Assembly: GCA_002482775.1 (NCBI GenBank) | Contig: DLGQ01000079.1 | Location: forward strand, 29,149-93,148 | DNA length: 64,000 nt | Origin: Flavobacteriales bacterium UBA7690 | GTDB taxonomy: Bacteria; Bacteroidota; Bacteroidia; Flavobacteriales_F; PHOS-HE28 | Direction: 5' to 3' | In this document: positions 1 to 64,000 of the stretch, piece by piece | Position numbering within the stretch: the stretch's first letter is position 1 | Layout of the letters: every line of letters starts with the position of its first letter | Notes under the pieces: model-generated | What the model was told of the DNA's origin: nothing | Database searches by the model: none | The model's input: the letters and a program-made list of their open reading frames with translations, nothing else | Translations under genes and position numbers: made by a program

Positions 1-126
1 TGGATCCACGCTCGGGTACTCGCGCACACCCAGGAACCCGAAGCCGATCGCGCCGAAGAGCACGATCAGGATCGAGATCACCGATGCGAGCACCGGACGG
101 TTGATACTGATGGAGCTGATGTTCAT
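1..126 (-). CDS. RND efflux permease (AcrB/HAE1-type); only the N-terminal 42 codons are present and the gene runs off the left edge
   Basis: The reverse complement reads MNISSISINRPVLASVISILIVLFGAIGFGFLGVREYPSVDP, a typical RND pump N-terminus and TM1. Its ATG overlaps the adaptor stop (ATGA). Confidence 0.8.
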   Translation of the reverse strand, partial: MNISSISINRPVLASVISILIVLFGAIGFGFLGVREYPSVDP

Positions 127-1196
127 CGGGCGGTGCTGTCGGTCGTTACCGCTTTCGTGGGAGCTGTGGTCTGTAGTGCCCGCACCGCAGCACCTTCACG
201 CAAGGCCAGGAGTCCGGTGACGATCACGGAATCACCGGCTTGTACACCGCTGGTGAGTTGCACGCTGTTCGCCGTGCGCGTGCCGAGCTGCACACGCGCA
301 CTCACCGCTTTCCCACCTTTCATGAGCAGGACTTTCTGACCTTGGATATCCGGGATCAACGCTTCCGCAGGGACCACCAACGCATCATTGACTTCCTGCA
401 ACCGCACATCCACCTTGGCGAACGAGCCGGGGATCAAGCGTCCGTCCTTGTTCTTGCTGCGCGCACGCACACGCACGGTGCGAGTGGCGGTCTCTACGCT
501 GGGTTCCACCGCATAGACCTCACCGGAATACCGTGCCGTATCGCCTTCCAAGGTGAAGTGGATCATGTTGCCCGCCTGCATGCTGCGGCCATAACGCTCC
601 GGCACCGCGAAGTCGATCTTGATCGGATCGATCTGTTGCAGCTTCGCGATGATCGCGTTGTTGCTTACGAACCCGCCTTCGCTCACCGAGCGCAAGCCCA
701 CCTTCCCACTGAACGGCGCGCGGATGGTGCTTTTCGCGATCCGTGCCTTCAGGTCGTCAGCATCCGCTTGCAATCCGGCGAGGGTCGCTTGGGTGGCATC
801 ATACTGTTCCTGGCTGATCCCGCTCACCGCGAGTAGTTGCTTCTTGCGGCCTTCATCATCCGTGGCCAATTTCAGGTTCGCCTCGGCCTTGCGCAATTGG
901 GCTTGCAGTTCATCGTCGTTGATACGCACCAGCACCTGGCCGGCGCTCACGTTGCCTCCTTCTTGGAAACCGATCGCCGTGACACGTCCGGCCAATTCGC
1001 TCACCAGATCCACTTCCTCATTGGCCATCAGCGTGCCTGTTGTGGTGATGGCGTTGTCCATGGCTTCGGCCTTCAGCACGTGCACCTGCACGGCCATGGG
1101 TTGCACGGCGCCTCCGCCCGCTGCCTGTTCAGGTTCACCACCGCAAGCCACCAGTAGGAGCGGGGCGGCCAATAGGATCGTTCTCATGCGGATCAT
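123..1196 (-). CDS. Efflux RND transporter periplasmic adaptor (membrane fusion protein)
   Basis: 357-aa ORF with a lipoprotein-like signal (MRTILLAAPLLLVAC). It has the biotinyl-lipoyl/beta-barrel MFP sequence pattern and is translationally coupled to the RND pump. Confidence 0.9.
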   Translation of the reverse strand: MIRMRTILLAAPLLLVACGGEPEQAAGGGAVQPMAVQVHVLKAEAMDNAITTTGTLMANEEVDLVSELAGRVTAIGFQEGGNVSAGQVLVRINDDELQAQLRKAEANLKLATDDEGRKKQLLAVSGISQEQYDATQATLAGLQADADDLKARIAKSTIRAPFSGKVGLRSVSEGGFVSNNAIIAKLQQIDPIKIDFAVPERYGRSMQAGNMIHFTLEGDTARYSGEVYAVEPSVETATRTVRVRARSKNKDGRLIPGSFAKVDVRLQEVNDALVVPAEALIPDIQGQKVLLMKGGKAVSARVQLGTRTANSVQLTSGVQAGDSVIVTGLLALREGAAVRALQTTAPTKAVTTDSTAR

Positions 1197-1654
1197 GCGT
1201 GTACACGTTTCGTGGTCACTGGCACCGGAGGACCATCCGGACGCAGGTTGTTCACCAATAGGTTCAATTGTTCAAGGAACAGGGTGCGCTCAGCCTTCTT
1301 CAAGCCCTTCAGCGCTTCCGCGTTCAATTCTTCGTACGCCGTGCGGATGGCCTTCAGCGCTGGTTTCGCCTTCGGGGTCAGCTTCACCAGGTGCTTCCGG
1401 CGGTCGCCCGCGCAGTTGCAGCGTTCCACGTAGCCTTTTTCCACCAAATGGTCCACAGCGCGGGTCATGGCCACCTTGTCGAGGTTCAGCTTGTCGGCCA
1501 ACTCCTGCTGGCTTTGCAGCCCGTTGCCTTCTTCGATGCTCAGCAGCACATAGAACCAGTGGGTCAGGTCCAAATGCGCCAGTTTCGCCTGTAGCCGGGC
1601 GAAATACTGGTGGGCAGCGATGGAGCACCAATAGCCGATCGAGGATGTGGGCAT
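1193..1654 (-). CDS. MarR family transcriptional regulator
   Basis: Winged-helix MarR pattern (QQELADKLNLDKVAMTRAVDHLVEKGYVER...DRRKHLVKLT). The start was trimmed to the ATG at 1654, and the stop overlaps the adaptor start. Confidence 0.85.
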   Translation of the reverse strand: MPTSSIGYWCSIAAHQYFARLQAKLAHLDLTHWFYVLLSIEEGNGLQSQQELADKLNLDKVAMTRAVDHLVEKGYVERCNCAGDRRKHLVKLTPKAKPALKAIRTAYEELNAEALKGLKKAERTLFLEQLNLLVNNLRPDGPPVPVTTKRVHA

Positions 1655-1742
1655 ACCGTTACGTTCGTAATGGTTACAAATGAAACCATTGCATTGTTCA
1701 CGGTCGAGGGTTGAACTGTTAACAGTTCGCAATAATGTCCCC

Positions 1743-2753
1743 TTACATCAGGATCCCATCCACCGGCTTGGGCGCTTCCGGCAGGTCTGTATCGCCCATC
1801 ATCTGGCGCAGGTCGGTCTCGATGCCGCGTGCCATGGTGAACATCGGGATGTCGTTCATCAACCCCTCGAAGGGGTTCTCGCTGTAGTCGCCGATCAGCT
1901 CCATGGTCACGAACACCCAGCTGATCAGCACACTCACCGGGATGGTCATCCATGCCAATCGGGGATCCACACGGCTGAATTCGAACACGAGCCCCAGCGG
2001 CACCAGCAACACGAAGATGAACACGAAGGCCGTGCTGTACGCCCCGTATTGGCGCGGGAACGGGAAGTTCTTGATCCGTTCCGCGCGCCCCTGTTCGTTC
2101 ACCAACTCGCTGATGATGCGCTGTAGTTCCACGTGGTGGTAGCTGTCCACCAGCCCGGCTTGGTGCAGGTCGGCGAGGCGCTGCGTCTGTTTGGTGATCA
2201 GCTGCACGGCGGGGTTCCGGAAAGCGAGGGCTTCGCGCACGGCATCGGCATCCAGGAACCGTGCAAGTTCGGTCTCCACGGGTGGCGCGTTCAGGTCGCG
2301 CAGGATCTCGTTTCGGTCGTTACGGTCGAAGATGCGGCCATGCTCCCAACTCCGCGGTTGCAACAGCAAATGGCGCAGCGCATGGATCCACGCCAAGTGC
2401 CGCATTATCAGTTCGCGGTGGATCCGCTTCAGTTCCTCCGGAGCCATAGTGCCGTTACCCGCACGGATGAATCCCAGCACCGACGCCGCCCAGTTGCGGC
2501 TCATGTTCACGATGCCGCCCCAGATGCGCCGCGCCTCCCACAGCCTATCGTAACTGCTGTTGTTCTTGAAACCCACGTAGAACGCCACCGCCGTACCGAT
2601 GATGCCGATGGGCAGGAACGGGATGCCCACGTACTTCAGGTCGCTCACGTGGCGCAGGAATACGATCAATCCAGACCACACCGCCATGATCACACTTTGG
2701 CGCCAGGTAACGGAGAGGATGAAGCGGGGTGGGATGACGCGGTTGACGAACAT
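1743..2753 (-). CDS. Bestrophin-family (UPF0187/YneE-like) ion channel
   Basis: 336 aa with N- and C-terminal TM pairs. The central region (RIKNFPFPRQYGAYSTAFVFIFVLLVPLG) is typical of bacterial bestrophin homologs. Confidence 0.75.
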   Translation of the reverse strand: MFVNRVIPPRFILSVTWRQSVIMAVWSGLIVFLRHVSDLKYVGIPFLPIGIIGTAVAFYVGFKNNSSYDRLWEARRIWGGIVNMSRNWAASVLGFIRAGNGTMAPEELKRIHRELIMRHLAWIHALRHLLLQPRSWEHGRIFDRNDRNEILRDLNAPPVETELARFLDADAVREALAFRNPAVQLITKQTQRLADLHQAGLVDSYHHVELQRIISELVNEQGRAERIKNFPFPRQYGAYSTAFVFIFVLLVPLGLVFEFSRVDPRLAWMTIPVSVLISWVFVTMELIGDYSENPFEGLMNDIPMFTMARGIETDLRQMMGDTDLPEAPKPVDGILM

Positions 2754-3401
2754 GAGCTGTGGTTTAGCGGCTGAAACTAAGGAGCGGGGCGTTCCTCACG
2801 GATGTTGTTGATACCGTCCTGCATGGACGCCATGGGTTCGATCACGATAGGTGCCAAGCTGAACGCCTTCACTGTTCTTGTTAGAGCGCCCGCGGAATTG
2901 CGGTATGCGGTCGCCAGACCCACCTCCGCATTCGTTCGTTCGAGGAATGCGGCCGAGTTCTAACCCAGTGCGTGCGTGCCCATCCGGAACGCATCGGCTT
3001 CAACATCCACGGCTTTGGTCCAGTGGAGGTCGGCGATCGCTGGATCGCATCCAGCGATCGATCGGGCGAAGCTTGCACCTGCCGGACGGAGCGTTGCCTG
3101 CGCTGGCATCGACCCAGCGCAGGTGGTACCGGGCCTCGCGTGCGCCGTACCCCATGCGGCATGTGCCACGGTGTTACCGGCGATCGCTTCGTGCGTTTCC
3201 ACGCACGCGAAGGATTGCGTTGCCTTCAATGGGTCACGATCGGCATCGGCTTCATCTGCCCGGACGTTCGCGCAGGTCCAATGTGCAGAAGCGTTGCGCG
3301 CCAAGGCCACCGCCGCGCATGGGCCAGCGCGCGCCGTACCGTGTGTTGTAACCGTTCTACCCTGCCTTGCGTTCAACAGCGCAGAACGAACCATTCTCCC
3401 C

Positions 3402-4037
3402 ATGCGCAAAGTGAAAACGGATCTTCGGAACAAGAACGCCTCGGAGGTGCTGTCAGCCGGACGGGTGGTGCTGTTGGGTATGACCGCGAACCCGCATTTC
3501 CCGACCCCGTTCCCCGCGCTCAATGAATTCAGAACAGCGTGTGATGCACTGGAAGCGTGCATCCTGAAAGTGGAGAATGGTGGAAGCCGTTCTGATTACC
3601 TGAGCAAGAGCCTCCGGCAGGAAGAGGTCGCCAACATGTTGCGCGCGTTGGCGGGGTATGTCGGTGCAGTGGCGCAAGGCCACGAAGGCATCGTGCAAAG
3701 TGCTGGTTTCGCGCTCGCCAAGCCTTCTGTGCGCATCACCTCCATGGACGCTCCCAAAGAAGTGGTGGCCCGGTCCGGCACCATGCCGAGGACCATCAAG
3801 GTCAGTTGGAAACCGGTGAAAGGAACGCGCTTGTACAACCTCTACATCTGCCAAGGAGACCCGCGTGACGACAGCAACTGGCGTCTACTGTGCCAGACCA
3901 GCAGCAGCCGATACCTGGTCACTGACCTTGCACCGTTGGAGTACTATGCCTTCCGTGTGGAAGCGCAGGGTGCGAGTACGACCAGCCCGCTCAGCGACCA
4001 AGCAACCGCATTGTCCATCGGCGTCAAAGCCGCTTGA
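3402..4037 (+). CDS. Hypothetical protein with a C-terminal fibronectin type III-like domain
   Basis: The ATG at 3402 is in frame with the 2976 ORF. The C-terminal half (IKVSWKPVKGTRLYNLYI...YYAFRVEAQG) has an FN3 signature. The upstream part of the long ORF is Ala-rich and looks like frame noise. Confidence 0.55.
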   Translation: MRKVKTDLRNKNASEVLSAGRVVLLGMTANPHFPTPFPALNEFRTACDALEACILKVENGGSRSDYLSKSLRQEEVANMLRALAGYVGAVAQGHEGIVQSAGFALAKPSVRITSMDAPKEVVARSGTMPRTIKVSWKPVKGTRLYNLYICQGDPRDDSNWRLLCQTSSSRYLVTDLAPLEYYAFRVEAQGASTTSPLSDQATALSIGVKAA

Positions 4038-4063
4038 CCACGACACCGAACACACCCACAGCC

Positions 4064-4408
4064 ATGTCCCTGTTCAAGTTCATGAAGCCCAAGCGCCTGG
4101 AACTGCACGCCATGGAACCGGACGAGACCTGGTACCAGCGCGCCTACTGGCTCACGTTGCTCGTGAAGACATTAAAAGCGGAAGTGGCCAAGCTGAGCGC
4201 AGAGAATGAACAGCTGCTTCGGCAATTGAATTTGGAAGGCATGCTTACACCGGACCAACAGGAGTTGCTGAACCTGCGCGACCAGGTCCAAGAGCTATCA
4301 AAGACCAAAGCGAAGCTGGAGAAGCGGCTGCGGGGCACGGCTAAGGTCAACGAGGGCTTGATCGACGAGCTGCACGACCTACGCCACGGCATCGACCGTG
4401 CAGCGTAA
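4064..4408 (+). CDS. Hypothetical coiled-coil protein
   Basis: The track start at 4034 is TTG, and the first ATG is at 4064. The sequence is heptad-like and rich in E, K, L and Q. It lies directly downstream of the FN3 gene. Confidence 0.45.
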   Translation: MSLFKFMKPKRLELHAMEPDETWYQRAYWLTLLVKTLKAEVAKLSAENEQLLRQLNLEGMLTPDQQELLNLRDQVQELSKTKAKLEKRLRGTAKVNEGLIDELHDLRHGIDRAA

Positions 4409-4414
4409 CGCCGC

Positions 4415-4747
4415 TCACAGCACCATATCCCAAACCATCACGTCGCTCTCGAAGCGGGTGAAGGACTTGATCAATGTAGTGTCGTGTCCCAAGCCGGTGT
4501 AGTAGAAGTCGAACGACCGCTCACCTGCCGGGGTGAAACTGATCGCATACCTGCCGGTGTCGTCCACGTTCGTGCGTGCCACCACGTGCCCATCCGCCTT
4601 CACGAAGAGCCGAAGCCCTGCGACCTGTTCCATCGCGCGTTCACCACCGAACCGTACGCGACCCGACAAATGCAGAGCAATGGAGGGCGCCAGCCCGCCC
4701 AGGTCAGGCAGCACAAGGGCCAAGCAGAAGGCTAGTTTGAAGAGCAT
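4415..4747 (-). CDS. Small secreted hypothetical protein (CarboxypepD_reg-like beta-sandwich pattern)
   Basis: 110 aa with an N-terminal hydrophobic signal and the motif G.RLFV.ADGHVVARTNVDDTGRYAISF. Confidence 0.45.
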   Translation of the reverse strand: MLFKLAFCLALVLPDLGGLAPSIALHLSGRVRFGGERAMEQVAGLRLFVKADGHVVARTNVDDTGRYAISFTPAGERSFDFYYTGLGHDTTLIKSFTRFESDVMVWDMVL

Positions 4748-4830
4748 CTCTCGAAGTTACGAGGTTACTTCAGCGCCTCCGCCAACCCGATCACGAACAG
4801 GATCGCCAACCGGTTCCACGAAGGCGCGTA

Positions 4831-6696
4831 TCACTTCAACAAGCTCACGTGCCCCATGTACACATGACGCATCGTGGTGTTGGCTTCACTGGTCTCCAAT
4901 CTCCAGACGAAGAGGTCGTTCTTGAGCAATTCCCCATCCCGTCTCCCATCCCATCCAACTACCGGGTCGTTGCTGGCCCATATCTCTTCACCCCACCGAT
5001 CGAAGATGCGCAGCTGATAGTGCGGTTCATCCTGGCCGGTGATGCAGGGTATCCACGTATCGTTCACGCCATCGCCATCCGGTGTGAACGCGTTCGGCAC
5101 ATACAAGGCGTATTGTCCCTCGATCACCACCATGTGGACGATCGTATCGGTGCAGCCATCCATGTTCGTAACCACCAGTTGCACTGGATAGGTGCCCGCG
5201 GCATCCCCGGGGTAATGTACTTCGGCAGGGAATTGCTCGGCACTGGTACCTGGTACACCGCCCGGCCCGAAATCCCAAGCCCACTGTACCACATCCATGC
5301 TGCTCGCATCGAGGAAGGAGATATCCGTTCGGAAAATATCGGTGGGTTGTGGCGAACTGGTGAAGTCGGCCAACGGTGACGCATAGGCTTCCACCATGGA
5401 GGTGTACGTGGTGTCGGCCACGCAGCCCAGCGGCGAGGTCGCCGTAACGGAAACATCGAAGTGTCCCGGATCGGTGTAGGTGTGAACGGCCACCGTATCG
5501 ACGCTCGCCGACCCATCACCGAACTCCCAATTGATCGTGGCCATCATAGCCGGGTCGACCCCATGCGCGAACGTAACCTGCAGCGGCGCGCAACCTGTAG
5601 CCGGTGTAGCGGTGGCAGCGATAACGGGGTAGGGGTCGGCCACAAGCAGATACTGGGCGATCGCGCAGGCGCCACCGCTCGCCGAGACCTGGAATTGGTA
5701 CAGACCCGTGTCCAGGTCAAGATCGCTTACACGGAGCACGGTGTCGGTCTGGCCTACGAGGGCTACGCCTTCATGGAACCACTGGTACCCCGTTGCCATG
5801 CCGTTCGGATGCCCGTTCAACAGGACGTCGTTCGCGCAGGTCGAACCCATTGCGGTCACGCTGGTGCCCAAGGAGGTACTGTCGTTCAGCATGAAAGCAT
5901 CGTAGAAGAAATATGGCGTCGCCGCACCGCCGGTGTAATCCGGTGGGGGTTGGCAGGGTCCGCCGATCATGATCGCGTTGATGTCCGTTTGTGGCGAGAG
6001 CGTGATCGTCACCAGGTCCCAGCTACCGTTAGGCTGATAACTCAACTGGCCCAGCACCGCCCAACCTTGCGGACAATCGAATCCGGAACCAACAGGGAAG
6101 GTCACGCAAGTCGGTAGACCGTACACCGTGATGTCCACCGGGCCTAAACTGTTGGGGACCGCGCTGTAAGAGAAGAGATCCAACAGCACCCCAGCCACAT
6201 GGAACTGCAGGCTGTACAGTTCACCCGCCTGCATGGGTTGCACCAGGCAGGTGGCGATGTACTCCAGGTAGTGGACACCCGGACCGCCATTGTCCGTTTC
6301 GATGAAGGCGCCCACACACCCGTTCCCATCGGGAAGGGGTTGTGGAACCCCGGAAGGCATATAGCTGGGCGCGAGGAAATAATCCGAGGAGCCGCCGGTG
6401 CCCAATTCCCATGTGTTGACCCGATCGAATTCACTGAACCAAGTCGGCATGCTGCTGTAGGCCTCGAACGATGGGTTCGCGATTAGCGGCGTCACTTGAC
6501 CATTGGCCCCGAGGCCCAGGCTGCACACGCAGTCCGTGGTGTCGTTCAGGTCGATCAGGCCGTCGGCATCATCGTCCAGTGCATTGCCGCACAACTCTTG
6601 GGCGTGCAGCGGAACGTGCAACGCGAACAGCGCGATGATCGCGAGGAAGGAACGGATCAGCGATCGTAGGAAGAGCGAGCGTGCGCGCGATAGCAT
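4831..6696 (-). CDS. T9SS type-B sorting domain (gliding motility-associated C-terminal domain) protein with PKD-like domains
   Basis: Signal peptide present. PKD-like segments (WEFGDGS, WDFGPG). The C-terminus YVPNAFTPDGDGVNDTW...FDRWGEEIW...WDGR is the CHU_C/type-B T9SS tail. Confidence 0.85.
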   Translation of the reverse strand: MLSRARSLFLRSLIRSFLAIIALFALHVPLHAQELCGNALDDDADGLIDLNDTTDCVCSLGLGANGQVTPLIANPSFEAYSSMPTWFSEFDRVNTWELGTGGSSDYFLAPSYMPSGVPQPLPDGNGCVGAFIETDNGGPGVHYLEYIATCLVQPMQAGELYSLQFHVAGVLLDLFSYSAVPNSLGPVDITVYGLPTCVTFPVGSGFDCPQGWAVLGQLSYQPNGSWDLVTITLSPQTDINAIMIGGPCQPPPDYTGGAATPYFFYDAFMLNDSTSLGTSVTAMGSTCANDVLLNGHPNGMATGYQWFHEGVALVGQTDTVLRVSDLDLDTGLYQFQVSASGGACAIAQYLLVADPYPVIAATATPATGCAPLQVTFAHGVDPAMMATINWEFGDGSASVDTVAVHTYTDPGHFDVSVTATSPLGCVADTTYTSMVEAYASPLADFTSSPQPTDIFRTDISFLDASSMDVVQWAWDFGPGGVPGTSAEQFPAEVHYPGDAAGTYPVQLVVTNMDGCTDTIVHMVVIEGQYALYVPNAFTPDGDGVNDTWIPCITGQDEPHYQLRIFDRWGEEIWASNDPVVGWDGRRDGELLKNDLFVWRLETSEANTTMRHVYMGHVSLLK

Positions 6697-6793
6697 GGAG
6701 AGGGACCGAATGCTTGACGCGGCATGACTGCAATGCGGTGCCTCGGTGATGGAGTACTCGACCTGCCGATCGATCAGCGTTGCGGTCCTGCTG

Positions 6794-6916
6794 TCACCGC
6801 GCGCCCAGCACCTCCTCCAACTCGATCAACTTTCCCCACGGATCCGCGAAGAAGCCCAAGCGCTTGCCGATGCTCTGGCGGCGTTGATCATGCTGGGTCG
6901 AAAGATGGGTCTTGGA
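6794..6916 (-). pseudogene. Remnant of the 3' end of a VOC/glyoxalase-family gene
   Basis: The minus-frame reading ...QSIGKRLGFFADPWGKLIELEEVLGAR-stop matches a typical VOC C-terminal strand. The frame is closed by a stop 40 codons upstream and has no start. Confidence 0.35.
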
Positions 6917-6981
6917 TCAGGCGTTGGCGCCGAGCGATAGCACCAGCTCAGTTTCAAGAGATAGCCTGATATGATCCCTGC

Positions 6982-8127
<1,146 letters not shown>

Positions 8128-8136
8128 TTAGTCCTG

Positions 8137-8997
8137 TTACTGTGCGGTGACCACTTCTTCCACATCGAATGCCAGTGAACTCGAAAGCTCGCGATACGCC
8201 TCGATCTGCGCCTTCAGGTCGGCGATCTTCTGCTCCACGCCCGCCATGGCATCCGCTCCGGCGATGAAGCGACGCGGCGGTTGCGCCTCTGCGATGAGGG
8301 TCATCAGCGCCTGCGCCAACTTGGCGGGATCGCCGATCTGCTGGCCGTTCTGCGCATTCCAGTAGTCCATCGTGGGCTGGCGGCGATCGTCGTAGTCCGC
8401 TACGGAAGCCGCAGCGTAGTTGGTGCTCTGCTCCGTGAGCAGCTCCGTGCGGAAGAAGCCCGGGTTCACCACGGTGGTGTGGATGCCGAAGGGCGCGATC
8501 TCCACAGCGAGCGACTCCATCCAACCTTCGAGTCCGAATTTGGCGGCTGCATAGGCCGTCACGAAGTCGAAGCCCGCGACAAGTCCTGCCGACGAGGAGA
8601 TGGACACGATGTGCCCCGCGCGTTGCTTGCGCATCACGGGCAGCACCGCACGCGTCACGTTCATAGGGCCGATGAGGCTCGTGCTCAGCTGCTGGTCCAT
8701 CTGCTTCGGCGTGAGCTCCTCGAAGTAGCCCGCGTAGAAGTTCGCCGCGTTGTTGATCAGCACGTCGATGCGCCCGAAGCGGTCCACGGCGGCCTTCACG
8801 GCTTGCTGTGCCTCTTCCGGTGATGTGATGTCCAGCTTCACAGCCAGCAATTCCTTCGCCTCGCCCAGGGCGCTCTTCACGGCGACCGTGTTGCGGCCGG
8901 TGGCCACCACGGCGTGCCCCGCTTCCAGTGCGGCCTTGGCGATGTACGTTCCCAGGCCTCGTCCGGCACCGGTGATCATGATGACTTTGCGTTCCAT
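8137..8997 (-). CDS. SDR family oxidoreductase
   Basis: Rossmann motif TGAGRGLG at the N-terminus, NNAA, and the classical SDR YAAAK catalytic motif. It lies 21 nt upstream of the AKR gene. Confidence 0.9.
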   Translation of the reverse strand: MERKVIMITGAGRGLGTYIAKAALEAGHAVVATGRNTVAVKSALGEAKELLAVKLDITSPEEAQQAVKAAVDRFGRIDVLINNAANFYAGYFEELTPKQMDQQLSTSLIGPMNVTRAVLPVMRKQRAGHIVSISSSAGLVAGFDFVTAYAAAKFGLEGWMESLAVEIAPFGIHTTVVNPGFFRTELLTEQSTNYAAASVADYDDRRQPTMDYWNAQNGQQIGDPAKLAQALMTLIAEAQPPRRFIAGADAMAGVEQKIADLKAQIEAYRELSSSLAFDVEEVVTAQ

Positions 8998-9031
8998 TCT
9001 GTTGTGCGGTTAGTGATCGTTCCTTCGGGTA

Positions 9032-9097
9032 CAAAGGGACGCGAGCCATGGCCCGTGATCACTTGCGGAACGCGCCATTGTACTTGCGGATGGCGCC
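9032..9097 (-). promoter_or_regulatory. Operator/promoter module S1 upstream of the SDR-AKR operon
   Basis: A 37-nt element (9061..9097, ACTTGCGGAACGCGCCATTGTACTTGCGGATGGCGCC) carries CTTGCGGA twice in 21-nt phase. It is followed by exactly 25 nt and then CAAA (TTTG on the gene strand). The same architecture occurs at 15129..15194 and 17963..18028. Confidence 0.55.
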
Positions 9098-9100
9098 AGG

Positions 9101-9192
9101 GGGGCGCCCCTCACAAAGCCTCGGGTCGGGCTATCCGCAGTGGTCCTCATCGCAGAGCCTCGCTGTGGGCATCTCACCTCCATCCCTCACCC
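9101..9192 (-). repeat. Intergenic repeat family, copy D (inverted orientation, most degenerate)
   Basis: The reverse complement aligns with copies A, B and C: GGGTGAGGGAT..AGGTGA..GCCCACAGCG ... CGGATAGCCCGACCC ... GGGGCGCCC. Confidence 0.45.
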
Positions 9193-9326
9193 AGATAAGC
9201 GCATTCATCGACATGAAGTGATTGATCACGCCCTACAAAAAGCCGTCGGTCGAATGGTGTACAGATGTGGACAACCCCCGTACCCTGACACTCGTCTATG
9301 TTGTCGGATAGCGTACCTTCGACCTC

Positions 9327-9947
9327 ATGGATCAGAAGACCCAAATGGACCTCAAAGGTCTCGCCTTCATTCGGTCACACGTTCGACATACCGGTCGAAC
9401 ACCATCGCTGCGGCAGATAGGCAGTGCGATCGGTTACGACTCCCCCCGCTCCGTGCAGTTGATGCTGGAGCGGTTGTCGAAGCGTGGACTGCTGAAGTAC
9501 AAAGATGGGGTCATCAAAGTTTCAACTAAGGCCAGCGACCCCGTTGAGCATACCGTCGACGTACCTCTTGTTGGTTCAGTAGCGTGCGGCCTGCCGACAC
9601 TTGCGCAGCAGGACGCTGAGGCCTGGGTGAGCATCTCAACGCGCATCGCCCGCCCCGGACACACCTATTTTCTACTGCGCGCCGACGGAAAATCCATGGA
9701 CAAGTCTGGTATCCAGGACGGCGACCTCGTGCTTATCAAGCAGCAGGCGATCGCAGATCAAGGTGAACGGGTGGTCGCATTGGTCGATGAATCCGCGACG
9801 ATCAAGCACTTTCATCGAAGTGGCGATCACGTGCTCCTGAAACCGAACTCCAGCGACAAAAACTGCAAACCGATCGTGGTGACCGATGACCTAGCGATAC
9901 AGGGTGTCGTTGTCGCCGTAATCCCCGATCCTTTTTCTGACCAATAA
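9327..9947 (+). CDS. LexA/UmuD-type S24 self-cleaving repressor (winged-helix DNA-binding domain plus S24 peptidase)
   Basis: N-terminal LexA-like wHTH (GRTPSLRQIGSAIGYDSPRSVQLMLERLSKRGLL). Scissile-site-like VACG, Ser in ADGKSM and Lys in ATIKHF. It sits 14 nt upstream of the CD-NTase on the same strand. Confidence 0.85.
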   Translation: MDQKTQMDLKGLAFIRSHVRHTGRTPSLRQIGSAIGYDSPRSVQLMLERLSKRGLLKYKDGVIKVSTKASDPVEHTVDVPLVGSVACGLPTLAQQDAEAWVSISTRIARPGHTYFLLRADGKSMDKSGIQDGDLVLIKQQAIADQGERVVALVDESATIKHFHRSGDHVLLKPNSSDKNCKPIVVTDDLAIQGVVVAVIPDPFSDQ

Positions 9948-9961
9948 CACCGCGATACAGC

Positions 9962-10945
9962 ATGCCTACTGCAACATTGATCGATCCGCCCATCGCACAC
10001 GCGGATGTGCGCCAGTTCGCTGAGGATAGGGTGAACTTGCCGGCGGAGACCGCCAAGGACCGCCGGGAGAAAGTCAACGACCTGCGTGAAAAGCTCGGTC
10101 GATGGATGACCGACCATCCTGACTGCGGTATCGTCAAGTCCTACCTATCCGGAAGCCTGGCCAAGGGAACGGCGCTGAGGACGTCGAGCGATGTCGACGT
10201 CGCCTTGTACATACGCTATGACGGCGAACGGAAGGCGGACCGTCAACTGGCGGAGTGGATCGCTGAGCGCCTGCGCAAAGCCTATCCGCAGATGAATCCT
10301 GACCAGATCATCCCGCAGGAGCACGCGGTAAAGATCATTTATAAAACGGCGGGCATCGAGATCGACATCGTGCCCGTGTTCTATGAGGATGATCCGGACG
10401 ATAAGGGTTGGCTTGTCTCGAAGTCGTCTGGCAGGCTCATGCTCACGAGCATCCCCATGCACCTCGCCTTCACCCGTAAACGCAAAGCGAAACAGCCGAC
10501 GCACTTCGCGCAGGTCGTCCGCTTGGCGAAGTGGTGGCGCGATGAGCAGAAGGCCAGCAACGCCAACTTCAGGCTCAAGTCCTTCATGATAGAGATGATC
10601 TGTGCTCACTTGGCTGATGGCGGGTTGGACATGTCAGACTATCGGCGGGGCCTGGAGGCTTTCTTCGGCTACATCGTCCGCACTGGTCTGAAGCAGCGCA
10701 TCGCCTTCACCGACTACTACGGGCTGGACGAGCTACCGAAGGATGTGAAGGATCCGATCCAGATTTTCGACCCGGTGAACCCCAAGAACAATGTTGCCTG
10801 CCGTTATACTGAAGAGCAGCGGCGCACAATTGTTCAAGCAGCTGAAGATGCTCTTGATGCGCTGAACGAGGCGCACACAGCGGCTACCAAAGGCCGCGCC
10901 TTACCAATGTGGCAGGAAGTACTAGGCAGTTCATTCCGTGGATAA
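9962..10945 (+). CDS. cdnC: CBASS cGAS/DncV-like nucleotidyltransferase (CD-NTase); CdnC-like is inferred from the operon type
   Basis: Pol-beta NTase motifs GSLAKGTALRTSSDVDVALY and IEIDIVPV. Size is 327 aa. It is followed by HORMA, TRIP13 and NucC genes. Confidence 0.8.
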   Translation: MPTATLIDPPIAHADVRQFAEDRVNLPAETAKDRREKVNDLREKLGRWMTDHPDCGIVKSYLSGSLAKGTALRTSSDVDVALYIRYDGERKADRQLAEWIAERLRKAYPQMNPDQIIPQEHAVKIIYKTAGIEIDIVPVFYEDDPDDKGWLVSKSSGRLMLTSIPMHLAFTRKRKAKQPTHFAQVVRLAKWWRDEQKASNANFRLKSFMIEMICAHLADGGLDMSDYRRGLEAFFGYIVRTGLKQRIAFTDYYGLDELPKDVKDPIQIFDPVNPKNNVACRYTEEQRRTIVQAAEDALDALNEAHTAATKGRALPMWQEVLGSSFRG

Positions 10946-10947
10946 CC

Positions 10948-11451
10948 ATGACGAACAGTTACACAACAACAGAGACCTGGTCTAGGACCCATGCCCGTCA
11001 TGTCGGCGGCAAGGTGATTGTCGACCTAAGGGGCTTGGCACAGGAGTACCGATCTCCTTCTGAGCAGGATCTTGAAGCATACCTACAGGAACTGGTCGAA
11101 CTGCTGACCGGCAGCTACATCAAGGAGGTGAGCTACGGGTTCGAGCGGAACAGCGTTCCGATCGTCGCCATGAAGTACACCGCCGACATGAACGGGACGT
11201 TGACCGCGGATGATCGATCGGGACGGATACCTCGTGGGGTTGACATCACCGGCGCAGTGTTCTTCACGTTCCTGTCCTACAGTTCGAAGTGGTGGTCACT
11301 GGCACCCGAACAGCGAGAGCGTATCAAGGCGGGCTTGATCGTGAAGCGGAGCGTTGGATCAGATCCGTGCAGCGGATTGGTTGGCTGGACCAGTGACAAG
11401 ACCTACAGCTCTGCCGGTAATGGGATGCAGAGATCAACCTACGGCAATTGA
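10948..11451 (+). CDS. cap7: Bacterial HORMA-domain protein (CBASS Cap7)
   Basis: 167 aa. TWSRTHARHVGGKVIVDLRGL, EVSYGFE, FFTFLSYSSKW and DKTYSSAG match the pattern I recall for E. coli MS115-1 HORMA. The ATG lies 2 nt after the CD-NTase stop. Confidence 0.8.
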   Translation: MTNSYTTTETWSRTHARHVGGKVIVDLRGLAQEYRSPSEQDLEAYLQELVELLTGSYIKEVSYGFERNSVPIVAMKYTADMNGTLTADDRSGRIPRGVDITGAVFFTFLSYSSKWWSLAPEQRERIKAGLIVKRSVGSDPCSGLVGWTSDKTYSSAGNGMQRSTYGN

Positions 11452-11453
11452 AA

Positions 11454-12407
11454 ATGAATACGATCGACACCTTCGAGGACGTAGTAGTTCTGCCGGACGA
11501 ACGAGGTCAACGTATTTACGACAGGCTTGTTGGCCTCGATGACTATAAGGAGCGGTTGGTCAAGGAAGTGCTCCTTCTGCTTGACCCTGCACAACTCCAC
11601 AGCTGGAACAAAGAGCACCATCAAGGAAAACTCGCCGCAGTGGAGATGTTCACGTCTCGCCCACCACTCTTCGTGTTGGCGGGCGATGTTGGTACGGGCA
11701 AGACGGCGCTGGCAAGATCGTTCGGCAACGAGGTTGCCAAGCGATCAAAGGTGCGGATTGAATTGCGCGCCCTTAGCCTCAGCAGCCGTGGATCTGGTGC
11801 CGTGGGCGAGATGACCAAGCTCATCACAGGAGCCTTTAAGCAGGTTCGAGATTCAGTAGCACAGACGCGCGGTGAGGGCGGTAAGGCTGGCCGGGGCATC
11901 ATCCTGTTGATCGACGAAGCCGATGCACTCGCACAGTCAAGAGAAGCGGCGCAGATGCACCACGAGGACAGGGCGGGCGTGAATGCTCTCATCCGCGGCA
12001 TCGATGAACTGGCGGCTGCCCATTTGCCGGTAGCTGTGATCATGTGCACCAATAGGCTCAATGCACTGGACCCTGCAGTACGTCGTCGAGCTGCGGTCGT
12101 TTTCGAATTCCACCGACCCAACAAGGAGCAGCGCCTTGCTGTGCTCAAGGATGCCCTCGTCGGGAGTGGACTTACCGTTGGTGACCTTGAAGAACTAGCG
12201 GCCGCAACGGGACGCACGAATGATCGGCTGTATGGCTTCACGTACTCTGATCTCTCACAGCGCCTTATTCCATCGCTGGTGCTCGATGCGTTTCCATCAA
12301 AGCCCATCACGTCCGCAGGGATGCGTCGTGTTATTGGTGCAATAGAACCTACACCTCCATTTGAAGATCAGAGCCATGCTACAAGAACCGTTGACGTCCA
12401 CCAGTAG
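11454..12407 (+). CDS. cap6: TRIP13/Pch2-like AAA+ ATPase (CBASS Cap6)
   Basis: Walker A GDVGTGKT, Walker B ILLIDEADAL and an Arg-rich sensor RRRAAVVFEF. The ATG at 11454 lies 2 nt after the HORMA stop (the track start at 11448 is TTG). Confidence 0.85.
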   Translation: MNTIDTFEDVVVLPDERGQRIYDRLVGLDDYKERLVKEVLLLLDPAQLHSWNKEHHQGKLAAVEMFTSRPPLFVLAGDVGTGKTALARSFGNEVAKRSKVRIELRALSLSSRGSGAVGEMTKLITGAFKQVRDSVAQTRGEGGKAGRGIILLIDEADALAQSREAAQMHHEDRAGVNALIRGIDELAAAHLPVAVIMCTNRLNALDPAVRRRAAVVFEFHRPNKEQRLAVLKDALVGSGLTVGDLEELAAATGRTNDRLYGFTYSDLSQRLIPSLVLDAFPSKPITSAGMRRVIGAIEPTPPFEDQSHATRTVDVHQ

Positions 12408-13149
12408 TGCACCCACGCTGTCGAAATTGTTCCGTGGTCTCCACAGAACACTCGAAACCCAACTCGGCATTGCGCGGGATACGGTCGACCATGCCGCTAC
12501 CCTAGGAGCATTATCCGAAGACAAGTGGATTTCAGTCCTCAGGGAGCATCTACCGAAGCGATACAAGGTCAGCCGGGCGTTCGTCATCGACTCCAGGGGA
12601 GGGTGTAGTCGGCAGATCGATACTGTCATCCATGACCGACAATACTCGCCGTTCGTCCTGAATCTGGGAGGTGCTCTCTACGTGCCTGCGGAAAGCGTGT
12701 ATGCTGTCTTGGAGATCAAGCAGAACCTTAATGCCGAGCAGATAGCGGATGCCGTCCTCAAGGTGGCAAGCGTTCGATGCCTCCACCGTACCAGCCTTCC
12801 TGTTCCGACAATAGACGGCCTGAGACCTGCCAAGGAACCCCATCATATCGTTGGCGGCATCGTTGCATTGGAGAGTGACTGGACGCCACCTTTCGGAGCG
12901 CCTTTCATGGACGCCATCGCACTGACTGATTTGACTGGTCGCCTGGACATGGGCTGTGCCGTGCGCGATGGTGTCTTCCAAGCGAAGTACCCCGAAGGGC
13001 AGGTACCGGAGTTGGTTGCAGAAGAATCGGACGCAGCTCTCGCGCTGTTCTTGTTGCGGTTGATCGCGAGACTACAGGCGATGGCGACAGTCCCTCAACT
13101 TGATGTTGCCGCATATGCGGACAGCATCACGCGAACCAGGGTCATATAG
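12376..13149 (+). CDS. nucC: NucC endonuclease (cyclic-trinucleotide-activated CBASS effector)
   Basis: PD-(D/E)xK motifs QIDTVIHDRQYSPF and YAVLEIKQ, plus VASVRCLHRTSLP, LESDWTPPFG and RLDMGCAV, as in characterised NucC. It overlaps the TRIP13 gene end by 32 nt. Confidence 0.85.
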   Translation: MLQEPLTSTSSAPTLSKLFRGLHRTLETQLGIARDTVDHAATLGALSEDKWISVLREHLPKRYKVSRAFVIDSRGGCSRQIDTVIHDRQYSPFVLNLGGALYVPAESVYAVLEIKQNLNAEQIADAVLKVASVRCLHRTSLPVPTIDGLRPAKEPHHIVGGIVALESDWTPPFGAPFMDAIALTDLTGRLDMGCAVRDGVFQAKYPEGQVPELVAEESDAALALFLLRLIARLQAMATVPQLDVAAYADSITRTRVI

Positions 13150-13264
13150 GCCCTGAGACACCCGTTACTGGGTGAACGTTACCGCAGGGCGCTATACCCG
13201 GCTTTTTGAATGTCGCCTTCGTAGGACGGGTCAAGCATATCTTCGAGCACCAAACAGCAACAGA

Positions 13265-13528
13265 ATGGATCAGTACTTGAAAGGAACGACCACTTGGGGC
13301 CCTTCTCTCCAAGATGCTTACGTGAAGGTGAGCTATGATGAGGCAGCGGATATGACATACGCCGACCAGAAGATCCAAAGAGTAACCAAGGTCGTATGCG
13401 GCTTGCTACACGCCGAGGATGGAGATGCCGTGGAGAAGGTTGTTGCTTGGTTGAAGAGCAATAAGTTCAGTGAGTGTTCACCGGAAGAGTATGATGCCCT
13501 CGCGTGCGACGTCTACAGAGAATTCTGA
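13265..13528 (+). CDS. Small hypothetical protein (87 aa) at the distal end of the CBASS island
   Basis: The ATG at 13265 lies inside a GTG-started track ORF. It is acidic with no recognisable motif, looks like the lowest-G+C stretch by eye, and is followed by a hairpin at 13533..13551. Confidence 0.4.
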   Translation: MDQYLKGTTTWGPSLQDAYVKVSYDEAADMTYADQKIQRVTKVVCGLLHAEDGDAVEKVVAWLKSNKFSECSPEEYDALACDVYREF

Positions 13529-13562
13529 GGCTCTGACGGTCTGCCGGTCAGCACCGCATTTC

Positions 13563-13652
13563 GCGTGACGGATTGGAGCGGCACCCCGCAGCGCGGTAAT
13601 CCGCGCGAGGAGTACAGCGGAAAGCCGGACCCCGGCCGCATTTGGGCCGGGG
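13563..13652 (+). repeat. Intergenic repeat family, copy A
   Basis: GCGTGACGGAT..AGCG..CCCCGCA, hairpin GCGCGG-TAAT-CCGCGC, GGAGTACAGCGGAAAGCCGGA, hairpin CCCCGGCC-GCATTTG-GGCCGGGG, then CACGCCCA. It aligns with copy B. Confidence 0.55.
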
Positions 13653-13676
13653 GCACGCCCACATCATTCACCTACT

Positions 13677-14678
13677 TCACGCCACCGCCCGGTGTTGCAT
13701 CCGCCATTCCCCCGGCGTAACGCCTTCCCAGTTGTTGAAGGCGCGGAAGAAGGAGTTGGCATCGGCGTAGCCGAGCAGGTAGGCGGTCTCGTTCAGTTCC
13801 ACAGCGCTTTGGCTGAGGTAGTGGTGCGCGAGTTCGCGGCGCGTTTCCTCCACCACTTGTTGGAAGGTGATGCGGGCATCGGCCAGCTTGCGTTGGAGCG
13901 ATCGCGTGCTCATGCCCACCTCGCTGGCGACATGGTGCAAGGTGGGGCGCTTGCCGGCGAGCGAGCGTTTGAGGGCGTGCTTCACCTGTGCCCCCACATC
14001 GGCGCCTGCCTTGCGCTCTGCGACCTGCGCATCCAGTTGGCCGCTTACCATGGCGAGCAGTTCGGCGTTGTGCGTGGTAAGGGGCATGTCCAGATCCGTG
14101 GTGCGGAACACGATGGCGTTGCGTTCGGCCTTGAAGGTGACGCGGCAGCCGTAGTACTTCTCCAGGAGTTCGCGGTGCCTGGTGGGGCGCACCAGTTCCA
14201 CGCGCACCGGTGCGATGCGGCCATCGGTACCGCGCCCGCCGATGGTGTGGATCCACGAGAGGCAATTGTCCACCAGCACATCGGGTTCGCTTTCGGTGGC
14301 GTTGGTGAACACGAATTCTATGGCGGTCTCCCTGCCCTGTGGGCGCAGGTTGATCTCCTCCGGGCACACGAGCTGCTTGTAGCGGCCCATGCGTTCCACG
14401 GCATCGCCGAAGGTGCGGCTGCACACGGCAGCGATGGCCGTGGGGTTGAAGCGTTCCAACTTGTACTCCGCGCTGAGCTTGAGGCCGATCGCAGGGTCCT
14501 TGCTCACCTCACCCACCGCGCGCCAGAAGGCGAAGAGCTGTGCGGTGTCCACCTGTGGCTTTTCCTGTTGGAACAGGCCTGGTGGTAGTCCGGCGCTGCG
14601 CAGCACCTCGGCCGGAGGTACCTTGTGGTCCTTCAGGCTTTGCGCGAAGGTGCTGGCGAGGCGGAAGCGGTCGGTCAT
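13677..14678 (-). CDS. AraC family transcriptional regulator with an N-terminal AraC-type ligand-binding-like domain
   Basis: C-terminal double HTH (TRSLQRKLADARITFQQVVEETRRELAHHYL...ETAYLLGYADANSFFRAFNNWEGVTPGEWR). The start was trimmed to the ATG at 14678 (MTDRFRLAS). Confidence 0.9.
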   Translation of the reverse strand: MTDRFRLASTFAQSLKDHKVPPAEVLRSAGLPPGLFQQEKPQVDTAQLFAFWRAVGEVSKDPAIGLKLSAEYKLERFNPTAIAAVCSRTFGDAVERMGRYKQLVCPEEINLRPQGRETAIEFVFTNATESEPDVLVDNCLSWIHTIGGRGTDGRIAPVRVELVRPTRHRELLEKYYGCRVTFKAERNAIVFRTTDLDMPLTTHNAELLAMVSGQLDAQVAERKAGADVGAQVKHALKRSLAGKRPTLHHVASEVGMSTRSLQRKLADARITFQQVVEETRRELAHHYLSQSAVELNETAYLLGYADANSFFRAFNNWEGVTPGEWRMQHRAVA

Positions 14679-14694
14679 GGGTCGAGGCTGAGTT

Positions 14695-15123
14695 TTATGA
14701 TCTGGGTGATCCGATGTCAACCGTCCGTTTCGACCAATTGAGATCAACAACGGCCATGCCCACAACACGAAGAACTTCAACAGGCAATTGCGCTGATAGC
14801 AGTGGAACGTCGGGTTCGGCAACGAGCACATAAGTGGAGCTACCGTGATCCCAGTCGATGGCATAGAATCCGCGGGTAGCGGCATCGCCCCATTCGGTCG
14901 ACGAACCTTGGTCGCGATGCAGGGTAGCTTTCGCGTGGATCGGCAGCCCTAGCACCAAGCTGAGGGCTTGTGAAGGATATGAGGCTGCGGTAACGCTCTC
15001 CGGGATCCAGCCGAAACCGGCCGATGAGATGAAGAAGCAACGCCCATGTTCATCAACCGCGAGCCAATCGAACTCACTGCCGAGGTGTTCATGTTGGATC
15101 TTCTTGCGAAAGCGGTCGGTCAT
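14695..15123 (-). CDS. Hypothetical protein (142 aa)
   Basis: The ATG at 15123 (MTDRFRKKIQ) sits directly behind promoter module S2. The first 6 codons are shared with the AraC gene. No recognisable domain. Confidence 0.5.
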   Translation of the reverse strand: MTDRFRKKIQHEHLGSEFDWLAVDEHGRCFFISSAGFGWIPESVTAASYPSQALSLVLGLPIHAKATLHRDQGSSTEWGDAATRGFYAIDWDHGSSTYVLVAEPDVPLLSAQLPVEVLRVVGMAVVDLNWSKRTVDIGSPRS

Positions 15124-15128
15124 GGGTG

Positions 15129-15194
15129 CAAAGTGACAGTACCAAGGTAATTCCCTCACTCGCAGAACGCGCCGATCTACTTGCGGATGGCGCC
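15129..15194 (-). promoter_or_regulatory. Operator/promoter module S2 upstream of the 142-aa ORF and AraC gene
   Basis: 15158..15194 (ACTCGCAGAACGCGCCGATCTACTTGCGGATGGCGCC) has 5 mismatches to S1. It is followed by 25 nt and then CAAA. On the gene strand TTTG is followed by CACCC and then the ATG. Confidence 0.55.
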
Positions 15195-15218
15195 AGTGCA
15201 AGCGGCCTGTGCGTCAGC

Positions 15219-15320
15219 GCGTGACGGATCGCAGCGTAAACCCCGCAAGCCCGGTAATCCGGGCGCGGAGTTGCAGCGAAGAGCCGGACCCTTGCTGCGT
15301 TTGAGCAAGGGGCACGCCCA
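15219..15320 (+). repeat. Intergenic repeat family, copy B
   Basis: It has the same backbone as copy A. Both hairpins carry compensatory changes (GCCCGG-TAAT-CCGGGC and CCCTTGCT-GCGTTTG-AGCAAGGG). Confidence 0.55.
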
Positions 15321-15422
15321 ACTCCTCCCGCCGCCATTCCAGCGCACCCCCCGCCGCTCAAGCACCACCGCCCCCGTTACTTTGTCATCACGCCCCAACG
15401 ACCACTTCGAAACTTCACCCGC

Positions 15423-16832
15423 ATGAACGAGATCATTTGCCCGCATTGCAACAAGGCCTTCAAGATCGATGAGGCGGGGTACGCGGACATCCTGAAGCAG
15501 GTGCGCGACCAGGAGTTCGAGAAGACGCTGCATGAGCGGCTGGTGCTCGCCGAGCAGGAGAAGCGCACGGCCATTGAGCTGGCGGAGGCCAAGGTGAAGA
15601 ACAGGCTGGATACGGAGGCGGCGAAGAAGGATGTGGAGATCGAGAAGTTGAGGTCGGCGTTGCAAGCGGCCGATGTGGCGAAGCAGGTGGCGCTGAAGGA
15701 TGCGCTGGGCGCGGTGGAGAAGGAGCGCGATGGGCTGGCGAACGAGCTGGAACGGGTGAAGCAGGCGAAGTTGAGCGATGCGCAGTTGGCGAAGGAGAAG
15801 TTGGAGAACGAACTGCAACGGACGGCGGCGGCGAAGGAGGCGGAGATCCAGAAGTTGCAGGCTACGTTGGATGCGCTGGGGGTGACGCAGAAGCTCGCCA
15901 TCAACGAGGCGGTGGGTGCGGTGGAGAGGGAGCGCGATGCACTGAAGAACGGGATCGAGCGTGTGCAGCTGGAGAAGCAGTTGGCGGAAACGTCGCTGAA
16001 GGAGCGCTACGAAACGCAGATCAAGGACCGCGACGATGCGATCGAGCGCTTGAAGGATATGAAGGCGCGGCTGTCCACAAAGATGCTGGGCGAAACGCTG
16101 GAGCAGCATTGCGAGGTAGAGTTCGAGCGGATCCGGGCGACGGCGTTCCCCAAGGCGTATTTCGAAAAAGACAACGACGCGCGGACGGGTAGCAAGGGCG
16201 ACTTCATCTTCCGCGATACGGATGAGGCGGGCACCGAGGTGGTGTCGATCATGTTCGAGATGAAGAACGAGAACGACGACACGGCGACGAAGAAGAAGAA
16301 CGAGGATTTCCTAAAAGAGCTGGACAAGGATCGTATGGAGAAGGGCTGCGAATACGCAGTGCTGGTCACGTTGCTGGAACCGGACAACGACCTGTACAAC
16401 GGCGGCATTGTGGACGTGAGCCACCGCTACCCGAAGATGTACGTGGTGCGGCCGCAGTTCTTCATCCCCATCATTACGCTGCTGCGGAACGCGGCGCAGA
16501 ATTCACTGAAGTACAAGAGCGAGCTGGCGCTGGTGAAGGCGCAGAACCTCGACATCACGAATTTCGAGAACGAGCTGGAGGCCTTCAAGAGCGCGTTCGG
16601 CCGGAACTACGACCTAGCAACACGACATTTCCAGGACGCAGTGGATGAGATCGACAAGTCCATCAAACATCTGCAGAAGACGAAGGACGCACTGCTGGGA
16701 ACGGACCGCAACCTGCGCCTCGCGAACGACAAGGCCCAGGACGTAACGATCAAGAAGCTAACGCGCAAGAACCCGACGATGGCTGCGAAGTTCGAGGAGG
16801 TGAAGAAGGTGGGTGCTGCTGGTGGGGAATGA
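15423..16832 (+). CDS. DUF2130-like protein: N-terminal Cys ribbon, long coiled coil and a C-terminal PD-(D/E)xK-like module
   Basis: [29 protein letters not shown] is the start I associate with DUF2130. It has an E/K/A-rich coiled coil of about 200 aa and the motif GDFIFRD...[10 protein letters not shown]. Confidence 0.75.
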
Positions 16833-16901
16833 GCCTTCCAGCAAGAGCCTGTAGCCCCATGCATGCAAAGATCAGAGGGGTTCCGTTCCGGCGGCGACCG
16901 A

Positions 16902-17957
16902 TCAGCCCTTCAACGTCGCCATGTCGATCACGAACCGGTACCGCACATCCTGCTTGATCATGCGTTCCCACGCCTCGTTGATCTGGTCCATGCGGATCAT
17001 CTCGATGTCGGGCGTGATGCTGTGTTGTGCGCAGAAGTCGAGCATTTCCTGTGTTTCGCCGATGCTGCCAATGCCCGACCCTGCGAGGCTGCGGCGTTGC
17101 CCCAATAGGCTGAAGGCCGCCAACATGAACGGTTTTTCGGGAAGACCCACCAAAGTGAGCGTGCCGTTCAACTTCAGCAGTTGCAGGTAGGCGTTGATGT
17201 CGTGCTCCGCGGAAACGCAATCGAGTATGAAGTCGAAGGTGCTCTTGTGTTGCTTCATGGCAGCGCTATCCGTGGAGACCACCACTTCATGTGCGCCGAG
17301 GCGTTTGCCGTCCTCCACTTTCTTCGGTGATGTGGTGAACAATACGACATGCGCACCGAAGGCCTTCGCGAATTTCACGCCCATGTGACCCAGACCGCCG
17401 AGACCGATGATGCCCACTTTCATACCCGGACCCACCTTCCAATGGCGCATCGGCGAGTACGTGGTGACACCCGCGCACAACAACGGAGCGGCCGCAGCGA
17501 GATCGAGCCCAGCGGGAACGCGGAGCACGTAGTTCTCATCCACCACGATGCTGCTGCTGTAGCCGCCGAGCGTGTGCGTGTTCAGGTGTTTGTCCACGCT
17601 GTTGTAGGTGTACGTGGCGCCGTTGGTGCAGTAGTTCTCCAACCCTTGTGTGCAACTGGAACACGTGCGGCAACTGTCCACCATGCAGCCCACCGCGCTG
17701 GTGTCGCCCACCTTGAACTTGGTGACATTCGCCCCTACACGCGTCACGCGCCCCACGATCTCGTGACCGGGTACGCACGGATATTTCGCCGGTCCCCATT
17801 CGCTGCGCGCAGTGTGGATGTCGCTGTGGCACACGCCGCAGAACAGGATCTCCATCTCCACATCGGTAGGGCCGGGCTCGCGGCGCTGGATGGGCGTGAA
17901 GGTGAGTGGGGTGGTGGCAGTGTGCGCGGCGTAGGCTTTCGCGGGAACGGTGTTCAT
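16902..17957 (-). CDS. Zinc-dependent NAD(P) alcohol dehydrogenase (YahK/cinnamyl-ADH type)
   Basis: GVCHSDIH catalytic zinc motif, structural zinc Cys cluster (CRTCSSCTQGLENYC) and GLGGLGH Rossmann motif. Confidence 0.9.
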   Translation of the reverse strand: MNTVPAKAYAAHTATTPLTFTPIQRREPGPTDVEMEILFCGVCHSDIHTARSEWGPAKYPCVPGHEIVGRVTRVGANVTKFKVGDTSAVGCMVDSCRTCSSCTQGLENYCTNGATYTYNSVDKHLNTHTLGGYSSSIVVDENYVLRVPAGLDLAAAAPLLCAGVTTYSPMRHWKVGPGMKVGIIGLGGLGHMGVKFAKAFGAHVVLFTTSPKKVEDGKRLGAHEVVVSTDSAAMKQHKSTFDFILDCVSAEHDINAYLQLLKLNGTLTLVGLPEKPFMLAAFSLLGQRRSLAGSGIGSIGETQEMLDFCAQHSITPDIEMIRMDQINEAWERMIKQDVRYRFVIDMATLKG

Positions 17958-17962
17958 GGGTG

Positions 17963-18028
17963 CAAAGGGACGACATTAGGAGGTCTTCCCGACTTGCGGA
18001 ACGCGCCAATGTGCTTGCGGATGATGAC
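17963..18028 (-). promoter_or_regulatory. Operator/promoter module S3 upstream of the alcohol dehydrogenase
   Basis: 17992..18028 (ACTTGCGGAACGCGCCAATGTGCTTGCGGATGATGAC) has 5 mismatches to S1. It is followed by 25 nt and then CAAA. On the gene strand TTTG-CACCC-ATG. Confidence 0.55.
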
Positions 18029-18060
18029 AGGGGTTGTTGGTTGAACGCAAGCTGCATTCC

Positions 18061-18194
18061 GCGTTAGGGATAAAAGTGAAAAGCCCGCAAGCGACCCCGG
18101 CTCTTAGGCCGGGGGTGCGCGGACTTGGAACGGATAGCCCGACGGCGGCGCTTTTGGACGCCGGAACCTGCCTACCGGCAGGCAGGCGCCCAAC
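18061..18194 (+). repeat. Intergenic repeat family, copy C (longer, with an extra hairpin)
   Basis: GCGTTAGGGAT..AGTGAAAAGCCCGCAAGC, hairpin CCCCGGC-TCTTAG-GCCGGGG, GCGCGGACTTGGAACGGATAGCCCGAC, hairpin CGGCG-CTTTTGGA-CGCCG, extra hairpin CCTGCC-TACC-GGCAGG, then GCGCCCAACC. Confidence 0.5.
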
Positions 18195-18280
18195 CATTCA
18201 TCACCGCCCCAACGCCAGCACACGCGACGCGAGGTTTCTTCAACGGGAGGGAGCACCTTGCATCACCCCGCGTTGCACCC

Positions 18281-20680
18281 ATGCTCAAGAACCTCCTCCT
18301 CACCGGTCTGCGCAGCCTCTGGAAACAGAAGCTCTACACGCTGGTCAACCTGCTCGGCCTCGCTACCGGCATCGCGTGTTTCGTGCTGATCGGCCTGTAC
18401 GTGCAGCACGAGCGCAGCTTCGACCGCTTCGTGCCGAGCAACGAACGCGTGTACCGTGTGGTGGGTGAAATTGAAATGGAGGGTCAAGGGGAGCACAGCA
18501 GCAGCATGGTGTTCGGGCTTGGGCCCACGTTGCTCGGCGATCATCCGGAGCTGATCGAAACGCAGTGCCGCTGGTTCGATTTCCAGGATCCGCAGCACAC
18601 GTTGAAGGTCGGCGACAGCCTCAGTACCAACAAGCTCTTCACCGAGAGCGGCCTGTACCTGGTGGACAGCACGGTGTTCGACATCTTCAACTACCCGCTG
18701 CTGGTGGGCGATCCGAAGACGGCGTTGGCGCGGCCGGGCAGCATCGTGCTCTCGCAGGAACTCGCGAAGAAGTACTTCGGCGACGCCGATCCGATGGGGC
18801 AGATGATGAAGTGGGACGGCTCCATGGATGTGCAGGTCACTGGTATCCTTGGCGAGATCCCGCGCAATTCACACATCCGGTTCGAAGGGCTCGTGAGCTT
18901 CGGCACCATCCTGCAATTCTGGAAGAACATCGAACGCAACTGGGTTTGGAACCCATGCTGGACCTACGTCCGCTTGAAGGAAGGCATCACGAGAGCCGAG
19001 GTCGACCGCGTGTTCCCGGACTTCATCCAGAAGTACTATCCCGATTTCCTCAAGGACCAGATCGGCCACGAACTGCAACCGTTAACGGACATCCACCTCA
19101 TTAGCAAGCTCGATTTCGAAATGCGCCAGAACGGCGACGCGGGCAGCGTGAACATCCTGTGGGTGATCGGCTTCTTCATCATCGTTCTGGCAGGTGTCAA
19201 CTTCATGAACCTCGCCACCGCGCGCAGTGCGTACCGCGCCCGTGAAGTGGGTGTGCGCAAAGCCGCCGGTGCCACGCGCGGGCAGCTGATCGGTCAGTTC
19301 CTGCTGGAGAGCGTGCTGATCAGCATGATCGCCGCGCTGATCGCGTTGGTGCTGATCCACCTGCTGATGCCCGCGTTCAACCAGCTCGCAGGTGGAACGA
19401 TCCCGTTGCCTTCGTTGCTCGTACCGGGCGTACTTGGCATCGCGGTGATAGTAGGTCTGTTGAGCGGCATCTATCCTGCCTTCTTCCTCTCCTCGTTCCA
19501 ACCAGCGGTGGTGCTGAAAGGCAATAGCGGCGGTACTTCGCGCGGCCAAGCACTGCGGAAGTCGCTCGTGGTGGTGCAGTTCGCCATCGCGTTGGTGCTC
19601 ATCATCGGCACCGTGTTCGTGAAGAAGCAGCACGACCATTTGCAAAGCGTTGACCTCGGCTTCAATAAGGAGCAGGTGATCCTGATCCCTGTGCGTGCGC
19701 CGATGAGCGAAGTGTACCTCGCGGTGTTCCCCGAGCTGAAGAAGATCAGTGGCGTGAAGGCCGTGAGTTGGGCGAACGACATCATCGGGAAGAAGCACAA
19801 CACGCACGAGTTCAACTGGGGCACCATGGAGCAGGGCAAGTGGACCTATCTGCCTTGCCTCTATGTGAACCCCGAATTCCAACAGGCCATGGACATCGAG
19901 CTCCTTGCCGGACGCTGGTTCTCGCGCGACTTCCCCGGCGATGATTCCCTCAGTGTGATCGTCAACGAAACATTCGCACGCCAGACCCATCCCGAAGATC
20001 CCACAAAAGCGATCGGAGACCGGATGGACACGCCGCACGGCGAAGAACGCATCATCGCAGTCACCAAGGATTTCGCTTTCGATCCGCTCTTCAAGGCCGT
20101 GCAGCCCTTCGTGTTCGACATGACCACCGACATCGGGCAATGGCTGCGCTACATCTACATCCGCACCGAAGGCGGCGACCCCACGCCGGTGATCGATGCC
20201 GCGCGCAAGGAGTGGAACAGCCGCACCACGCAATTCCCCTTCGAATACCAATTCCTCGATGACCAGTTGAACATGCAGTACGAAGCACAAGGTCGTCTCG
20301 CGAAGCTCATCGGCCTCTTCTCGTTGCTCGCCGTGTTCATCGCCTGCCTCGGCCTCTTCGCACTCGCCAGCTGGACCGCCGAAAAGCGCACGCGCGAGAT
20401 CGGCATCCGCAAAGTGATGGGCGCCGACACGCTACAGGTCACCTACCTCGTCACCCGCGATTTCCTGCTGCTGGTGCTCGTCGGCGCGCTCGTCGCCATG
20501 CCGCTCGCCTGGTTCGGCGTGGGCCGCTGGCTGGAGAACTTCGCGTTCCGCACGGCGATCGAACCGCTGGTGTTCGTACTCGCGTCGCTGGTGGTGTTGC
20601 TCATCGCGAGTTTCACGGTGAGCTTTAGGGCGATCAGAGCGGCGCAGACGGATCCGGTGCGGGCGTTGCGGCATGAATAA
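18281..20680 (+). CDS. ABC transporter permease, FtsX/MacB family (two FtsX modules)
   Basis: MLKNLLLTGLRSLWKQKLYTLVNLLGLATG is a typical start for this family. It has a MacB-like periplasmic domain and two C-terminal FtsX 4-TM modules (REVGVRKAAGA and REIGIRKVMGA). Confidence 0.85.
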   Translation: MLKNLLLTGLRSLWKQKLYTLVNLLGLATGIACFVLIGLYVQHERSFDRFVPSNERVYRVVGEIEMEGQGEHSSSMVFGLGPTLLGDHPELIETQCRWFDFQDPQHTLKVGDSLSTNKLFTESGLYLVDSTVFDIFNYPLLVGDPKTALARPGSIVLSQELAKKYFGDADPMGQMMKWDGSMDVQVTGILGEIPRNSHIRFEGLVSFGTILQFWKNIERNWVWNPCWTYVRLKEGITRAEVDRVFPDFIQKYYPDFLKDQIGHELQPLTDIHLISKLDFEMRQNGDAGSVNILWVIGFFIIVLAGVNFMNLATARSAYRAREVGVRKAAGATRGQLIGQFLLESVLISMIAALIALVLIHLLMPAFNQLAGGTIPLPSLLVPGVLGIAVIVGLLSGIYPAFFLSSFQPAVVLKGNSGGTSRGQALRKSLVVVQFAIALVLIIGTVFVKKQHDHLQSVDLGFNKEQVILIPVRAPMSEVYLAVFPELKKISGVKAVSWANDIIGKKHNTHEFNWGTMEQGKWTYLPCLYVNPEFQQAMDIELLAGRWFSRDFPGDDSLSVIVNETFARQTHPEDPTKAIGDRMDTPHGEERIIAVTKDFAFDPLFKAVQPFVFDMTTDIGQWLRYIYIRTEGGDPTPVIDAARKEWNSRTTQFPFEYQFLDDQLNMQYEAQGRLAKLIGLFSLLAVFIACLGLFALASWTAEKRTREIGIRKVMGADTLQVTYLVTRDFLLLVLVGALVAMPLAWFGVGRWLENFAFRTAIEPLVFVLASLVVLLIASFTVSFRAIRAAQTDPVRALRHE

Positions 20681-20686
20681 GAACAA

Positions 20687-21202
20687 ATGACCATGGACCG
20701 CAGACACTTCCTCGCCACCACCGGCCTCAGCATTCCGCTGCTTGGCACCAGTGCCCTTTTCGCACAAGACCCCGTGAAACCCACCAAGACTGCGCAACTA
20801 GAGCCTGAGCTGGTGAAGGAGTTCGTGCGGGTGGGCCACAACAACCTGCCCGAAGTGCAACGCATGCTGAAGGAGCAACCTGGCCTGCTCAACGCCAGCT
20901 GGGATGTGGGCGGTGGAGATTTTGAGACAGCCGTGGAAGGCGCGGGACATGTGGGCGACCGAGAGATCGCGGAATACCTGATCGGGCAAGGCGCTCGGGC
21001 GAACGTCTTCGTGCTTACCATGCTTGGGCATACGGCCATCGTGAAAGGCCTGCTGGCGTTGTACCCGGATCTGCTGCGCTCCAAAGGGCCGCATGGCCTC
21101 ACACTCTTGCATCACGCAGCACGCGGCGGGGAACGTGCGCATGAACTGCTGGAGCACATTCGATCGTTGGGGCTTACTGAAGCGAAGCTCACCATGCCGT
21201 GA
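20687..21202 (+). CDS. Ankyrin-repeat protein with a Tat signal
   Basis: MTMDRRHFLATTGLSIPLLGTSALFAQ leader. Ankyrin-like repeats (GHTAIVKGLLALYPDLL..GLTLLHHAARGG). Confidence 0.75.
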   Translation: MTMDRRHFLATTGLSIPLLGTSALFAQDPVKPTKTAQLEPELVKEFVRVGHNNLPEVQRMLKEQPGLLNASWDVGGGDFETAVEGAGHVGDREIAEYLIGQGARANVFVLTMLGHTAIVKGLLALYPDLLRSKGPHGLTLLHHAARGGERAHELLEHIRSLGLTEAKLTMP

Positions 21203-21343
21203 TCGGCAGCGCGCAGTCAACACGGGTCGATCCGTCACTCATCGCAGGCACGTTTGTCTGCGGAGCGTGTGGTCGAACTTGCTCATCAGCCAACACCACC
21301 GACGGTCGCACGCAACGGGGTCACGGGTGGCTAAGTGATCTTA

Positions 21344-21649
21344 TCACCCCAGCCCCTCCGGGATCGTGATCACTCGTTGTACTGGAAAGATCTGCTTTGG
21401 ATCCGATACCTTGGGCACAATGCTGAATGCATGCACGATGTGCGTAAAGCGCCTGCGTTGCCGGTCGTAGTAGAGGTAAGGCTTCATGCTCCCAACGAGC
21501 TTGTCCACTGCAGGCACGTCCATAGGTACCACCCATGTCGGTGGCACGTCGCGATCGGGGGCTAGCTCCAACATCGACTCAGCCCGTTCACGCAGCGAGT
21601 CCCGCTGCAGCATGTACACCTTGATGATGGCTTCTTCGATGCCTTCCAT
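21344..21649 (-). CDS. Hypothetical protein (101 aa)
   Basis: ATG-started ORF with lower G+C by eye. No motif recognised. Confidence 0.4.
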   Translation of the reverse strand: MEGIEEAIIKVYMLQRDSLRERAESMLELAPDRDVPPTWVVPMDVPAVDKLVGSMKPYLYYDRQRRRFTHIVHAFSIVPKVSDPKQIFPVQRVITIPEGLG

Positions 21650-21660
21650 GTATCGGTTGT

Positions 21661-22167
21661 TCAGTGAGGTTCGCCGTTTTGCTGCGGAGGACTCGTCAGT
21701 CGATCGCGGAAGTAGCCGTTCTTCATCGAGTCCATCTCCGCCATCATCTGTTGCATCCAGCGTTCGTTCCTCTCCAAGCGCTTGCGGAAGAAGTCGTTGT
21801 GGAAGAAGTCAGGGTACAGGAGCGTATCACGGAAGAACAGGTCATTGAACCCCGGATCGGACATGAACGGGAACTGTCTGTTGAAGTGCGGCTTGAAGTC
21901 CTGGAAAAGGCTGTCCATTCGAGCGGGATCCACATGTCGGCTGCTGTAGTATGAGGAGTACGTGGAATCGTAGGCGATCAAGTTGCCGTTCGCGTCAACC
22001 TCCTTGTTCACCCGTACCTCGATCTTCGGGGTATTCGGCTGGGCGGTGATCGTATCCTGTTCCACGGTGTTCTGCTGGTGCTGTTGTGCCTGCCCATTGC
22101 ATGCGGTCAGCGCCATGCTCATCACGGCCAACACATGCACCAGTTGGGTTGTTCCATTGGTTCTCAT
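21661..22167 (-). CDS. Hypothetical lipoprotein
   Basis: The ATG at 22167 gives MRTNGTTQLVHVLAVMSMALTAC, which contains a lipobox. Confidence 0.5.
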   Translation of the reverse strand: MRTNGTTQLVHVLAVMSMALTACNGQAQQHQQNTVEQDTITAQPNTPKIEVRVNKEVDANGNLIAYDSTYSSYYSSRHVDPARMDSLFQDFKPHFNRQFPFMSDPGFNDLFFRDTLLYPDFFHNDFFRKRLERNERWMQQMMAEMDSMKNGYFRDRLTSPPQQNGEPH

Positions 22168-22203
22168 GGTTGTAGGTATTGGGGTTCCATGCACTGGAAG
22201 CAA

Positions 22204-22232
22204 GGAAGGCCGCCCTAAGCTGGCGGCCTTCC
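22204..22232 (-). terminator. Hairpin downstream of hsp20
   Basis: Perfect 11-bp stem GGAAGGCCGCC / GGCGGCCTTCC with a 7-nt loop, located between the hsp20 stop and the next gene. The T tract is weak. Confidence 0.45.
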
Positions 22233-22252
22233 AACTTCCTCGATCCGGCCGC

Positions 22253-22699
22253 TTAGCGGATGGTGATCGTTCGCGTCTTCGGCTTGGCCTCTTCCGATTT
22301 CGGGATCGTCACCTGCAGCACGCCGTTCACATACTCGGCCTTGATGGCATCGGCCTTTACGCTATGGGGCATCACGAAGCTGCGTTCGAAGGCGGTGCGG
22401 CTGAACTCCCGGCGGTTCCAGCGGGTTTCCTCCTTCTGCTCATCCTCGGTCTGTTCGCCGCGGATGGTGAGGGTATCGTCCACCATCTCGATCTTCAGGT
22501 CCTTCTTGTCGAACCCGGGGGCCTGCATCTCGAGCTTGAAGTCATCGTTGCTCTCCACGATGTTCACGCGCGGGCCGTGGTCCAAGAATCCGTCGCTGCC
22601 AAAGAAGCGGGAAATATTGGGGCCGAAGATCTCGCTGGCCAGACGGTCCACCGGGGAAGCTGTGCTCACCGGCGCACTCTTGTACTTCACAAGTGTCAT
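22253..22699 (-). CDS. Hsp20/alpha-crystallin small heat-shock protein
   Basis: Alpha-crystallin domain (VNIVESNDDFKLEMQAPGFDKKDLKIEM...FERSFVMP...AEYVNGVLQVTIPK). Confidence 0.9.
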   Translation of the reverse strand: MTLVKYKSAPVSTASPVDRLASEIFGPNISRFFGSDGFLDHGPRVNIVESNDDFKLEMQAPGFDKKDLKIEMVDDTLTIRGEQTEDEQKEETRWNRREFSRTAFERSFVMPHSVKADAIKAEYVNGVLQVTIPKSEEAKPKTRTITIR

Positions 22700-22904
22700 T
22701 GTTGTTGGTATTACCCCGGCCACATGGTCGGGGGTGCAGCCCTCGTTCCAAAAGCAATACCATCACACGGTTGCTGACATTTTGTAATGTGGTATTGAAC
22801 AATTTTAAGAACTGAAGAAGCATGGTCTGTCGATCATGCCTTGTGAATGAAATTTTGACAGATCCTTATCTCCGAGGGTCGTTGTGATCCGGATATCACC
22901 TCCA

Positions 22905-23586
22905 TTACAAGTACCGACCGCTCATGTCGCTGAGGATTTCGGCGAGATGTTTCCGTTCCTTCTTCATGCTCAACTCCGTAAGCGTGGGCAAATGGTGCAT
23001 GGCGAACTCCAGCGAGTGGGACATCTCCACCAGCGTGGTAGCGAAAGAACGCGAGGACCGCATGCACGCCGCACAGGCCTTCAGGTCTGTGGCGATGTGG
23101 GTACACAGGTCCTTGAATGGCTTGAAGAGCTTCAGTTCGTTGTCCGAGTCCACGTTCTTGTGCACGAAGGACTTGGAGCCTTCGTTGATCACCAGTTCCC
23201 GCAGGGCTGAGGGGTGGAACTGTGCCTCCAGGGCATCGGCAGGCCACGATCCGCACGGCGCCCGGATGTCAGTGTACCATGTCCAGCGGTTCCTTGGTCG
23301 CCCTCCCTTCTTGTTTGCAGTGCGTGGCCAACCAGAGCCAGTAGACCTGGAAGTAGTACTTCTACAGCCGCTGGTTGTTGGCGAAGTAGTGGTACCCAGT
23401 TACCTCGGTGCAGCCGATGCGCTCCGCCAACTTCTTGAAGGTGAAGACTTCCAGGCCGATCTCGTTCATCTGCACCAACCCCTGCGCGAGGATCCGTGTA
23501 CCTATTGGACTGCTGGTGTCGCGCAGGGTAAGGCCGGGGGCCGGTTCGATCAGGTAGCGAGGTATTACGGATTGCAGTTCCCGCAA
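22905..23586 (-). pseudogene. TetR-family regulator pseudogene, a decayed paralog of 25491..26183
   Basis: It aligns residue for residue with the intact paralog but has three lesions. The start codon position reads ATA (23563..23565). There is an in-frame TAG at 23362..23364. There is a frameshift near 23268..23280; two track ORFs plus a third frame cover the homology. Confidence 0.7.
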
Positions 23587-24431
23587 TGCTGCGGTTCTTC
23601 GTTCGTGCGCCCATCAGGCCTTGGCTCAGCATGCTCGTGACCGCAGTCATTGCAGGTGCGCAAGTAGGACCGCACGCTTTGTGTAGGCCAACCGCATTGC
23701 TCACATGGAAGACCGGGCAAAGCTTGCGTGATCCGGAACCAGCATGCACCACATACCGGGCACGTCTTGGCGAGTTCAGCCGCGAAGCGGTCTGCTGTCT
23801 GCGCAATTGCCCGCATACGTGTTGGGTTGCCCATGGCGCGCATATCCGTCTCTACCCAGCAGGAGCCATGTGCGGCGATGAGGTCTTCCGCCAAGGAGCG
23901 GAGCTGTTCATGATCATCGATGCCCTTGTGCAGGACATCACCCCGCTGCCACTTCTCCTTCGCGCGCACTATCAGGTGATGCTCGGGGAACTTCATGCGG
24001 CCCGCGAAGACCATCACATCGGCTGTACTTCCGCATAACTCCCCGCCGAACACAGTTTCCAGTACCACATGACGATGGGAATATACCGATCCGTCGCGTG
24101 CATCATAGAGCACCAGGATCTCCTCATCGCAGGAAATGAACGGTGCAGGCGGATAGGGCCCGAAGGAACCTTCGCTGGCGATCACCAGGTCCATGCCGCT
24201 CAGGTCCGAGCCATGCTTCGCTTTATCCAAACATGCGGTGAGCGGGTCCACAATGCGTTGCACTTCGCCGCTGAAAGTCCCGAAAAGATCCGTGTCCACA
24301 TCGGATATGGCACGGAAGTCCGTTAGTGGCAATGCCCCCATCAACGCCGGACCGATCACGCGTTCCTTGCCGTGCAGGGTGGCTATACCGAGCCTACGAC
24401 CGGCAAAGCGACGGTAGAGCGGATCGTTCAT
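23565..24431 (-). CDS. Hypothetical protein with a C-terminal multi-Cys zinc-ribbon region (possibly the DUF6671 family)
   Basis: The ATG at 24431 gives MNDPLYRRFAGRRLGIATLHGKE. The C-terminus carries CPVCGACW...CEQCGW...CNDCGH...CGNC. Confidence 0.6.
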   Translation of the reverse strand: MNDPLYRRFAGRRLGIATLHGKERVIGPALMGALPLTDFRAISDVDTDLFGTFSGEVQRIVDPLTACLDKAKHGSDLSGMDLVIASEGSFGPYPPAPFISCDEEILVLYDARDGSVYSHRHVVLETVFGGELCGSTADVMVFAGRMKFPEHHLIVRAKEKWQRGDVLHKGIDDHEQLRSLAEDLIAAHGSCWVETDMRAMGNPTRMRAIAQTADRFAAELAKTCPVCGACWFRITQALPGLPCEQCGWPTQSVRSYLRTCNDCGHEHAEPRPDGRTNEEPQHCGNCNP

Positions 24432-24495
24432 GTTCCACCCGGACCAGTTGGACAAGGATCCATCTCTCATCAGTTTCTCAATAGGCCTGTCGCGT

Positions 24496-25520
24496 TCACT
24501 CACCTTGCCCCAAGGAGAAGCCACGCACACCATCGAACAGATATAGGTTCTGGGTCTTGATCACATCCACCCCTGATTCGGTCAGGAGATGTAGCATTTG
24601 CATCACCTGCCGTTGGCCGATGATCCGGTAGGTCGCTTTGCTATCATCGATCAACGCATCGGGATCCACGAACCTGTAGCGCCAGTGATCGGTGGAGAAA
24701 ATTCCCGGGGATCCGTCAGGCCACACCTTCACGCTGCGGTTGGTGATCATCTTCAGCTTTAACATACCGTGCGAGGCCTTCTTCAAACGCTCGGCCAGTT
24801 GATCCGCAGTGCTTGTTCCATCGCAAACGAAGACGTCCACACCGCGGAGTTCACGCTTCATCGTTGGCCGCACGTAGGTGTACTTGGGCATTTCTCCACC
24901 GCGCACTTCCACGGACTTCAGGTACGCCGGTACACGTCCCAGTCGCTCGATCACGGCATCCGCGAACTCCTTGGTACCCGCGCGCACCTTCGAGACATCC
25001 TCACGGTGAACATCACCCGGGTGGATACCCGCTTCCCAGGTGCAGAGCCACGCGTTCTGGATGGCTTGGGCCTTCTCAGGCATGGCCAGATGTGCGAGCA
25101 TCATGCATGGGGCGTTGAGCATCGCGCTCGGGTTTGCGAACCCCTGCCCGGCGATATCCGGCGCACTGCCGTGGATGGCCTCGAACCTGCTGATGCGGTC
25201 GCCGATGTTGGCGCTGCCCGCCATGCCCGCGCTGCCGGTTAGCTCGGCCGGCACTTCGCTGATGATGTCGCCGTAGAGGTCCAAGGTCATGATCACATCG
25301 TAGCGGTTCGGCTGAGTGGCCACGCGCAGTGCCGATGTCGATGATCTGTACTTCCTGTTGGAGTCCGGGGTACTCCATGCCGTCGTGCCGGAACGTATCG
25401 GTGAACATGCCGTCGGTCAGTTTCACGATGTTGTGTTTCGGGGTCAATGACCGTGGAGGGCATCGCCTTTGGTGACAGTGATGGTATGATTCAATTGCGT
25501 TTGGGGATTGAAGTATTTGG
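24496..25520 (-). pseudogene. Isocitrate/isopropylmalate dehydrogenase-family gene, 5'-truncated and frameshifted
   Basis: The frame from 25445 reads TPKHNIVKLTDGMF..EYPGLQQEVQIIDIGTA. It then shifts frame near 25318..25330 to VATQPNRYDVIMTLDLYGDIISE...GSANIG...HGSAPDIAG. The N-terminal roughly 200 aa are missing because the intact TetR gene abuts it. Confidence 0.65.
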
Positions 25521-26183
25521 TGCGAGGTAGCGATCGGCAAGGTCGATGAGGAAAGCCGCGAGTTGCTTGCGGTCTTTCTTTTCGCTGAGTTCGGTGAGCG
25601 CGGGCAGGTGGTGCATGGCGAACTCCAGTGTATGCGCCATATCCACCAGCGTCGTTGCGAACGAACGCGGGCTCTTCATGCGCGGCGAACACGCCTTAAG
25701 TTCCTTGGCCACATGCGCACACAGGTCCTTATATGGCTTGAAGAGCTTGAGCTGATTGTCAGAGTCCACATTCTTATGCAGGAAGGACTTGGAGCCTTCG
25801 CGGATCACCAAATGACGCAACGTGGCCGGATCGAGCTGTGCGGCCATGGCGTCCTTCGGCCAGATCCCGCACATGGCGATGATGTCTCCATGTAAGCGTT
25901 CGCGCGGATCCTTCAATGTTCGCCCCTCCTGCTCGCAATGCGTTTGCAACCACAGCCAGTAGAGCTGGAAGTAGTACTGGAGCAGCCGCTGTTTGTTGGC
26001 GAAGTAGTGGTACACCGTTACCTCTGTTGAACCCAAACGATCCGCGAGCTTCTTGAAGGTGAAGGCCTCCAGGCCCAACTCGAGCATCAGGTCCAGGCCT
26101 TCAGTAAGGATGCGTGCGCCCATGGGGCTGCCGGTATCGCGCAGGCTTAGCGTGGTGTCCGGGATCAGGTGGTAGCGTGTCAT
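25491..26183 (-). CDS. TetR/AcrR family transcriptional regulator
   Basis: N-terminal HTH (GLEAFTFKKLADRLGSTEVTVYHYFANKQRLL). The start was trimmed to the ATG at 26183. Confidence 0.85.
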   Translation of the reverse strand: MTRYHLIPDTTLSLRDTGSPMGARILTEGLDLMLELGLEAFTFKKLADRLGSTEVTVYHYFANKQRLLQYYFQLYWLWLQTHCEQEGRTLKDPRERLHGDIIAMCGIWPKDAMAAQLDPATLRHLVIREGSKSFLHKNVDSDNQLKLFKPYKDLCAHVAKELKACSPRMKSPRSFATTLVDMAHTLEFAMHHLPALTELSEKKDRKQLAAFLIDLADRYLAPNTSIPKRN

Positions 26184-26221
26184 ATGGGCCGCAATATAGT
26201 AAAACAACACAGTACAATAGT

Positions 26222-26578
26222 ATGACTAATAAGTTGTATAGTAATACTACATTTGCTCCCGTCATGATCCACATCACGTTCCAGACCCGCACCATCAGCG
26301 CAGCCGAAAAGCTCGCTGCGCACTTGATGGATCAGCACCTCCTTCTGTTCCCGACGATCGATACGGACCACGAGGAACTGAAGTGGGAGAACGGCCAGCT
26401 ATACCGCGAGAGCCAGTTGCTCCTGCAAGGCATGACCAAAGGACTGCTCTATAGGGAGGTGGAGAAGGCCGCCTACGACCTGTTAGGCTCCGAACTCGTT
26501 CGTATCCATGCGGTGCCGGTGACGCATTTGGATCCACACGCACAGAAGACCTTGCTCGAACAGACCGCCAAGGTGTGA
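26222..26578 (+). CDS. Hypothetical small protein (weak CutA-like pattern), divergent from TetR
   Basis: ATG at 26222, 118 aa. The similarity to CutA is an impression only. Confidence 0.35.
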   Translation: MTNKLYSNTTFAPVMIHITFQTRTISAAEKLAAHLMDQHLLLFPTIDTDHEELKWENGQLYRESQLLLQGMTKGLLYREVEKAAYDLLGSELVRIHAVPVTHLDPHAQKTLLEQTAKV

Positions 26579-26589
26579 GAACATGAACC

Positions 26590-27837
26590 ATGAGAACGCC
26601 GAATCTCCGCAGCCTGCTCACCGCCTTGCTGGCACTCTCCATGGCTGGCGCATATGCCCAAGCGAGCAACCGCCTCGATGCGGTGCATCTCATCCAGCAG
26701 GGCGACCTGCAACTGCGCACGGGCAACAGCGAACTGGCGCTGCTCCACTACACCAATGCGATACAAAAGGACGTGGCGTTCGGGGACGCCTACATGAAGC
26801 GTGCGATGTTGTTGAGCCGACTTGGACAGAACACCCAAGCTCTCGCCGACATGGATCGGGCGCTGGAGCTGAACCCGTACAGCGAATACATCTTCGACCG
26901 GCGCGCCAAGGTGAAATTCCTGATGAACGACCTCAAGGGTGCCGAGGATGACCTGGCCCGTGCCGTCGCCCTGAAGCCTTACGACGACCTGTTGCGGGAG
27001 AGTCGTGTGGATGCGTTGCTCGCCATGGGGAAAACTGAAGAAGCGGTGCAGGAACTGGATTCCTTGCTGCTGAGGCACCCGGACGATGTGCTCCTGATCC
27101 TGAAGAAGGGAATGGCCCGCTTACAAATGGATGACGGCCTCGGTGCTTTGGCGCTCTTCGACCAAGCCGTGTGCGTAGCGCCGCGACTTGCCATTGTGCG
27201 TGACTTGCGCGGTGTGGCATTGATGCGCCTGCAACGATGGAACGATGCGCTCGCGGCCTTGGATAGTGCAGTGTCCATGGACCGCAACTTCGATCTGGCG
27301 CTGTACAACCGTGGACTCGTACACGCGCACTTGGGGCATGCGGCCCAAGCGCGCGCGGATATGGATTCGGCGCTGGTCTTGGCGCAGGACAAGTCGCACA
27401 TCTTCTTCCAACGAGCGCTCACGCGCAAACAGGTTGGTGACCTTGCTGGTGCGAGGGACGATTACGATCGTGCGCTGGAACTAGCCCCTGACTATCTGGA
27501 AGCGCAATACAACCGGGCGTTCGTCCGAAAGCACTTGGGCGATCATGCCGGTGCCTTACAAGACGTCGACGACGCTTTGCGCAAAGCACCGGAGGATCCG
27601 AATGTCTGGGTCATGAAAGGCAATATCCACCTGCTCTACGGTGAGTTCAATGATGCTATTGAATGCTTCGATCGCGCGATCGGCATGGCCTACGATAGCG
27701 CCAAAGCGCATTACAACCGCGGCTTGGCCTACCATATGAACTACCAACCCTTGCAAGGCTGTAACGACCTGCGCCGCAGCGCGGATCTGGGCTCCACCCA
27801 AGCGACGGATGCCCTTAAATACTTCTGCTCGTTCTGA
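26590..27837 (+). CDS. Tetratricopeptide-repeat protein, secreted
   Basis: Signal peptide MRTPNLRSLLTALLALSMAGAYAQ, followed by about ten TPR-like 34-aa units (A..Y.RA......G....A..D...AL.L.P). Confidence 0.85.
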   Translation: MRTPNLRSLLTALLALSMAGAYAQASNRLDAVHLIQQGDLQLRTGNSELALLHYTNAIQKDVAFGDAYMKRAMLLSRLGQNTQALADMDRALELNPYSEYIFDRRAKVKFLMNDLKGAEDDLARAVALKPYDDLLRESRVDALLAMGKTEEAVQELDSLLLRHPDDVLLILKKGMARLQMDDGLGALALFDQAVCVAPRLAIVRDLRGVALMRLQRWNDALAALDSAVSMDRNFDLALYNRGLVHAHLGHAAQARADMDSALVLAQDKSHIFFQRALTRKQVGDLAGARDDYDRALELAPDYLEAQYNRAFVRKHLGDHAGALQDVDDALRKAPEDPNVWVMKGNIHLLYGEFNDAIECFDRAIGMAYDSAKAHYNRGLAYHMNYQPLQGCNDLRRSADLGSTQATDALKYFCSF

Positions 27838-27920
27838 AGTTGCCAGAGCCGAAGCGGCTACTAAAGCGCGGCACAACGGAAACCAAAGCTCCCCAACAGC
27901 ACCAACTAACAATAGACACC

Positions 27921-28712
27921 ATGAACAGGAGAAGCCTCCCCCTCGCCGTCGGTCTGGTTCTGACCTTGGGTTCATGCACCACCGTGCGGCAAGGAACCGT
28001 TGGTGTTAAACAGCGGTTTGGAAGACTGGACGACCGCATCATCACCGCCGGGCTTGTGGCTGTCAACCCCTTCAGCACGCGGGTGATCAAGGTGCCCATC
28101 CGGACCGTGAATAGAGAAGTTGAGCTGGCATTACCGAGCAAGGAGGGCTTGAACGTGCAGTGTGAGATCAGCATCCTCTACAGGGTCTTACCGGTGAAGG
28201 TGCCACAGATCATCGAGACCATCGGGCCGGACTATGAGCAAGCGGTGATAGTGAGCGTATTCCGTAGCGCTGCGGCGGACATCTGCTCGCGTTATTTCGC
28301 GAAAGACATGCACAGCGCACAACGTGGCGTGATCGAGCAGGAAATATCCACCTTCATGAACTCGTTGCTCACCGATCGCGGTTTCGTTATCGAGAGCGTA
28401 CTGATGAAGAGCATCAAACTGCCGGCCGGCCTGGCGAAGGCCATCGAGGACAAGCTTGAATCCGAGCAGCGCGCGCAGCAAATGGAGTTCGAATTGTTGC
28501 GCGAGCGCAGCGAGGCACAGCGCCGAGTGATCGAAGCCGAAGGCATTCGCGATGCACAGCTCGTGCTCACTGAAGGGCTGAAAGAGAACATCATCCGGTA
28601 CCAGAGCATCGAAGCGTTCAAGAGCCTTGCCGCTTCGCCCAGCTCCAAGGTGATCATCACAGATGGCAAGACACCCTTCCTGATCCAAGGTGAAGCACCC
28701 ACAGGTCGATGA
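27921..28712 (+). CDS. SPFH/band-7 (prohibitin-like) lipoprotein
   Basis: MNRRSLPLAVGLVLTLGSC lipobox. SPFH core and a C-terminal coiled coil (AQQMEFELLRERSEAQRRVIEAEGIRDAQ). Confidence 0.85.
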   Translation: MNRRSLPLAVGLVLTLGSCTTVRQGTVGVKQRFGRLDDRIITAGLVAVNPFSTRVIKVPIRTVNREVELALPSKEGLNVQCEISILYRVLPVKVPQIIETIGPDYEQAVIVSVFRSAAADICSRYFAKDMHSAQRGVIEQEISTFMNSLLTDRGFVIESVLMKSIKLPAGLAKAIEDKLESEQRAQQMEFELLRERSEAQRRVIEAEGIRDAQLVLTEGLKENIIRYQSIEAFKSLAASPSSKVIITDGKTPFLIQGEAPTGR

Positions 28713-29206
28713 ACAGACCTGCCATGCCTGCCATTCGCCGAACGACCATGGCCGAAAACGAACACGAAACCAATAAGAACATGGGACCCAGCGAACGAGC
28801 AAATGGAACGACCTATGAGGACCAGTACCGCAGCCTCGGCTATTTGTTCTACAGCATCGCCGCTTGCGACAGAAGCATCATACAGGCCGAGATCAACATA
28901 TTGAAGGAAATGACCGCGCGGCACTGGCTGGTAGAAGACCGCAACTATGACGAACTCGGCATCGAATCAGCCCGTTACATCGACATCGCCTTCGACCAGG
29001 CGCTTGAACAACGCTTGTCATCAAAAGATGCTTATGGGCGTTTCGTGGAAGACCAGTTGCGTGAGCCACGGCGGTTCGATGGTTGGACCAAGAGGTTGAT
29101 CCTGCGCACGGCGGTGGAGATCGCCAAGGCTTCCGGTTCGATGAACCACGCCGAGGCCACGCGGATCGGTGATCTGCAAAAGCTATTGGGCCTGTTCAAC
29201 GGTTGA
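28709..29206 (+). CDS. Hypothetical protein (TerB-like helical pattern), translationally coupled to the SPFH gene
   Basis: ATGA overlap with the SPFH stop. The pattern LGYLFYSIAACDRSIIQAEINILKE resembles TerB/DjlA-N-type domains, but this is a weak match. Confidence 0.45.
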   Translation: MNRPAMPAIRRTTMAENEHETNKNMGPSERANGTTYEDQYRSLGYLFYSIAACDRSIIQAEINILKEMTARHWLVEDRNYDELGIESARYIDIAFDQALEQRLSSKDAYGRFVEDQLREPRRFDGWTKRLILRTAVEIAKASGSMNHAEATRIGDLQKLLGLFNG

Positions 29207-29252
29207 CCGTTCTATGGTTCCGCACACCGACTTCGCCAACAGCCAGCACATT

Positions 29253-29897
29253 ATGCCTTCCTCTCGCACCTGTACCATGATCGCGGCGCTTTGTTGCACA
29301 TTGTTCTCTTTCGGCCAATTGACCGATACCACGACCGTACCTCTGGTCTATCGCTCGCTGAAGGACGCACTGCGCGAGCCCGATCGCGTTCGCATCCTGG
29401 ACCTGAGCGACCAGCACATCGGGCTATTGCCGAAGGAGATCTTCTTGTTCATCAACCTGGAGGAACTGCGATTGCGCAACGATGACCTGACTGAACTGCC
29501 CGAAGAGATCGGCGACTTGGGCAAGCTCCGCATCCTCGACCTCAGCGGGAATCCCATCCGACACCTGCCGGTCCATTTCAAGGACCTGAACGTGTTGGAA
29601 GAACTCTACCTCAACGAGAATAGCTACCTCGATCTGAAACAGGACATGAGAACACTTTCCCTCCTGCCCCATCTTCGGATACTCCATTTGGAGAATGACG
29701 GACTCTCCATTGTGCCGGAGAGCATCTCCGCCTTGCAGCACCTGGAGGAACTGTACCTGAATGCCAATCAGATCAACACTTTCCCTCCCGCATTGATCCG
29801 ATTGGATGGTTTGAAGTTGCTCGACCTCCAGCATAATCCACTGAAACCGCTCGTACCATTGGAATTACAGCAACGTGGGGTGCTTGTCAGATTCTGA
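29253..29897 (+). CDS. Leucine-rich repeat protein
   Basis: Repeated LxxLxLxxNxLxxLPxxI units (LEELRLRNDDLTELPEEIGDLGKLRILDLSGNPIRHLP...). Confidence 0.85.
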   Translation: MPSSRTCTMIAALCCTLFSFGQLTDTTTVPLVYRSLKDALREPDRVRILDLSDQHIGLLPKEIFLFINLEELRLRNDDLTELPEEIGDLGKLRILDLSGNPIRHLPVHFKDLNVLEELYLNENSYLDLKQDMRTLSLLPHLRILHLENDGLSIVPESISALQHLEELYLNANQINTFPPALIRLDGLKLLDLQHNPLKPLVPLELQQRGVLVRF

Positions 29898-29957
29898 TCG
29901 GTGGATCGATCGCTTCATCCACATCTCCTTAGAACCAACTGACCTTGCGTTAGCCCC

Positions 29958-30470
29958 ATGGAAGCATATCGCCCCCAACTTCTTGAGACCCTCTTCTGCC
30001 TGCTCGCGTTCATCGTGATCCGGTACTTGGGCAAGTACATCATCCGCAACTCGGTGGTGCGTTCCTCCTTCAAGGCCAAAGAGGAGAAAGAGATCCTGCG
30101 CTTGTTGAACCTGCTGTTCCTTCTGGTGCTGGCCGTGATCCTCACCGCCATCTGGGGCGTGAAGCAGAGCGAGGTCCTGATCTTCGCCACCTCGGTGATC
30201 ACTGTACTCGGCGTGGCGTTCTTCGCCGAGATGTCGATCCTGTCGAACGTTACCGCGTGCTTGGTCCTGTTCTTCCAACATCCCATCAAGATCGGCGATA
30301 CCATCATTATGCTCGACAATGAGCATGCCATGCAAGGCGAACTGATCGACATCACCTACTTCTTCGTTTTCATCCGCACGGCAGACCGAGGCATCATCAC
30401 CATGCCCAACTCGGTGCTGCTGAAGAGTCCCTTCCATATCATTGAGAAGCGTGAGGTCGTGCAGCAATGA
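29958..30470 (+). CDS. Small mechanosensitive (MscS-family) channel protein
   Basis: Three TM segments followed by an MscS beta-domain motif ([45 protein letters not shown]). Confidence 0.7.
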
Positions 30471-31522
30471 GCCATTCCATGGACTTCATACGGATCGTGC
30501 GCCCCGATGATTGGCACGTTCACCTGCGCGATGGGGCACAATTACGCACCACTGTTCCGCATACCGCCCGGTGCTTCGGTCGTGCCATCGTTATGCCCAA
30601 CTTGGTTCCGCCGGTAACCACGGCGGAAATGGCATTGGCCTACAGGGAGCGGATCATGGACGCTCTGGGCAAGGGCTTGCATTTCGATCCTCTAATGACC
30701 ATTTACCTCACGGACCGCACAGCACCCGATGAGATCGCGCGCGCAAGAGCCTCACGACATGTGGTAGCAGCCAAGCTCTACCCTGCCGGTGCCACGACCA
30801 ATTCGGATGCGGGGGTCACCGCTCCGGAGCATCTATTCCCCGCATTGGAGAAGATGCAAGAAGTAGGCTTGCCCTTGCTCATACACGGTGAAGTGGCACA
30901 TCCGAGCATCGACATCTTCGATCGTGAGAAGGTGTTCATCGAACGGCACCTTGTTCCACTGATCCGTCGCTTTCCCCGCCTTCGGATGGTGCTAGAGCAC
31001 ATCACTACAAGCGAGGCTGTGGACTTCGTGACCGACGCACCGGCACACATCGGGGCTACGATAACGCCGCACCATCTCCTGTTGAACCGCAACGACATGT
31101 TCATGGGTGGCATCCAACCGCACCACTACTGCCTACCCGTGCTGAAGCGTGAGGCCCATCGCCAAGGCCTTGTTGGCGCAGCTACCAGTGGCAACGCGAA
31201 GTTCTTTCTGGGTACCGACAGCGCTCCCCATGCGCGCGGTATGAAAGAGGCCGCATGCGGCTGTGCCGGCATCTACACAGCCCACGCTGCCATCGAACTC
31301 TACGCCGAGGTTTTCGACAGCGTTGGCGCACTGGACAAGTTGGAAGGGTTCGCCAGCTTCCATGGACCAGATCATTACGGCCTGCCACGGAATACAACAC
31401 ACATTACTTTACATCGTGATCCTTGGTCCGTTCCCACTTCCTATGCCTTTGCACAGGAGGTAGTGGTCCCTTTCAGAGCAGATGGAATTGTCCCATGGCG
31501 AGCCGTGCATGAGGCGTCCTGA
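30467..31522 (+). CDS. pyrC: Dihydroorotase, class II (homodimeric type)
   Basis: [44 protein letters not shown] and FLGTDSAPH are the PyrC class II signature blocks. Confidence 0.9.
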
Positions 31523-31558
31523 TATTCTTTGTGCTTCACCTTGCTGATCGTACCGACC

Positions 31559-32524
31559 ATGGATACCCAACTGTTTCTCTCCAACATCACCAACCCCACC
31601 TTGCTCTTCTTCCTTTTGGGCATTGTAGCACGACTGGTGAAGAGCGATCTGGAGATCCCGCCGAGCACGATCAAGTTCATTTCGCTCTACCTGCTCTTCA
31701 GCATCGGGTTCAAGGGAGGGCAGGAACTGGCGCATGAGGACCTGAACGGACAGGTCACCTTGGAACTCGTGTTCGGAATGGCCATCGCCTCGGCTATTCC
31801 CTTCTATGCGTTCTTCCTGCTGAAGAAAAGACTAGGGGTGCAGAATGCCGGGGCGGTGGCTGCCGCGTACGGATCGGTGAGCGCCGTGACCTTCGTAGCG
31901 GCCAGCAGTTTCCTGGAAGCCAAGGGGCTCCTTTTCAGCGGGCACATGGTGGCGATCATGGCACTGATGGAAAGCCCGGCGATCATCGTGGGTATGGTGC
32001 TTTTGATGCGCTATGACAAGCAGAACATCGAACGCCCATCGCTCGGCAACATGCTGAAGCACTCCTTCACCAATGCCAGTGTGCTGATCCTGATCGGAAG
32101 CCTGCTCATAGGTCTGATCGCCGATGCCAAACAGGCCGAAGGCATCAAGCCCTTCACCACGGACATATTCAAGGGTTTCCTCGCCATCTTCCTGTTGGAG
32201 ATGGGCATGGTGACGGCTGCGGGATTCGGGGCATTCCGCAAATACGGTGGGTACGTGAGCGCCATGGCTGTGGCCTTCCCGCTCGTGAACGGATCGCTCG
32301 TGGCCGGGCTCAGTGGACTGATAACCCACGATACCGGCGATCGCTTAATGTTCGCCGTACTCGCCGCTAGCGCCAGCTACATCGCCGTGCCTGCAGCCAT
32401 GCGCTTGGCCGCACCCAAGGCCGATCCAGGCCTGTACATACCCATGGCACTCGGCGTCACCTTCCCCTTCAACATCACGGTGGGGATGCCGGTATACCTC
32501 GCGTTGATCATGCGTACGCCATAG
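31559..32524 (+). CDS. SbtA-like sodium-dependent bicarbonate transporter family permease
   Basis: Polytopic, about 10 TM segments. The N-terminus NPTLLFFLLGIVARLVKSDLEIPPSTIKFISLYLLFSIGFKGG is typical of the Sbt_1/DUF897 family. Confidence 0.7.
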   Translation: MDTQLFLSNITNPTLLFFLLGIVARLVKSDLEIPPSTIKFISLYLLFSIGFKGGQELAHEDLNGQVTLELVFGMAIASAIPFYAFFLLKKRLGVQNAGAVAAAYGSVSAVTFVAASSFLEAKGLLFSGHMVAIMALMESPAIIVGMVLLMRYDKQNIERPSLGNMLKHSFTNASVLILIGSLLIGLIADAKQAEGIKPFTTDIFKGFLAIFLLEMGMVTAAGFGAFRKYGGYVSAMAVAFPLVNGSLVAGLSGLITHDTGDRLMFAVLAASASYIAVPAAMRLAAPKADPGLYIPMALGVTFPFNITVGMPVYLALIMRTP

Positions 32525-32563
32525 TTCGGAACTTAGCACCCACCGATCCGCTCATAGGACCTT

Positions 32564-34228
32564 ATGAATCCCATACACCCCTGGCAACGCCTCACCCAGC
32601 TGCTGCGCGTGGACAAGCGCGAGATCGGGCACATCTACCTGTATGCCTTGGTGGGCGGGGCGATCAGCCTCAGTGTGCCCCTGGGCGTGCAGGCCATCAT
32701 CAACCTCATCAGCGGTGGGCAGGTCGCCACGAGTTGGGGGGTGCTCATCGCCTTCGTGACCATCGGCGTCGGCTTCACAGGGGCGTTGCAGGTGATGCAG
32801 ATCGCCTTGGCGGAGAATATCCAACAACGCCTTTTCGCCCGTAGCGCGCTGGAGTTCGCGTACCGCATACCGCGTATCAAGGCCGAGGCGATCGGCGGAC
32901 GCTACCTACCCGAACTGGTGAACCGCTTCTTCGATACGGTGAGCGTGCAAAAGGGCTTGAGCAAGCTCCTACTGGATGTGCCACTGGCGTTGTTGCAGAT
33001 CATCCTCTGCCTGATCCTGCTCGCGCTCTACCATCCCTTCTTCATCGCCTTCGGGTTCCTGTTACTGCTCCTGCTCTACCTCATCTTCAGTATGACCGCC
33101 AAGCGCGGATTGGCCACCAGCCTCACGGAAAGCACATTCAAGTACGAAGTGGCCTATTGGCTCGAAGAGCTCGGGCGAAGCAGTGCCACCTTCAAACTGA
33201 TCGGCCGCACCGACCTGCCGCTCGAACGCACCGACACGTTGGTGAACGGCTACATCACCGCGCGCAAAGCACATTTCCGTGTGCTGCTCGGACAGTACTC
33301 CGCGATGGTCGTCTTCAAGGTGGTGGTGACCCTGGCGCTGCTCGCCCTGGGTGGTGCATTGGTGATCAACGAGCAGATGAACCTGGGCCAGTTCGTGGCG
33401 GCGGAGATCGTGATCCTGTTGTTGATGGCGGCTGTGGAGAAGATCATCCTCCGCATCGAGACCGTGTACGATGTGCTTACAGCGCTGGAGAAGATCGGTG
33501 CGGTGACCGACCTGCCACTGGAGCCGAACCAGGGACTGAAAGTGCTTTCCGAGGATGCAACCAAAGGATTGGATGTTCGAGTTACCCAACTCGCCTTCCG
33601 TTCGCATTGGACCTCGCATTTCGTGTTGAAGGATGTGGACCTTCACCTGCGACCGGGCGAGAAGGTCTGCGTCAGTGGCGCGAACGGTTCAGGCAAGACC
33701 ACACTGCTCCGCATCCTCGGCGGTGCCGTGCAGCCCACGGAAGGCAACGTGCAGCTAGATGGCCATCCGATGAACAGCCTCGACATGGACGATGTGCGAT
33801 CGATCATCGGCGATAGTCTTGCGGACGAAGAGGTCTTCACAGGGAGTATCCTGCAGAACATCACCGTGGGGCGGAAGTGGGTGAGCGAGGATGATGTGAG
33901 CGAGGCATGCCGCGTGACCGGTTTGTTCGATCAACTTGCACAATTCCCGGAAGGACTGCTGACCAAGCTCGATCCGCAGGGCTCACGACTTCCGAAGAGC
34001 CTGGTGAAGCGGATCATCCAAGCGAGGTGCATCGCCGGAAAACCACGCTTGATCTTGTTGGAGGATTCCTTGCAGAATTGGGACTCGAAGGACCGTGAAC
34101 AACTGCTCGGTTGGATCAGCGCATCGGAACGCCCTTGGACCTTGCTGGCCGTGAGCAATGATCCGTGGTTGCAACAACGCTGCGGACGAACGTTGCAGTT
34201 GACGAATGGTACCATCAACGCTGCCTGA
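32564..34228 (+). CDS. ABC exporter (fused TMD-NBD, no peptidase domain) of a type I secretion-like trio; the NBD motifs look degenerate
   Basis: Six-TM N-terminal half and Walker A GANGSGKT. Downstream motifs look divergent (see finding). Confidence 0.8.
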   Translation: MNPIHPWQRLTQLLRVDKREIGHIYLYALVGGAISLSVPLGVQAIINLISGGQVATSWGVLIAFVTIGVGFTGALQVMQIALAENIQQRLFARSALEFAYRIPRIKAEAIGGRYLPELVNRFFDTVSVQKGLSKLLLDVPLALLQIILCLILLALYHPFFIAFGFLLLLLLYLIFSMTAKRGLATSLTESTFKYEVAYWLEELGRSSATFKLIGRTDLPLERTDTLVNGYITARKAHFRVLLGQYSAMVVFKVVVTLALLALGGALVINEQMNLGQFVAAEIVILLLMAAVEKIILRIETVYDVLTALEKIGAVTDLPLEPNQGLKVLSEDATKGLDVRVTQLAFRSHWTSHFVLKDVDLHLRPGEKVCVSGANGSGKTTLLRILGGAVQPTEGNVQLDGHPMNSLDMDDVRSIIGDSLADEEVFTGSILQNITVGRKWVSEDDVSEACRVTGLFDQLAQFPEGLLTKLDPQGSRLPKSLVKRIIQARCIAGKPRLILLEDSLQNWDSKDREQLLGWISASERPWTLLAVSNDPWLQQRCGRTLQLTNGTINAA

Positions 34229-34231
34229 ACC

Positions 34232-35593
34232 ATGCTCGACCTGAGCCCGCATAACCCGGTCCCCGCGCTTGGAAGCACATCGTTCAAGAGCTTCCGGACG
34301 ATCGGTGTGGCCAGTGCCAACAGGCTTTTCGCCCGGTGGGTGATCGCCATCTGCGCAGTCATCATCATCGCGCTCTTCCTCCCGTGGACACAGAACATCC
34401 GCGCGCGCGGTACGGTGACCAGTCTCTCGCCGGATCAACGTCCACAAACGATACATGCCATCATCCCTGGAAGACTGGAACAGTGGTTCGTCAAGGAAGG
34501 GCAGCTCGTGGAAAAGGGCGACACCATCCTGCGCTTGAGCGAGGTGAAGCCCGAATACTTCGATCCGCAATTGTTGGACCGCACCCAGCAGCAGATCACC
34601 GCGAAGGAACTCACTGGCAAGAGCTACGAGGAGAAGGTTCATGCGCTGGATGCCCAGATCGACGCACTTACCGGTGGCTTGCGCATAAAGCTTGAGCAGG
34701 CGCAGAACAAGATCATCCAAGCCCGATTGAAATTGCAGAGCGACAGCATCCGCGTGGTCGCTGCGAATACGGAGATCAAGGTGGCCGATGATCAATACGA
34801 GCGCGGCGAACAACAGTTCAAGGAAGGGTTGATCAGCAAGGTGGAACTCGAACGACGCCAAGTGGCGCAACAGCGCGCCCACGCCACACTGATCGACGCG
34901 CAGAACAAGTTGCTCGATGCGCGCAACGAGCTGCTGAACGCGCAGTTGGACATCAATGGTATCCGCAACGACTATCGCGATAAACTGAGCAAGGCCGAGA
35001 GCGAGAAGTACGCCAGTATGAGCCAGTTCTACACCACCGAAGGCGAGGTGAGCAAGATGCAGGTGGACCTTGCTAACTACACGGTGCGCGCGGGCAACTA
35101 CTACGTTACCGCTCCACAACAAGGCTACATCACCAAAGCCGTGGTGACCGGTGTCGGGGAAACGGTGAAGGAGGGCGACCCCTTGGTGAGCGTGATGCCC
35201 GCGAAGTTCGATCTGGCCGTGGAACTCTACGTGCGCCCCATGGACATGCCGCTGATCAACAAGGGACAAGAGGTGCGCTTCGTGTTCGATGGATGGCCGA
35301 GCATCGTCTTCAGCGGATGGCCCAACAGTAGCTACGGCACCTTCGGCGGTGAGGTGGTGGCCATCGACAACTTCATAAGTCCCAATGGTAACTATCGGAT
35401 ACTGGTGGCACCCGTGAGCGATGAGCAGCCGTGGCCGCGTGCTTTGCGTGTTGGCGGCGGCGCCGTAGGCTTCGCCCTGATGAGCAATGTGCCCATCTGG
35501 TATGAACTGTGGCGGCAGATCAACGGGTTCCCGCCGGACCTGTATGCCGATCCGATGAACGTGAGCACTAAAGGCGATCCGAAGATCAGATGA
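34232..35593 (+). CDS. HlyD-family membrane fusion protein
   Basis: A single N-terminal TM, a lipoyl-like segment (GRLEQWFVKEGQLVEKGDTILRL), a long coiled coil and a C-terminal beta-barrel. Confidence 0.85.
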   Translation: MLDLSPHNPVPALGSTSFKSFRTIGVASANRLFARWVIAICAVIIIALFLPWTQNIRARGTVTSLSPDQRPQTIHAIIPGRLEQWFVKEGQLVEKGDTILRLSEVKPEYFDPQLLDRTQQQITAKELTGKSYEEKVHALDAQIDALTGGLRIKLEQAQNKIIQARLKLQSDSIRVVAANTEIKVADDQYERGEQQFKEGLISKVELERRQVAQQRAHATLIDAQNKLLDARNELLNAQLDINGIRNDYRDKLSKAESEKYASMSQFYTTEGEVSKMQVDLANYTVRAGNYYVTAPQQGYITKAVVTGVGETVKEGDPLVSVMPAKFDLAVELYVRPMDMPLINKGQEVRFVFDGWPSIVFSGWPNSSYGTFGGEVVAIDNFISPNGNYRILVAPVSDEQPWPRALRVGGGAVGFALMSNVPIWYELWRQINGFPPDLYADPMNVSTKGDPKIR

Positions 35594-37056
35594 TCAGGTG
35601 TTCAGATAATGCGAATGCCTTCTGGGCGATACCGCGTGTTCACATGCTCACGCTGTCTTTGGCGCTGATGTGTTCGTGTATTGTGGCATCCGTCGAGGCC
35701 CAAGTTCCTGCGGTGCTCACTCGGGAAGTATTCGTGCGTGCGGTGTTGGAGAACCATCCGATGGCACGACAGGCGGCTCTGAGACCGGAGCTCGGTGAAG
35801 CCACGGTGCGAAGTGCGCGCGGTGGTTTTGATCCGTTGGCGACGGCGAACTACGACGAGAAGCAGTTCGATGAGAAGAACTATTTCCAGCTTTTCGATGC
35901 CGGTTTGAAGGTGCCGACGTGGTATGGCGTGGAACTTTTCGCGGGGTATCAGGAGAACAGTGGTGACCTCTTGAACCCGCAGAACAGCACTCCCGGGGAC
36001 GGCCTCATCAAAGTGGGTGGTCAGGTGAGCGTGGGGCAGGGGCTCTTCATCGATCAACGGCGTGCTACTCTGCGGAAGTCGCAAGCCTACCTGCGTGCCA
36101 CACAAGCCGAGCAGGAGCAGATGTTGAACGACTTGTTGCTCCAAGCGTTGAGCGATCATACCGATTGGGTAGCCGCATACCGTGCGCTGGAGGTAAGCAA
36201 TAGCGCCGTTGATCTGGCAAATGCACGCTTGGACAACGTGCGTGGAAGTTGGCGCGGTGGTGATCGACCGGCCATAGACACCCTCGAAGCGTATCTGCAA
36301 CTGCAGGACCGCCAGATGCGCCAACAGCAGGCCAGCCTGAACTTCCGCAATGCGGGCCTGCGCTTGAGCAACCACATGTGGAACGCCGCGCAGCAACCAC
36401 TGGAGCTGCAGTCGGGTGTGATCCCCGACCCTGCGGACCTTGCTTCCCCCGCGACGTTCCAACTGGCCGACACGGCGATCACCAATGCGGTTCTTGACCA
36501 TCCGCTGCTCGCGCAAGCCAGCGCACGTATCGATCAACTGGAGATCGACCGCCGACTGCGCAACGAATACTTGAAGCCCGAACTCGACCTGAAGTACCAA
36601 TGGCTTGGCAATGGAGGCGCGCTGAACAACGAGCAGGGCACCACCCTCCTTGGCGATGGTTACCAGTTCGGTGTCGGCTTCCAAGTGCCGCTATTCCTGC
36701 GCCGTGAACGTGGCGAGCTCACCATCGCGAAGTTGCGCCTCACCGATGCCTCGCTCGGCCTGGAGCGCGACCGCCTACGCATCCGCAACCGTATCAACGA
36801 GCGCGTGAACGACATCAACGTCTTCGCTGATCAAGTTCGCCTGGGCGCCGACATGGTGGTGAACAATGAACGATTGCTTTCCGGTGAGAACCAGCGTTTC
36901 GCCGCCGGTGAGAGTTCGCTCTTCCTGGTGAACGCGCGTGAAGTGCCCCTCATCGACACGCGCATTCGACAGATCGAACTGGAAGCGCGCTTAAGGAAGG
37001 CGTTCTTCAGTTTGGACCATGAGGCGGGAACGCTTTGGAGGAGCTGGAGACCGTAG
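35590..37056 (+). CDS. TolC-family outer-membrane efflux protein
   Basis: ATGA overlap with the hlyD-like stop (alternative ATG at 35644 before the signal peptide). It shows the two-repeat OEP architecture. Confidence 0.85.
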   Translation: MIRCSDNANAFWAIPRVHMLTLSLALMCSCIVASVEAQVPAVLTREVFVRAVLENHPMARQAALRPELGEATVRSARGGFDPLATANYDEKQFDEKNYFQLFDAGLKVPTWYGVELFAGYQENSGDLLNPQNSTPGDGLIKVGGQVSVGQGLFIDQRRATLRKSQAYLRATQAEQEQMLNDLLLQALSDHTDWVAAYRALEVSNSAVDLANARLDNVRGSWRGGDRPAIDTLEAYLQLQDRQMRQQQASLNFRNAGLRLSNHMWNAAQQPLELQSGVIPDPADLASPATFQLADTAITNAVLDHPLLAQASARIDQLEIDRRLRNEYLKPELDLKYQWLGNGGALNNEQGTTLLGDGYQFGVGFQVPLFLRRERGELTIAKLRLTDASLGLERDRLRIRNRINERVNDINVFADQVRLGADMVVNNERLLSGENQRFAAGESSLFLVNAREVPLIDTRIRQIELEARLRKAFFSLDHEAGTLWRSWRP

Positions 37057-37133
37057 TGGACCTGAACAGCGAGAGGTTCCGATCGACGGGATCGCCCTGC
37101 TGGTGAAGGTGAACAAGAAACGCTGCCGGTCGG

Positions 37134-38219
37134 TCACATCATCAGCTCGAAACCTTGCTCCCCCCGCACCTTCCCATTCACCAGCACCTCCACCAAATGC
37201 TCGCCCGCATAGTGCTTGCGCGTGCTGAAGTCCACGATGCGTTGGCGTTTGGTGATATCCAGTGAAGCCTTCGGACCAAGCTCCACCTCCTTCAACTTGA
37301 ACACTTTGCGCGAGGTGCCGCCGTTCGCTTTGCGGTAATGGATGGCGTAGTCGATCACCAGTTGCTGGCTGCGGGTGGCCTCAGAAACAACCGCGAATGT
37401 GATCTCCAGCGTATCACCGAGCTTCAATCGTGCCGGTGATAGGACAAGGCCATCCGCACGCACCTTCACCTTGCTGTCGAATGCGAAGAGTGCGAGCGCA
37501 TCCACGTTCCCTGCTTTGATCAAGGTGCGGCTGGCGTGTTTCGCGATCCATGCGGTGTGGGGATGCGCTCGGTCCCACTGGCGCAACACATCGATCATGT
37601 AGGTCGGATGGTCCTTGCTGAAGTCGTTGAGGTGATTGGCCACCGACTTGCGCACGTAGAGCGAATCGTCAGCGCGCAGGCGCTCCAATATCGGTGTGGT
37701 CAGTTTCGGGTCTTTCACCACAGCATCCAACCGGAACGACCACGGCAGTCGCGGTCTGCTGCCTTCGGAAGCCAAGCGACGCACATGTTCGTTGTCGTCC
37801 TCGGCCCAGGTTCGCATCACCTTCAATGTGCCCTTCACATCGCGACGGATGAACTCGCGGATGGCGAATTCCGAGGAACCATAGCTGGTGAAGTGCTTCA
37901 ATGCATCCAAGGAGAACGCAGGATCCTCGTGCCCGAATTGCCCGACGAGATCGGGGTAGAGAAGCGCTGTGTAGCCTTTCGGCATACGCGGTGCGAGATC
38001 TTTCAACACCTCGACAGCCTTGCGGAAGTCCGTGGGCAGGTGTGCACGAAGTGTGGTGCTCGCATGGCGCATCCGCGCGTTCAGTTCGCGTGCTTCGTTG
38101 CCGTGCTGCACGTCCTTCAAGAACGCCGCCCGCTTGAATTTCGGGTAAACGACTTCTGTCTCCTTGGCCAACCGCGTGAAGTACGCGGCGTTGAACATTT
38201 CCTTGAGCTGGTCCGACAT
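37134..38219 (-). CDS. DNA alkylation repair protein (AlkC/AlkD HEAT-like repeat glycosylase family) with a C-terminal beta-rich extension
   Basis: WAEDDNEHVRRLASEGSRPRLPW and DDSLYVRKSVANHLND are the HEAT-like repeat hallmarks. An extra roughly 115 aa follows at the C-terminus. Confidence 0.75.
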   Translation of the reverse strand: MSDQLKEMFNAAYFTRLAKETEVVYPKFKRAAFLKDVQHGNEARELNARMRHASTTLRAHLPTDFRKAVEVLKDLAPRMPKGYTALLYPDLVGQFGHEDPAFSLDALKHFTSYGSSEFAIREFIRRDVKGTLKVMRTWAEDDNEHVRRLASEGSRPRLPWSFRLDAVVKDPKLTTPILERLRADDSLYVRKSVANHLNDFSKDHPTYMIDVLRQWDRAHPHTAWIAKHASRTLIKAGNVDALALFAFDSKVKVRADGLVLSPARLKLGDTLEITFAVVSEATRSQQLVIDYAIHYRKANGGTSRKVFKLKEVELGPKASLDITKRQRIVDFSTRKHYAGEHLVEVLVNGKVRGEQGFELMM

Positions 38220-38258
38220 GGTCCGGTCTGATCGTGCGGCGAAGTTCGTACAAGGCGG

Positions 38259-41051
38259 CTATGAGCCCTTTCGATATCGTATCGCGATGTACAGCAAGAG
38301 GGGTACCAACAACCACCAGATCTCCGGCTCGCTCATCGCCGTGATGTCCTCCGTGTCGAGCGCTTGGTCCGCGTTGAGGACTTCGTTCTGTTTCTTCAGC
38401 AGGGCGTTGCGTTGGGCATCATCTTCCAAGCACATCCAGGCGGTCACCGGTGTCATCACTTGGGCTTGGAAACTGCCGCGGACCAGTTCGCGCCAGCGCG
38501 CTGTACCTCCCGATGGTTCCAATTGGTGCTTGCGCCATGCACCTTCGAGCAGGAGCGCATCCGTCCAGTTCCGTTCACTCATCGTATTGTCGAGATCCGG
38601 ACGTTCATTGTGTACAACGATGCTCGCGCCATCCAGAGGTAGGTAGGCCTGCGGTCGTTGCGGATCGGGCCACGCCAACACAGCCGGTCGCTCGAAGGTT
38701 TCCGGCTCGGTGTTCAATGTTCGTTCTGGTGCGCGGAAGGAGTGACGATCCACGGTGCCCGGCTCTTCCAGGTCGTAGAAGATGTCACCTTCTGGAATGC
38801 ACGTTGCGAGGTCGTCGAGGTCATCCAGCCAAATGCCAAGGCCGCCGGAATAGGAGGGAACACTCGGGACGAAGATGATCATCGGGGTGCTTCCTTCGGG
38901 TGCGCCACAGGTTTCGGTGATGATGCTACGGACCGCACGATCGCTGAAGAAACCGCCATGCCCCGCGTGGGTCAGGAAACGTTGCGCTCCATCTTCTGTC
39001 CAGAGATAGGCCTCATGGTACGCGTCAGAAATGTGTACCGTGGCCGTTGATGGGTCGATCCGGTATTCGCTTAGGAAGCCGTCGATCAAGCGTACGATGC
39101 CTTCGCGATGACCGCGCTGTTCCTCGGTGCCATCCACGATGAAGTGGTACGCTTTGGTGCGCTGGACCGGCTTCAACGTGCGTTTCACGGATGCGCTGAT
39201 GTAGGTGGTACTACCGTCTTCGGTACTGATGGGTGTGTTGATAGCGGGTCGTGAAGTATCGCCCAACGCCAACGTACTACTGTCCAGGGCCAACAGGAAT
39301 GGTTCTTTATGAAGTACCTCGAACCCTGCCTGCCGGACTTCATCCTGAGCGAAGGGGAATACCCGGACCTGCACTTTTCCGGGTGCGAGGTACCGCGTGA
39401 TCGACGGGTCGCGACGCACGTTCACGATCTGCCTGTACACCCATTCAGCCGCTTTCTTCTCGGCGAGGATGCCCTTCACGCGTTCGCCTTCGATCATCAA
39501 GTATTCATCGCTGATCCACGCGCCGTCGGGTAGGTTGAACGTAGTGACGTATTCACCCTGTTGCTGGTCGTGGTGGCTCATCGTAAGGTCAATCCACGTG
39601 CGCCATGCCTGTTGCTCTTCATCGTAGGTGGATGTGGTGGTAGCCGTATCCAGCACTGCGCTTGCCGGAACGTTGCGCCAATTGTTCCGCTCCTCTTCGT
39701 GCGGGTGTTCGTTGAGGAAGATGGTCCGCAGGTCCGTAACGCGATCGGCACTCAATGTGAGGTTGTCAAGGACGATACGGTTGTAGTACGGCGTGAGGAA
39801 TGGCGTTTGCCCCGATGACCGTCGGCTTTTGTTGGCCTCCACGTGATCGAGCACGGTTTTGATCGCGTTGGCATCCAGCGGAGATCGCTTCTGGACAGAT
39901 GGATCCGCGTGGTACACATGCTCCAGTGCTTCGTGCAGCACGTTCCGGTGCCACATGTACTTGGCCGTGATGATCAACGGTAGTGCGGCGAAGGCTGCTA
40001 GGAAAACGACCACCAGTGATCTGCGCGAACGATGAGCGGTGAGGAAGCGTGCATCATTCAACAACAGGCTGCCTTGCACGGCGAACAGCATGATGGGCGC
40101 CAGCAGCAGGAACCCGATACCGACTGCGATGACCGCGACGATGCTGAGCGGAAGGAAGGGAAGGAAGAGCAGGAAGAAGTAGCTGACGTAGCTGAAGCCC
40201 GCCGCCCGCAAGATGAATTGCGCCAAACGCGTGGGAACGTGCTGACTGGATGGCCAGATGACGACAAGGCCGTTGAGCACGGCGACGACATAGAAGCCCC
40301 AATGGTGCAGGTCGCCCACAACTCCGCTTGCTTCGGAGAAGCCGGTAAGACCATTGTTCACGGCCAGGCCGGCGAGCGGGAAGATCAACGCGATGATCAG
40401 GCGAAGAAGCAGACCAACTTCCTCGGAGGCTGGACCTTTCCGCAAGGTCAGCGCTGCTATGCCACGCAGGATGAAGAACAGGAAGGCGAGCACCAACGTT
40501 ATGAAGATCACCACCCACGCGTGCCGCTCGAAGTCCACATCCAAACGCCACGGTTCGATCACCTGGACAAAGAGGTAGCAGGCGATCGGTATGGCCACCG
40601 CGATCCCGATGTCGCGCAGGGGTGTGCCGCGTTCGTTGCGTTGCAAGGTGACGATCACCAAGACGAACAAAGCGTGGGCGAGCGGAACGGCAAGCAGGCG
40701 CAGGGCATAGAACTCGGCATCTTGCGAAACCATCCAGCGCGGCACTTCCCACGGCAACAGTTCGCGCAGGTCGTTCATGAAACCGTACAGCAGCGGGATG
40801 TACGTGAGGAAGATGAACAGGCTGTACCCGAAGTGGATCGTCTTTCCTTGGCGTAGTAGCACGAGCGCGTAGATGGCGCTGATCAGTGTGATGGCCCCGA
40901 GCATTCCGCCGTACGCCAACCATTGTGCAAGCGCTTCGGCGTTCAGCAAGGGATGCACCACCGAGAGCATGCCTGCATAGAGCACGGCCAGCAATGTGGC
41001 CGGCACGGTATGGCCGAGTAGAATGCCCCAAGGGCTAAGTGGTGTGCGCAT
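38259..41051 (-). CDS. MSEP-CTERM sorting-domain protein (multi-TM N-terminus and a large extracytoplasmic region)
   Basis: The C-terminus reads ...AMSEPEIWWLLVPLLLYIAIRYRKGS (MSEP motif, TM helix, basic tail). The first roughly 380 aa are polytopic. The start was trimmed to the ATG at 41051. Confidence 0.8.
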   Translation of the reverse strand: MRTPLSPWGILLGHTVPATLLAVLYAGMLSVVHPLLNAEALAQWLAYGGMLGAITLISAIYALVLLRQGKTIHFGYSLFIFLTYIPLLYGFMNDLRELLPWEVPRWMVSQDAEFYALRLLAVPLAHALFVLVIVTLQRNERGTPLRDIGIAVAIPIACYLFVQVIEPWRLDVDFERHAWVVIFITLVLAFLFFILRGIAALTLRKGPASEEVGLLLRLIIALIFPLAGLAVNNGLTGFSEASGVVGDLHHWGFYVVAVLNGLVVIWPSSQHVPTRLAQFILRAAGFSYVSYFFLLFLPFLPLSIVAVIAVGIGFLLLAPIMLFAVQGSLLLNDARFLTAHRSRRSLVVVFLAAFAALPLIITAKYMWHRNVLHEALEHVYHADPSVQKRSPLDANAIKTVLDHVEANKSRRSSGQTPFLTPYYNRIVLDNLTLSADRVTDLRTIFLNEHPHEEERNNWRNVPASAVLDTATTTSTYDEEQQAWRTWIDLTMSHHDQQQGEYVTTFNLPDGAWISDEYLMIEGERVKGILAEKKAAEWVYRQIVNVRRDPSITRYLAPGKVQVRVFPFAQDEVRQAGFEVLHKEPFLLALDSSTLALGDTSRPAINTPISTEDGSTTYISASVKRTLKPVQRTKAYHFIVDGTEEQRGHREGIVRLIDGFLSEYRIDPSTATVHISDAYHEAYLWTEDGAQRFLTHAGHGGFFSDRAVRSIITETCGAPEGSTPMIIFVPSVPSYSGGLGIWLDDLDDLATCIPEGDIFYDLEEPGTVDRHSFRAPERTLNTEPETFERPAVLAWPDPQRPQAYLPLDGASIVVHNERPDLDNTMSERNWTDALLLEGAWRKHQLEPSGGTARWRELVRGSFQAQVMTPVTAWMCLEDDAQRNALLKKQNEVLNADQALDTEDITAMSEPEIWWLLVPLLLYIAIRYRKGS

Positions 41052-41559
41052 CGTGGTGGTGGGGTAGTAGACGGTCGAATGCGAGACTCGCGAGCAGGAG
41101 GGAAGCGAGGAAGAAGAACGCACCCAGCGCTTCGTGCAGTGTGGCGTTGAGGTGCAGGTCGAATTTCTCCAGTTGCACCATCAAGAGGATGCGGCCCGTG
41201 TTGGCCAGGATGGTGAGCGCCCATGCACCGAGAACGATCACCGTGGCGATGATCGACCGTGCGCAACCGCTATCGATGCGGCGCAGCCAGAGGAAGGTGA
41301 ACGATGCCGTGGCGATGATCAGGAAGTTGATCCCCGAACACGAGCGGTCGATCAGGATCCCCAAGTCAACGAAGAGATGACCTTGACCTGGAATGAAGGT
41401 GCTGGGCGCCCCGGTGAACGCATGGATCAACCTGGTTACCGGCGTGAGCACGAACCCCAACTGGTCCACCGTGGCGCTGCGGTACCACCATTTCAACGCG
41501 AAAGCAGCCGCCAGGAGCAGCACGCCCAGGATGATGGTCTTTCGCTTGTCGGTGGGCAT
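41035..41559 (-). CDS. xrtK: Short exosortase (XrtK-like, partner of MSEP-CTERM)
   Basis: 174 aa from the ATG at 41559. Exosortase catalytic-type motifs IDRSCSGINF (Cys), LANTGRIL (Arg) and LHEALG (His). It overlaps the cargo gene start by 17 nt. Confidence 0.75.
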   Translation of the reverse strand: MPTDKRKTIILGVLLLAAAFALKWWYRSATVDQLGFVLTPVTRLIHAFTGAPSTFIPGQGHLFVDLGILIDRSCSGINFLIIATASFTFLWLRRIDSGCARSIIATVIVLGAWALTILANTGRILLMVQLEKFDLHLNATLHEALGAFFFLASLLLASLAFDRLLPHHHDAHTT

Positions 41560-41644
41560 TGGGGCACTTGCGTGAACGATGGCACAGAACGATCGGTATG
41601 GTCGGCGACCAAAGGAGTTGTGAAAAGATCGGAAAATGAAGCCC

Positions 41645-42148
41645 CTAGCTGGGCCGTACGAAACGATAGACCAGCGCATCCGTGAAATGGCCGCACACAT
41701 CTTTCTTCCACAGCACACCGCCGTTCTTTTCCGCCACACGTCGGCTGCCGATGTTCTCCCGGGCGATCTTCGACAGGACGAACGGAAGCCGGCGCGTAGT
41801 GAACGCCAGTTCCAACAACGCCGCAACGGTCTCACTGGCGTAACCCTTGCCCCACTGTTCGCGAAGCAAGCGGTAACCCATCAATACATCACAGTCCGGC
41901 TGCTTACGCAAACTGCATCGACCGATCCAGGTGCCATCCCTCAACGTGATCGCCCACCGACCGACGCCTAGTGGAAGCTCCCGCGCGATGTTGAGGATCC
42001 ATTGTTCCGCTGCCCGTGGATCCGCGAACGGAACGTCATGCACGTACTTCAACACTTCGGCATCCTGGTTCAACAGGAAGATGTGGGACGCATCCTTGGG
42101 TTCGAGCGGCCGAAGTACGAGACGTTCCGTGTTGAAGGTCAGGGACAT
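41645..42148 (-). CDS. GNAT family N-acetyltransferase (RimJ/RimL-like)
   Basis: LVLRPLEPKD at the N-terminus and the acetyl-CoA motif WGKGYASETVAALLELAF. Confidence 0.85.
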   Translation of the reverse strand: MSLTFNTERLVLRPLEPKDASHIFLLNQDAEVLKYVHDVPFADPRAAEQWILNIARELPLGVGRWAITLRDGTWIGRCSLRKQPDCDVLMGYRLLREQWGKGYASETVAALLELAFTTRRLPFVLSKIARENIGSRRVAEKNGGVLWKKDVCGHFTDALVYRFVRPS

Positions 42149-42258
42149 GCTACAAAGGTGTCATCAACGCCCAATAGTTCCCAATTCGCCCGATCGGGGG
42201 ATGGAAGCCCATGCTGCGGAATGTACTTTTGCAGCCGTTCAAAGGAACCTGCTCTCAC

Positions 42259-43332
42259 ATGGCCCAAACCACTTTTGCCAAGACCCCACCCGTCTTCTTC
42301 CAACGGGTGCGGGAAGTCACCGAGGCGTACTTCAAAGAGAACAACCTGAAGAAGACCGGCGATGCACGGCTTTATTGGAAGACCGGCATCCTGCTCACCG
42401 CCCTCGTGGGTCTCTATGTCACCTTGGTGTTCTTCACCCCGGCCTCAGTATGGCTTTCGCTCGGCCTGTGCGCGTTGCTCGGGCTGGTGGTGGCCAGTAT
42501 CGGCTTCAATGTGATGCATGATGGTGCTCACGGCAGTTACAGCAGCCGCAAATGGGTGAACGAGATCATGGGCCATTCCCTTAACCTGCTCGGCGGTAGT
42601 GTGTACCTGTGGAAGCTGAAGCACAACGAGAACCACCACACCTTCACCAACGTGGAGGGCATGGATGATGACATCGACATCAAACCGTGGATGCGCGTGC
42701 ATGCCGACCAGCCGAAGCATTGGTTCCACCGCTTCCAACACATCTATGGGTTGCTGCTCTACGGGCTCACCTACTTGTTCTGGGTGTTCTACAACGACCT
42801 GAAGAAGTACTTCAGTGGCAAGATCGCCGACCATACCAAGATGAAGCCGATGAGCATGAAGGAGCACATCATCTTCTGGGTGACCAAGGTGAGCTACGTC
42901 GCCATCTTCCTCGTGCTGCCCATGTTCTTCGCCGGTGTGGTGCCCACGATCGTCGGCTACGGCGTCATGGTGTTCGTTACCGGCGTGTTCATCGCGGTCG
43001 TGTTCCAACTCGCCCACGTGGTGGAGGATACCGACTTCGTACACCCGCCTACCGATGGCTCGCACATCGAGAGCGAATGGGCCGTTCATCAGGTGAACAC
43101 CACGGTGAATTTCGCCACGCAGAACAAGGTGTGGAACTGGCTTTTCGGTGGATTGAATTTCCAAGTGGAGCACCATCTCTTCCCGCGGATCAGTCACGTG
43201 CATTACCCGGAGATCAACAAGCGACTGAAACAGGTGTGCGCGGAGTTCGGCGTTACCTACCGCGAGTTCCCCACGTTGCGCAGTGCATTGTGGTCGCACT
43301 TGGCCTACCTGCGCCAAGTGGGCGTGGCCTAA
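42259..43332 (+). CDS. Membrane fatty-acid desaturase
   Basis: Three His boxes: HDGAHGS, HNENHH and QVEHHLFP. An alternative ATG lies at 42211. Confidence 0.85.
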   Translation: MAQTTFAKTPPVFFQRVREVTEAYFKENNLKKTGDARLYWKTGILLTALVGLYVTLVFFTPASVWLSLGLCALLGLVVASIGFNVMHDGAHGSYSSRKWVNEIMGHSLNLLGGSVYLWKLKHNENHHTFTNVEGMDDDIDIKPWMRVHADQPKHWFHRFQHIYGLLLYGLTYLFWVFYNDLKKYFSGKIADHTKMKPMSMKEHIIFWVTKVSYVAIFLVLPMFFAGVVPTIVGYGVMVFVTGVFIAVVFQLAHVVEDTDFVHPPTDGSHIESEWAVHQVNTTVNFATQNKVWNWLFGGLNFQVEHHLFPRISHVHYPEINKRLKQVCAEFGVTYREFPTLRSALWSHLAYLRQVGVA

Positions 43333-43336
43333 GCGT

Positions 43337-45400
43337 TCAGTGTTGTAAGCGGCGTGTGAACACCTCGCCGTTCGCCGAGCGCAGGTGCAGCACATAGATC
43401 CCTGGTGAAAGGTGCGCGGGAAGTTCGATGCGTTGAAGCCCTCGTGAGAGCTGACGTTGCACTACGAAGACCAGTTTTCCGCGTGCATCGACAAGGCTGA
43501 GGTGGTAGTTGACTCCTTTCGGGTCATCGATCATCACATGGTCGGTGAAGGAGGTTGGGAAAACGCGAATACCGGCTGTTCCTGCCACATCCTTCAAACC
43601 CACCGTGCATACACCCGGCAGGTTCGCATCCATCCATGACCATCGCGCGGCGGCCCAATCCTTCAACTCGTCGATCTCGCCAGCGTATGTGCTTGGTATC
43701 GGCGATGGATTGGGCCAAACGTAGGTGCCCAGTATCGGCCAAACAGTGAAGTTCCGCTCTTGGGCGGTGGCCAATAACAACGCCACCGAATCGCAGAACT
43801 GATCGATGTTCGGCGGTGAGAGCACCGTGACGCGAAGCTCGTTCCAACGACAACGCAGCGCTTCCACGAACTGCGGATCATCCAACATACGCGACCACCA
43901 GAACGGTACCTGGGCGCCATCGCCGCCGCACACTTCGCCGAAGTCGAAGGACCACCCTTCAATGTCGGATCCAGCGCAATAGTCCGCGTTGCCCCAAGCG
44001 ATGTCGTAGTCCCACGCAGGACCAGCATGAAGCAGACCGCCGTTGATGTTCTTGTCCTTGTAGAGGTAGCTGCTCAGGCGGTAGCCGTCCACGTTGCGGC
44101 TGATCTCGTTGAGCAACAAGAGGTCGATGAACGAGGAGGCATCGGCGAAGGCGCGGTATCCGGTGAAAGGGTCCGAGAATTGGCTGCCGTCCAACGCGGT
44201 TTCGAAGGAATCGATGTACGCGCGTATGTAGGTGCTTTGCTCCTCCATGATGTCATCCGCCTTCGGATAGCGGTAACGCAGGAAGATGTCTTGACCGTTC
44301 TCTGAAGGGAAGGCGGAATTGAATCCATCCGGCCCCGACTCGTTACGATCCACACTGACGATGTAGCCACCGGTGAGTTCGTCCCCGGCGATGTCTTCGG
44401 GCCGCAGCCGAGCGATGTCAACACGTCCTGGCCCTTGTTTGATGCGCTCCATCAATACGTAGACCCCCAAGTACGTGCCGTTGATGATCACTTCCACATG
44501 GCGGGTACGTGGTGCGTAGCGGCCCATCTGGCGTGCGAGATGGAAGGTGAGCGCATTGTTCAAGAAGGACTTGTCGAAGTAGTTCGCCGAGAGGATCCAA
44601 TCCGCTTCCGCTGGCATGCCAAGAATTTCAGCGGCCAGGTCGGCGCCCTCGAAGTCGCGCAGTTCCACGTCGTAGGACTTCTTCGGCGATAGGTTTTGCG
44701 AACTGTTGCCGCGCAGTTCGATGCCGATGTATCCCTCGTATCCATTGAAGGGATCGTTCGGGTGGTTCAGCGCGCCTACATTATCCACGATGCCCATGGT
44801 TCCGGTGATCTTCTCGCCATCGGGGATCTGCTGGTCATCGGTGTCGATCACTAATAGCGGCAGGTCGCACGCGGTGAAAAGGAAATAGTCCGCCGGTTGA
44901 TCGCCGAAGGTGATGCTCCACGTGATCACGCTGCCATCATCGGCGAAGGCATAGGTGTCGTACACACGCAAAAGCCAAGTGCCATTGCCATTCTGCCCAT
45001 TGTTCACCGCGCCCATCTGGCCTTGCGGACGGAAGGTGCCGGTGTAGGGCGATGACGCAGAGAGTATCGACGTGGATGCGTCCGCGCTGAAACAGGTGTT
45101 CGCGTAGTCGTCGGTGTCGCCACCTTGGTTCGCTACCAACAGGCCAACAGTTCCGTCCGGCGCTACGATGCTCACCTCCAAGTCGCTGATCCATGCATGT
45201 TCGATGGTGATGCAGATCTGCTCCAAGCCGTAGTCGCTGGTGTCGATCGCATCCGCAAGGCCACTGACCTGCAACGGTATCTCCAGGACATCACCGTTGT
45301 CCGGTATCGATGCACCTGAGCCGGTGTATACCTGCGCAGCGAGTAGAATGGGAAGGAGCGCGCCCAGAAAGAACGCGCTCCTCCAGATGGATCCGATCAT
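43337..45400 (-). CDS. CotH-family protein with an N-terminal proprotein-convertase P-domain and a T9SS type-A C-terminal domain
   Basis: P-domain pattern (ITIEHAWISDLEVSIVAPDGTVGLL...GTWLLRVYD), a central CotH region and the C-terminal tail ...LSPGIYVLHLRSANGEVFTRRLQH. The start is the ATG at 45400 (the track start is TTG). Confidence 0.8.
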   Translation of the reverse strand: MIGSIWRSAFFLGALLPILLAAQVYTGSGASIPDNGDVLEIPLQVSGLADAIDTSDYGLEQICITIEHAWISDLEVSIVAPDGTVGLLVANQGGDTDDYANTCFSADASTSILSASSPYTGTFRPQGQMGAVNNGQNGNGTWLLRVYDTYAFADDGSVITWSITFGDQPADYFLFTACDLPLLVIDTDDQQIPDGEKITGTMGIVDNVGALNHPNDPFNGYEGYIGIELRGNSSQNLSPKKSYDVELRDFEGADLAAEILGMPAEADWILSANYFDKSFLNNALTFHLARQMGRYAPRTRHVEVIINGTYLGVYVLMERIKQGPGRVDIARLRPEDIAGDELTGGYIVSVDRNESGPDGFNSAFPSENGQDIFLRYRYPKADDIMEEQSTYIRAYIDSFETALDGSQFSDPFTGYRAFADASSFIDLLLLNEISRNVDGYRLSSYLYKDKNINGGLLHAGPAWDYDIAWGNADYCAGSDIEGWSFDFGEVCGGDGAQVPFWWSRMLDDPQFVEALRCRWNELRVTVLSPPNIDQFCDSVALLLATAQERNFTVWPILGTYVWPNPSPIPSTYAGEIDELKDWAAARWSWMDANLPGVCTVGLKDVAGTAGIRVFPTSFTDHVMIDDPKGVNYHLSLVDARGKLVFVVQRQLSRGLQRIELPAHLSPGIYVLHLRSANGEVFTRRLQH

Positions 45401-45454
45401 GGAAGGCGACAAGGTGACGGCAAGGTAAACGTTGCCGGTCGCCGATGTTAATTC

Positions 45455-47113
45455 TCACTCCAGCATCACCGGCATGTCCTTGGGGTGCTTCACGGTGTAG
45501 GTGAACCCGAGTTTCTTGGTCTCCTTGGAAGCAACGGTCATGTTCCACGTGAGGATTCCGGTGTTCTCGTTCACCACGGCACCGCCTTTATCCGTGAGCT
45601 TCACTTCGATCTCGCTCTGCGGGCTCAACGGATATTGGTCACGGATCTCCAGGTCCACACTGGTGGCTTTGGTGTTGCGTACCGTAAGGTCCCACCCGAT
45701 CGCCATGGTGCGGCTTCCGCCGATGGCGGCTTTGTCATTCGTGCTCTTGCGCTTCACGCGTTCAACCACCACGCCTTTGTCACGGCCAAGCGAGATGTCC
45801 ATGGTGTCCTTCGGCACATCCAACTGCAAGTAGCTCTGGCCTACGAAGGTGCCTTCGAAGAACACGTTCGCTTCACCGGAAAGTAGGTTCAGGTCCTCCC
45901 AACCCGTGGTGCGTGCGTAGAGGAAGGCGTCCTTGTCCAGCTTCGGTGTTGCGTAGTGTTTGTAGGTGGCGTTGATGCTGTGGCTGTTCACACCCACCAT
46001 GTGCGGGATACCATCGGCGGGTACGGAGAACGGTGCGTCGATGCTGAATTCTACAGTGGTGGTGCGGTAGTTCGCGGTGTTGTTCACGACCGTAGTGGCT
46101 TCCATTTCCTCGTAATACTTCCCTTGGTCAGCCGTGGCTTTTTCCGCCATACTGGGTGCCGGGGCCATCGGTTTCTTGTATCGGCGTGCCGCTGTCTCGA
46201 TCTCGTGCAGGATCTGCGGCCGATGGAGCGTCCATGGGTTCAGTGTAGGCATCACACCGCCGAGCGTGGGGTTGCCACTGCTCAAGCTCAGGTCCACCTT
46301 GTTCCAATCTTCGCCGGTAGCGTTCACTACTTGTGCTTTCATCAACAGTTCAATGGGCTGTCCAACGGCTTTGGCACGCAGGTCGTAAGCAGGTGTCCAC
46401 CCAGCGTTGCCGATGAAGTAGCTCAAGGTGAACGTCGCGCTCACTTCGGCCGGACTGTTGATCTCCACCACGATCTCGCTGGTGGGGCGCGGTGCCTGCG
46501 ACTGGAATTGGGCGAGTTGCTGCCGCAGTTTTTCCGCTTCTTCATGCAAGGCCGCTAGTTTCTCCTGTTGCGCGAGCCAGTTGGTCTTGGTCACCTTCAA
46601 GCGTTCGCGTACATAATCGTTCACCGCCGTGAGCTGCGCTGCGGTCAACCCGTTCTGCTGCCCGCCGATGCTGCTGTTCTTGTTCAAGAGCTGTTCCTCG
46701 TTGGCCCATACGTCTTGCATGGCTTTCTCGAATGCCCAATCCTTTTCCAACTTTTTGATCCGCACCTGCAGGTCTTCGATCTCCTTCTTTTTCGGGCTCT
46801 CGCTGAGGTAGTTCACCCGGTGGTTCACACTGAGGATACTGTACCCGCCCTTGCCCGTTACCTGTATGCTCTGTGGATCGATGCCTTGCGCTATGCCGGT
46901 GAAGACAAGGATGCTCGGGCCTGCCGGGATGGTGCTGCTCGCGCTCCGGCTCACCTGGGCTCCGCTGAGGAAGACCTTGGCGGATGAGACTTTGCTGGTG
47001 ATGGCTTTCTCGCCTTCGGCCAGCGGTGCCGCGGTGATGGAAAGGGTGAGGAGCCCATTGAGGAGGGCCGGAGCGATGCGCTTGAAAGCGCTGGGGAACA
47101 GGAAGGTGTGCAT
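45455..47113 (-). CDS. DUF4139/DUF4140 (MuiA-like) domain protein
   Basis: Signal peptide from the ATG at 47113. N-terminal pattern KVSSAKVFLSGAQVSR, a central coiled coil and a C-terminal beta-rich region typical of this family. Confidence 0.7.
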   Translation of the reverse strand: MHTFLFPSAFKRIAPALLNGLLTLSITAAPLAEGEKAITSKVSSAKVFLSGAQVSRSASSTIPAGPSILVFTGIAQGIDPQSIQVTGKGGYSILSVNHRVNYLSESPKKKEIEDLQVRIKKLEKDWAFEKAMQDVWANEEQLLNKNSSIGGQQNGLTAAQLTAVNDYVRERLKVTKTNWLAQQEKLAALHEEAEKLRQQLAQFQSQAPRPTSEIVVEINSPAEVSATFTLSYFIGNAGWTPAYDLRAKAVGQPIELLMKAQVVNATGEDWNKVDLSLSSGNPTLGGVMPTLNPWTLHRPQILHEIETAARRYKKPMAPAPSMAEKATADQGKYYEEMEATTVVNNTANYRTTTVEFSIDAPFSVPADGIPHMVGVNSHSINATYKHYATPKLDKDAFLYARTTGWEDLNLLSGEANVFFEGTFVGQSYLQLDVPKDTMDISLGRDKGVVVERVKRKSTNDKAAIGGSRTMAIGWDLTVRNTKATSVDLEIRDQYPLSPQSEIEVKLTDKGGAVVNENTGILTWNMTVASKETKKLGFTYTVKHPKDMPVMLE

Positions 47114-47219
47114 GGCAGCGTTGATGTGGTGAAGGTAGCCGTGCTGACAACTACCATGCCTCCGTACACACGACCGGGTGAAAGGTTCGATCACCGAACG
47201 ATGCACTTGTACCAAATAC

Positions 47220-47249
47220 AGGAACGGCGCCCTTGCGAGCGCCGTTCCT
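47220..47249 (-). terminator. Hairpin terminator downstream of the 1323-aa T9SS gene
   Basis: Stem AGGAACGGCGC / GCGCCGTTCCT of 10-11 bp with an 8-nt loop, 19 nt after the stop. A T-rich run follows on the minus strand. Confidence 0.55.
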
Positions 47250-47267
47250 TTCATAAAGTGGTATTGC

Positions 47268-50200
47268 TTACGGTTGGATCACCAAACGCTCGCTGAAGGT
47301 CTTGTCACCAGCGGTGATGTTGACCAGGTACAGGCCAGCGGCCAGGTCGCCGTTGAGTTCAACAGCTTGGTTCATCGATCCTTCTTGAGCACTGATCGTG
47401 CGTGCGCTTACGCGTTTGCCGGTCATGTCGAAGATGTCCATGTTCACCGTCTCAACCCCGTTGTCAAGGTTGTTGATGGAGATGAACAACTGCTCACCAC
47501 GGTTCGGGTTCGGGTACATCGTGAAGGTGGTTGCTGCGACAGTGCTGAGGGGTGCCACCGTGCTTGCGACGCCTCCGGCGATGGTCACTTGGCATACCGT
47601 TCCCCAAGGCGCGATATCAGCGCAGTTCGTAGCGGCTGAAGTGCTGCTCGAGCCCACACACCATGTGGCACCGCTGTTCAAACTCACGCGAACATCCACG
47701 CTGTATGTCAGGCCAGGTACAAGTGCTGCACCAGCGCTGGAGCTCCAGTTCAAATAACGGGTCGCGCTCACTTGCGGAGGCAATACGATGCAGGTGTTGC
47801 CATTGCGGAAGCGGAACTGGTAACGTACAGAGGTGCTGGCGACAGCAGGAACAGGTTGTGGTGGCTGGGCCTCGATCTTGTTGGCAGTGCTGTTGGCACC
47901 ACCCCAGTTGCGGGTACGATCGCAGGTCAACACACCATCGATACCGACCTCCGTTTGGAGAGCTACCTGAGGACAGGCAGCACGGACAGCGTCGATCTTG
48001 AAGCGGCACGCCTCACCGAAAGGTGAATTGCTGCCAGCCACACGGCCACGGATGCGTACGTTCATCAACACGTTCTCCGGAATGTGCGGGGTGAGCACGC
48101 TGTTCGCCCAACCGTTGATGCGGAAGTGGCATGCGCGTGTTGCACCGGTCCCGGTGCCGTCCGTGTTCGAATGGTTGCGGAAGCGGCGGAAGCTGTAGCT
48201 GCCGTTCGGGTCGAAGATCCAGAATTCGTACCCGCTGGTGTTGTTCGCCACGTTGAACTGTGCACTTACTGCTGCGTTCGGCGTCGCCACCATGAAACGG
48301 TTAGGCAACCAGTCCAGCTTGTCGCAATTCGCAGCGATCAAGCGATCGGTGCCAAGGGGCAGACAGAAGCCCTGTTGGCCACTGATCGCACTGGATGATC
48401 CGCTGGAGAAGTTACCACGGTTGTCGATGATGCGCTTGCCCGTGGATCCCTCCGTAAGGATGTAACCACCAGCGTTGATGCCGTCGCCAGCGCTGTCGAG
48501 CACGCGCAACGCGTAGCATCCGATAGGCAGGCAGCAGGTCTCGTTGATCGTGGTACTAGCTGGATAGTTCCCCGCACCATTGCAGAGCACGGAACCACCA
48601 CCTTCTGGGATGATCTCCCAACTCGTTTGTAAAGGGGCCGCATCGGTGGTGATCGCGATGTTCACGATCTCCGTGCAACCGCCGGTAGGCTGACCCACGC
48701 ATACGCAGTTGGCGTCCAACTGATCGTTGATGGTGCCATTGATACCGTCATTGCAAGCCGTTCCGGGGATGTTGATCGTCAGCACCAAGGTCTCCGTAGC
48801 GCAACCCACCACATTGGTGTACGTGCCGCTCTGGGTGTAGGTGGTCCCGTTCACGTTCCAGGTGAAGCTATCGCAGGCGCTTTCCGTGGTGGTATTGTTA
48901 CCGCCTTGCAGGATGGTCAATACCAAGGTCTCCGTAGCGCAACCCACCACATTGGTGTACGTGCCGCTCTGGGTGTACGTGGTGCCATTCACGCTCCAGG
49001 TGTAGCTGTCGCACTCGCTCACCGTGGTGGTGTTGTTCGTGCTTGGTGTGATGGTCAGTACCAAGGTCTCCGTGCTGCAACCGGTCACACTGGTGTAGGT
49101 TTCGCTCTGGGTGTAGGTGGTACCGTTCACGCTCCATGTGAAGCTATCGCAGGCGCTCTCCGTGGTGGTATTGTTACCGCCCTGCAGGATGGTCAATACC
49201 AAGGTCTCCGTAGCGCAACCCACCACATTGGTGTACGTGCCGCTCTGGGTGTAAGTGGTACCGTTCACGCTCCAGGTGTAGCTGTCGCACTCGCTCACCG
49301 TGGTGGTGTTGTTCGTGCTTGGCGTGATGGTGAGCACCAAGGTCTCCGTTGCGCATCCCACCACGTTGGTGTAGGTTCCGCTCTGGGTGTAGGTGGTTCC
49401 GTTCACGGCCCAGGTGTAGCTGTCGCACTCGCTCACCGTGGTGGTGTTGTTCGTGCTCGGCGTGATCGTGAGCACCAAGGTCTCCGTGCTGCAACCGGTC
49501 ACGCTGGTGTAGGTTCCGCTCTGGGTGTAGGTGGTTCCGTTCACGCTCCAGGTGAAACTATCGCAGGCGCTTTCCGTGGTGGTGTTGTTACCGCTTTGCA
49601 GGATCGTAAGCACAAGGGTCTCCGTTGCGCATCCCACCACATTGGTATAGGTTCCGCTCTGGGTGTAGGTGGTTCCGTTCACGCTCCAGGTGTAGCTGTC
49701 GCACTCGCTCACCGTGGTGGTGTTGTTCGTGCTTGGCGTGATCGTGAGCACCAAGGTCTCTGTGCTGCAACCCGTCACGCTCGTGTAGGTTCCGCTTTGG
49801 GTGTAGGTGGTCCCGTTCACGCTCCAGGTGTAGCTGTCGCAAGCGCTTTCGGTGGTCGTGTTATTCCCGCTTTGCAGGATGGTGAGCACCAAGGTCTCCG
49901 TGGCGCAACCCACCACGGTGGTGTACGTTCCGCTCTGGGTGTAGGTGGTGCCGTTCACGCTCCAGGTGTAGCTGTCGCACTCGCTCACCGTGGTGGTGTT
50001 GTTCGTGCTTGGCGTGATGGTGAGCACCAAGGTCTCCGTGGCGCAACCCGTTACACTGGTGTAGGTTCCACTTTGGGTGTAAGTGGTACCGTTCACCGAC
50101 CATGTGTAGGTGTCACAGGCACTGATCGTCGTGGTATTATTGGTAGTGCTGTTCACCACCACGTTCACCGTAGCCGTGGCATCTGGAGCGCAACCATTGC

Positions 50201-51239
50201 TCGCGGTCACCGTGTAGGTGCCCGTGGCGGCTACAGTGGCGTTGGCGATGCTCGGGTTCTGCTCGCTGCTGCTGAAGTTGTTCGGACCGCTCCAGCTGTA
50301 GGCGATCGTAGCATCACCGGTAGCAAGGGCGTTCAGTTGAAGTGTGTTTCCAGCGCAGATCGGACCATTGCTGGTGAAGCTGCTGAACACAGGTGCGTTG
50401 CATGCAGCACTGGGGTAGGTGAGGAAAGGGCTCACCACTTCGCCGGCGCCGGCATTGGTGTGTACATAGGTCTCCAGGTTGTTATCCGGATCGCCAAGTG
50501 CGATGTTCAGCTGGAAGGAGAATTCACCATCCGTGGTGAACTGACCGATCAACAACACGTTGGATCCCGTTGGGTCTATGCCCGTCTGGTTCGGCAGGGT
50601 GGCCCATGCGTCGTCGATGAGCAGCAGGGTGCTGCCGTCCGCGTTCAACGCGGACAACTCGATGTTACCACCGATGTTGTACGTGAGCGAAGGTGCCGTA
50701 CCAGGGATGCTGCCGTCGTTCCCCGTGAAACCAGGGAAAACACCGCATGTGGTGAGGTCGCCATCGGTGTCGAGGTTGCGACGGATGCCGAGCTGTGCCG
50801 CTGCACTGCCGCATCCGACCGCACCGCCAGCAATACCCGTTGAACCTACGGTGATGTAAGTATCGAACGCGGTTCCCTCATCGATACGACGTGTTTGCCC
50901 AGGCACTTCGCCGCCGAAATTGTCGTCGTTCCAGAACGTGGTGGTGGTGGTGATCGAGAGCGGGTTCGGCGATACCGTTCCGCCCAGTGGAATGCCACTT
51001 CCGAACACCGAAGCAAGCTTGTATCCGGGAGCCATGTCCACATACACACGGTAAACTTTGGAACCGGGCGCGATGGCGTACGAGCTTCCCGCGATATCAT
51101 CATTGATCACATCGGCATCGGCTTGTGTCACCGTGTGGAATTCCTCCACGATGATGCCTTCCAGGCCTTGCGCTTGGGCCACCGTGGCGCCCCAGAGCAA
51201 GGCACTACAGGCCAGGAGTTGTTTGAATGTCTTTTTCAT
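47268..51239 (-). CDS. Large T9SS type-A cargo protein (1323 aa): shared N-terminal domain, Ig-like region, ten 46-aa Cys-containing tandem repeats and a C-terminal sorting domain
   Basis: The ATG at 51239 gives MKKTFKQLLACSALLWGATVAQAQ. The C-terminus reads FTMYPNPNRGEQLFI...AAGLYLVNITAGDKTFSERLVIQP. Confidence 0.85.
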   Translation of the reverse strand: MKKTFKQLLACSALLWGATVAQAQGLEGIIVEEFHTVTQADADVINDDIAGSSYAIAPGSKVYRVYVDMAPGYKLASVFGSGIPLGGTVSPNPLSITTTTTFWNDDNFGGEVPGQTRRIDEGTAFDTYITVGSTGIAGGAVGCGSAAAQLGIRRNLDTDGDLTTCGVFPGFTGNDGSIPGTAPSLTYNIGGNIELSALNADGSTLLLIDDAWATLPNQTGIDPTGSNVLLIGQFTTDGEFSFQLNIALGDPDNNLETYVHTNAGAGEVVSPFLTYPSAACNAPVFSSFTSNGPICAGNTLQLNALATGDATIAYSWSGPNNFSSSEQNPSIANATVAATGTYTVTASNGCAPDATATVNVVVNSTTNNTTTISACDTYTWSVNGTTYTQSGTYTSVTGCATETLVLTITPSTNNTTTVSECDSYTWSVNGTTYTQSGTYTTVVGCATETLVLTILQSGNNTTTESACDSYTWSVNGTTYTQSGTYTSVTGCSTETLVLTITPSTNNTTTVSECDSYTWSVNGTTYTQSGTYTNVVGCATETLVLTILQSGNNTTTESACDSFTWSVNGTTYTQSGTYTSVTGCSTETLVLTITPSTNNTTTVSECDSYTWAVNGTTYTQSGTYTNVVGCATETLVLTITPSTNNTTTVSECDSYTWSVNGTTYTQSGTYTNVVGCATETLVLTILQGGNNTTTESACDSFTWSVNGTTYTQSETYTSVTGCSTETLVLTITPSTNNTTTVSECDSYTWSVNGTTYTQSGTYTNVVGCATETLVLTILQGGNNTTTESACDSFTWNVNGTTYTQSGTYTNVVGCATETLVLTINIPGTACNDGINGTINDQLDANCVCVGQPTGGCTEIVNIAITTDAAPLQTSWEIIPEGGGSVLCNGAGNYPASTTINETCCLPIGCYALRVLDSAGDGINAGGYILTEGSTGKRIIDNRGNFSSGSSSAISGQQGFCLPLGTDRLIAANCDKLDWLPNRFMVATPNAAVSAQFNVANNTSGYEFWIFDPNGSYSFRRFRNHSNTDGTGTGATRACHFRINGWANSVLTPHIPENVLMNVRIRGRVAGSNSPFGEACRFKIDAVRAACPQVALQTEVGIDGVLTCDRTRNWGGANSTANKIEAQPPQPVPAVASTSVRYQFRFRNGNTCIVLPPQVSATRYLNWSSSAGAALVPGLTYSVDVRVSLNSGATWCVGSSSTSAATNCADIAPWGTVCQVTIAGGVASTVAPLSTVAATTFTMYPNPNRGEQLFISINNLDNGVETVNMDIFDMTGKRVSARTISAQEGSMNQAVELNGDLAAGLYLVNITAGDKTFSERLVIQP
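48765..50144 (-). repeat. In-frame tandem repeat array of 10 x 138 bp, organised as a 276-bp higher-order unit
   Basis: The units NNTTT(V/E)S(E/A)CDS(Y/F)TWSVNGTTYTQSGTYT.V.GC.TETLVLTI alternate between two subtypes. DNA strings recur at exactly 276-nt spacing; for example, GGATGGTCAATACCAAGG occurs at 48911 and 49187. Confidence 0.9.
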
Positions 51240-51312
51240 GTTGGTTGGTGCTGGTCCTTTGTCCGCACCACGACCGGTCCTCCCGGCCGTGGTGTGGACG
51301 CAGGAGGGTCGC

Positions 51313-52872
51313 TTAGAAGCAGTTGCCGCCGAAGTTGGCGCTGAGCAGGTTGAAGTCCGTGATGTTGATGATGCCGTCGCGGTTGATGTCACCAGCGCAT
51401 CCAGCGCTAGCGCTCACGTCAAGCCCGATCTGGCTGGCAAGGGTCCAGCCAGTGGTCCATGGCTGCGCTCCCGGTTGGAATGCACCGCGGTATTTCGCAC
51501 CCGTGAAGAAGCCGTCCACAGGAGGCGTCAACGTGGTGCTTGCGGTTCCTGCAGGCGGCACAGGGTTCACACGATCGGTCAACACGTTGCCCGGTTGTGT
51601 CATCGTATAGGTCGCGTCGATCAGGCTGTTCGCACCAACGATGAGGTTGCCATCCGTGGTGGTGAATTTGGTGAAGGCAGCACCGCTGCTGACCACCACA
51701 CTGTTGATGCGCAGTGGGTTGGTCACTTCTTGGAAGGTGCAGTTCTTCACGTTGAACTGACCGCCGTTCCAAGAGGTCTCGACAGCCGTGGTCATGTTCA
51801 GACCTTGCGCAGCGCGGGCGAAGATGCTGTTCGCAATGGTGCCCAAGGTGCGCTCTTTCGCTTCAATGGCTTCATCGTTCAGGTTGCGGTTGATGATCGT
51901 GGCGTTGTAGATGATGGGGTTCGAAGAGATACCGCCGTTGCCGATGTTGGTGGCTGCATCATCACCATCGCACTCGAAACCGTTGTCGCCTTGGTTGTTC
52001 GCTCCACCGCTATTGTCCGGACCTTGAACACCGTAGAAGAACTGGACCTTGCCGTTCCAACCCTGGTCGTAGTCGATGTAGTCATCATCGCAATGGTAGG
52101 CCACCAGGTTCTTGCAGCTCACGGTTCCACCGAACCACTCGAACGCATCGTCCAGGTTGGATACCACCTCCACGTGGTCGATCGTGGTCGCACTACCCAC
52201 ACCACCCATGGTGAGGCCGTTGATCTCGTTGTTTGCCCCGATGATCTGGCCACCGTGGCGCAAGCTCACGTAACGTAGCACGCCACTGTTGTCCTCATTC
52301 ATCTCTTGGCCAACGGGCATGCCGTACAGGTGACGTCCATCACCAGCCGCAAGACCTTCGATGGTCCCAACGCCGTTGGTCGCAGTAGCTGTTGGATCGC
52401 CATCTGCGGTGCGTTTGTTGGTGTAGGCACGACCCAACAGGATCAAGCTGCCCCACTGGCCGCGGTTCAGCACGGAGTATGACCCATCCAGCGGATCTGC
52501 TGAAGCGGTGAATATGATAGGACAAGCTTCACTTCCGTTCGCCCAGATCTGGCCACCGCGCGCCACGATGATGGCGTGCGCAGCGCCCGGGTTCGAGTTC
52601 GCTTTTACCACGGTGCCGGGCTCCACGAAGAGGTCCTGGCCATCGTTCACGTACATGCGGGTATCCAGCGTGTACAGGTTGTTGCAGGTCAACGTGGTGT
52701 TCGCGTTGATCAGGTTCTTGGTGGTGGCATCCACCAAAGTGGAGATGTTCACCGGCGTACGGGAGTTCACGGGAGGACAACCGCAGGCAGCCCCGATGGA
52801 CTGTGCGTTCGTACCCGTTGCGGCCATGGCAGCCATGCTGGCGGCCACGATCGACTTGTGTAGGTTTCTCAT
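51313..52872 (-). CDS. Secreted parallel beta-helix-like protein with a dockerin/EF-hand-like C-terminal segment
   Basis: The ATG at 52872 is followed by a signal peptide. Repetitive G/N-rich beta-helix-like core. The C-terminus reads GDINRDGIINITDFNLLSANFGGNCF. No T9SS tail was recognised. Confidence 0.65.
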   Translation of the reverse strand: MRNLHKSIVAASMAAMAATGTNAQSIGAACGCPPVNSRTPVNISTLVDATTKNLINANTTLTCNNLYTLDTRMYVNDGQDLFVEPGTVVKANSNPGAAHAIIVARGGQIWANGSEACPIIFTASADPLDGSYSVLNRGQWGSLILLGRAYTNKRTADGDPTATATNGVGTIEGLAAGDGRHLYGMPVGQEMNEDNSGVLRYVSLRHGGQIIGANNEINGLTMGGVGSATTIDHVEVVSNLDDAFEWFGGTVSCKNLVAYHCDDDYIDYDQGWNGKVQFFYGVQGPDNSGGANNQGDNGFECDGDDAATNIGNGGISSNPIIYNATIINRNLNDEAIEAKERTLGTIANSIFARAAQGLNMTTAVETSWNGGQFNVKNCTFQEVTNPLRINSVVVSSGAAFTKFTTTDGNLIVGANSLIDATYTMTQPGNVLTDRVNPVPPAGTASTTLTPPVDGFFTGAKYRGAFQPGAQPWTTGWTLASQIGLDVSASAGCAGDINRDGIINITDFNLLSANFGGNCF

Positions 52873-53075
52873 GTCTTCGTTCGTTTGGGTTGTGTGATCT
52901 TCCGACCTAGGGGACCGCTTTTTGCGGGTGCTCAAAAGTGTCCCCATGGGTGTCGGCCCTTGGTTAGCCACACTCTAGCATTGCATCAACGATCCCTCAC
53001 CGCACTGTTTCCCGCCCACCGGCGCGGACATGTGGATCTAACACGAGCCACATGGAGTTCGCATGTACCACAGGA

Positions 53076-53783
53076 TCAAGGGGCGAGCTCTCCGCGTAGC
53101 AAAGGCTGTTGCTGCTCTTCGGTGCTCATGGCAGCGTCGGGCGTGCAACGCACCACGGTGCCATCAGGCTTGCGCACTTGCACGTTCAAGGAATAGCTCA
53201 CAATGCCATCCGTGGTGAGCTGTGCGATCAGGATGAGGTTCTCCGGTGTTGCGCCTTTCACACCACCGAGAACGCCCCAGCCGCCATTATCCGTTCGGAT
53301 CAAACCGCCGTACGCCCCATCCACATAGCCCGTTGCAACGTTCATGTTCAAGACCTCGGGAATACGTGGCGCATGAACGAGGCCGTCTTGCGGGCAGCGC
53401 GGTCCGGTACCTATGCATGGAAGCAAACTTCCATCGTCGTCCAAGTGCAAGGGCACCGCTTTATGTTCATCGCTCGCGAAACCGAAGGCAAGGAATGAAT
53501 CAGCCCAACCATTCCCGTTGCGGAGCCACGTTTCTTTCGATCGTTCACCGAACGTTGCTCCGTAGGTGCTGTCATTGTGGAACGCGGTCGTCGAGCTCAA
53601 TGTGAGCACGTGCTCCTTGTCGCCATAGACGGTTTGCAGTACATGATCATCCTCCAGATCGATGAAGAAGCGGTAGGTGGTCATCAGCCCCTCGCCGGGG
53701 ATGCGTTCCACGAAGACACCTTCAACTTGTGCCTGGGTCAGTTGTGCGCACAAGAGAACTGCCAGTGCGAATACCGTACGCAT
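53076..53783 (-). CDS. Short secreted paralog carrying only the shared N-terminal domain of the cluster
   Basis: The ATG at 53783 gives MRTVFALAVLLCAQLTQAQ. It contains YRFFIDL, SSTTAFHND and LILIAQLTTDGIVSYSLNVQV, which are homologous to the three neighbours. Confidence 0.6.
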   Translation of the reverse strand: MRTVFALAVLLCAQLTQAQVEGVFVERIPGEGLMTTYRFFIDLEDDHVLQTVYGDKEHVLTLSSTTAFHNDSTYGATFGERSKETWLRNGNGWADSFLAFGFASDEHKAVPLHLDDDGSLLPCIGTGPRCPQDGLVHAPRIPEVLNMNVATGYVDGAYGGLIRTDNGGWGVLGGVKGATPENLILIAQLTTDGIVSYSLNVQVRKPDGTVVRCTPDAAMSTEEQQQPLLRGELAP

Positions 53784-53790
53784 TCCGCGA

Positions 53791-55173
53791 TCAGTTCCGG
53801 ATGATGCGCATCGTGCGCTGGCCTTCCGTGGAGGCGATGCGCAACAAGTACACTCCCGGTGCGTAGCCCGACAGGTCGATCGTGTGCGTGGATCCTGCAA
53901 CGAGTTCGCCCGTGTTCGTGGTGTTGATCTCTTCGCCAAGCAAGGTCAACAGCGTCAGCGTGGTGGTGGTGTTCGCACCTTCGCCGAAGGTGAGTACGGC
54001 AAGGCCGGTCGTTGGATTCGGCGAAAGACCGACCGATGCGGGTCCCGCAAGTTCGCCGATGCCCGTGGGTATGCCTGCGCAGAGGCAGGATGAGGTCCAG
54101 ACATCGTTCAGGGTTTCTTCGTTCCCATCGTCGCAGGGCGTTCCAGGCAAGGATCCGCCACCTTGAATGCCTTCGCAATCATCTCCGAGGCAATCGCATG
54201 CAGTGGTGTACGTATCGTTCGTCGTGCCACTGTTGCCATCGTCACAGGACGTTCCCGGCAATGCGGTTCCGCCGGTGGTTCCTTCACAATCAACGACAGC
54301 TGCGCTCGAGTTGAAACACAATGTCGGGTGGTTGAACTTGTTCCGCACAGCATACCCGCCCCCCAACGTATCCTCGGGTTCCATGGTGGCGAGGAATTCC
54401 ATGAAGTTGTGGCAGTTCGGATCGTCGCAGATGGAATCTTCCGGGATCTTCACCGTTAGGTTCAGGCAGAACGAGAATTCCCCATCCGTGGTGAACTGAC
54501 CGATCAATACACGATTCTCTGGAGTGGGTCCTGCTTCACCTCCGAGGATGGACCACGCGAAATTGTCGTTGGTATAGGTGTTACTTCCACCGGGATCGAA
54601 GCACGTTGGTGCGTCGCCGAGGAAGACGAGTTGTGGCGGCGGTGTTCCCGTGGAGAACAGTCCATCAGCCTCGGTGAGCGCTGTGCCGGCCCACGCTGCA
54701 TCATTCACGATCAACCCATCGTTATTGTTGATGCCACCAACGATGCTGCCATCGCTGTCCTCGCTCTTCAGAACGCCCCAGTGTTGGTTGGATGCGGCAC
54801 CGAACGTGAGCCACGAATCGATGGCCACGGTATTGTCGTCCAAGTTGTTCGCTGGAATGGATCGTCCCCAGGACTCACCACGATCCTCGTTGTTGAAGAA
54901 CGTGGTACTGGTGCCGATCGACATCGGGAATTCCGGGAAACCACCCACGGTGATCAGTTTGTAGCCTGGGAGCATGTCAGCGTAGACGCGATACACTTTC
55001 GCACCTGCCACGAGTCCTGGGCCACCATCGCTGTTCGCTGCATCGGCTTCGTCGGCCACGTAGTACGGTTCCACGATCAAGCCTTCGAATCCGCTCGGAT
55101 CGGGTGTGGTGAATTGTCCGTGGACGATATCCGTGGAGAGGGCGAGGAGTGCTGCGATAGCTAGGGTTCTCAT
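53791..55173 (-). CDS. T9SS type-A cargo protein, paralog with the shared N-terminal domain and Cys-rich modules
   Basis: YRVYADM, TSTTFFNNED, DSWLTFGAASNQ and LIGQFTTDGEFSFCLNL. There are two GT.CDDGN..T.ND......C.C modules. The C-terminal tail reads LSPNPTTG...GVYLLRIASTEGQRTMRIIRN. Confidence 0.8.
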   Translation of the reverse strand: MRTLAIAALLALSTDIVHGQFTTPDPSGFEGLIVEPYYVADEADAANSDGGPGLVAGAKVYRVYADMLPGYKLITVGGFPEFPMSIGTSTTFFNNEDRGESWGRSIPANNLDDNTVAIDSWLTFGAASNQHWGVLKSEDSDGSIVGGINNNDGLIVNDAAWAGTALTEADGLFSTGTPPPQLVFLGDAPTCFDPGGSNTYTNDNFAWSILGGEAGPTPENRVLIGQFTTDGEFSFCLNLTVKIPEDSICDDPNCHNFMEFLATMEPEDTLGGGYAVRNKFNHPTLCFNSSAAVVDCEGTTGGTALPGTSCDDGNSGTTNDTYTTACDCLGDDCEGIQGGGSLPGTPCDDGNEETLNDVWTSSCLCAGIPTGIGELAGPASVGLSPNPTTGLAVLTFGEGANTTTTLTLLTLLGEEINTTNTGELVAGSTHTIDLSGYAPGVYLLRIASTEGQRTMRIIRN

Positions 55174-55254
55174 GGCGTTCAGATCGGCGGCGAAGCTACC
55201 GGCACCACCTGCCCTTGGATGTAAGGGGATCGTGGTGAAACCATGAAGTAGCCG

Positions 55255-55920
55255 CTAATACGGGACGCTCGCCGCTCGGCGCGTCACCGGTAGTGCGTGG
55301 AGGTTCAGGCGTTCTCCGATGAGCACCATCCAATGCTGTGCGTTGGGTTCCTTGAACGGGGTGATGTCCGGAACGATGAGTTCGATCGCCCGCTCATCGT
55401 GCATCAAGCGTTGAAGGAAGTTGATGATGTGTTCGGCAGTGGGCACGCATTCCAAGACCATCCAAGCACGATCACCGCGGTTGGTGGATACGTGTAGCAA
55501 GTGTTCGCCGATGGGCCGCCCCTCGTGTTCGATGATGATGCCGTTCCCCGTGCGAAGTACCGGCAGCATGTCCAAGCCGAGCCACAGTATCTCCGCGCCA
55601 GCTTCCTTGGCTTGGAAGGCGATGACCGGATAGTCTTGCGCCATCCATGCTTTCATGCCGAACGGGTCGGTGCGGTGTGCTTTGCGCAAGGGCTTGATGG
55701 GAACGAAACCCCAACGCTCCAGATAGGCCGAGAAGGTGCGTTCCGGCAGCTCTGTCCGCGCTACGGAATTGGTGAGCACATGTGCTTTTTCACGTGTCCA
55801 TGGACCGTCATCAGCAGGTAGTGTCGCGCGCATAACGCTCTGGATATGTACTTCCTGCTCCTCGGTGAGGCGACGGCGCGATCGGCGAATGCGCACGGCA
55901 GGGCGTATGATCCGGCTCAT
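55255..55920 (-). mobile_element. IS630-family transposase-like ORF, apparently decayed; no terminal inverted repeats seen
   Basis: It shows the general IS630 layout: LTEEQ...WT..., a second HTH ...YLERWGF.P.KP, then an RNase-H-like region. The position of the usual F.DE reads WLGL, and the C-terminal YSP.LNP.E block is absent. Confidence 0.4.
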
Positions 55921-55972
55921 GTTCGCGGTTCGGACGGAGCTGTGCATGTGGTTCGTGACGCGCTGGTTCCCA

Positions 55973-57295
55973 TCACGGGATGATGATGACCTGGCGAAGC
56001 ATTATCGTTCCCCGGGAAGCGGAAAGGACATGGATGCCGGTTGGCAAGGCCGAAGCATCGATCTCCGTGATCGCGCTCAGAGGCCGTTCGCTCATCAATA
56101 CACGACCCGTGATGTCGGTCACTACGTAGTGGTCCCATTGCTGTGTCGGGGTAGTGAACCGGATGCGCCCGTGCTCGATCGGATTGGGGGCTACAAGGAC
56201 CGATGTCGGATCAGTCGGTCCTTCAACGCTCACGTCCGGGCAGAGCAGGGAGATGTCGAGACCATTGCAATCCCCCGGCCCGTAGCAGCAGAGTTGTTCT
56301 ATGTTGAAGTTCGCCGCAGGGTCGTAGTTGCAGGCGAGCATGTCCAAGCATCCGAAGACGATGGTGGTGGCACACGAGCCGTCATCGCACCCCGCAGCGG
56401 GATCGTATTCGAGGAAGTCCGGGTCCATACAACCGCATTGCTGCGGGTAGGTCAGCAGGCCATTGGCGGTCTCGCCATCCTCCAACAGCGTGTCCGCAGA
56501 CACGTACCGTACCAGTACACCGTTCGCAAGTTCCAATTCGATGTTCAGTGAAAAGGCCAACTCCCCAGTGGTGGTTATCTGCGCTACGAGGACCTCGTTG
56601 GTCCATTGGTTCCCCATGATACCAGGGGTTGAGCAACCCATGCGGAAGTCTTCCGAGACGAACGCGTTCGTGAGCGTGCTGTCCGCGAAAGCCGCGCGTG
56701 GATCTTCACCGGTGACGAGGAAATTGGGGGGCACAGGACCGCTCTCGCTGGTCATCAACCCGTCCTGAACGGTCAACGATATACCCATTTCGGCAGCGGT
56801 GTTGTTCAACAAGCCACCAACGACGGCTGCACTTCCTCCATCGTTGTTCGTGCCACCAAGGATGCTGCCATCCGGGTCGATCTCTTTCCGGATACCCGAC
56901 CGTTGGTTGCTCGCTGCACCGAGGGAGAGCCAACTATCCAAAGCCACTACGCCTTCGTCCAACGCGCTGTTGTTCACCTCGTGTCCGTAGCGCTTGCCAC
57001 GGTCCAAGTGGTTGAAGATCGGCTCTGTGCTGGAGATGTTCAGCGGATGTCCTTCACGACCGTACAACGCACGCAGGCTGCGCCCTTCGGCGAGGTCGAT
57101 GTAGATACGGTAGGTGCGGCTCCCTACTTCCAAGCCACCGCCCACCGTGTCCGTGGCATCGTTGCCATCCGCCACATAGTACGTTTCCACACGCACGTTC
57201 TCGATGTCGTTCTGGGCATGCGATGCGAGAGTGAAGAGCAGCGCTCCACTGCTGGTCATGGTGAACTGCCGTAGGGCGTTGAACAGGGATGACAT
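55973..57295 (-). CDS. T9SS type-A cargo protein, paralog with the shared N-terminal domain
   Basis: VETYYVADGNDA, YRIYIDL, SSTEPIFNH, DSWLSLGAASNQ and LVAQITTTGELAFSLNIEL. Cys-rich linker. The C-terminal tail reads VAPNPIEHG...GIHVLSASRGTIMLRQVIIIP. Confidence 0.8.
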   Translation of the reverse strand: MSSLFNALRQFTMTSSGALLFTLASHAQNDIENVRVETYYVADGNDATDTVGGGLEVGSRTYRIYIDLAEGRSLRALYGREGHPLNISSTEPIFNHLDRGKRYGHEVNNSALDEGVVALDSWLSLGAASNQRSGIRKEIDPDGSILGGTNNDGGSAAVVGGLLNNTAAEMGISLTVQDGLMTSESGPVPPNFLVTGEDPRAAFADSTLTNAFVSEDFRMGCSTPGIMGNQWTNEVLVAQITTTGELAFSLNIELELANGVLVRYVSADTLLEDGETANGLLTYPQQCGCMDPDFLEYDPAAGCDDGSCATTIVFGCLDMLACNYDPAANFNIEQLCCYGPGDCNGLDISLLCPDVSVEGPTDPTSVLVAPNPIEHGRIRFTTPTQQWDHYVVTDITGRVLMSERPLSAITEIDASALPTGIHVLSASRGTIMLRQVIIIP

Positions 57296-57300
57296 GAGCT

Positions 57301-60300
57301 TCAGCGGATGGAATAGGAGAGCGTGAGCAGGTACTCGGTGCCGAACGCGAAACGGTCGAAGTCACCCACATAGCCATCGGCGAAACGGTAGGTCCGGCGG
57401 ATCGGGGAGTTCAAGGCATCGCGCACACGGAACGTGGTGTTCCAGTGTTCCCCCCAGCGCTTGTTCACCGTAACATCGATCACATGCCGTGGCATTTCGT
57501 AGGCGCGTATGCCGGTGGGGTCCAATTCGGCATTGCTCACGGCGAGCTTTGGCCCTTGCACGTTGTAGGACACGCTCACGTCCATCTTCAAACTGTCGAA
57601 TGCGTAGGTGAGCGTGCTGTTCACGATGTAGGGCGCTTGGCCGAACATGGGTGTCTTGTAGTCAACGCGCTGGTCGTCCAGGATCACGAAGAGTTCGCTT
57701 TCGGAATCCATCAACGTGAGGTTCCCGCGCCATTCCAACGGCCGGAAGAGCTTCACACGGCCTTCCAGCTCCGCACCCACCACCCGTGATCGGGCAGCAT
57801 TGCGCCACGTGAACCCCCCTTGCGCGGTCTGCAACAATTCGATGTGGTTGGTGAAGTATTTGTAGAAGCCACTGATGGAGATGTTCGCGGCATTGCCATA
57901 GTAACGTTCCAGCCGCAGATCGAGATTCTCTACACGCGTCATCTCCAATTCCGGATTTCCATAGACCGGTGCCTGCAACTGGTAATCGTAGTACTGCACC
58001 ACCGAGAATTCCCGGAAGCTCGGGCGGCTGAGCGAACGGAAATACGAGGCACGTAGGTTGATCGGCTTCACCTCATCGTCGCGAAGTTTCCAGATCAAGT
58101 TCACGCTAGGCAACAGATCCCACTGTGCGATGGTGCCCGGTACCGCTGGTTTCGGTTCCGGTGAACTTGATCCACCAACGGAAAGGTCTCCGACGGTGCC
58201 GCGCGACGGGTCATCAGCCGCTAACCCATCGGTGTAGTACTGGTAGATGTCGCTGATCAACGAAGTGTGTTCGGCACGCACGCCTCCTGCAACACGGAAT
58301 TTCTTGGTGATCGCGTAGTCTGCCATCAAGTACCCAGCGCTCACATCCAGGATCCCGATGTCGTTGTCCTTGAAGGATCCGAAGGGCGTGTAGAGACTGC
58401 TGAACCGCCCATCGGGCCGCATGCTGAAGCGGCCGGGCTCCGCCCATTGTGTAGGACCTGGAGCACCCATCACCACGTAGTACTTCTGGTCGTTGCGGCG
58501 TTCGTTCGTGCGGTACGATCCACCGAACTTCAACGTGCGCTGCTTGTTCGGCTCGTCCAACGGTAGTTCGCAACCCAGTCTGGCATCCATCACCTGTTCG
58601 TTCAAGAAGCGATAGATCCGTCCCGGTGGACGTAGTGCACCATCCACGTCCGTGATCGGTTGCCCGTCAGGCGGCTTCACGTACTGCACTACCATCAGGT
58701 CCAGTAGATCGCGTTGGCCATCGGAATAGGAGAGGTCCGCGTTCACCGTCAATTGGATAGCGGGGATGAAGTGCTTTGAGCCATACTGGAACACCCACAG
58801 CTTGCGTTGCTCCCAGAATTGTTCTTCGGAGATGAAGGTCTCGCCGCTCACCGTGGGATCCAGAAAGGTGAGGTAGCGCGCATTGTTCTGGCCCAGTATG
58901 TTTCCCATGGCCAGCAGGGAGAAGCTGTTGTTCCGGTTCAGCTTGAAGGAGATGTTGCCCAACGCGTTGTAACCGGAAGAAACCACGCTAACGCGCTGTT
59001 CGCCTTTGCGGTTGAACGCATCACCGGGTGTCTCGTCCTCGTATCGTTCAATGGTGCGGAGGATGGTGGACCGTTCATCGTTCTGCGTTTCCGTGGCGTA
59101 GCGCAAGCCGAAGAGGAAGCCGAGCTGCTTGGGTTTCCCCGATGCCTTGAATAGATCCAACTGGTTGCCGATCGTGAACGAGATGTTGTAGTTCGGGCTG
59201 CCTTGCGCGGTACCGACACGCCAACGGCTATTGTCCCAAGCTTTGTTCAATGTGGCCAGATCACCGTTCAGGCGTGGCGAGAAATAGGCGAGATCGTAAG
59301 TGTTGTTGTAGGCGCTCACGGCTGAAGCGGCAGCGTTCTGGTCGTGGATCAAGGCTGGTGCCAACAGGCCCAGATCGACCAACGGTAACACGTGCAACAC
59401 ACTGCCAGCGGACAACGTGGTGGTGTTGAACCCGGGTGTGGAAGCGGTGATGCCGAACTGCGTCAAGGTGTTGCCTAGGCCCAGCAGCCCCAGCTGTTCG
59501 TATACCGTGGGGTTCTGGAACACCGGATAGTCCTCCACGGCGTCCGGCACACCGGTGGGGATGGCGCGCAACCCATCGTCGCGACCCAGCCTGTCCGTGC
59601 TGCTGGTCGCCGCGCTAACGATCTCCTGGAACGAGCTGTTCGGGTTGTAGCCAACGGTGGTGGCGACGCTCACGGTCAGGCGCGGCGGATAGTCGCTCGT
59701 GTTCATGCTGAGGTACGCACCCGCCCAATCCGCTGGCAGGTCCGGCGTCAGCGTTTTGGTGATCACGATGTTGTCCATCAACCCGGTGGGGAAGAGATCC
59801 AGGCGAAGGTTGTTGGTGAACGGGTCCAACGTGGGCACACGACCACCGTTGATGCCCGTGACCAGGTAACGGTCGGCCAAACCGCGCACCGTGACGAACG
59901 CACCCACCGTGCTCACGCCACTGATCCTGCGAACAGCAGCCGCGGCGTCGGCATCGCCGGTCTTCAACATCGCATCGCGCGAAATGAAATCAAGCGCCGT
60001 GGCCGAGTTGATCTTCATTCGATCCAAATGGACATCACTTCCCCGCCGCGCTTTGCCTTCCACCTCGAAGACCTTCAACTCCACACTGTTGTCCTTCAGC
60101 ACTACATCCAATACCACCACCGCTTCGCCGGGCTGTACGACATGCTCCTGGGGTGTGAGCCCGATGAAGGAGTACACCAAGGTGACCGGTCCCGACCGAT
60201 CGAGCGTCAAGGAATAGGCACCATCCAGATCGGTCACCGTCCCTTGTCCGGGAGTGTCCTTCACCACCACGTTCGCACCGATCACACTGAGCCCGCTCAC

Positions 60301-60396
60301 ATCCGTCACCCTTCCGCGCACGGTGTATTGTGCATGCGCGTAGGAACAAACAACGGCCAAGGTGGCCGTCAGAAACAGGTGGTTCACGAAGCGCAT
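57301..60396 (-). CDS. TonB-dependent receptor with an N-terminal carboxypeptidase-regulatory-like domain
   Basis: YTVRGRVTDVSGLSVIGANVVVKDTPGQGTVTDLDGAYSL, then a plug domain, a beta-barrel and a terminal ...TLSYSIR. The start is the ATG at 60396 (the track start is GTG). Confidence 0.9.
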   Translation of the reverse strand: MRFVNHLFLTATLAVVCSYAHAQYTVRGRVTDVSGLSVIGANVVVKDTPGQGTVTDLDGAYSLTLDRSGPVTLVYSFIGLTPQEHVVQPGEAVVVLDVVLKDNSVELKVFEVEGKARRGSDVHLDRMKINSATALDFISRDAMLKTGDADAAAAVRRISGVSTVGAFVTVRGLADRYLVTGINGGRVPTLDPFTNNLRLDLFPTGLMDNIVITKTLTPDLPADWAGAYLSMNTSDYPPRLTVSVATTVGYNPNSSFQEIVSAATSSTDRLGRDDGLRAIPTGVPDAVEDYPVFQNPTVYEQLGLLGLGNTLTQFGITASTPGFNTTTLSAGSVLHVLPLVDLGLLAPALIHDQNAAASAVSAYNNTYDLAYFSPRLNGDLATLNKAWDNSRWRVGTAQGSPNYNISFTIGNQLDLFKASGKPKQLGFLFGLRYATETQNDERSTILRTIERYEDETPGDAFNRKGEQRVSVVSSGYNALGNISFKLNRNNSFSLLAMGNILGQNNARYLTFLDPTVSGETFISEEQFWEQRKLWVFQYGSKHFIPAIQLTVNADLSYSDGQRDLLDLMVVQYVKPPDGQPITDVDGALRPPGRIYRFLNEQVMDARLGCELPLDEPNKQRTLKFGGSYRTNERRNDQKYYVVMGAPGPTQWAEPGRFSMRPDGRFSSLYTPFGSFKDNDIGILDVSAGYLMADYAITKKFRVAGGVRAEHTSLISDIYQYYTDGLAADDPSRGTVGDLSVGGSSSPEPKPAVPGTIAQWDLLPSVNLIWKLRDDEVKPINLRASYFRSLSRPSFREFSVVQYYDYQLQAPVYGNPELEMTRVENLDLRLERYYGNAANISISGFYKYFTNHIELLQTAQGGFTWRNAARSRVVGAELEGRVKLFRPLEWRGNLTLMDSESELFVILDDQRVDYKTPMFGQAPYIVNSTLTYAFDSLKMDVSVSYNVQGPKLAVSNAELDPTGIRAYEMPRHVIDVTVNKRWGEHWNTTFRVRDALNSPIRRTYRFADGYVGDFDRFAFGTEYLLTLSYSIR

Positions 60397-60599
60397 CAGG
60401 GCCACAAATGTTTCCTGTGGCGCCCATCCCGGTGTTACGGCCGGTTCATGCTTGATCTATTTCTACCAGACCAGAATGCTAATACACCGCTGGCCCATCG
60501 TGTAGGGGATATGCTGGCTTCACCCTGTGGTAGCAAACCTTGGGTTCTGTAGTGGTGCTTTCCAGCAACGCCATCCGGAACGGACCATCCATGGTTTAC

Positions 60600-61067
60600 T
60601 TACGCGAATCCGCCACGGATCACTTTGGCAACGGCCTCGGCACTGTTGTGAACGTTCAATTTGGTATAGATGCGCTTCATGTGGGTACGCACCGTTTCCA
60701 GACTGATCGCCAGTTCGCTGGAGATCATTTTGTAGCTGAAGCCATCAACCAACAAGCGGGCGACCGCCTGCTCCCTATCGCTCAGGTCGATCTCCGGCCG
60801 GTCTTTCGGATCGGGGTGTGCAAGATGTACCAGCACTTTCGTGAACCGGTGGTCGTTGGTGACATCCGGGAGTGCCCCCAAGGACTTGATCAAGGCTCGC
60901 AGTTGTGGTGTGCTTTCCAGATCGACCATGTAACCAATGGCGGGCCCAGGTCTATCATCCGTGGTCTTGGGTGATCTCCCCACTGTTGGTATGATGGCGA
61001 TGAGAACGGGAGGCTCTTCCCGGACCGAAGGTGTGACTTGCAACATGATGGCGGTTTTGTGTACCAT
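60600..61067 (-). CDS. LuxR-type HTH transcriptional regulator with a non-canonical N-terminal part
   Basis: C-terminal LSDREQAVARLLVDGFSYKMISSELAISLETVRTHMKRIYTKLNVHN. I could not recognise a receiver Asp pocket in the N-terminal roughly 90 aa. The start is uncertain (61067 or 61046). Confidence 0.65.
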   Translation of the reverse strand: MVHKTAIMLQVTPSVREEPPVLIAIIPTVGRSPKTTDDRPGPAIGYMVDLESTPQLRALIKSLGALPDVTNDHRFTKVLVHLAHPDPKDRPEIDLSDREQAVARLLVDGFSYKMISSELAISLETVRTHMKRIYTKLNVHNSAEAVAKVIRGGFA

Positions 61068-61238
61068 CGGTCCAGATCGGGAATGTGAACAGTGTTTCAC
61101 TTCCCAGTGCGCGATCGTTCACATTGCCAGAGCGGTTCCGATGTGGGGCTATGGAGGACATTTCACCCTACGGGATGGCGCAGCCTGAACTTTCGCCGTA
61201 TCATCGTATTCCGTACGACGAAAGCGAGCACTCTCCCC

Positions 61239-61814
61239 GTGGGTCGCGCACTCTCCGATACCACCACCGGACCAGCCTGGGTCAAAGGTCTTCTCAGCAA
61301 CGACCCTGGGATGCTGCGCAGCCTGTATGCCGAACATTTTCCCACGGTGCGGGCCATGGTCCTGCAGAACAGCGGCTCTGCCAACGACGCGCAGGACATC
61401 TTCCAGGAGGCCATCTCCGTGCTTTGGCTCAGTGTGAAGGAGGGGCGCATCATCCCCGAAGTGGATCCCGGCGGATACCTCTATCGGGTGGCCAAGAACA
61501 AATGGCTCGATACCGTTCGTTCAGCAGCGCACAAACACATGAAAGTGGTACACGATGAACGCACACTGGAACGGCCCAGCGATGTTCCCGACGACATCGA
61601 AGAGCGGATCGTGCGGTTGCGCGGCGTGTACGAAAAGCTGGATGAGAAGTGCCGCACCGTGCTGGACCGGTTCTACTTCGAACGCAAGGATCTCTCCACC
61701 ATCGCCGAAGAGTTGGGGGTGGAAGAGGAAAGCATGCGGACCATCAAATACCGCTGTATGATGAAGCTGCGCGCATTCCGCAACGTTATCCGCGGTGAAG
61801 AGCATGAAGTGTGA
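61239..61814 (+). CDS. ECF-type RNA polymerase sigma-70 factor
   Basis: Region 2 (DAQDIFQEAISVLW...YLYRVAKNKWLD) and region 4 (CRTVLDRFYFERKDLSTIAEELGVEEESMRTIKYRCMMKLR). The start is proposed as the GTG at 61239; there is no in-frame ATG upstream of region 2 other than 61311. Confidence 0.75.
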   Translation: MGRALSDTTTGPAWVKGLLSNDPGMLRSLYAEHFPTVRAMVLQNSGSANDAQDIFQEAISVLWLSVKEGRIIPEVDPGGYLYRVAKNKWLDTVRSAAHKHMKVVHDERTLERPSDVPDDIEERIVRLRGVYEKLDEKCRTVLDRFYFERKDLSTIAEELGVEEESMRTIKYRCMMKLRAFRNVIRGEEHEV

Positions 61815-62542
61815 TGAGTAAAGCACCGCTCGATAAAGCCACCTTCGAGGCCATTGAAGCCTACGTGCTCGATCGCATGAGCGCCACCGAGCGCGGTGCC
61901 TTTGAGCAACGACTGGTCCTTGAACCTGATCTGCGCGCTGAATTGGAATTGGGACGTGAGCATATCCGCGCCGTGGAACTCGGGGGGCTCACACGCACCC
62001 TGCGCACCATAGCTGAGCAAGAGAATGCATCCGGATCGCAAGGAGGATCTGGTTGGGGCCGCTATATCGCCTATGCAGCATCCATCGCTTTGCTGGTTTC
62101 CGTAGCGATCTGGTGGGCCACACGACCACCGCTGAACGAACGCTTGTACGCTGCGCACTTCACACCCGACCCCGGATTGCCCGTGGCCATGAGCGCCACC
62201 GATGATCACGTTTTCGCCGATGCCATGGTCTACTACAAGGAAGGCCGATACGGTGAAGCGGCACAACGGTGGGCGCCCTTGCTGCAACAGGATCCTTCCA
62301 ACGACACCCTGCTGTACTACACCGCGATGGTCGAACTCGTGAACGGTGATGCGGGTAGCGCGATGGCCCGGTTGGCCAGCGTTTCGGATGGATCATCCAC
62401 GTTCAAAAGCCGCGCCCGGTGGTACCTGTTCCTGATCCACGTGAAACGGAACGAGATCGAACAAGCGCGTGCCCTCCAACTAGGAACGGACACCATGTAC
62501 GGCGAACGTGCGCTGCGGATCCTTTCCCAACTCGGTGAGTGA
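61814..62542 (+). CDS. Anti-sigma-factor-like membrane protein with a TPR-like C-terminal part
   Basis: TGATG overlap with the sigma gene stop. N-terminal zinc-finger-less anti-sigma-like helix region, one TM segment (YAASIALLVSVAIWW) and a periplasmic helical repeat region. Confidence 0.55.
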   Translation: MSKAPLDKATFEAIEAYVLDRMSATERGAFEQRLVLEPDLRAELELGREHIRAVELGGLTRTLRTIAEQENASGSQGGSGWGRYIAYAASIALLVSVAIWWATRPPLNERLYAAHFTPDPGLPVAMSATDDHVFADAMVYYKEGRYGEAAQRWAPLLQQDPSNDTLLYYTAMVELVNGDAGSAMARLASVSDGSSTFKSRARWYLFLIHVKRNEIEQARALQLGTDTMYGERALRILSQLGE

Positions 62543-64000
62543 TGCGTGCCTTGTGCGCACTGGTCGCGGTATTGGGGTTCGTCGCAACGGCCAAGCCACA
62601 GCGGACAGCGCAGCTCGATGCGCGCCACGAACACATCAGTGGGCTGTACGATGAACAGCAGTACGCCGCGTTGATCCGCGAGATCGATCTTCAGATCACC
62701 GCTTCCACCGGCACCGCCTACGCGGATTCGTTGCACCGCTACCTCTACAAGTACGGCCGCGCACACCGCAAGCTGAAGGATGCCAAAGCCAGTGTGGAGG
62801 CTGCGGAACGGATCTACTCGCTCGTGAAGGAGCGCGGGAACGCGGCCAACGAATTGGACGCACTGCTAGACCTGAGCTGGATCTATTACGACGTGGGCGA
62901 ATTGCTCCAATGCGCGCGCGTGGACTCGATCGCCGTGAAGGTGGCCGACAGTGATCGCGATATTCCACTGGCGCAAAAAGGCCGTGCGCGGCAATACCTC
63001 GCCTTCGACCATTCCGTGATCGGCGACCACCGACGTTCGGCCTATTGGGCACACGAGGCACTGGCCATCTACGCCCTTGCAGACTCCATTCCGCCTGCGC
63101 AATGGGCCGAGTCGTACACCGCGGCGGGTGTAGCAGCGTGGCACCTAGGGCGGATAAGGGAAGCGGAGCAACACTACATCAAGGCCTTGGCCGTGCTGGG
63201 GGATGCCACCGACGAAGCCAGCCTCAACCGCAAGATCTCCACGAACGGCAACCTCGGTGTGCTCTGGCAAAGCGCCGGTGATCTGGCACGGTCCAAGGAA
63301 TATTACCAAGAAGGCTTGCGCTATTGCGATCGTCTGATCAATACCACTACCGATCAATTCACGCGCGACGAAGCCGTGGTGGCGCGTTCTCGAACGTACC
63401 TCAACATCGCCACCGTGTTCTTTGAAGGGGGCGACGAAGGCCGCGCGCGCGAACTGCTGGAACTCGCATGGAAGGATCGCAGCAGTGTGCTGGAGGCCGA
63501 TGACCCCCAGTTGCTCACTATCCGTGATCGTATGGCCGATCTGGAACTTGCCAATGGATCCTTGCACAAAGCCCGCGAACTGGTGGCTTCCTACCTCGTG
63601 CAATGTGAGCGCAAATGGGGCAAGCGCAGCGAGGAATATGTGGGTGCGTGTTCCAAACTCGGCGAGATCGAAACGCGGCTGGGCAACCACGCAGTGGCGG
63701 ATTCGCTGTTGCGCATCAGTATCGAGGCGGGACGCGCCGTGATGGACAGCCGCACCGATGTTATCCTGGTGCGAACCTATCAACGTCGTGCCTATCTCAG
63801 TTCAGTACGCGGCCACTACAACGAGGCGATCACCGATCTGCTGCAAGCACGCGAGGTGATGGTGAACATACACGATAGCACCCACTTCAAAGTGGCGTCC
63901 ATCGATGTGTTGATCGCTGAAGCGGCGTTCCTTTCCGGTGATATCGACCGCGCCCGGAAACACGCTGTTCTGGCACTCGCCAAGGTGAACGATCGTGTGG
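62542..64000 (+). CDS. TPR-repeat protein (N-terminal part; likely the TPR arm of a CHAT-type protein), which runs off the right edge
   Basis: The frame is open from the ATG at 62542 (TGATG overlap with the upstream stop) to the window end. It is not in the ORF track because no stop is reached. Signal-like MRALCALVAVLGFVATA and repeated TPR_12-like units. Confidence 0.7.
   Translation, partial: MRALCALVAVLGFVATAKPQRTAQLDARHEHISGLYDEQQYAALIREIDLQITASTGTAYADSLHRYLYKYGRAHRKLKDAKASVEAAERIYSLVKERGNAANELDALLDLSWIYYDVGELLQCARVDSIAVKVADSDRDIPLAQKGRARQYLAFDHSVIGDHRRSAYWAHEALAIYALADSIPPAQWAESYTAAGVAAWHLGRIREAEQHYIKALAVLGDATDEASLNRKISTNGNLGVLWQSAGDLARSKEYYQEGLRYCDRLINTTTDQFTRDEAVVARSRTYLNIATVFFEGGDEGRARELLELAWKDRSSVLEADDPQLLTIRDRMADLELANGSLHKARELVASYLVQCERKWGKRSEEYVGACSKLGEIETRLGNHAVADSLLRISIEAGRAVMDSRTDVILVRTYQRRAYLSSVRGHYNEAITDLLQAREVMVNIHDSTHFKVASIDVLIAEAAFLSGDIDRARKHAVLALAKVNDRV

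Follow-up and report, generated by a model that had tools for sequence, protein, structure and literature searches.

What does a gene for a LexA-type repressor do at the head of a set of CBASS genes: does it gate the immune genes behind it, or does it serve some other purpose and merely have them as neighbors? The locus in question lies in a 64-kb stretch of DNA (the window) from a Bacteroidota, Flavobacteria-like host.

The LexA-type gene and the CBASS genes behind it

The open reading frame (ORF) list placed five tightly spaced same-strand genes, g1 to g5, at window positions 9327-13149 (plus strand; Table 1). Gaps of 14 nt (g1/g2), 2 nt (g2/g3), and 2 nt (g3/g4) separate the first four, and g4 and g5 overlap by 32 nt; this is exactly the layout described in an initial annotation of the sequence, and independent gene calls on the identical public contig reproduced the coordinates. 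A search for a terminator-like site in the g1-g2 gap found none, and g2 could have a promoter of its own within the coding sequence of g1.

Judged by its sequence, g1 is a LexA of the canonical type, combining a winged helix with a predicted self-cleaving S24 peptidase. Its only Pfam domains are LexA_DNA_bind (PF01726; 1.6e-11, residues 10-61) at the N terminus and Peptidase_S24 (PF00717; 8.8e-24) at the C terminus; it has no PADLOC match, scores 150.9 bits against NCBIfam TIGR00498 lexA (cutoff, 110.95), and aligns full-length with residues 13-199 of E. coli LexA. In the alignment to E. coli LexA structures, Cys87-Gly88, Ser123, and Lys160 of g1 correspond to Ala84-Gly85, Ser119, and Lys156. 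The top Foldseek matches of its AF2 model are full-length LexA (3K2Z; 1.8e-16) and the DNA complex 3JSP. Both the Cys-Gly cleavage site and the Ser/Lys dyad are invariant across 52 relatives, a pattern that speaks for selection on self-cleavage. The domain reading and catalytic residues proposed in the initial annotation are thus borne out, and its motifs GSVACGLP, ADGKSM, and ATIKHF are all present in the translation. No other S24 gene occurs in the window.

The four genes downstream make up the complete Type III CBASS that had been proposed, as judged by profile matches (Table 1) and by matches to the E. coli MS115-1 system (CdnC-HORMA-Trip13-NucC), all four of whose proteins were matched full-length and in identical gene order: g2 to CdnC (6P80; 6.5e-91, residues 11-327), g3 to HORMA (6P8V_H; 5.8e-31), g4 to the ATPase (6P8V_A; 2.1e-88, as well as Rhizobiales Pch2, 6PB3, 4.8e-97), and g5 to NucC (6P7O; 1.3e-58). 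The previously listed motifs were all found in the translations, including the CD-NTase GS...DxD active site of g2 (GSLAKGT plus DVDV, followed by IDIV), the Walker A (GDVGTGKT) and Walker B (LLIDEAD) motifs of g4, and QIDTVIHD/LEIKQ; profile searches uphold the family assignments of g1 to g5, as does structure prediction for g1. By analogy, this CBASS should work like that of MS115-1, from which it differs in being preceded by a LexA-type gene and in having a Bacteroidota host.

Table 1. Features of the locus and its flanks, in window coordinates
Feature	Position	Strand	Remarks
Short-chain dehydrogenase, host flank gene	8137..8997	-	then aldo-keto reductase, 6982-8115
Left boundary repeat	9100..9194	-	~95 nt, structured; inverted copy of 13558-13661 element (blastn of relatives versus window)
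Operator-like conserved box GGTGTACAGATGTGGACAACCCCCGTACCC	9256..9285	+	30 nt; conserved across clade
Second conserved upstream block ..TCGTCTATGTTGTC..GCGTACCTT	9289..9319	+	kept in window, L086, L087, L001, L095, L096
g1, LexA-type repressor	9327..9947	+	206 aa; LexA winged helix, linker Cys87-Gly88, S24 domain Ser123/Lys160
g2, CD-NTase, CdnC-like	9962..10945	+	PADLOC cyclase PDLC00808 1.5e-125; NF041116 CBASS_cyclase_a 406 bits
g3, bacterial HORMA, family 1	10948..11451	+	bacHORMA_1 PF18138 3.7e-44
g4, TRIP13/Pch2 AAA+ ATPase	11454..12407	+	PADLOC TRIP13 1.2e-120
g5, NucC endonuclease effector	12376..13149	+	PADLOC PDLC00745 1.8e-85
Small ORF inside island	13265..13528	+	87 aa on identical public contig; 118 aa from GTG 13172
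Right boundary Flavo-1-like repeat	13558..13661	+	just 3' of convergent AraC gene
AraC-family regulator, host flank gene	13677..14678	-	anchor for synteny comparison

A conserved upstream box and recurrent linkage with defense genes

Upstream of g1 lies a box (9256-9285) with three GTAC/GGAC half-site-like elements, spaced ~10 to 11 nt apart, that do not form a clean palindrome. It sits 25 to 60 nt 5' of lexA in all clade members with upstream sequence, including those with unrelated cargo; in loci L002 and L004, it falls between TTGACA and TATAAT (−35/−10 hexamers). The three cis sites named in the initial annotation are located as given, and family-wide conservation extends only to TGT-N10-ACA (9258-9273), which is within the box; the GTGAT-TG-ATCAC palindrome is partly shared with one close relative, and the "−7 box" is common to the window and that same relative only. 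No recognizable promoter of the Bacteroidota type (−33 TTG/−7 TAnnTTTG) or σ70 type was found in 9196-9326. A second conserved block contains a further GTAC element (9313-9316), and is a candidate promoter, 5' UTR, or second operator.

The sequence of the box tracks that of the recognition helix: SPRSVQLML pairs with GTGKACA/GTGGACA, and SPRSA[SA]L with TATACA. This covariation in the promoter region, together with a dN/dS of 0.03 (0.028 for g1 versus L086, dS 0.86; L086 is one relative in which the lexA-to-CD-NTase junction is kept), argues that g1 is a working repressor, which probably binds the box in its own promoter and so regulates itself.

LexA homologues of the g1 clade lead CBASS and other defense operons in many phyla. 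When 20 homologous loci were ranked by LexA similarity, 16 to 18 had defense or conflict genes directly downstream and one had umuDC; SMODS/CD-NTase cargo was present in 13 of ~57 loci, and additional sampled clade members all had defense or mobile-element cargo. In many relatives, a small gene (encoding DUF2188 or a 66- to 68-aa protein) lies between lexA and the cargo; it is absent in the window, so the module may work differently among its members.

Some clade members lie in or beside mobile elements or viral sequence: L100 (serine recombinase, TrwB, relaxase, and integrase), L002 (a Tn7-like element), L004 (terminase and methylases), and L088 to L090 (IMG/VR contigs). These contexts would fit a g1 that is a CI- or SetR-like immunity or maintenance repressor from a mobile element or prophage since decayed, with its real targets among element genes now lost and CBASS as a passenger. 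We consider this very improbable: the island that holds g1 is only 4.4 kb and, according to its ORFs and family profile searches, contains no recombinase or phage gene; defense cargo lies directly 3' of the repressor on the same strand in clade members; and both the fold and the sequence of g1 are closer to LexA than to CI or 186 repressors.

The genomic site and the host

Positions 9195-13561 are a 4.4-kb defense cassette at a variable site in a Flavobacteria-like genome. Its GC content is 0.56 to 0.57, versus 0.62 for the flanks, and it is bracketed by inverted Flavo-1-like repeats. Five aligned copies of the boundary repeat have a mean column identity of 73%; the 13558-13661 copy scores 33.2 bits (E = 5e-4) against Rfam Flavo-1 (RF01705) and its sister copies 33 to 35 bits, all below the gathering score of 42, and the 13558-13661 copy folds at −51 kcal/mol (z = −1.9). 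The right-boundary repeat is also kept after the AraC gene in L097, L098, and L099. The interval initially annotated runs to 13528, and its final 380 nt contain one extra small ORF, which has no match in Pfam, PADLOC, or NCBIfam, and no homologue among the fetched loci.

Could g1 instead be a housekeeping LexA, serving the host as general SOS repressor for a regulon spread over the genome, with CBASS merely having landed downstream of it? Its score above the NCBIfam equivalog cutoff is in keeping with this; so is the finding that, within the broad family, one Bacteroidales sub-clade leads umuDC/IMS cassettes, and so is a CPR clade in which near-identical LexAs have an identical upstream neighbor yet differing cargo, a pattern that a chromosomal lexA would give if it stayed put while the slot downstream of it varied. 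However, the window's LexA clade is separate from the umuDC-linked one; the exact GTGGACAAC was found once in the 64-kb window, with no second copy of the box and no repair genes seen beside it; and complete Bacteroidota genomes are reported to lack a canonical LexA, their SOS response running instead via CI-like HTH plus S24 proteins with other motifs (PMC8565304). The initial annotation had named a single housekeeping lexA, conserved at this position in relatives lacking CBASS, among the findings that would overturn its reading. Relatives with 76 to 96% identical AraC neighbors carry other genes at this site and no lexA: one has AbiV/Panacea plus SIR2, and the content of L098 and L099 differs from that of the window. 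A housekeeping lexA fixed at the AraC-flanked site was therefore rejected, given the host phylum, the differing relatives, the low-GC, repeat-bracketed island, and the many defense operons led by LexA homologues of the g1 clade, and we regard a general SOS role for g1 as improbable; were it true, CBASS would still be under LexA control. Given that 64 kb of the genome was seen, g1 could also control other genes elsewhere, and there might be no other SOS regulator in the host.

Proposed regulation and comparison with known systems

The explanation we favor, and think reasonably likely from the sequence comparisons above, is that g1 is an autoregulated, probably RecA*-cleavable LexA-type repressor that gates CBASS expression; the interpretation of the initial annotation, a LexA-led CBASS operon, is supported. 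Bound to the box, g1 would keep the five-gene transcript (lexA-like, CdnC-like CD-NTase, HORMA, TRIP13, and NucC) low. As single-stranded DNA builds up upon DNA damage, or during phage replication and recombination, the RecA filament would stimulate self-cleavage of g1 at Cys87-Gly88 via the Ser123/Lys160 dyad, lifting repression so that CBASS proteins rise. HORMA would then license the cyclase and TRIP13 reset it, and cyclic trinucleotide would activate NucC, destroying DNA. Because the repressor is proposed to be cotranscribed with the cargo, newly made repressor would shut the operon again.

In this scheme we infer DNA binding by g1, cotranscription of g1 to g5, RecA dependence, and damage induction. 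The third of these leaves room for a g1 that represses the operon without being a RecA-dependent damage sensor. Such a g1 might damp or insulate expression constitutively, or its cleavage might be set off by something else, for example by a phage protein, by a Lon/Clp pathway, or by small partner proteins like those encoded in relatives; the DUF2188 or 66- to 68-aa gene beside many lexA relatives hints at extra inputs. Moreover, CapW-mediated induction is reported not to be required for anti-phage activity (PMC9122588), so such regulators may serve some purpose other than induction. We think this unlikely, though less so than the alternatives above: Cys-Gly, Ser, and Lys do not vary among the relatives, and in the AF2 model the C-terminal domain superposes on RecA-bound LexA structures (8TRG and 8GMS).

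CapW/BrxR (wHTH-WYL-WCX) is likewise encoded with CBASS and many other defense cargos, including BREX; it sits on the promoter of the operon until a DNA damage signal (ssDNA) releases it, as we propose for g1. It is a separate upstream unit released by ligand binding, whereas g1 is the first cistron and is predicted to cleave itself irreversibly. Since Pfam and PADLOC found neither WYL nor WCX after the wHTH, g1 is not a CapW/BrxR.

CapH/CapP consists of an HTH repressor and an ssDNA-activated M78 metallopeptidase, related to DdrO/IrrE and ImmR/ImmA. There, DNA damage leads to repressor proteolysis and turns on CBASS and other immune operons, which is the outcome proposed for g1, and both families are associated with DUF2188 and ubiquitin-like systems. 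CapH and CapP are two proteins encoded upstream on the opposite strand. In g1, a single polypeptide encoded on the strand of the operon itself, the peptidase is of the serine-lysine S24 type, and damage is presumably sensed by the RecA filament of the host. A divergent unit of the CapH/CapP type (XRE-type HTH plus M78 metallopeptidase-GAF) was ruled out, the upstream neighbor being a dehydrogenase.

Self-regulated LexA-led cassettes are known from Pseudomonas and Xanthomonas (lexA2-imuA-imuB-dnaE2). Canonical LexA and these cassettes share their architecture and catalytic residues with g1, and lexA comes first in their autoregulated, damage-inducible operons, as g1 does in the operon for which we propose such regulation. 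The cargo of g1 is an abortive-infection immune system rather than repair or mutagenesis genes; its scissile bond would be Cys-Gly, the pair at which UmuD is cut, unlike that of canonical LexA; its candidate operator is unlike canonical CTGT-N8-ACAG; and it comes from a phylum reported to lack a canonical LexA.

The non-canonical LexA of Bacteroidetes, also an S24 repressor and from the phylum of the g1 host, has a CI-type N-terminal domain, binds CTAA-N5-TTAG or GGA-N5-TCC, and controls repair genes (PMC8565304). We excluded this identity for g1, whose N-terminal domain is of the LexA type; inspection by eye found neither motif in 9196-9326.

The initial annotation listed CapW and CapH/CapP as CBASS regulators and omitted CapK/CapS, a DNA damage-activated kinase and repressor (PMC13373217) that acts by phosphorylation, through unrelated protein families, and not by the proteolysis proposed for g1. 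We found no published description of an S24 repressor leading CBASS, in line with the annotation's own statement. Since a LexA-type repressor heads this CBASS and its relatives head many other defense operons, LexA-led defense operons look like an undescribed route tying bacterial immunity to DNA damage.

A LexA-type gene at the head of a Type III CBASS operon

Gene 1 belongs to the LexA family by every sequence and structure test that we ran. In addition to its domain matches (see table), it passes the NCBIfam lexA equivalog model (150.9 bits; cutoff, 110.95) and can be aligned to residues 13 to 199 of E. coli LexA, with Cys87-Gly88 falling on the Ala84-Gly85 scissile bond, Ser123 on Ser119, and Lys160 on Lys156; none of these four residues varies across 52 aligned relatives. 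The first matches to an AlphaFold model of gene 1 (pLDDT 77) were full-length LexA structures (3K2Z, 1.8e-16, and 3JSP, a LexA-DNA complex), while UmuD and the lambda and 186 repressors ranked below them.

The four CBASS proteins match, over their full length, solved proteins of the characterized E. coli MS115-1 system: CdnC 6P80 (6.5e-91) for the CD-NTase, 6P8V_H (5.8e-31) for HORMA, 6PB3 (4.8e-97) and 6P8V_A (2.1e-88) for TRIP13/Pch2, and 6P7O (1.3e-58) for NucC. Together with the profile searches and the gene 1 model, these matches bear out the identities that the initial annotation gave to the five genes. Its layout of five same-strand ORFs with gaps of 14, 2, and 2 nt and one 32-nt overlap also agrees with our ORF coordinates and with identical gene calls on the identical public contig. 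A small acidic ORF lies inside the island, 3' of nucC; it had no family match and no homologue among the fetched loci.

Coordinates of features in the window and in homologous loci (L handles)
Feature	Position	Strand	Remarks
Gene 1, LexA-type	9327-9947	same as genes 2-5	LexA_DNA_bind 1.6e-11; Peptidase_S24 8.8e-24
Gene 2, CBASS cyclase	9962-10945		PADLOC PDLC00808 1.5e-125; NF041116 406 bits
Gene 3, bacHORMA_1	10948-11451		3.7e-44
Gene 4, TRIP13	11454-12407		1.2e-120
Gene 5, NucC	12376-13149		1.8e-85
Small acidic ORF	13265-13528		87 aa
Box, predicted operator	9256-9285
TGT-N10-ACA	9258-9273
GTGAT-TG-ATCAC palindrome	9218-9229
TATGTTGT	9297-9304
~95-nt repeat	9100-9194		inverted relative to next copy
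~95-nt repeat	13558-13661 (also delimited as 13558-13635)	+
~95-nt repeat	15212-15294	+
~95-nt repeat	18058-18148	+
Tandem ACTTGCGGA-N12-ACTTGCGGA	9061-9102, 15158-15199, 17992-18033
DUF2130 gene	15423-16832		2.8e-90
Direct repeat in DUF2130 gene	15577-15770, 15784-15977		194 nt; 71% identical
L098, slot equivalent to island	9098-14937
L009, HORMA-type CBASS	947-3549
L104, LexA operon and HTH_3/M78 pair	4134-5034, 7001-10368
L102, caspase-helicase fusion	7633-10674		1,013 aa
Small gene after lexA, L001	6370-6573
Small gene after lexA, L087	7051-7254
Small gene after lexA, L095	957-1160
Small gene after lexA, L019	10623-10826
Small gene after lexA, L004	8623-8823
Small gene after lexA, L100	7622-7819

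The host is a member of the Bacteroidota (GC content, about 59%), judging by window genes for T9SS sorting domains, a SusC/RagA-type receptor, and an MSEP-CTERM protein, by local repeats similar to the Flavo-1 RNA motif, and by a flanking gene whose nearest named relatives are in Flavobacteriales MAGs. The lexA-CBASS block lies between a dehydrogenase/aldo-keto reductase pair and a convergent AraC gene, has a GC content of 0.56 to 0.57 versus 0.62 in its flanks, and is bounded on either side by a copy of a structured ~95-nt repeat, the two in inverted orientation. In L098, a MAG locus with a 76% identical AraC protein (80% for DNA), the slot from AraC to the aldo-keto reductase is occupied by HEPN_AbiV, SocA_Panacea, and a 115-aa gene, plus a 1,183-aa SIR2 protein (SIR2_2); on a contig with 95% DNA identity across the AraC region, a still different gene comes after the repeat. 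Because close relatives have different genes here, the site is a variable, defense-loaded slot, with lexA among what varies, and constitutes a defense hotspot in the window's lineage. The initial annotation had raised the cases of a second lexA and of a housekeeping lexA fixed at this position: gene 1 is the sole S24 gene within the 64 kb, and the position is occupied by other genes in relatives. A prophage-repressor reading was rejected, as the island contains no phage or recombinase gene.

Copies of the ~95-nt repeat lie at gene ends and bracket both the island and an adjoining DUF2130 insertion; they score 25 to 35 bits against the Rfam Flavo-1 RNA motif, below its gathering threshold of 42, and may mark recombination or insertion points. 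We rejected the ~90-nt repeats as transposon ends, since they are Flavo-1-like structured repeats plus a tandem ACTTGCGGA-N12-ACTTGCGGA promoter element. This element precedes the minus-strand dehydrogenase (8997), the AraC gene, and a zinc alcohol dehydrogenase (17957), as well as the homologous genes in L098, and looks like the operator of the AraC-family regulator, with a small oxidoreductase regulon. AraC and the alcohol dehydrogenase are adjacent in L098; thus, the DUF2130 gene that separates them in the window, and that contains an internal direct repeat, is a second insertion beside the CBASS island.

Conserved linkage and a candidate operator

One relative that keeps the lexA-to-cyclase junction is L086, a 1-kb metagenome contig that shares the window's repeat and the sequence upstream of lexA and continues through lexA into the first part of the CD-NTase gene. 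Its DNA is 83% identical to that of the window and its LexA protein 96% identical (dS 0.86, dN 0.024, dN/dS 0.028 for lexA); gene 1 is under strong purifying selection. The intergenic junction is 15 nt in L086 and 14 nt in the window, and the order of lexA and cyclase has persisted.

A block 5' of lexA, A.GT.TACA...GTGGACAACC...GTAC, is common to six clade members whose flanks and cargo are unrelated; we call its window copy, which holds three GTAC/GGAC elements, the box. A second block, ending RYGTACCTT, lies just 5' of the ATG. Beyond these six, L002 and L004 carry this core flanked by a TTGACA and a TATAAT hexamer, a placement typical of repressor sites. The 64-kb window has a single exact copy of the 9-mer GTGGACAAC; this 9-mer is found immediately 5' of lexA in all clade loci. 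The wider family has a like architecture with TATACA-type elements (for example, ATACAGCATTATACACTTTGTAT), and box and protein co-vary: the recognition helix SPRSVQLML pairs with GTGKACA/GTGGACA boxes, including in the Uhrbacteria member L008, and SPRSA[SA]L pairs with TATACA boxes. Of the evidence at hand, this co-variation speaks most strongly for our candidate, the box, as the cognate operator of gene 1.

Of three cis sites suggested in the initial annotation, TGT-N10-ACA lies inside the box; the other two are not family-wide. The GTGAT-TG-ATCAC palindrome is partly kept in L086 and absent in other family members, and so was dropped as a family operator, while TATGTTGT is identical in L086 only. 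A sigma-70 promoter scan of positions 8900 to 13800 found nothing, and no Bacteroidota-type -7 TAnnTTTG element was seen by eye upstream of gene 1. Terminator-like matches were at chance level, with none between genes 1 and 2.

Cargo of gene 1 relatives

Database searches yielded about 970 relatives of gene 1 (58 to 96% identity, all about 204 aa), from MAGs labeled Flavobacteriales, Patescibacteria, Paceibacterota, and others. With the gene 1 protein alone, a metagenome scan gave only two loci and a viral scan no match; the family alignment gave six distant viral matches. A scan of species-representative genomes gave at least 80 loci, with identities of 33 to 58% among the matches listed.

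All window-clade members with fetchable downstream sequence carry defense-type, defense-candidate, or mobile element-linked genes directly 3' of lexA on the same strand: SLATT and SMODS (L001 and L087); CD-NTase, E2, and a SAVED effector (L007); SAVED and SMODS (L104); a caspase fused to a HamB-like helicase, plus a methylase and PDDEXK (L102); a 68-aa protein and DUF4145/PD-T7-4 (L095); a 67-aa protein, PDC-M48B, and a 229-aa protein (L004); 66-aa and 328-aa proteins within an ICE-like element (L100); and small proteins next to a Tn7-like element (L002). The location of some relatives on mobile elements would fit gene 1 being the relic immunity repressor of such an element, but its own island lacks mobile element genes, and we regard this origin as highly improbable.

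Cargos seen comprise CBASS types I, II, and III, TIR/Thoeris-like, TIR-caspase, SIR2, restriction-modification, E1/E2 systems, and PD-T7-4. For a census of 57 loci (49 from the genome scan, L006 to L054, 40 to 58% identical among the matches listed; six fetched earlier; and two viral), same-strand downstream ORFs were chained and 148 proteins scanned. SMODS was the commonest family (n = 11), followed by DUF2188, also PADLOC candidate PDC-S16 (n = 9), ThsB_TIR (n = 6), Cap15, ThiF, and caspase (3 each), and SAVED, AGS_C, patatin, SLATT_4, and TIR_2 (2 each); few were true SOS genes (IMS, 3; RecA, 2). We also annotated the best 20 of these genome-scan loci listed by LexA similarity, counting only loci with two or more same-strand ORFs downstream, a rank-order choice in which cargo played no part. 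Defense or conflict cargo was present in 16 to 18 of the 20: CBASS-like sets in eight (L007, L009 with HORMA, L010 with patatin/E1-E2/JAB, L012, L016, L019, L026, and L032), TIR or TIR-caspase sets in four (L008, L023, L024, and L031), SIR2 in L021, restriction-modification in L014, and E1/E2 or ubiquitin-like systems in L018 and L029, with L011 (a lone Dam methylase) and L015 (DUF5677) ambiguous. L030 had no recognizable cargo, and only L027 had a genuine umuD-umuC-SRAP cassette. When the window's HORMA, TRIP13, and NucC were searched with phmmer against all ORFs of the fetched loci, only its own copies matched. No other locus of that sample has the exact Type III combination.

Three loci deserve separate mention. 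L009, from a Saccharibacteria MAG (CPR), shows LexA at the head of a HORMA-type CBASS in an ultrasmall episymbiont: lexA, CD-NTase, bacHORMA_1 (Pfam), and a membrane protein, soon after which the contig ends; a near-identical LexA in L012 carries Cap15. In L104 (Paceibacterota), the LexA-SAVED-SMODS operon is separated by 2 kb from a divergent HTH_3 and Peptidase_M78 pair (CapH/CapP- or ImmR/ImmA-like), placing two proteolytic repressor systems within one small island; a serine recombinase is also nearby. The L102 fusion, directly after lexA, joins a caspase (Peptidase_C14) to a Hachiman HamB-like DEAD box helicase, an architecture that we did not recognize.

Many homologues have a small protein between lexA and the defense cargo, either DUF2188 or one of several unannotated 66- to 68-aa proteins; it is the first gene after lexA in L008, L013, L024, L026, L032, L033, L035, L039, and L050. 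These proteins may supply the regulatory module with a second component, and DUF2188 has been reported beside CapH/CapP too. The window has no such gene. Addition of a partner in so many relatives would suit a repressor that works without RecA coupling; invariance of the dyad and of the scissile site speaks for cleavage, and a RecA-independent gene 1 appears unlikely.

In a neighbor-joining tree, umuDC/IMS-linked Bacteroidales proteins form their own clade, and linkage to defense marks both the window's clade and a CPR clade; the CPR clade combines almost identical LexA proteins with different cargo (for example, L009 versus L012). Canonical-type LexA homologues of Bacteroidales/Bacteroidota MAGs (L022, L027, L043, L044, and L046) form a separate clade with GTGTAT-N4-GTGTAT boxes upstream, and umuD-umuC-SRAP or IMS downstream where cargo was identified (L022, L027, and L044). 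Their presence sits oddly with the reported lack of canonical LexA in the phylum: Sanchez-Osuna et al. (2021; PMC8565304) found none in a search of all complete Bacteroidetes genomes, where SOS is run by S24 proteins that have a CI-type N domain and bind CTAA-N5-TTAG or GGA-N5-TCC. In contrast, gene 1 has a LexA-type domain and neither motif upstream. That gene 1 is nonetheless a housekeeping SOS LexA that lies next to CBASS by chance seems decidedly unlikely, being disfavored by the phylum, the synteny, the single box in the 64 kb visible, and the tree.

A proposed switch and its relation to known regulators

We tentatively propose, in a reading on which we are nearly evenly divided, that gene 1 belongs to a large, unnamed class of canonical-type LexA proteins with a Cys-Gly site that lead interchangeable immune cassettes, wire RecA to abortive infection, and form a further regulator family; the class would span Bacteroidota, Patescibacteria/CPR, Nitrospirota, and other mostly uncultured lineages. 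Gene 1 protein would bind the box and repress a single lexA-cdnC-HORMA-TRIP13-nucC transcript until RecA filaments on single-stranded DNA, formed upon damage or phage replication, stimulate cleavage at Cys87-Gly88 and derepress the operon. CBASS would then act as in MS115-1, where its action is established, and newly made repressor would restore silence; the same-strand, cotranscribed layout predicts pulse-like induction with a built-in shutoff. More speculatively, NucC-damaged DNA might feed RecA activation, a positive feedback that would lock the response in.

How toxic abortive-infection systems are silenced and then released is an open question in the field, to which this system would offer a test case that is simple and can be transplanted, with a single repressor, a single box, and a well-understood CBASS. 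If the proposal is correct, it would give canonical-type LexA a role in phyla thought to lack it and account for such genes in Bacteroidota and CPR, where they have no known SOS role. It would also provide a guilt-by-association handle on new defense genes, such as those for the unannotated 66- to 68-aa, 229-aa, and 328-aa proteins after LexA genes. In full-text literature, we found nothing linking LexA or S24 to CBASS, SMODS, or defense operons, an earlier mention being likeliest in Burroughs and Aravind 2020; the 2026 CapK/CapS and CapP papers do not mention LexA.

Three families of defense regulators have been characterized (CapW, CapH/CapP, and CapK/CapS), all of them DNA damage responsive. 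Gene 1 falls in none of them, because it lacks their defining domains; the likeness is one of predicted function, these being damage-responsive regulators of many immune operons. The proposed class would stand beside them as a further family, and its one-protein, RecA-coupled module would bring the classical SOS switch into the list of damage-responsive defense regulators. Unlike these systems, gene 1 is a single polypeptide, predicted to cleave itself, and its sensor is presumably host RecA; it is also probably cotranscribed with its cargo, whereas CapH/CapP is described as divergently encoded. In architecture, the operon recalls the known mutagenesis cassettes led by lexA2.
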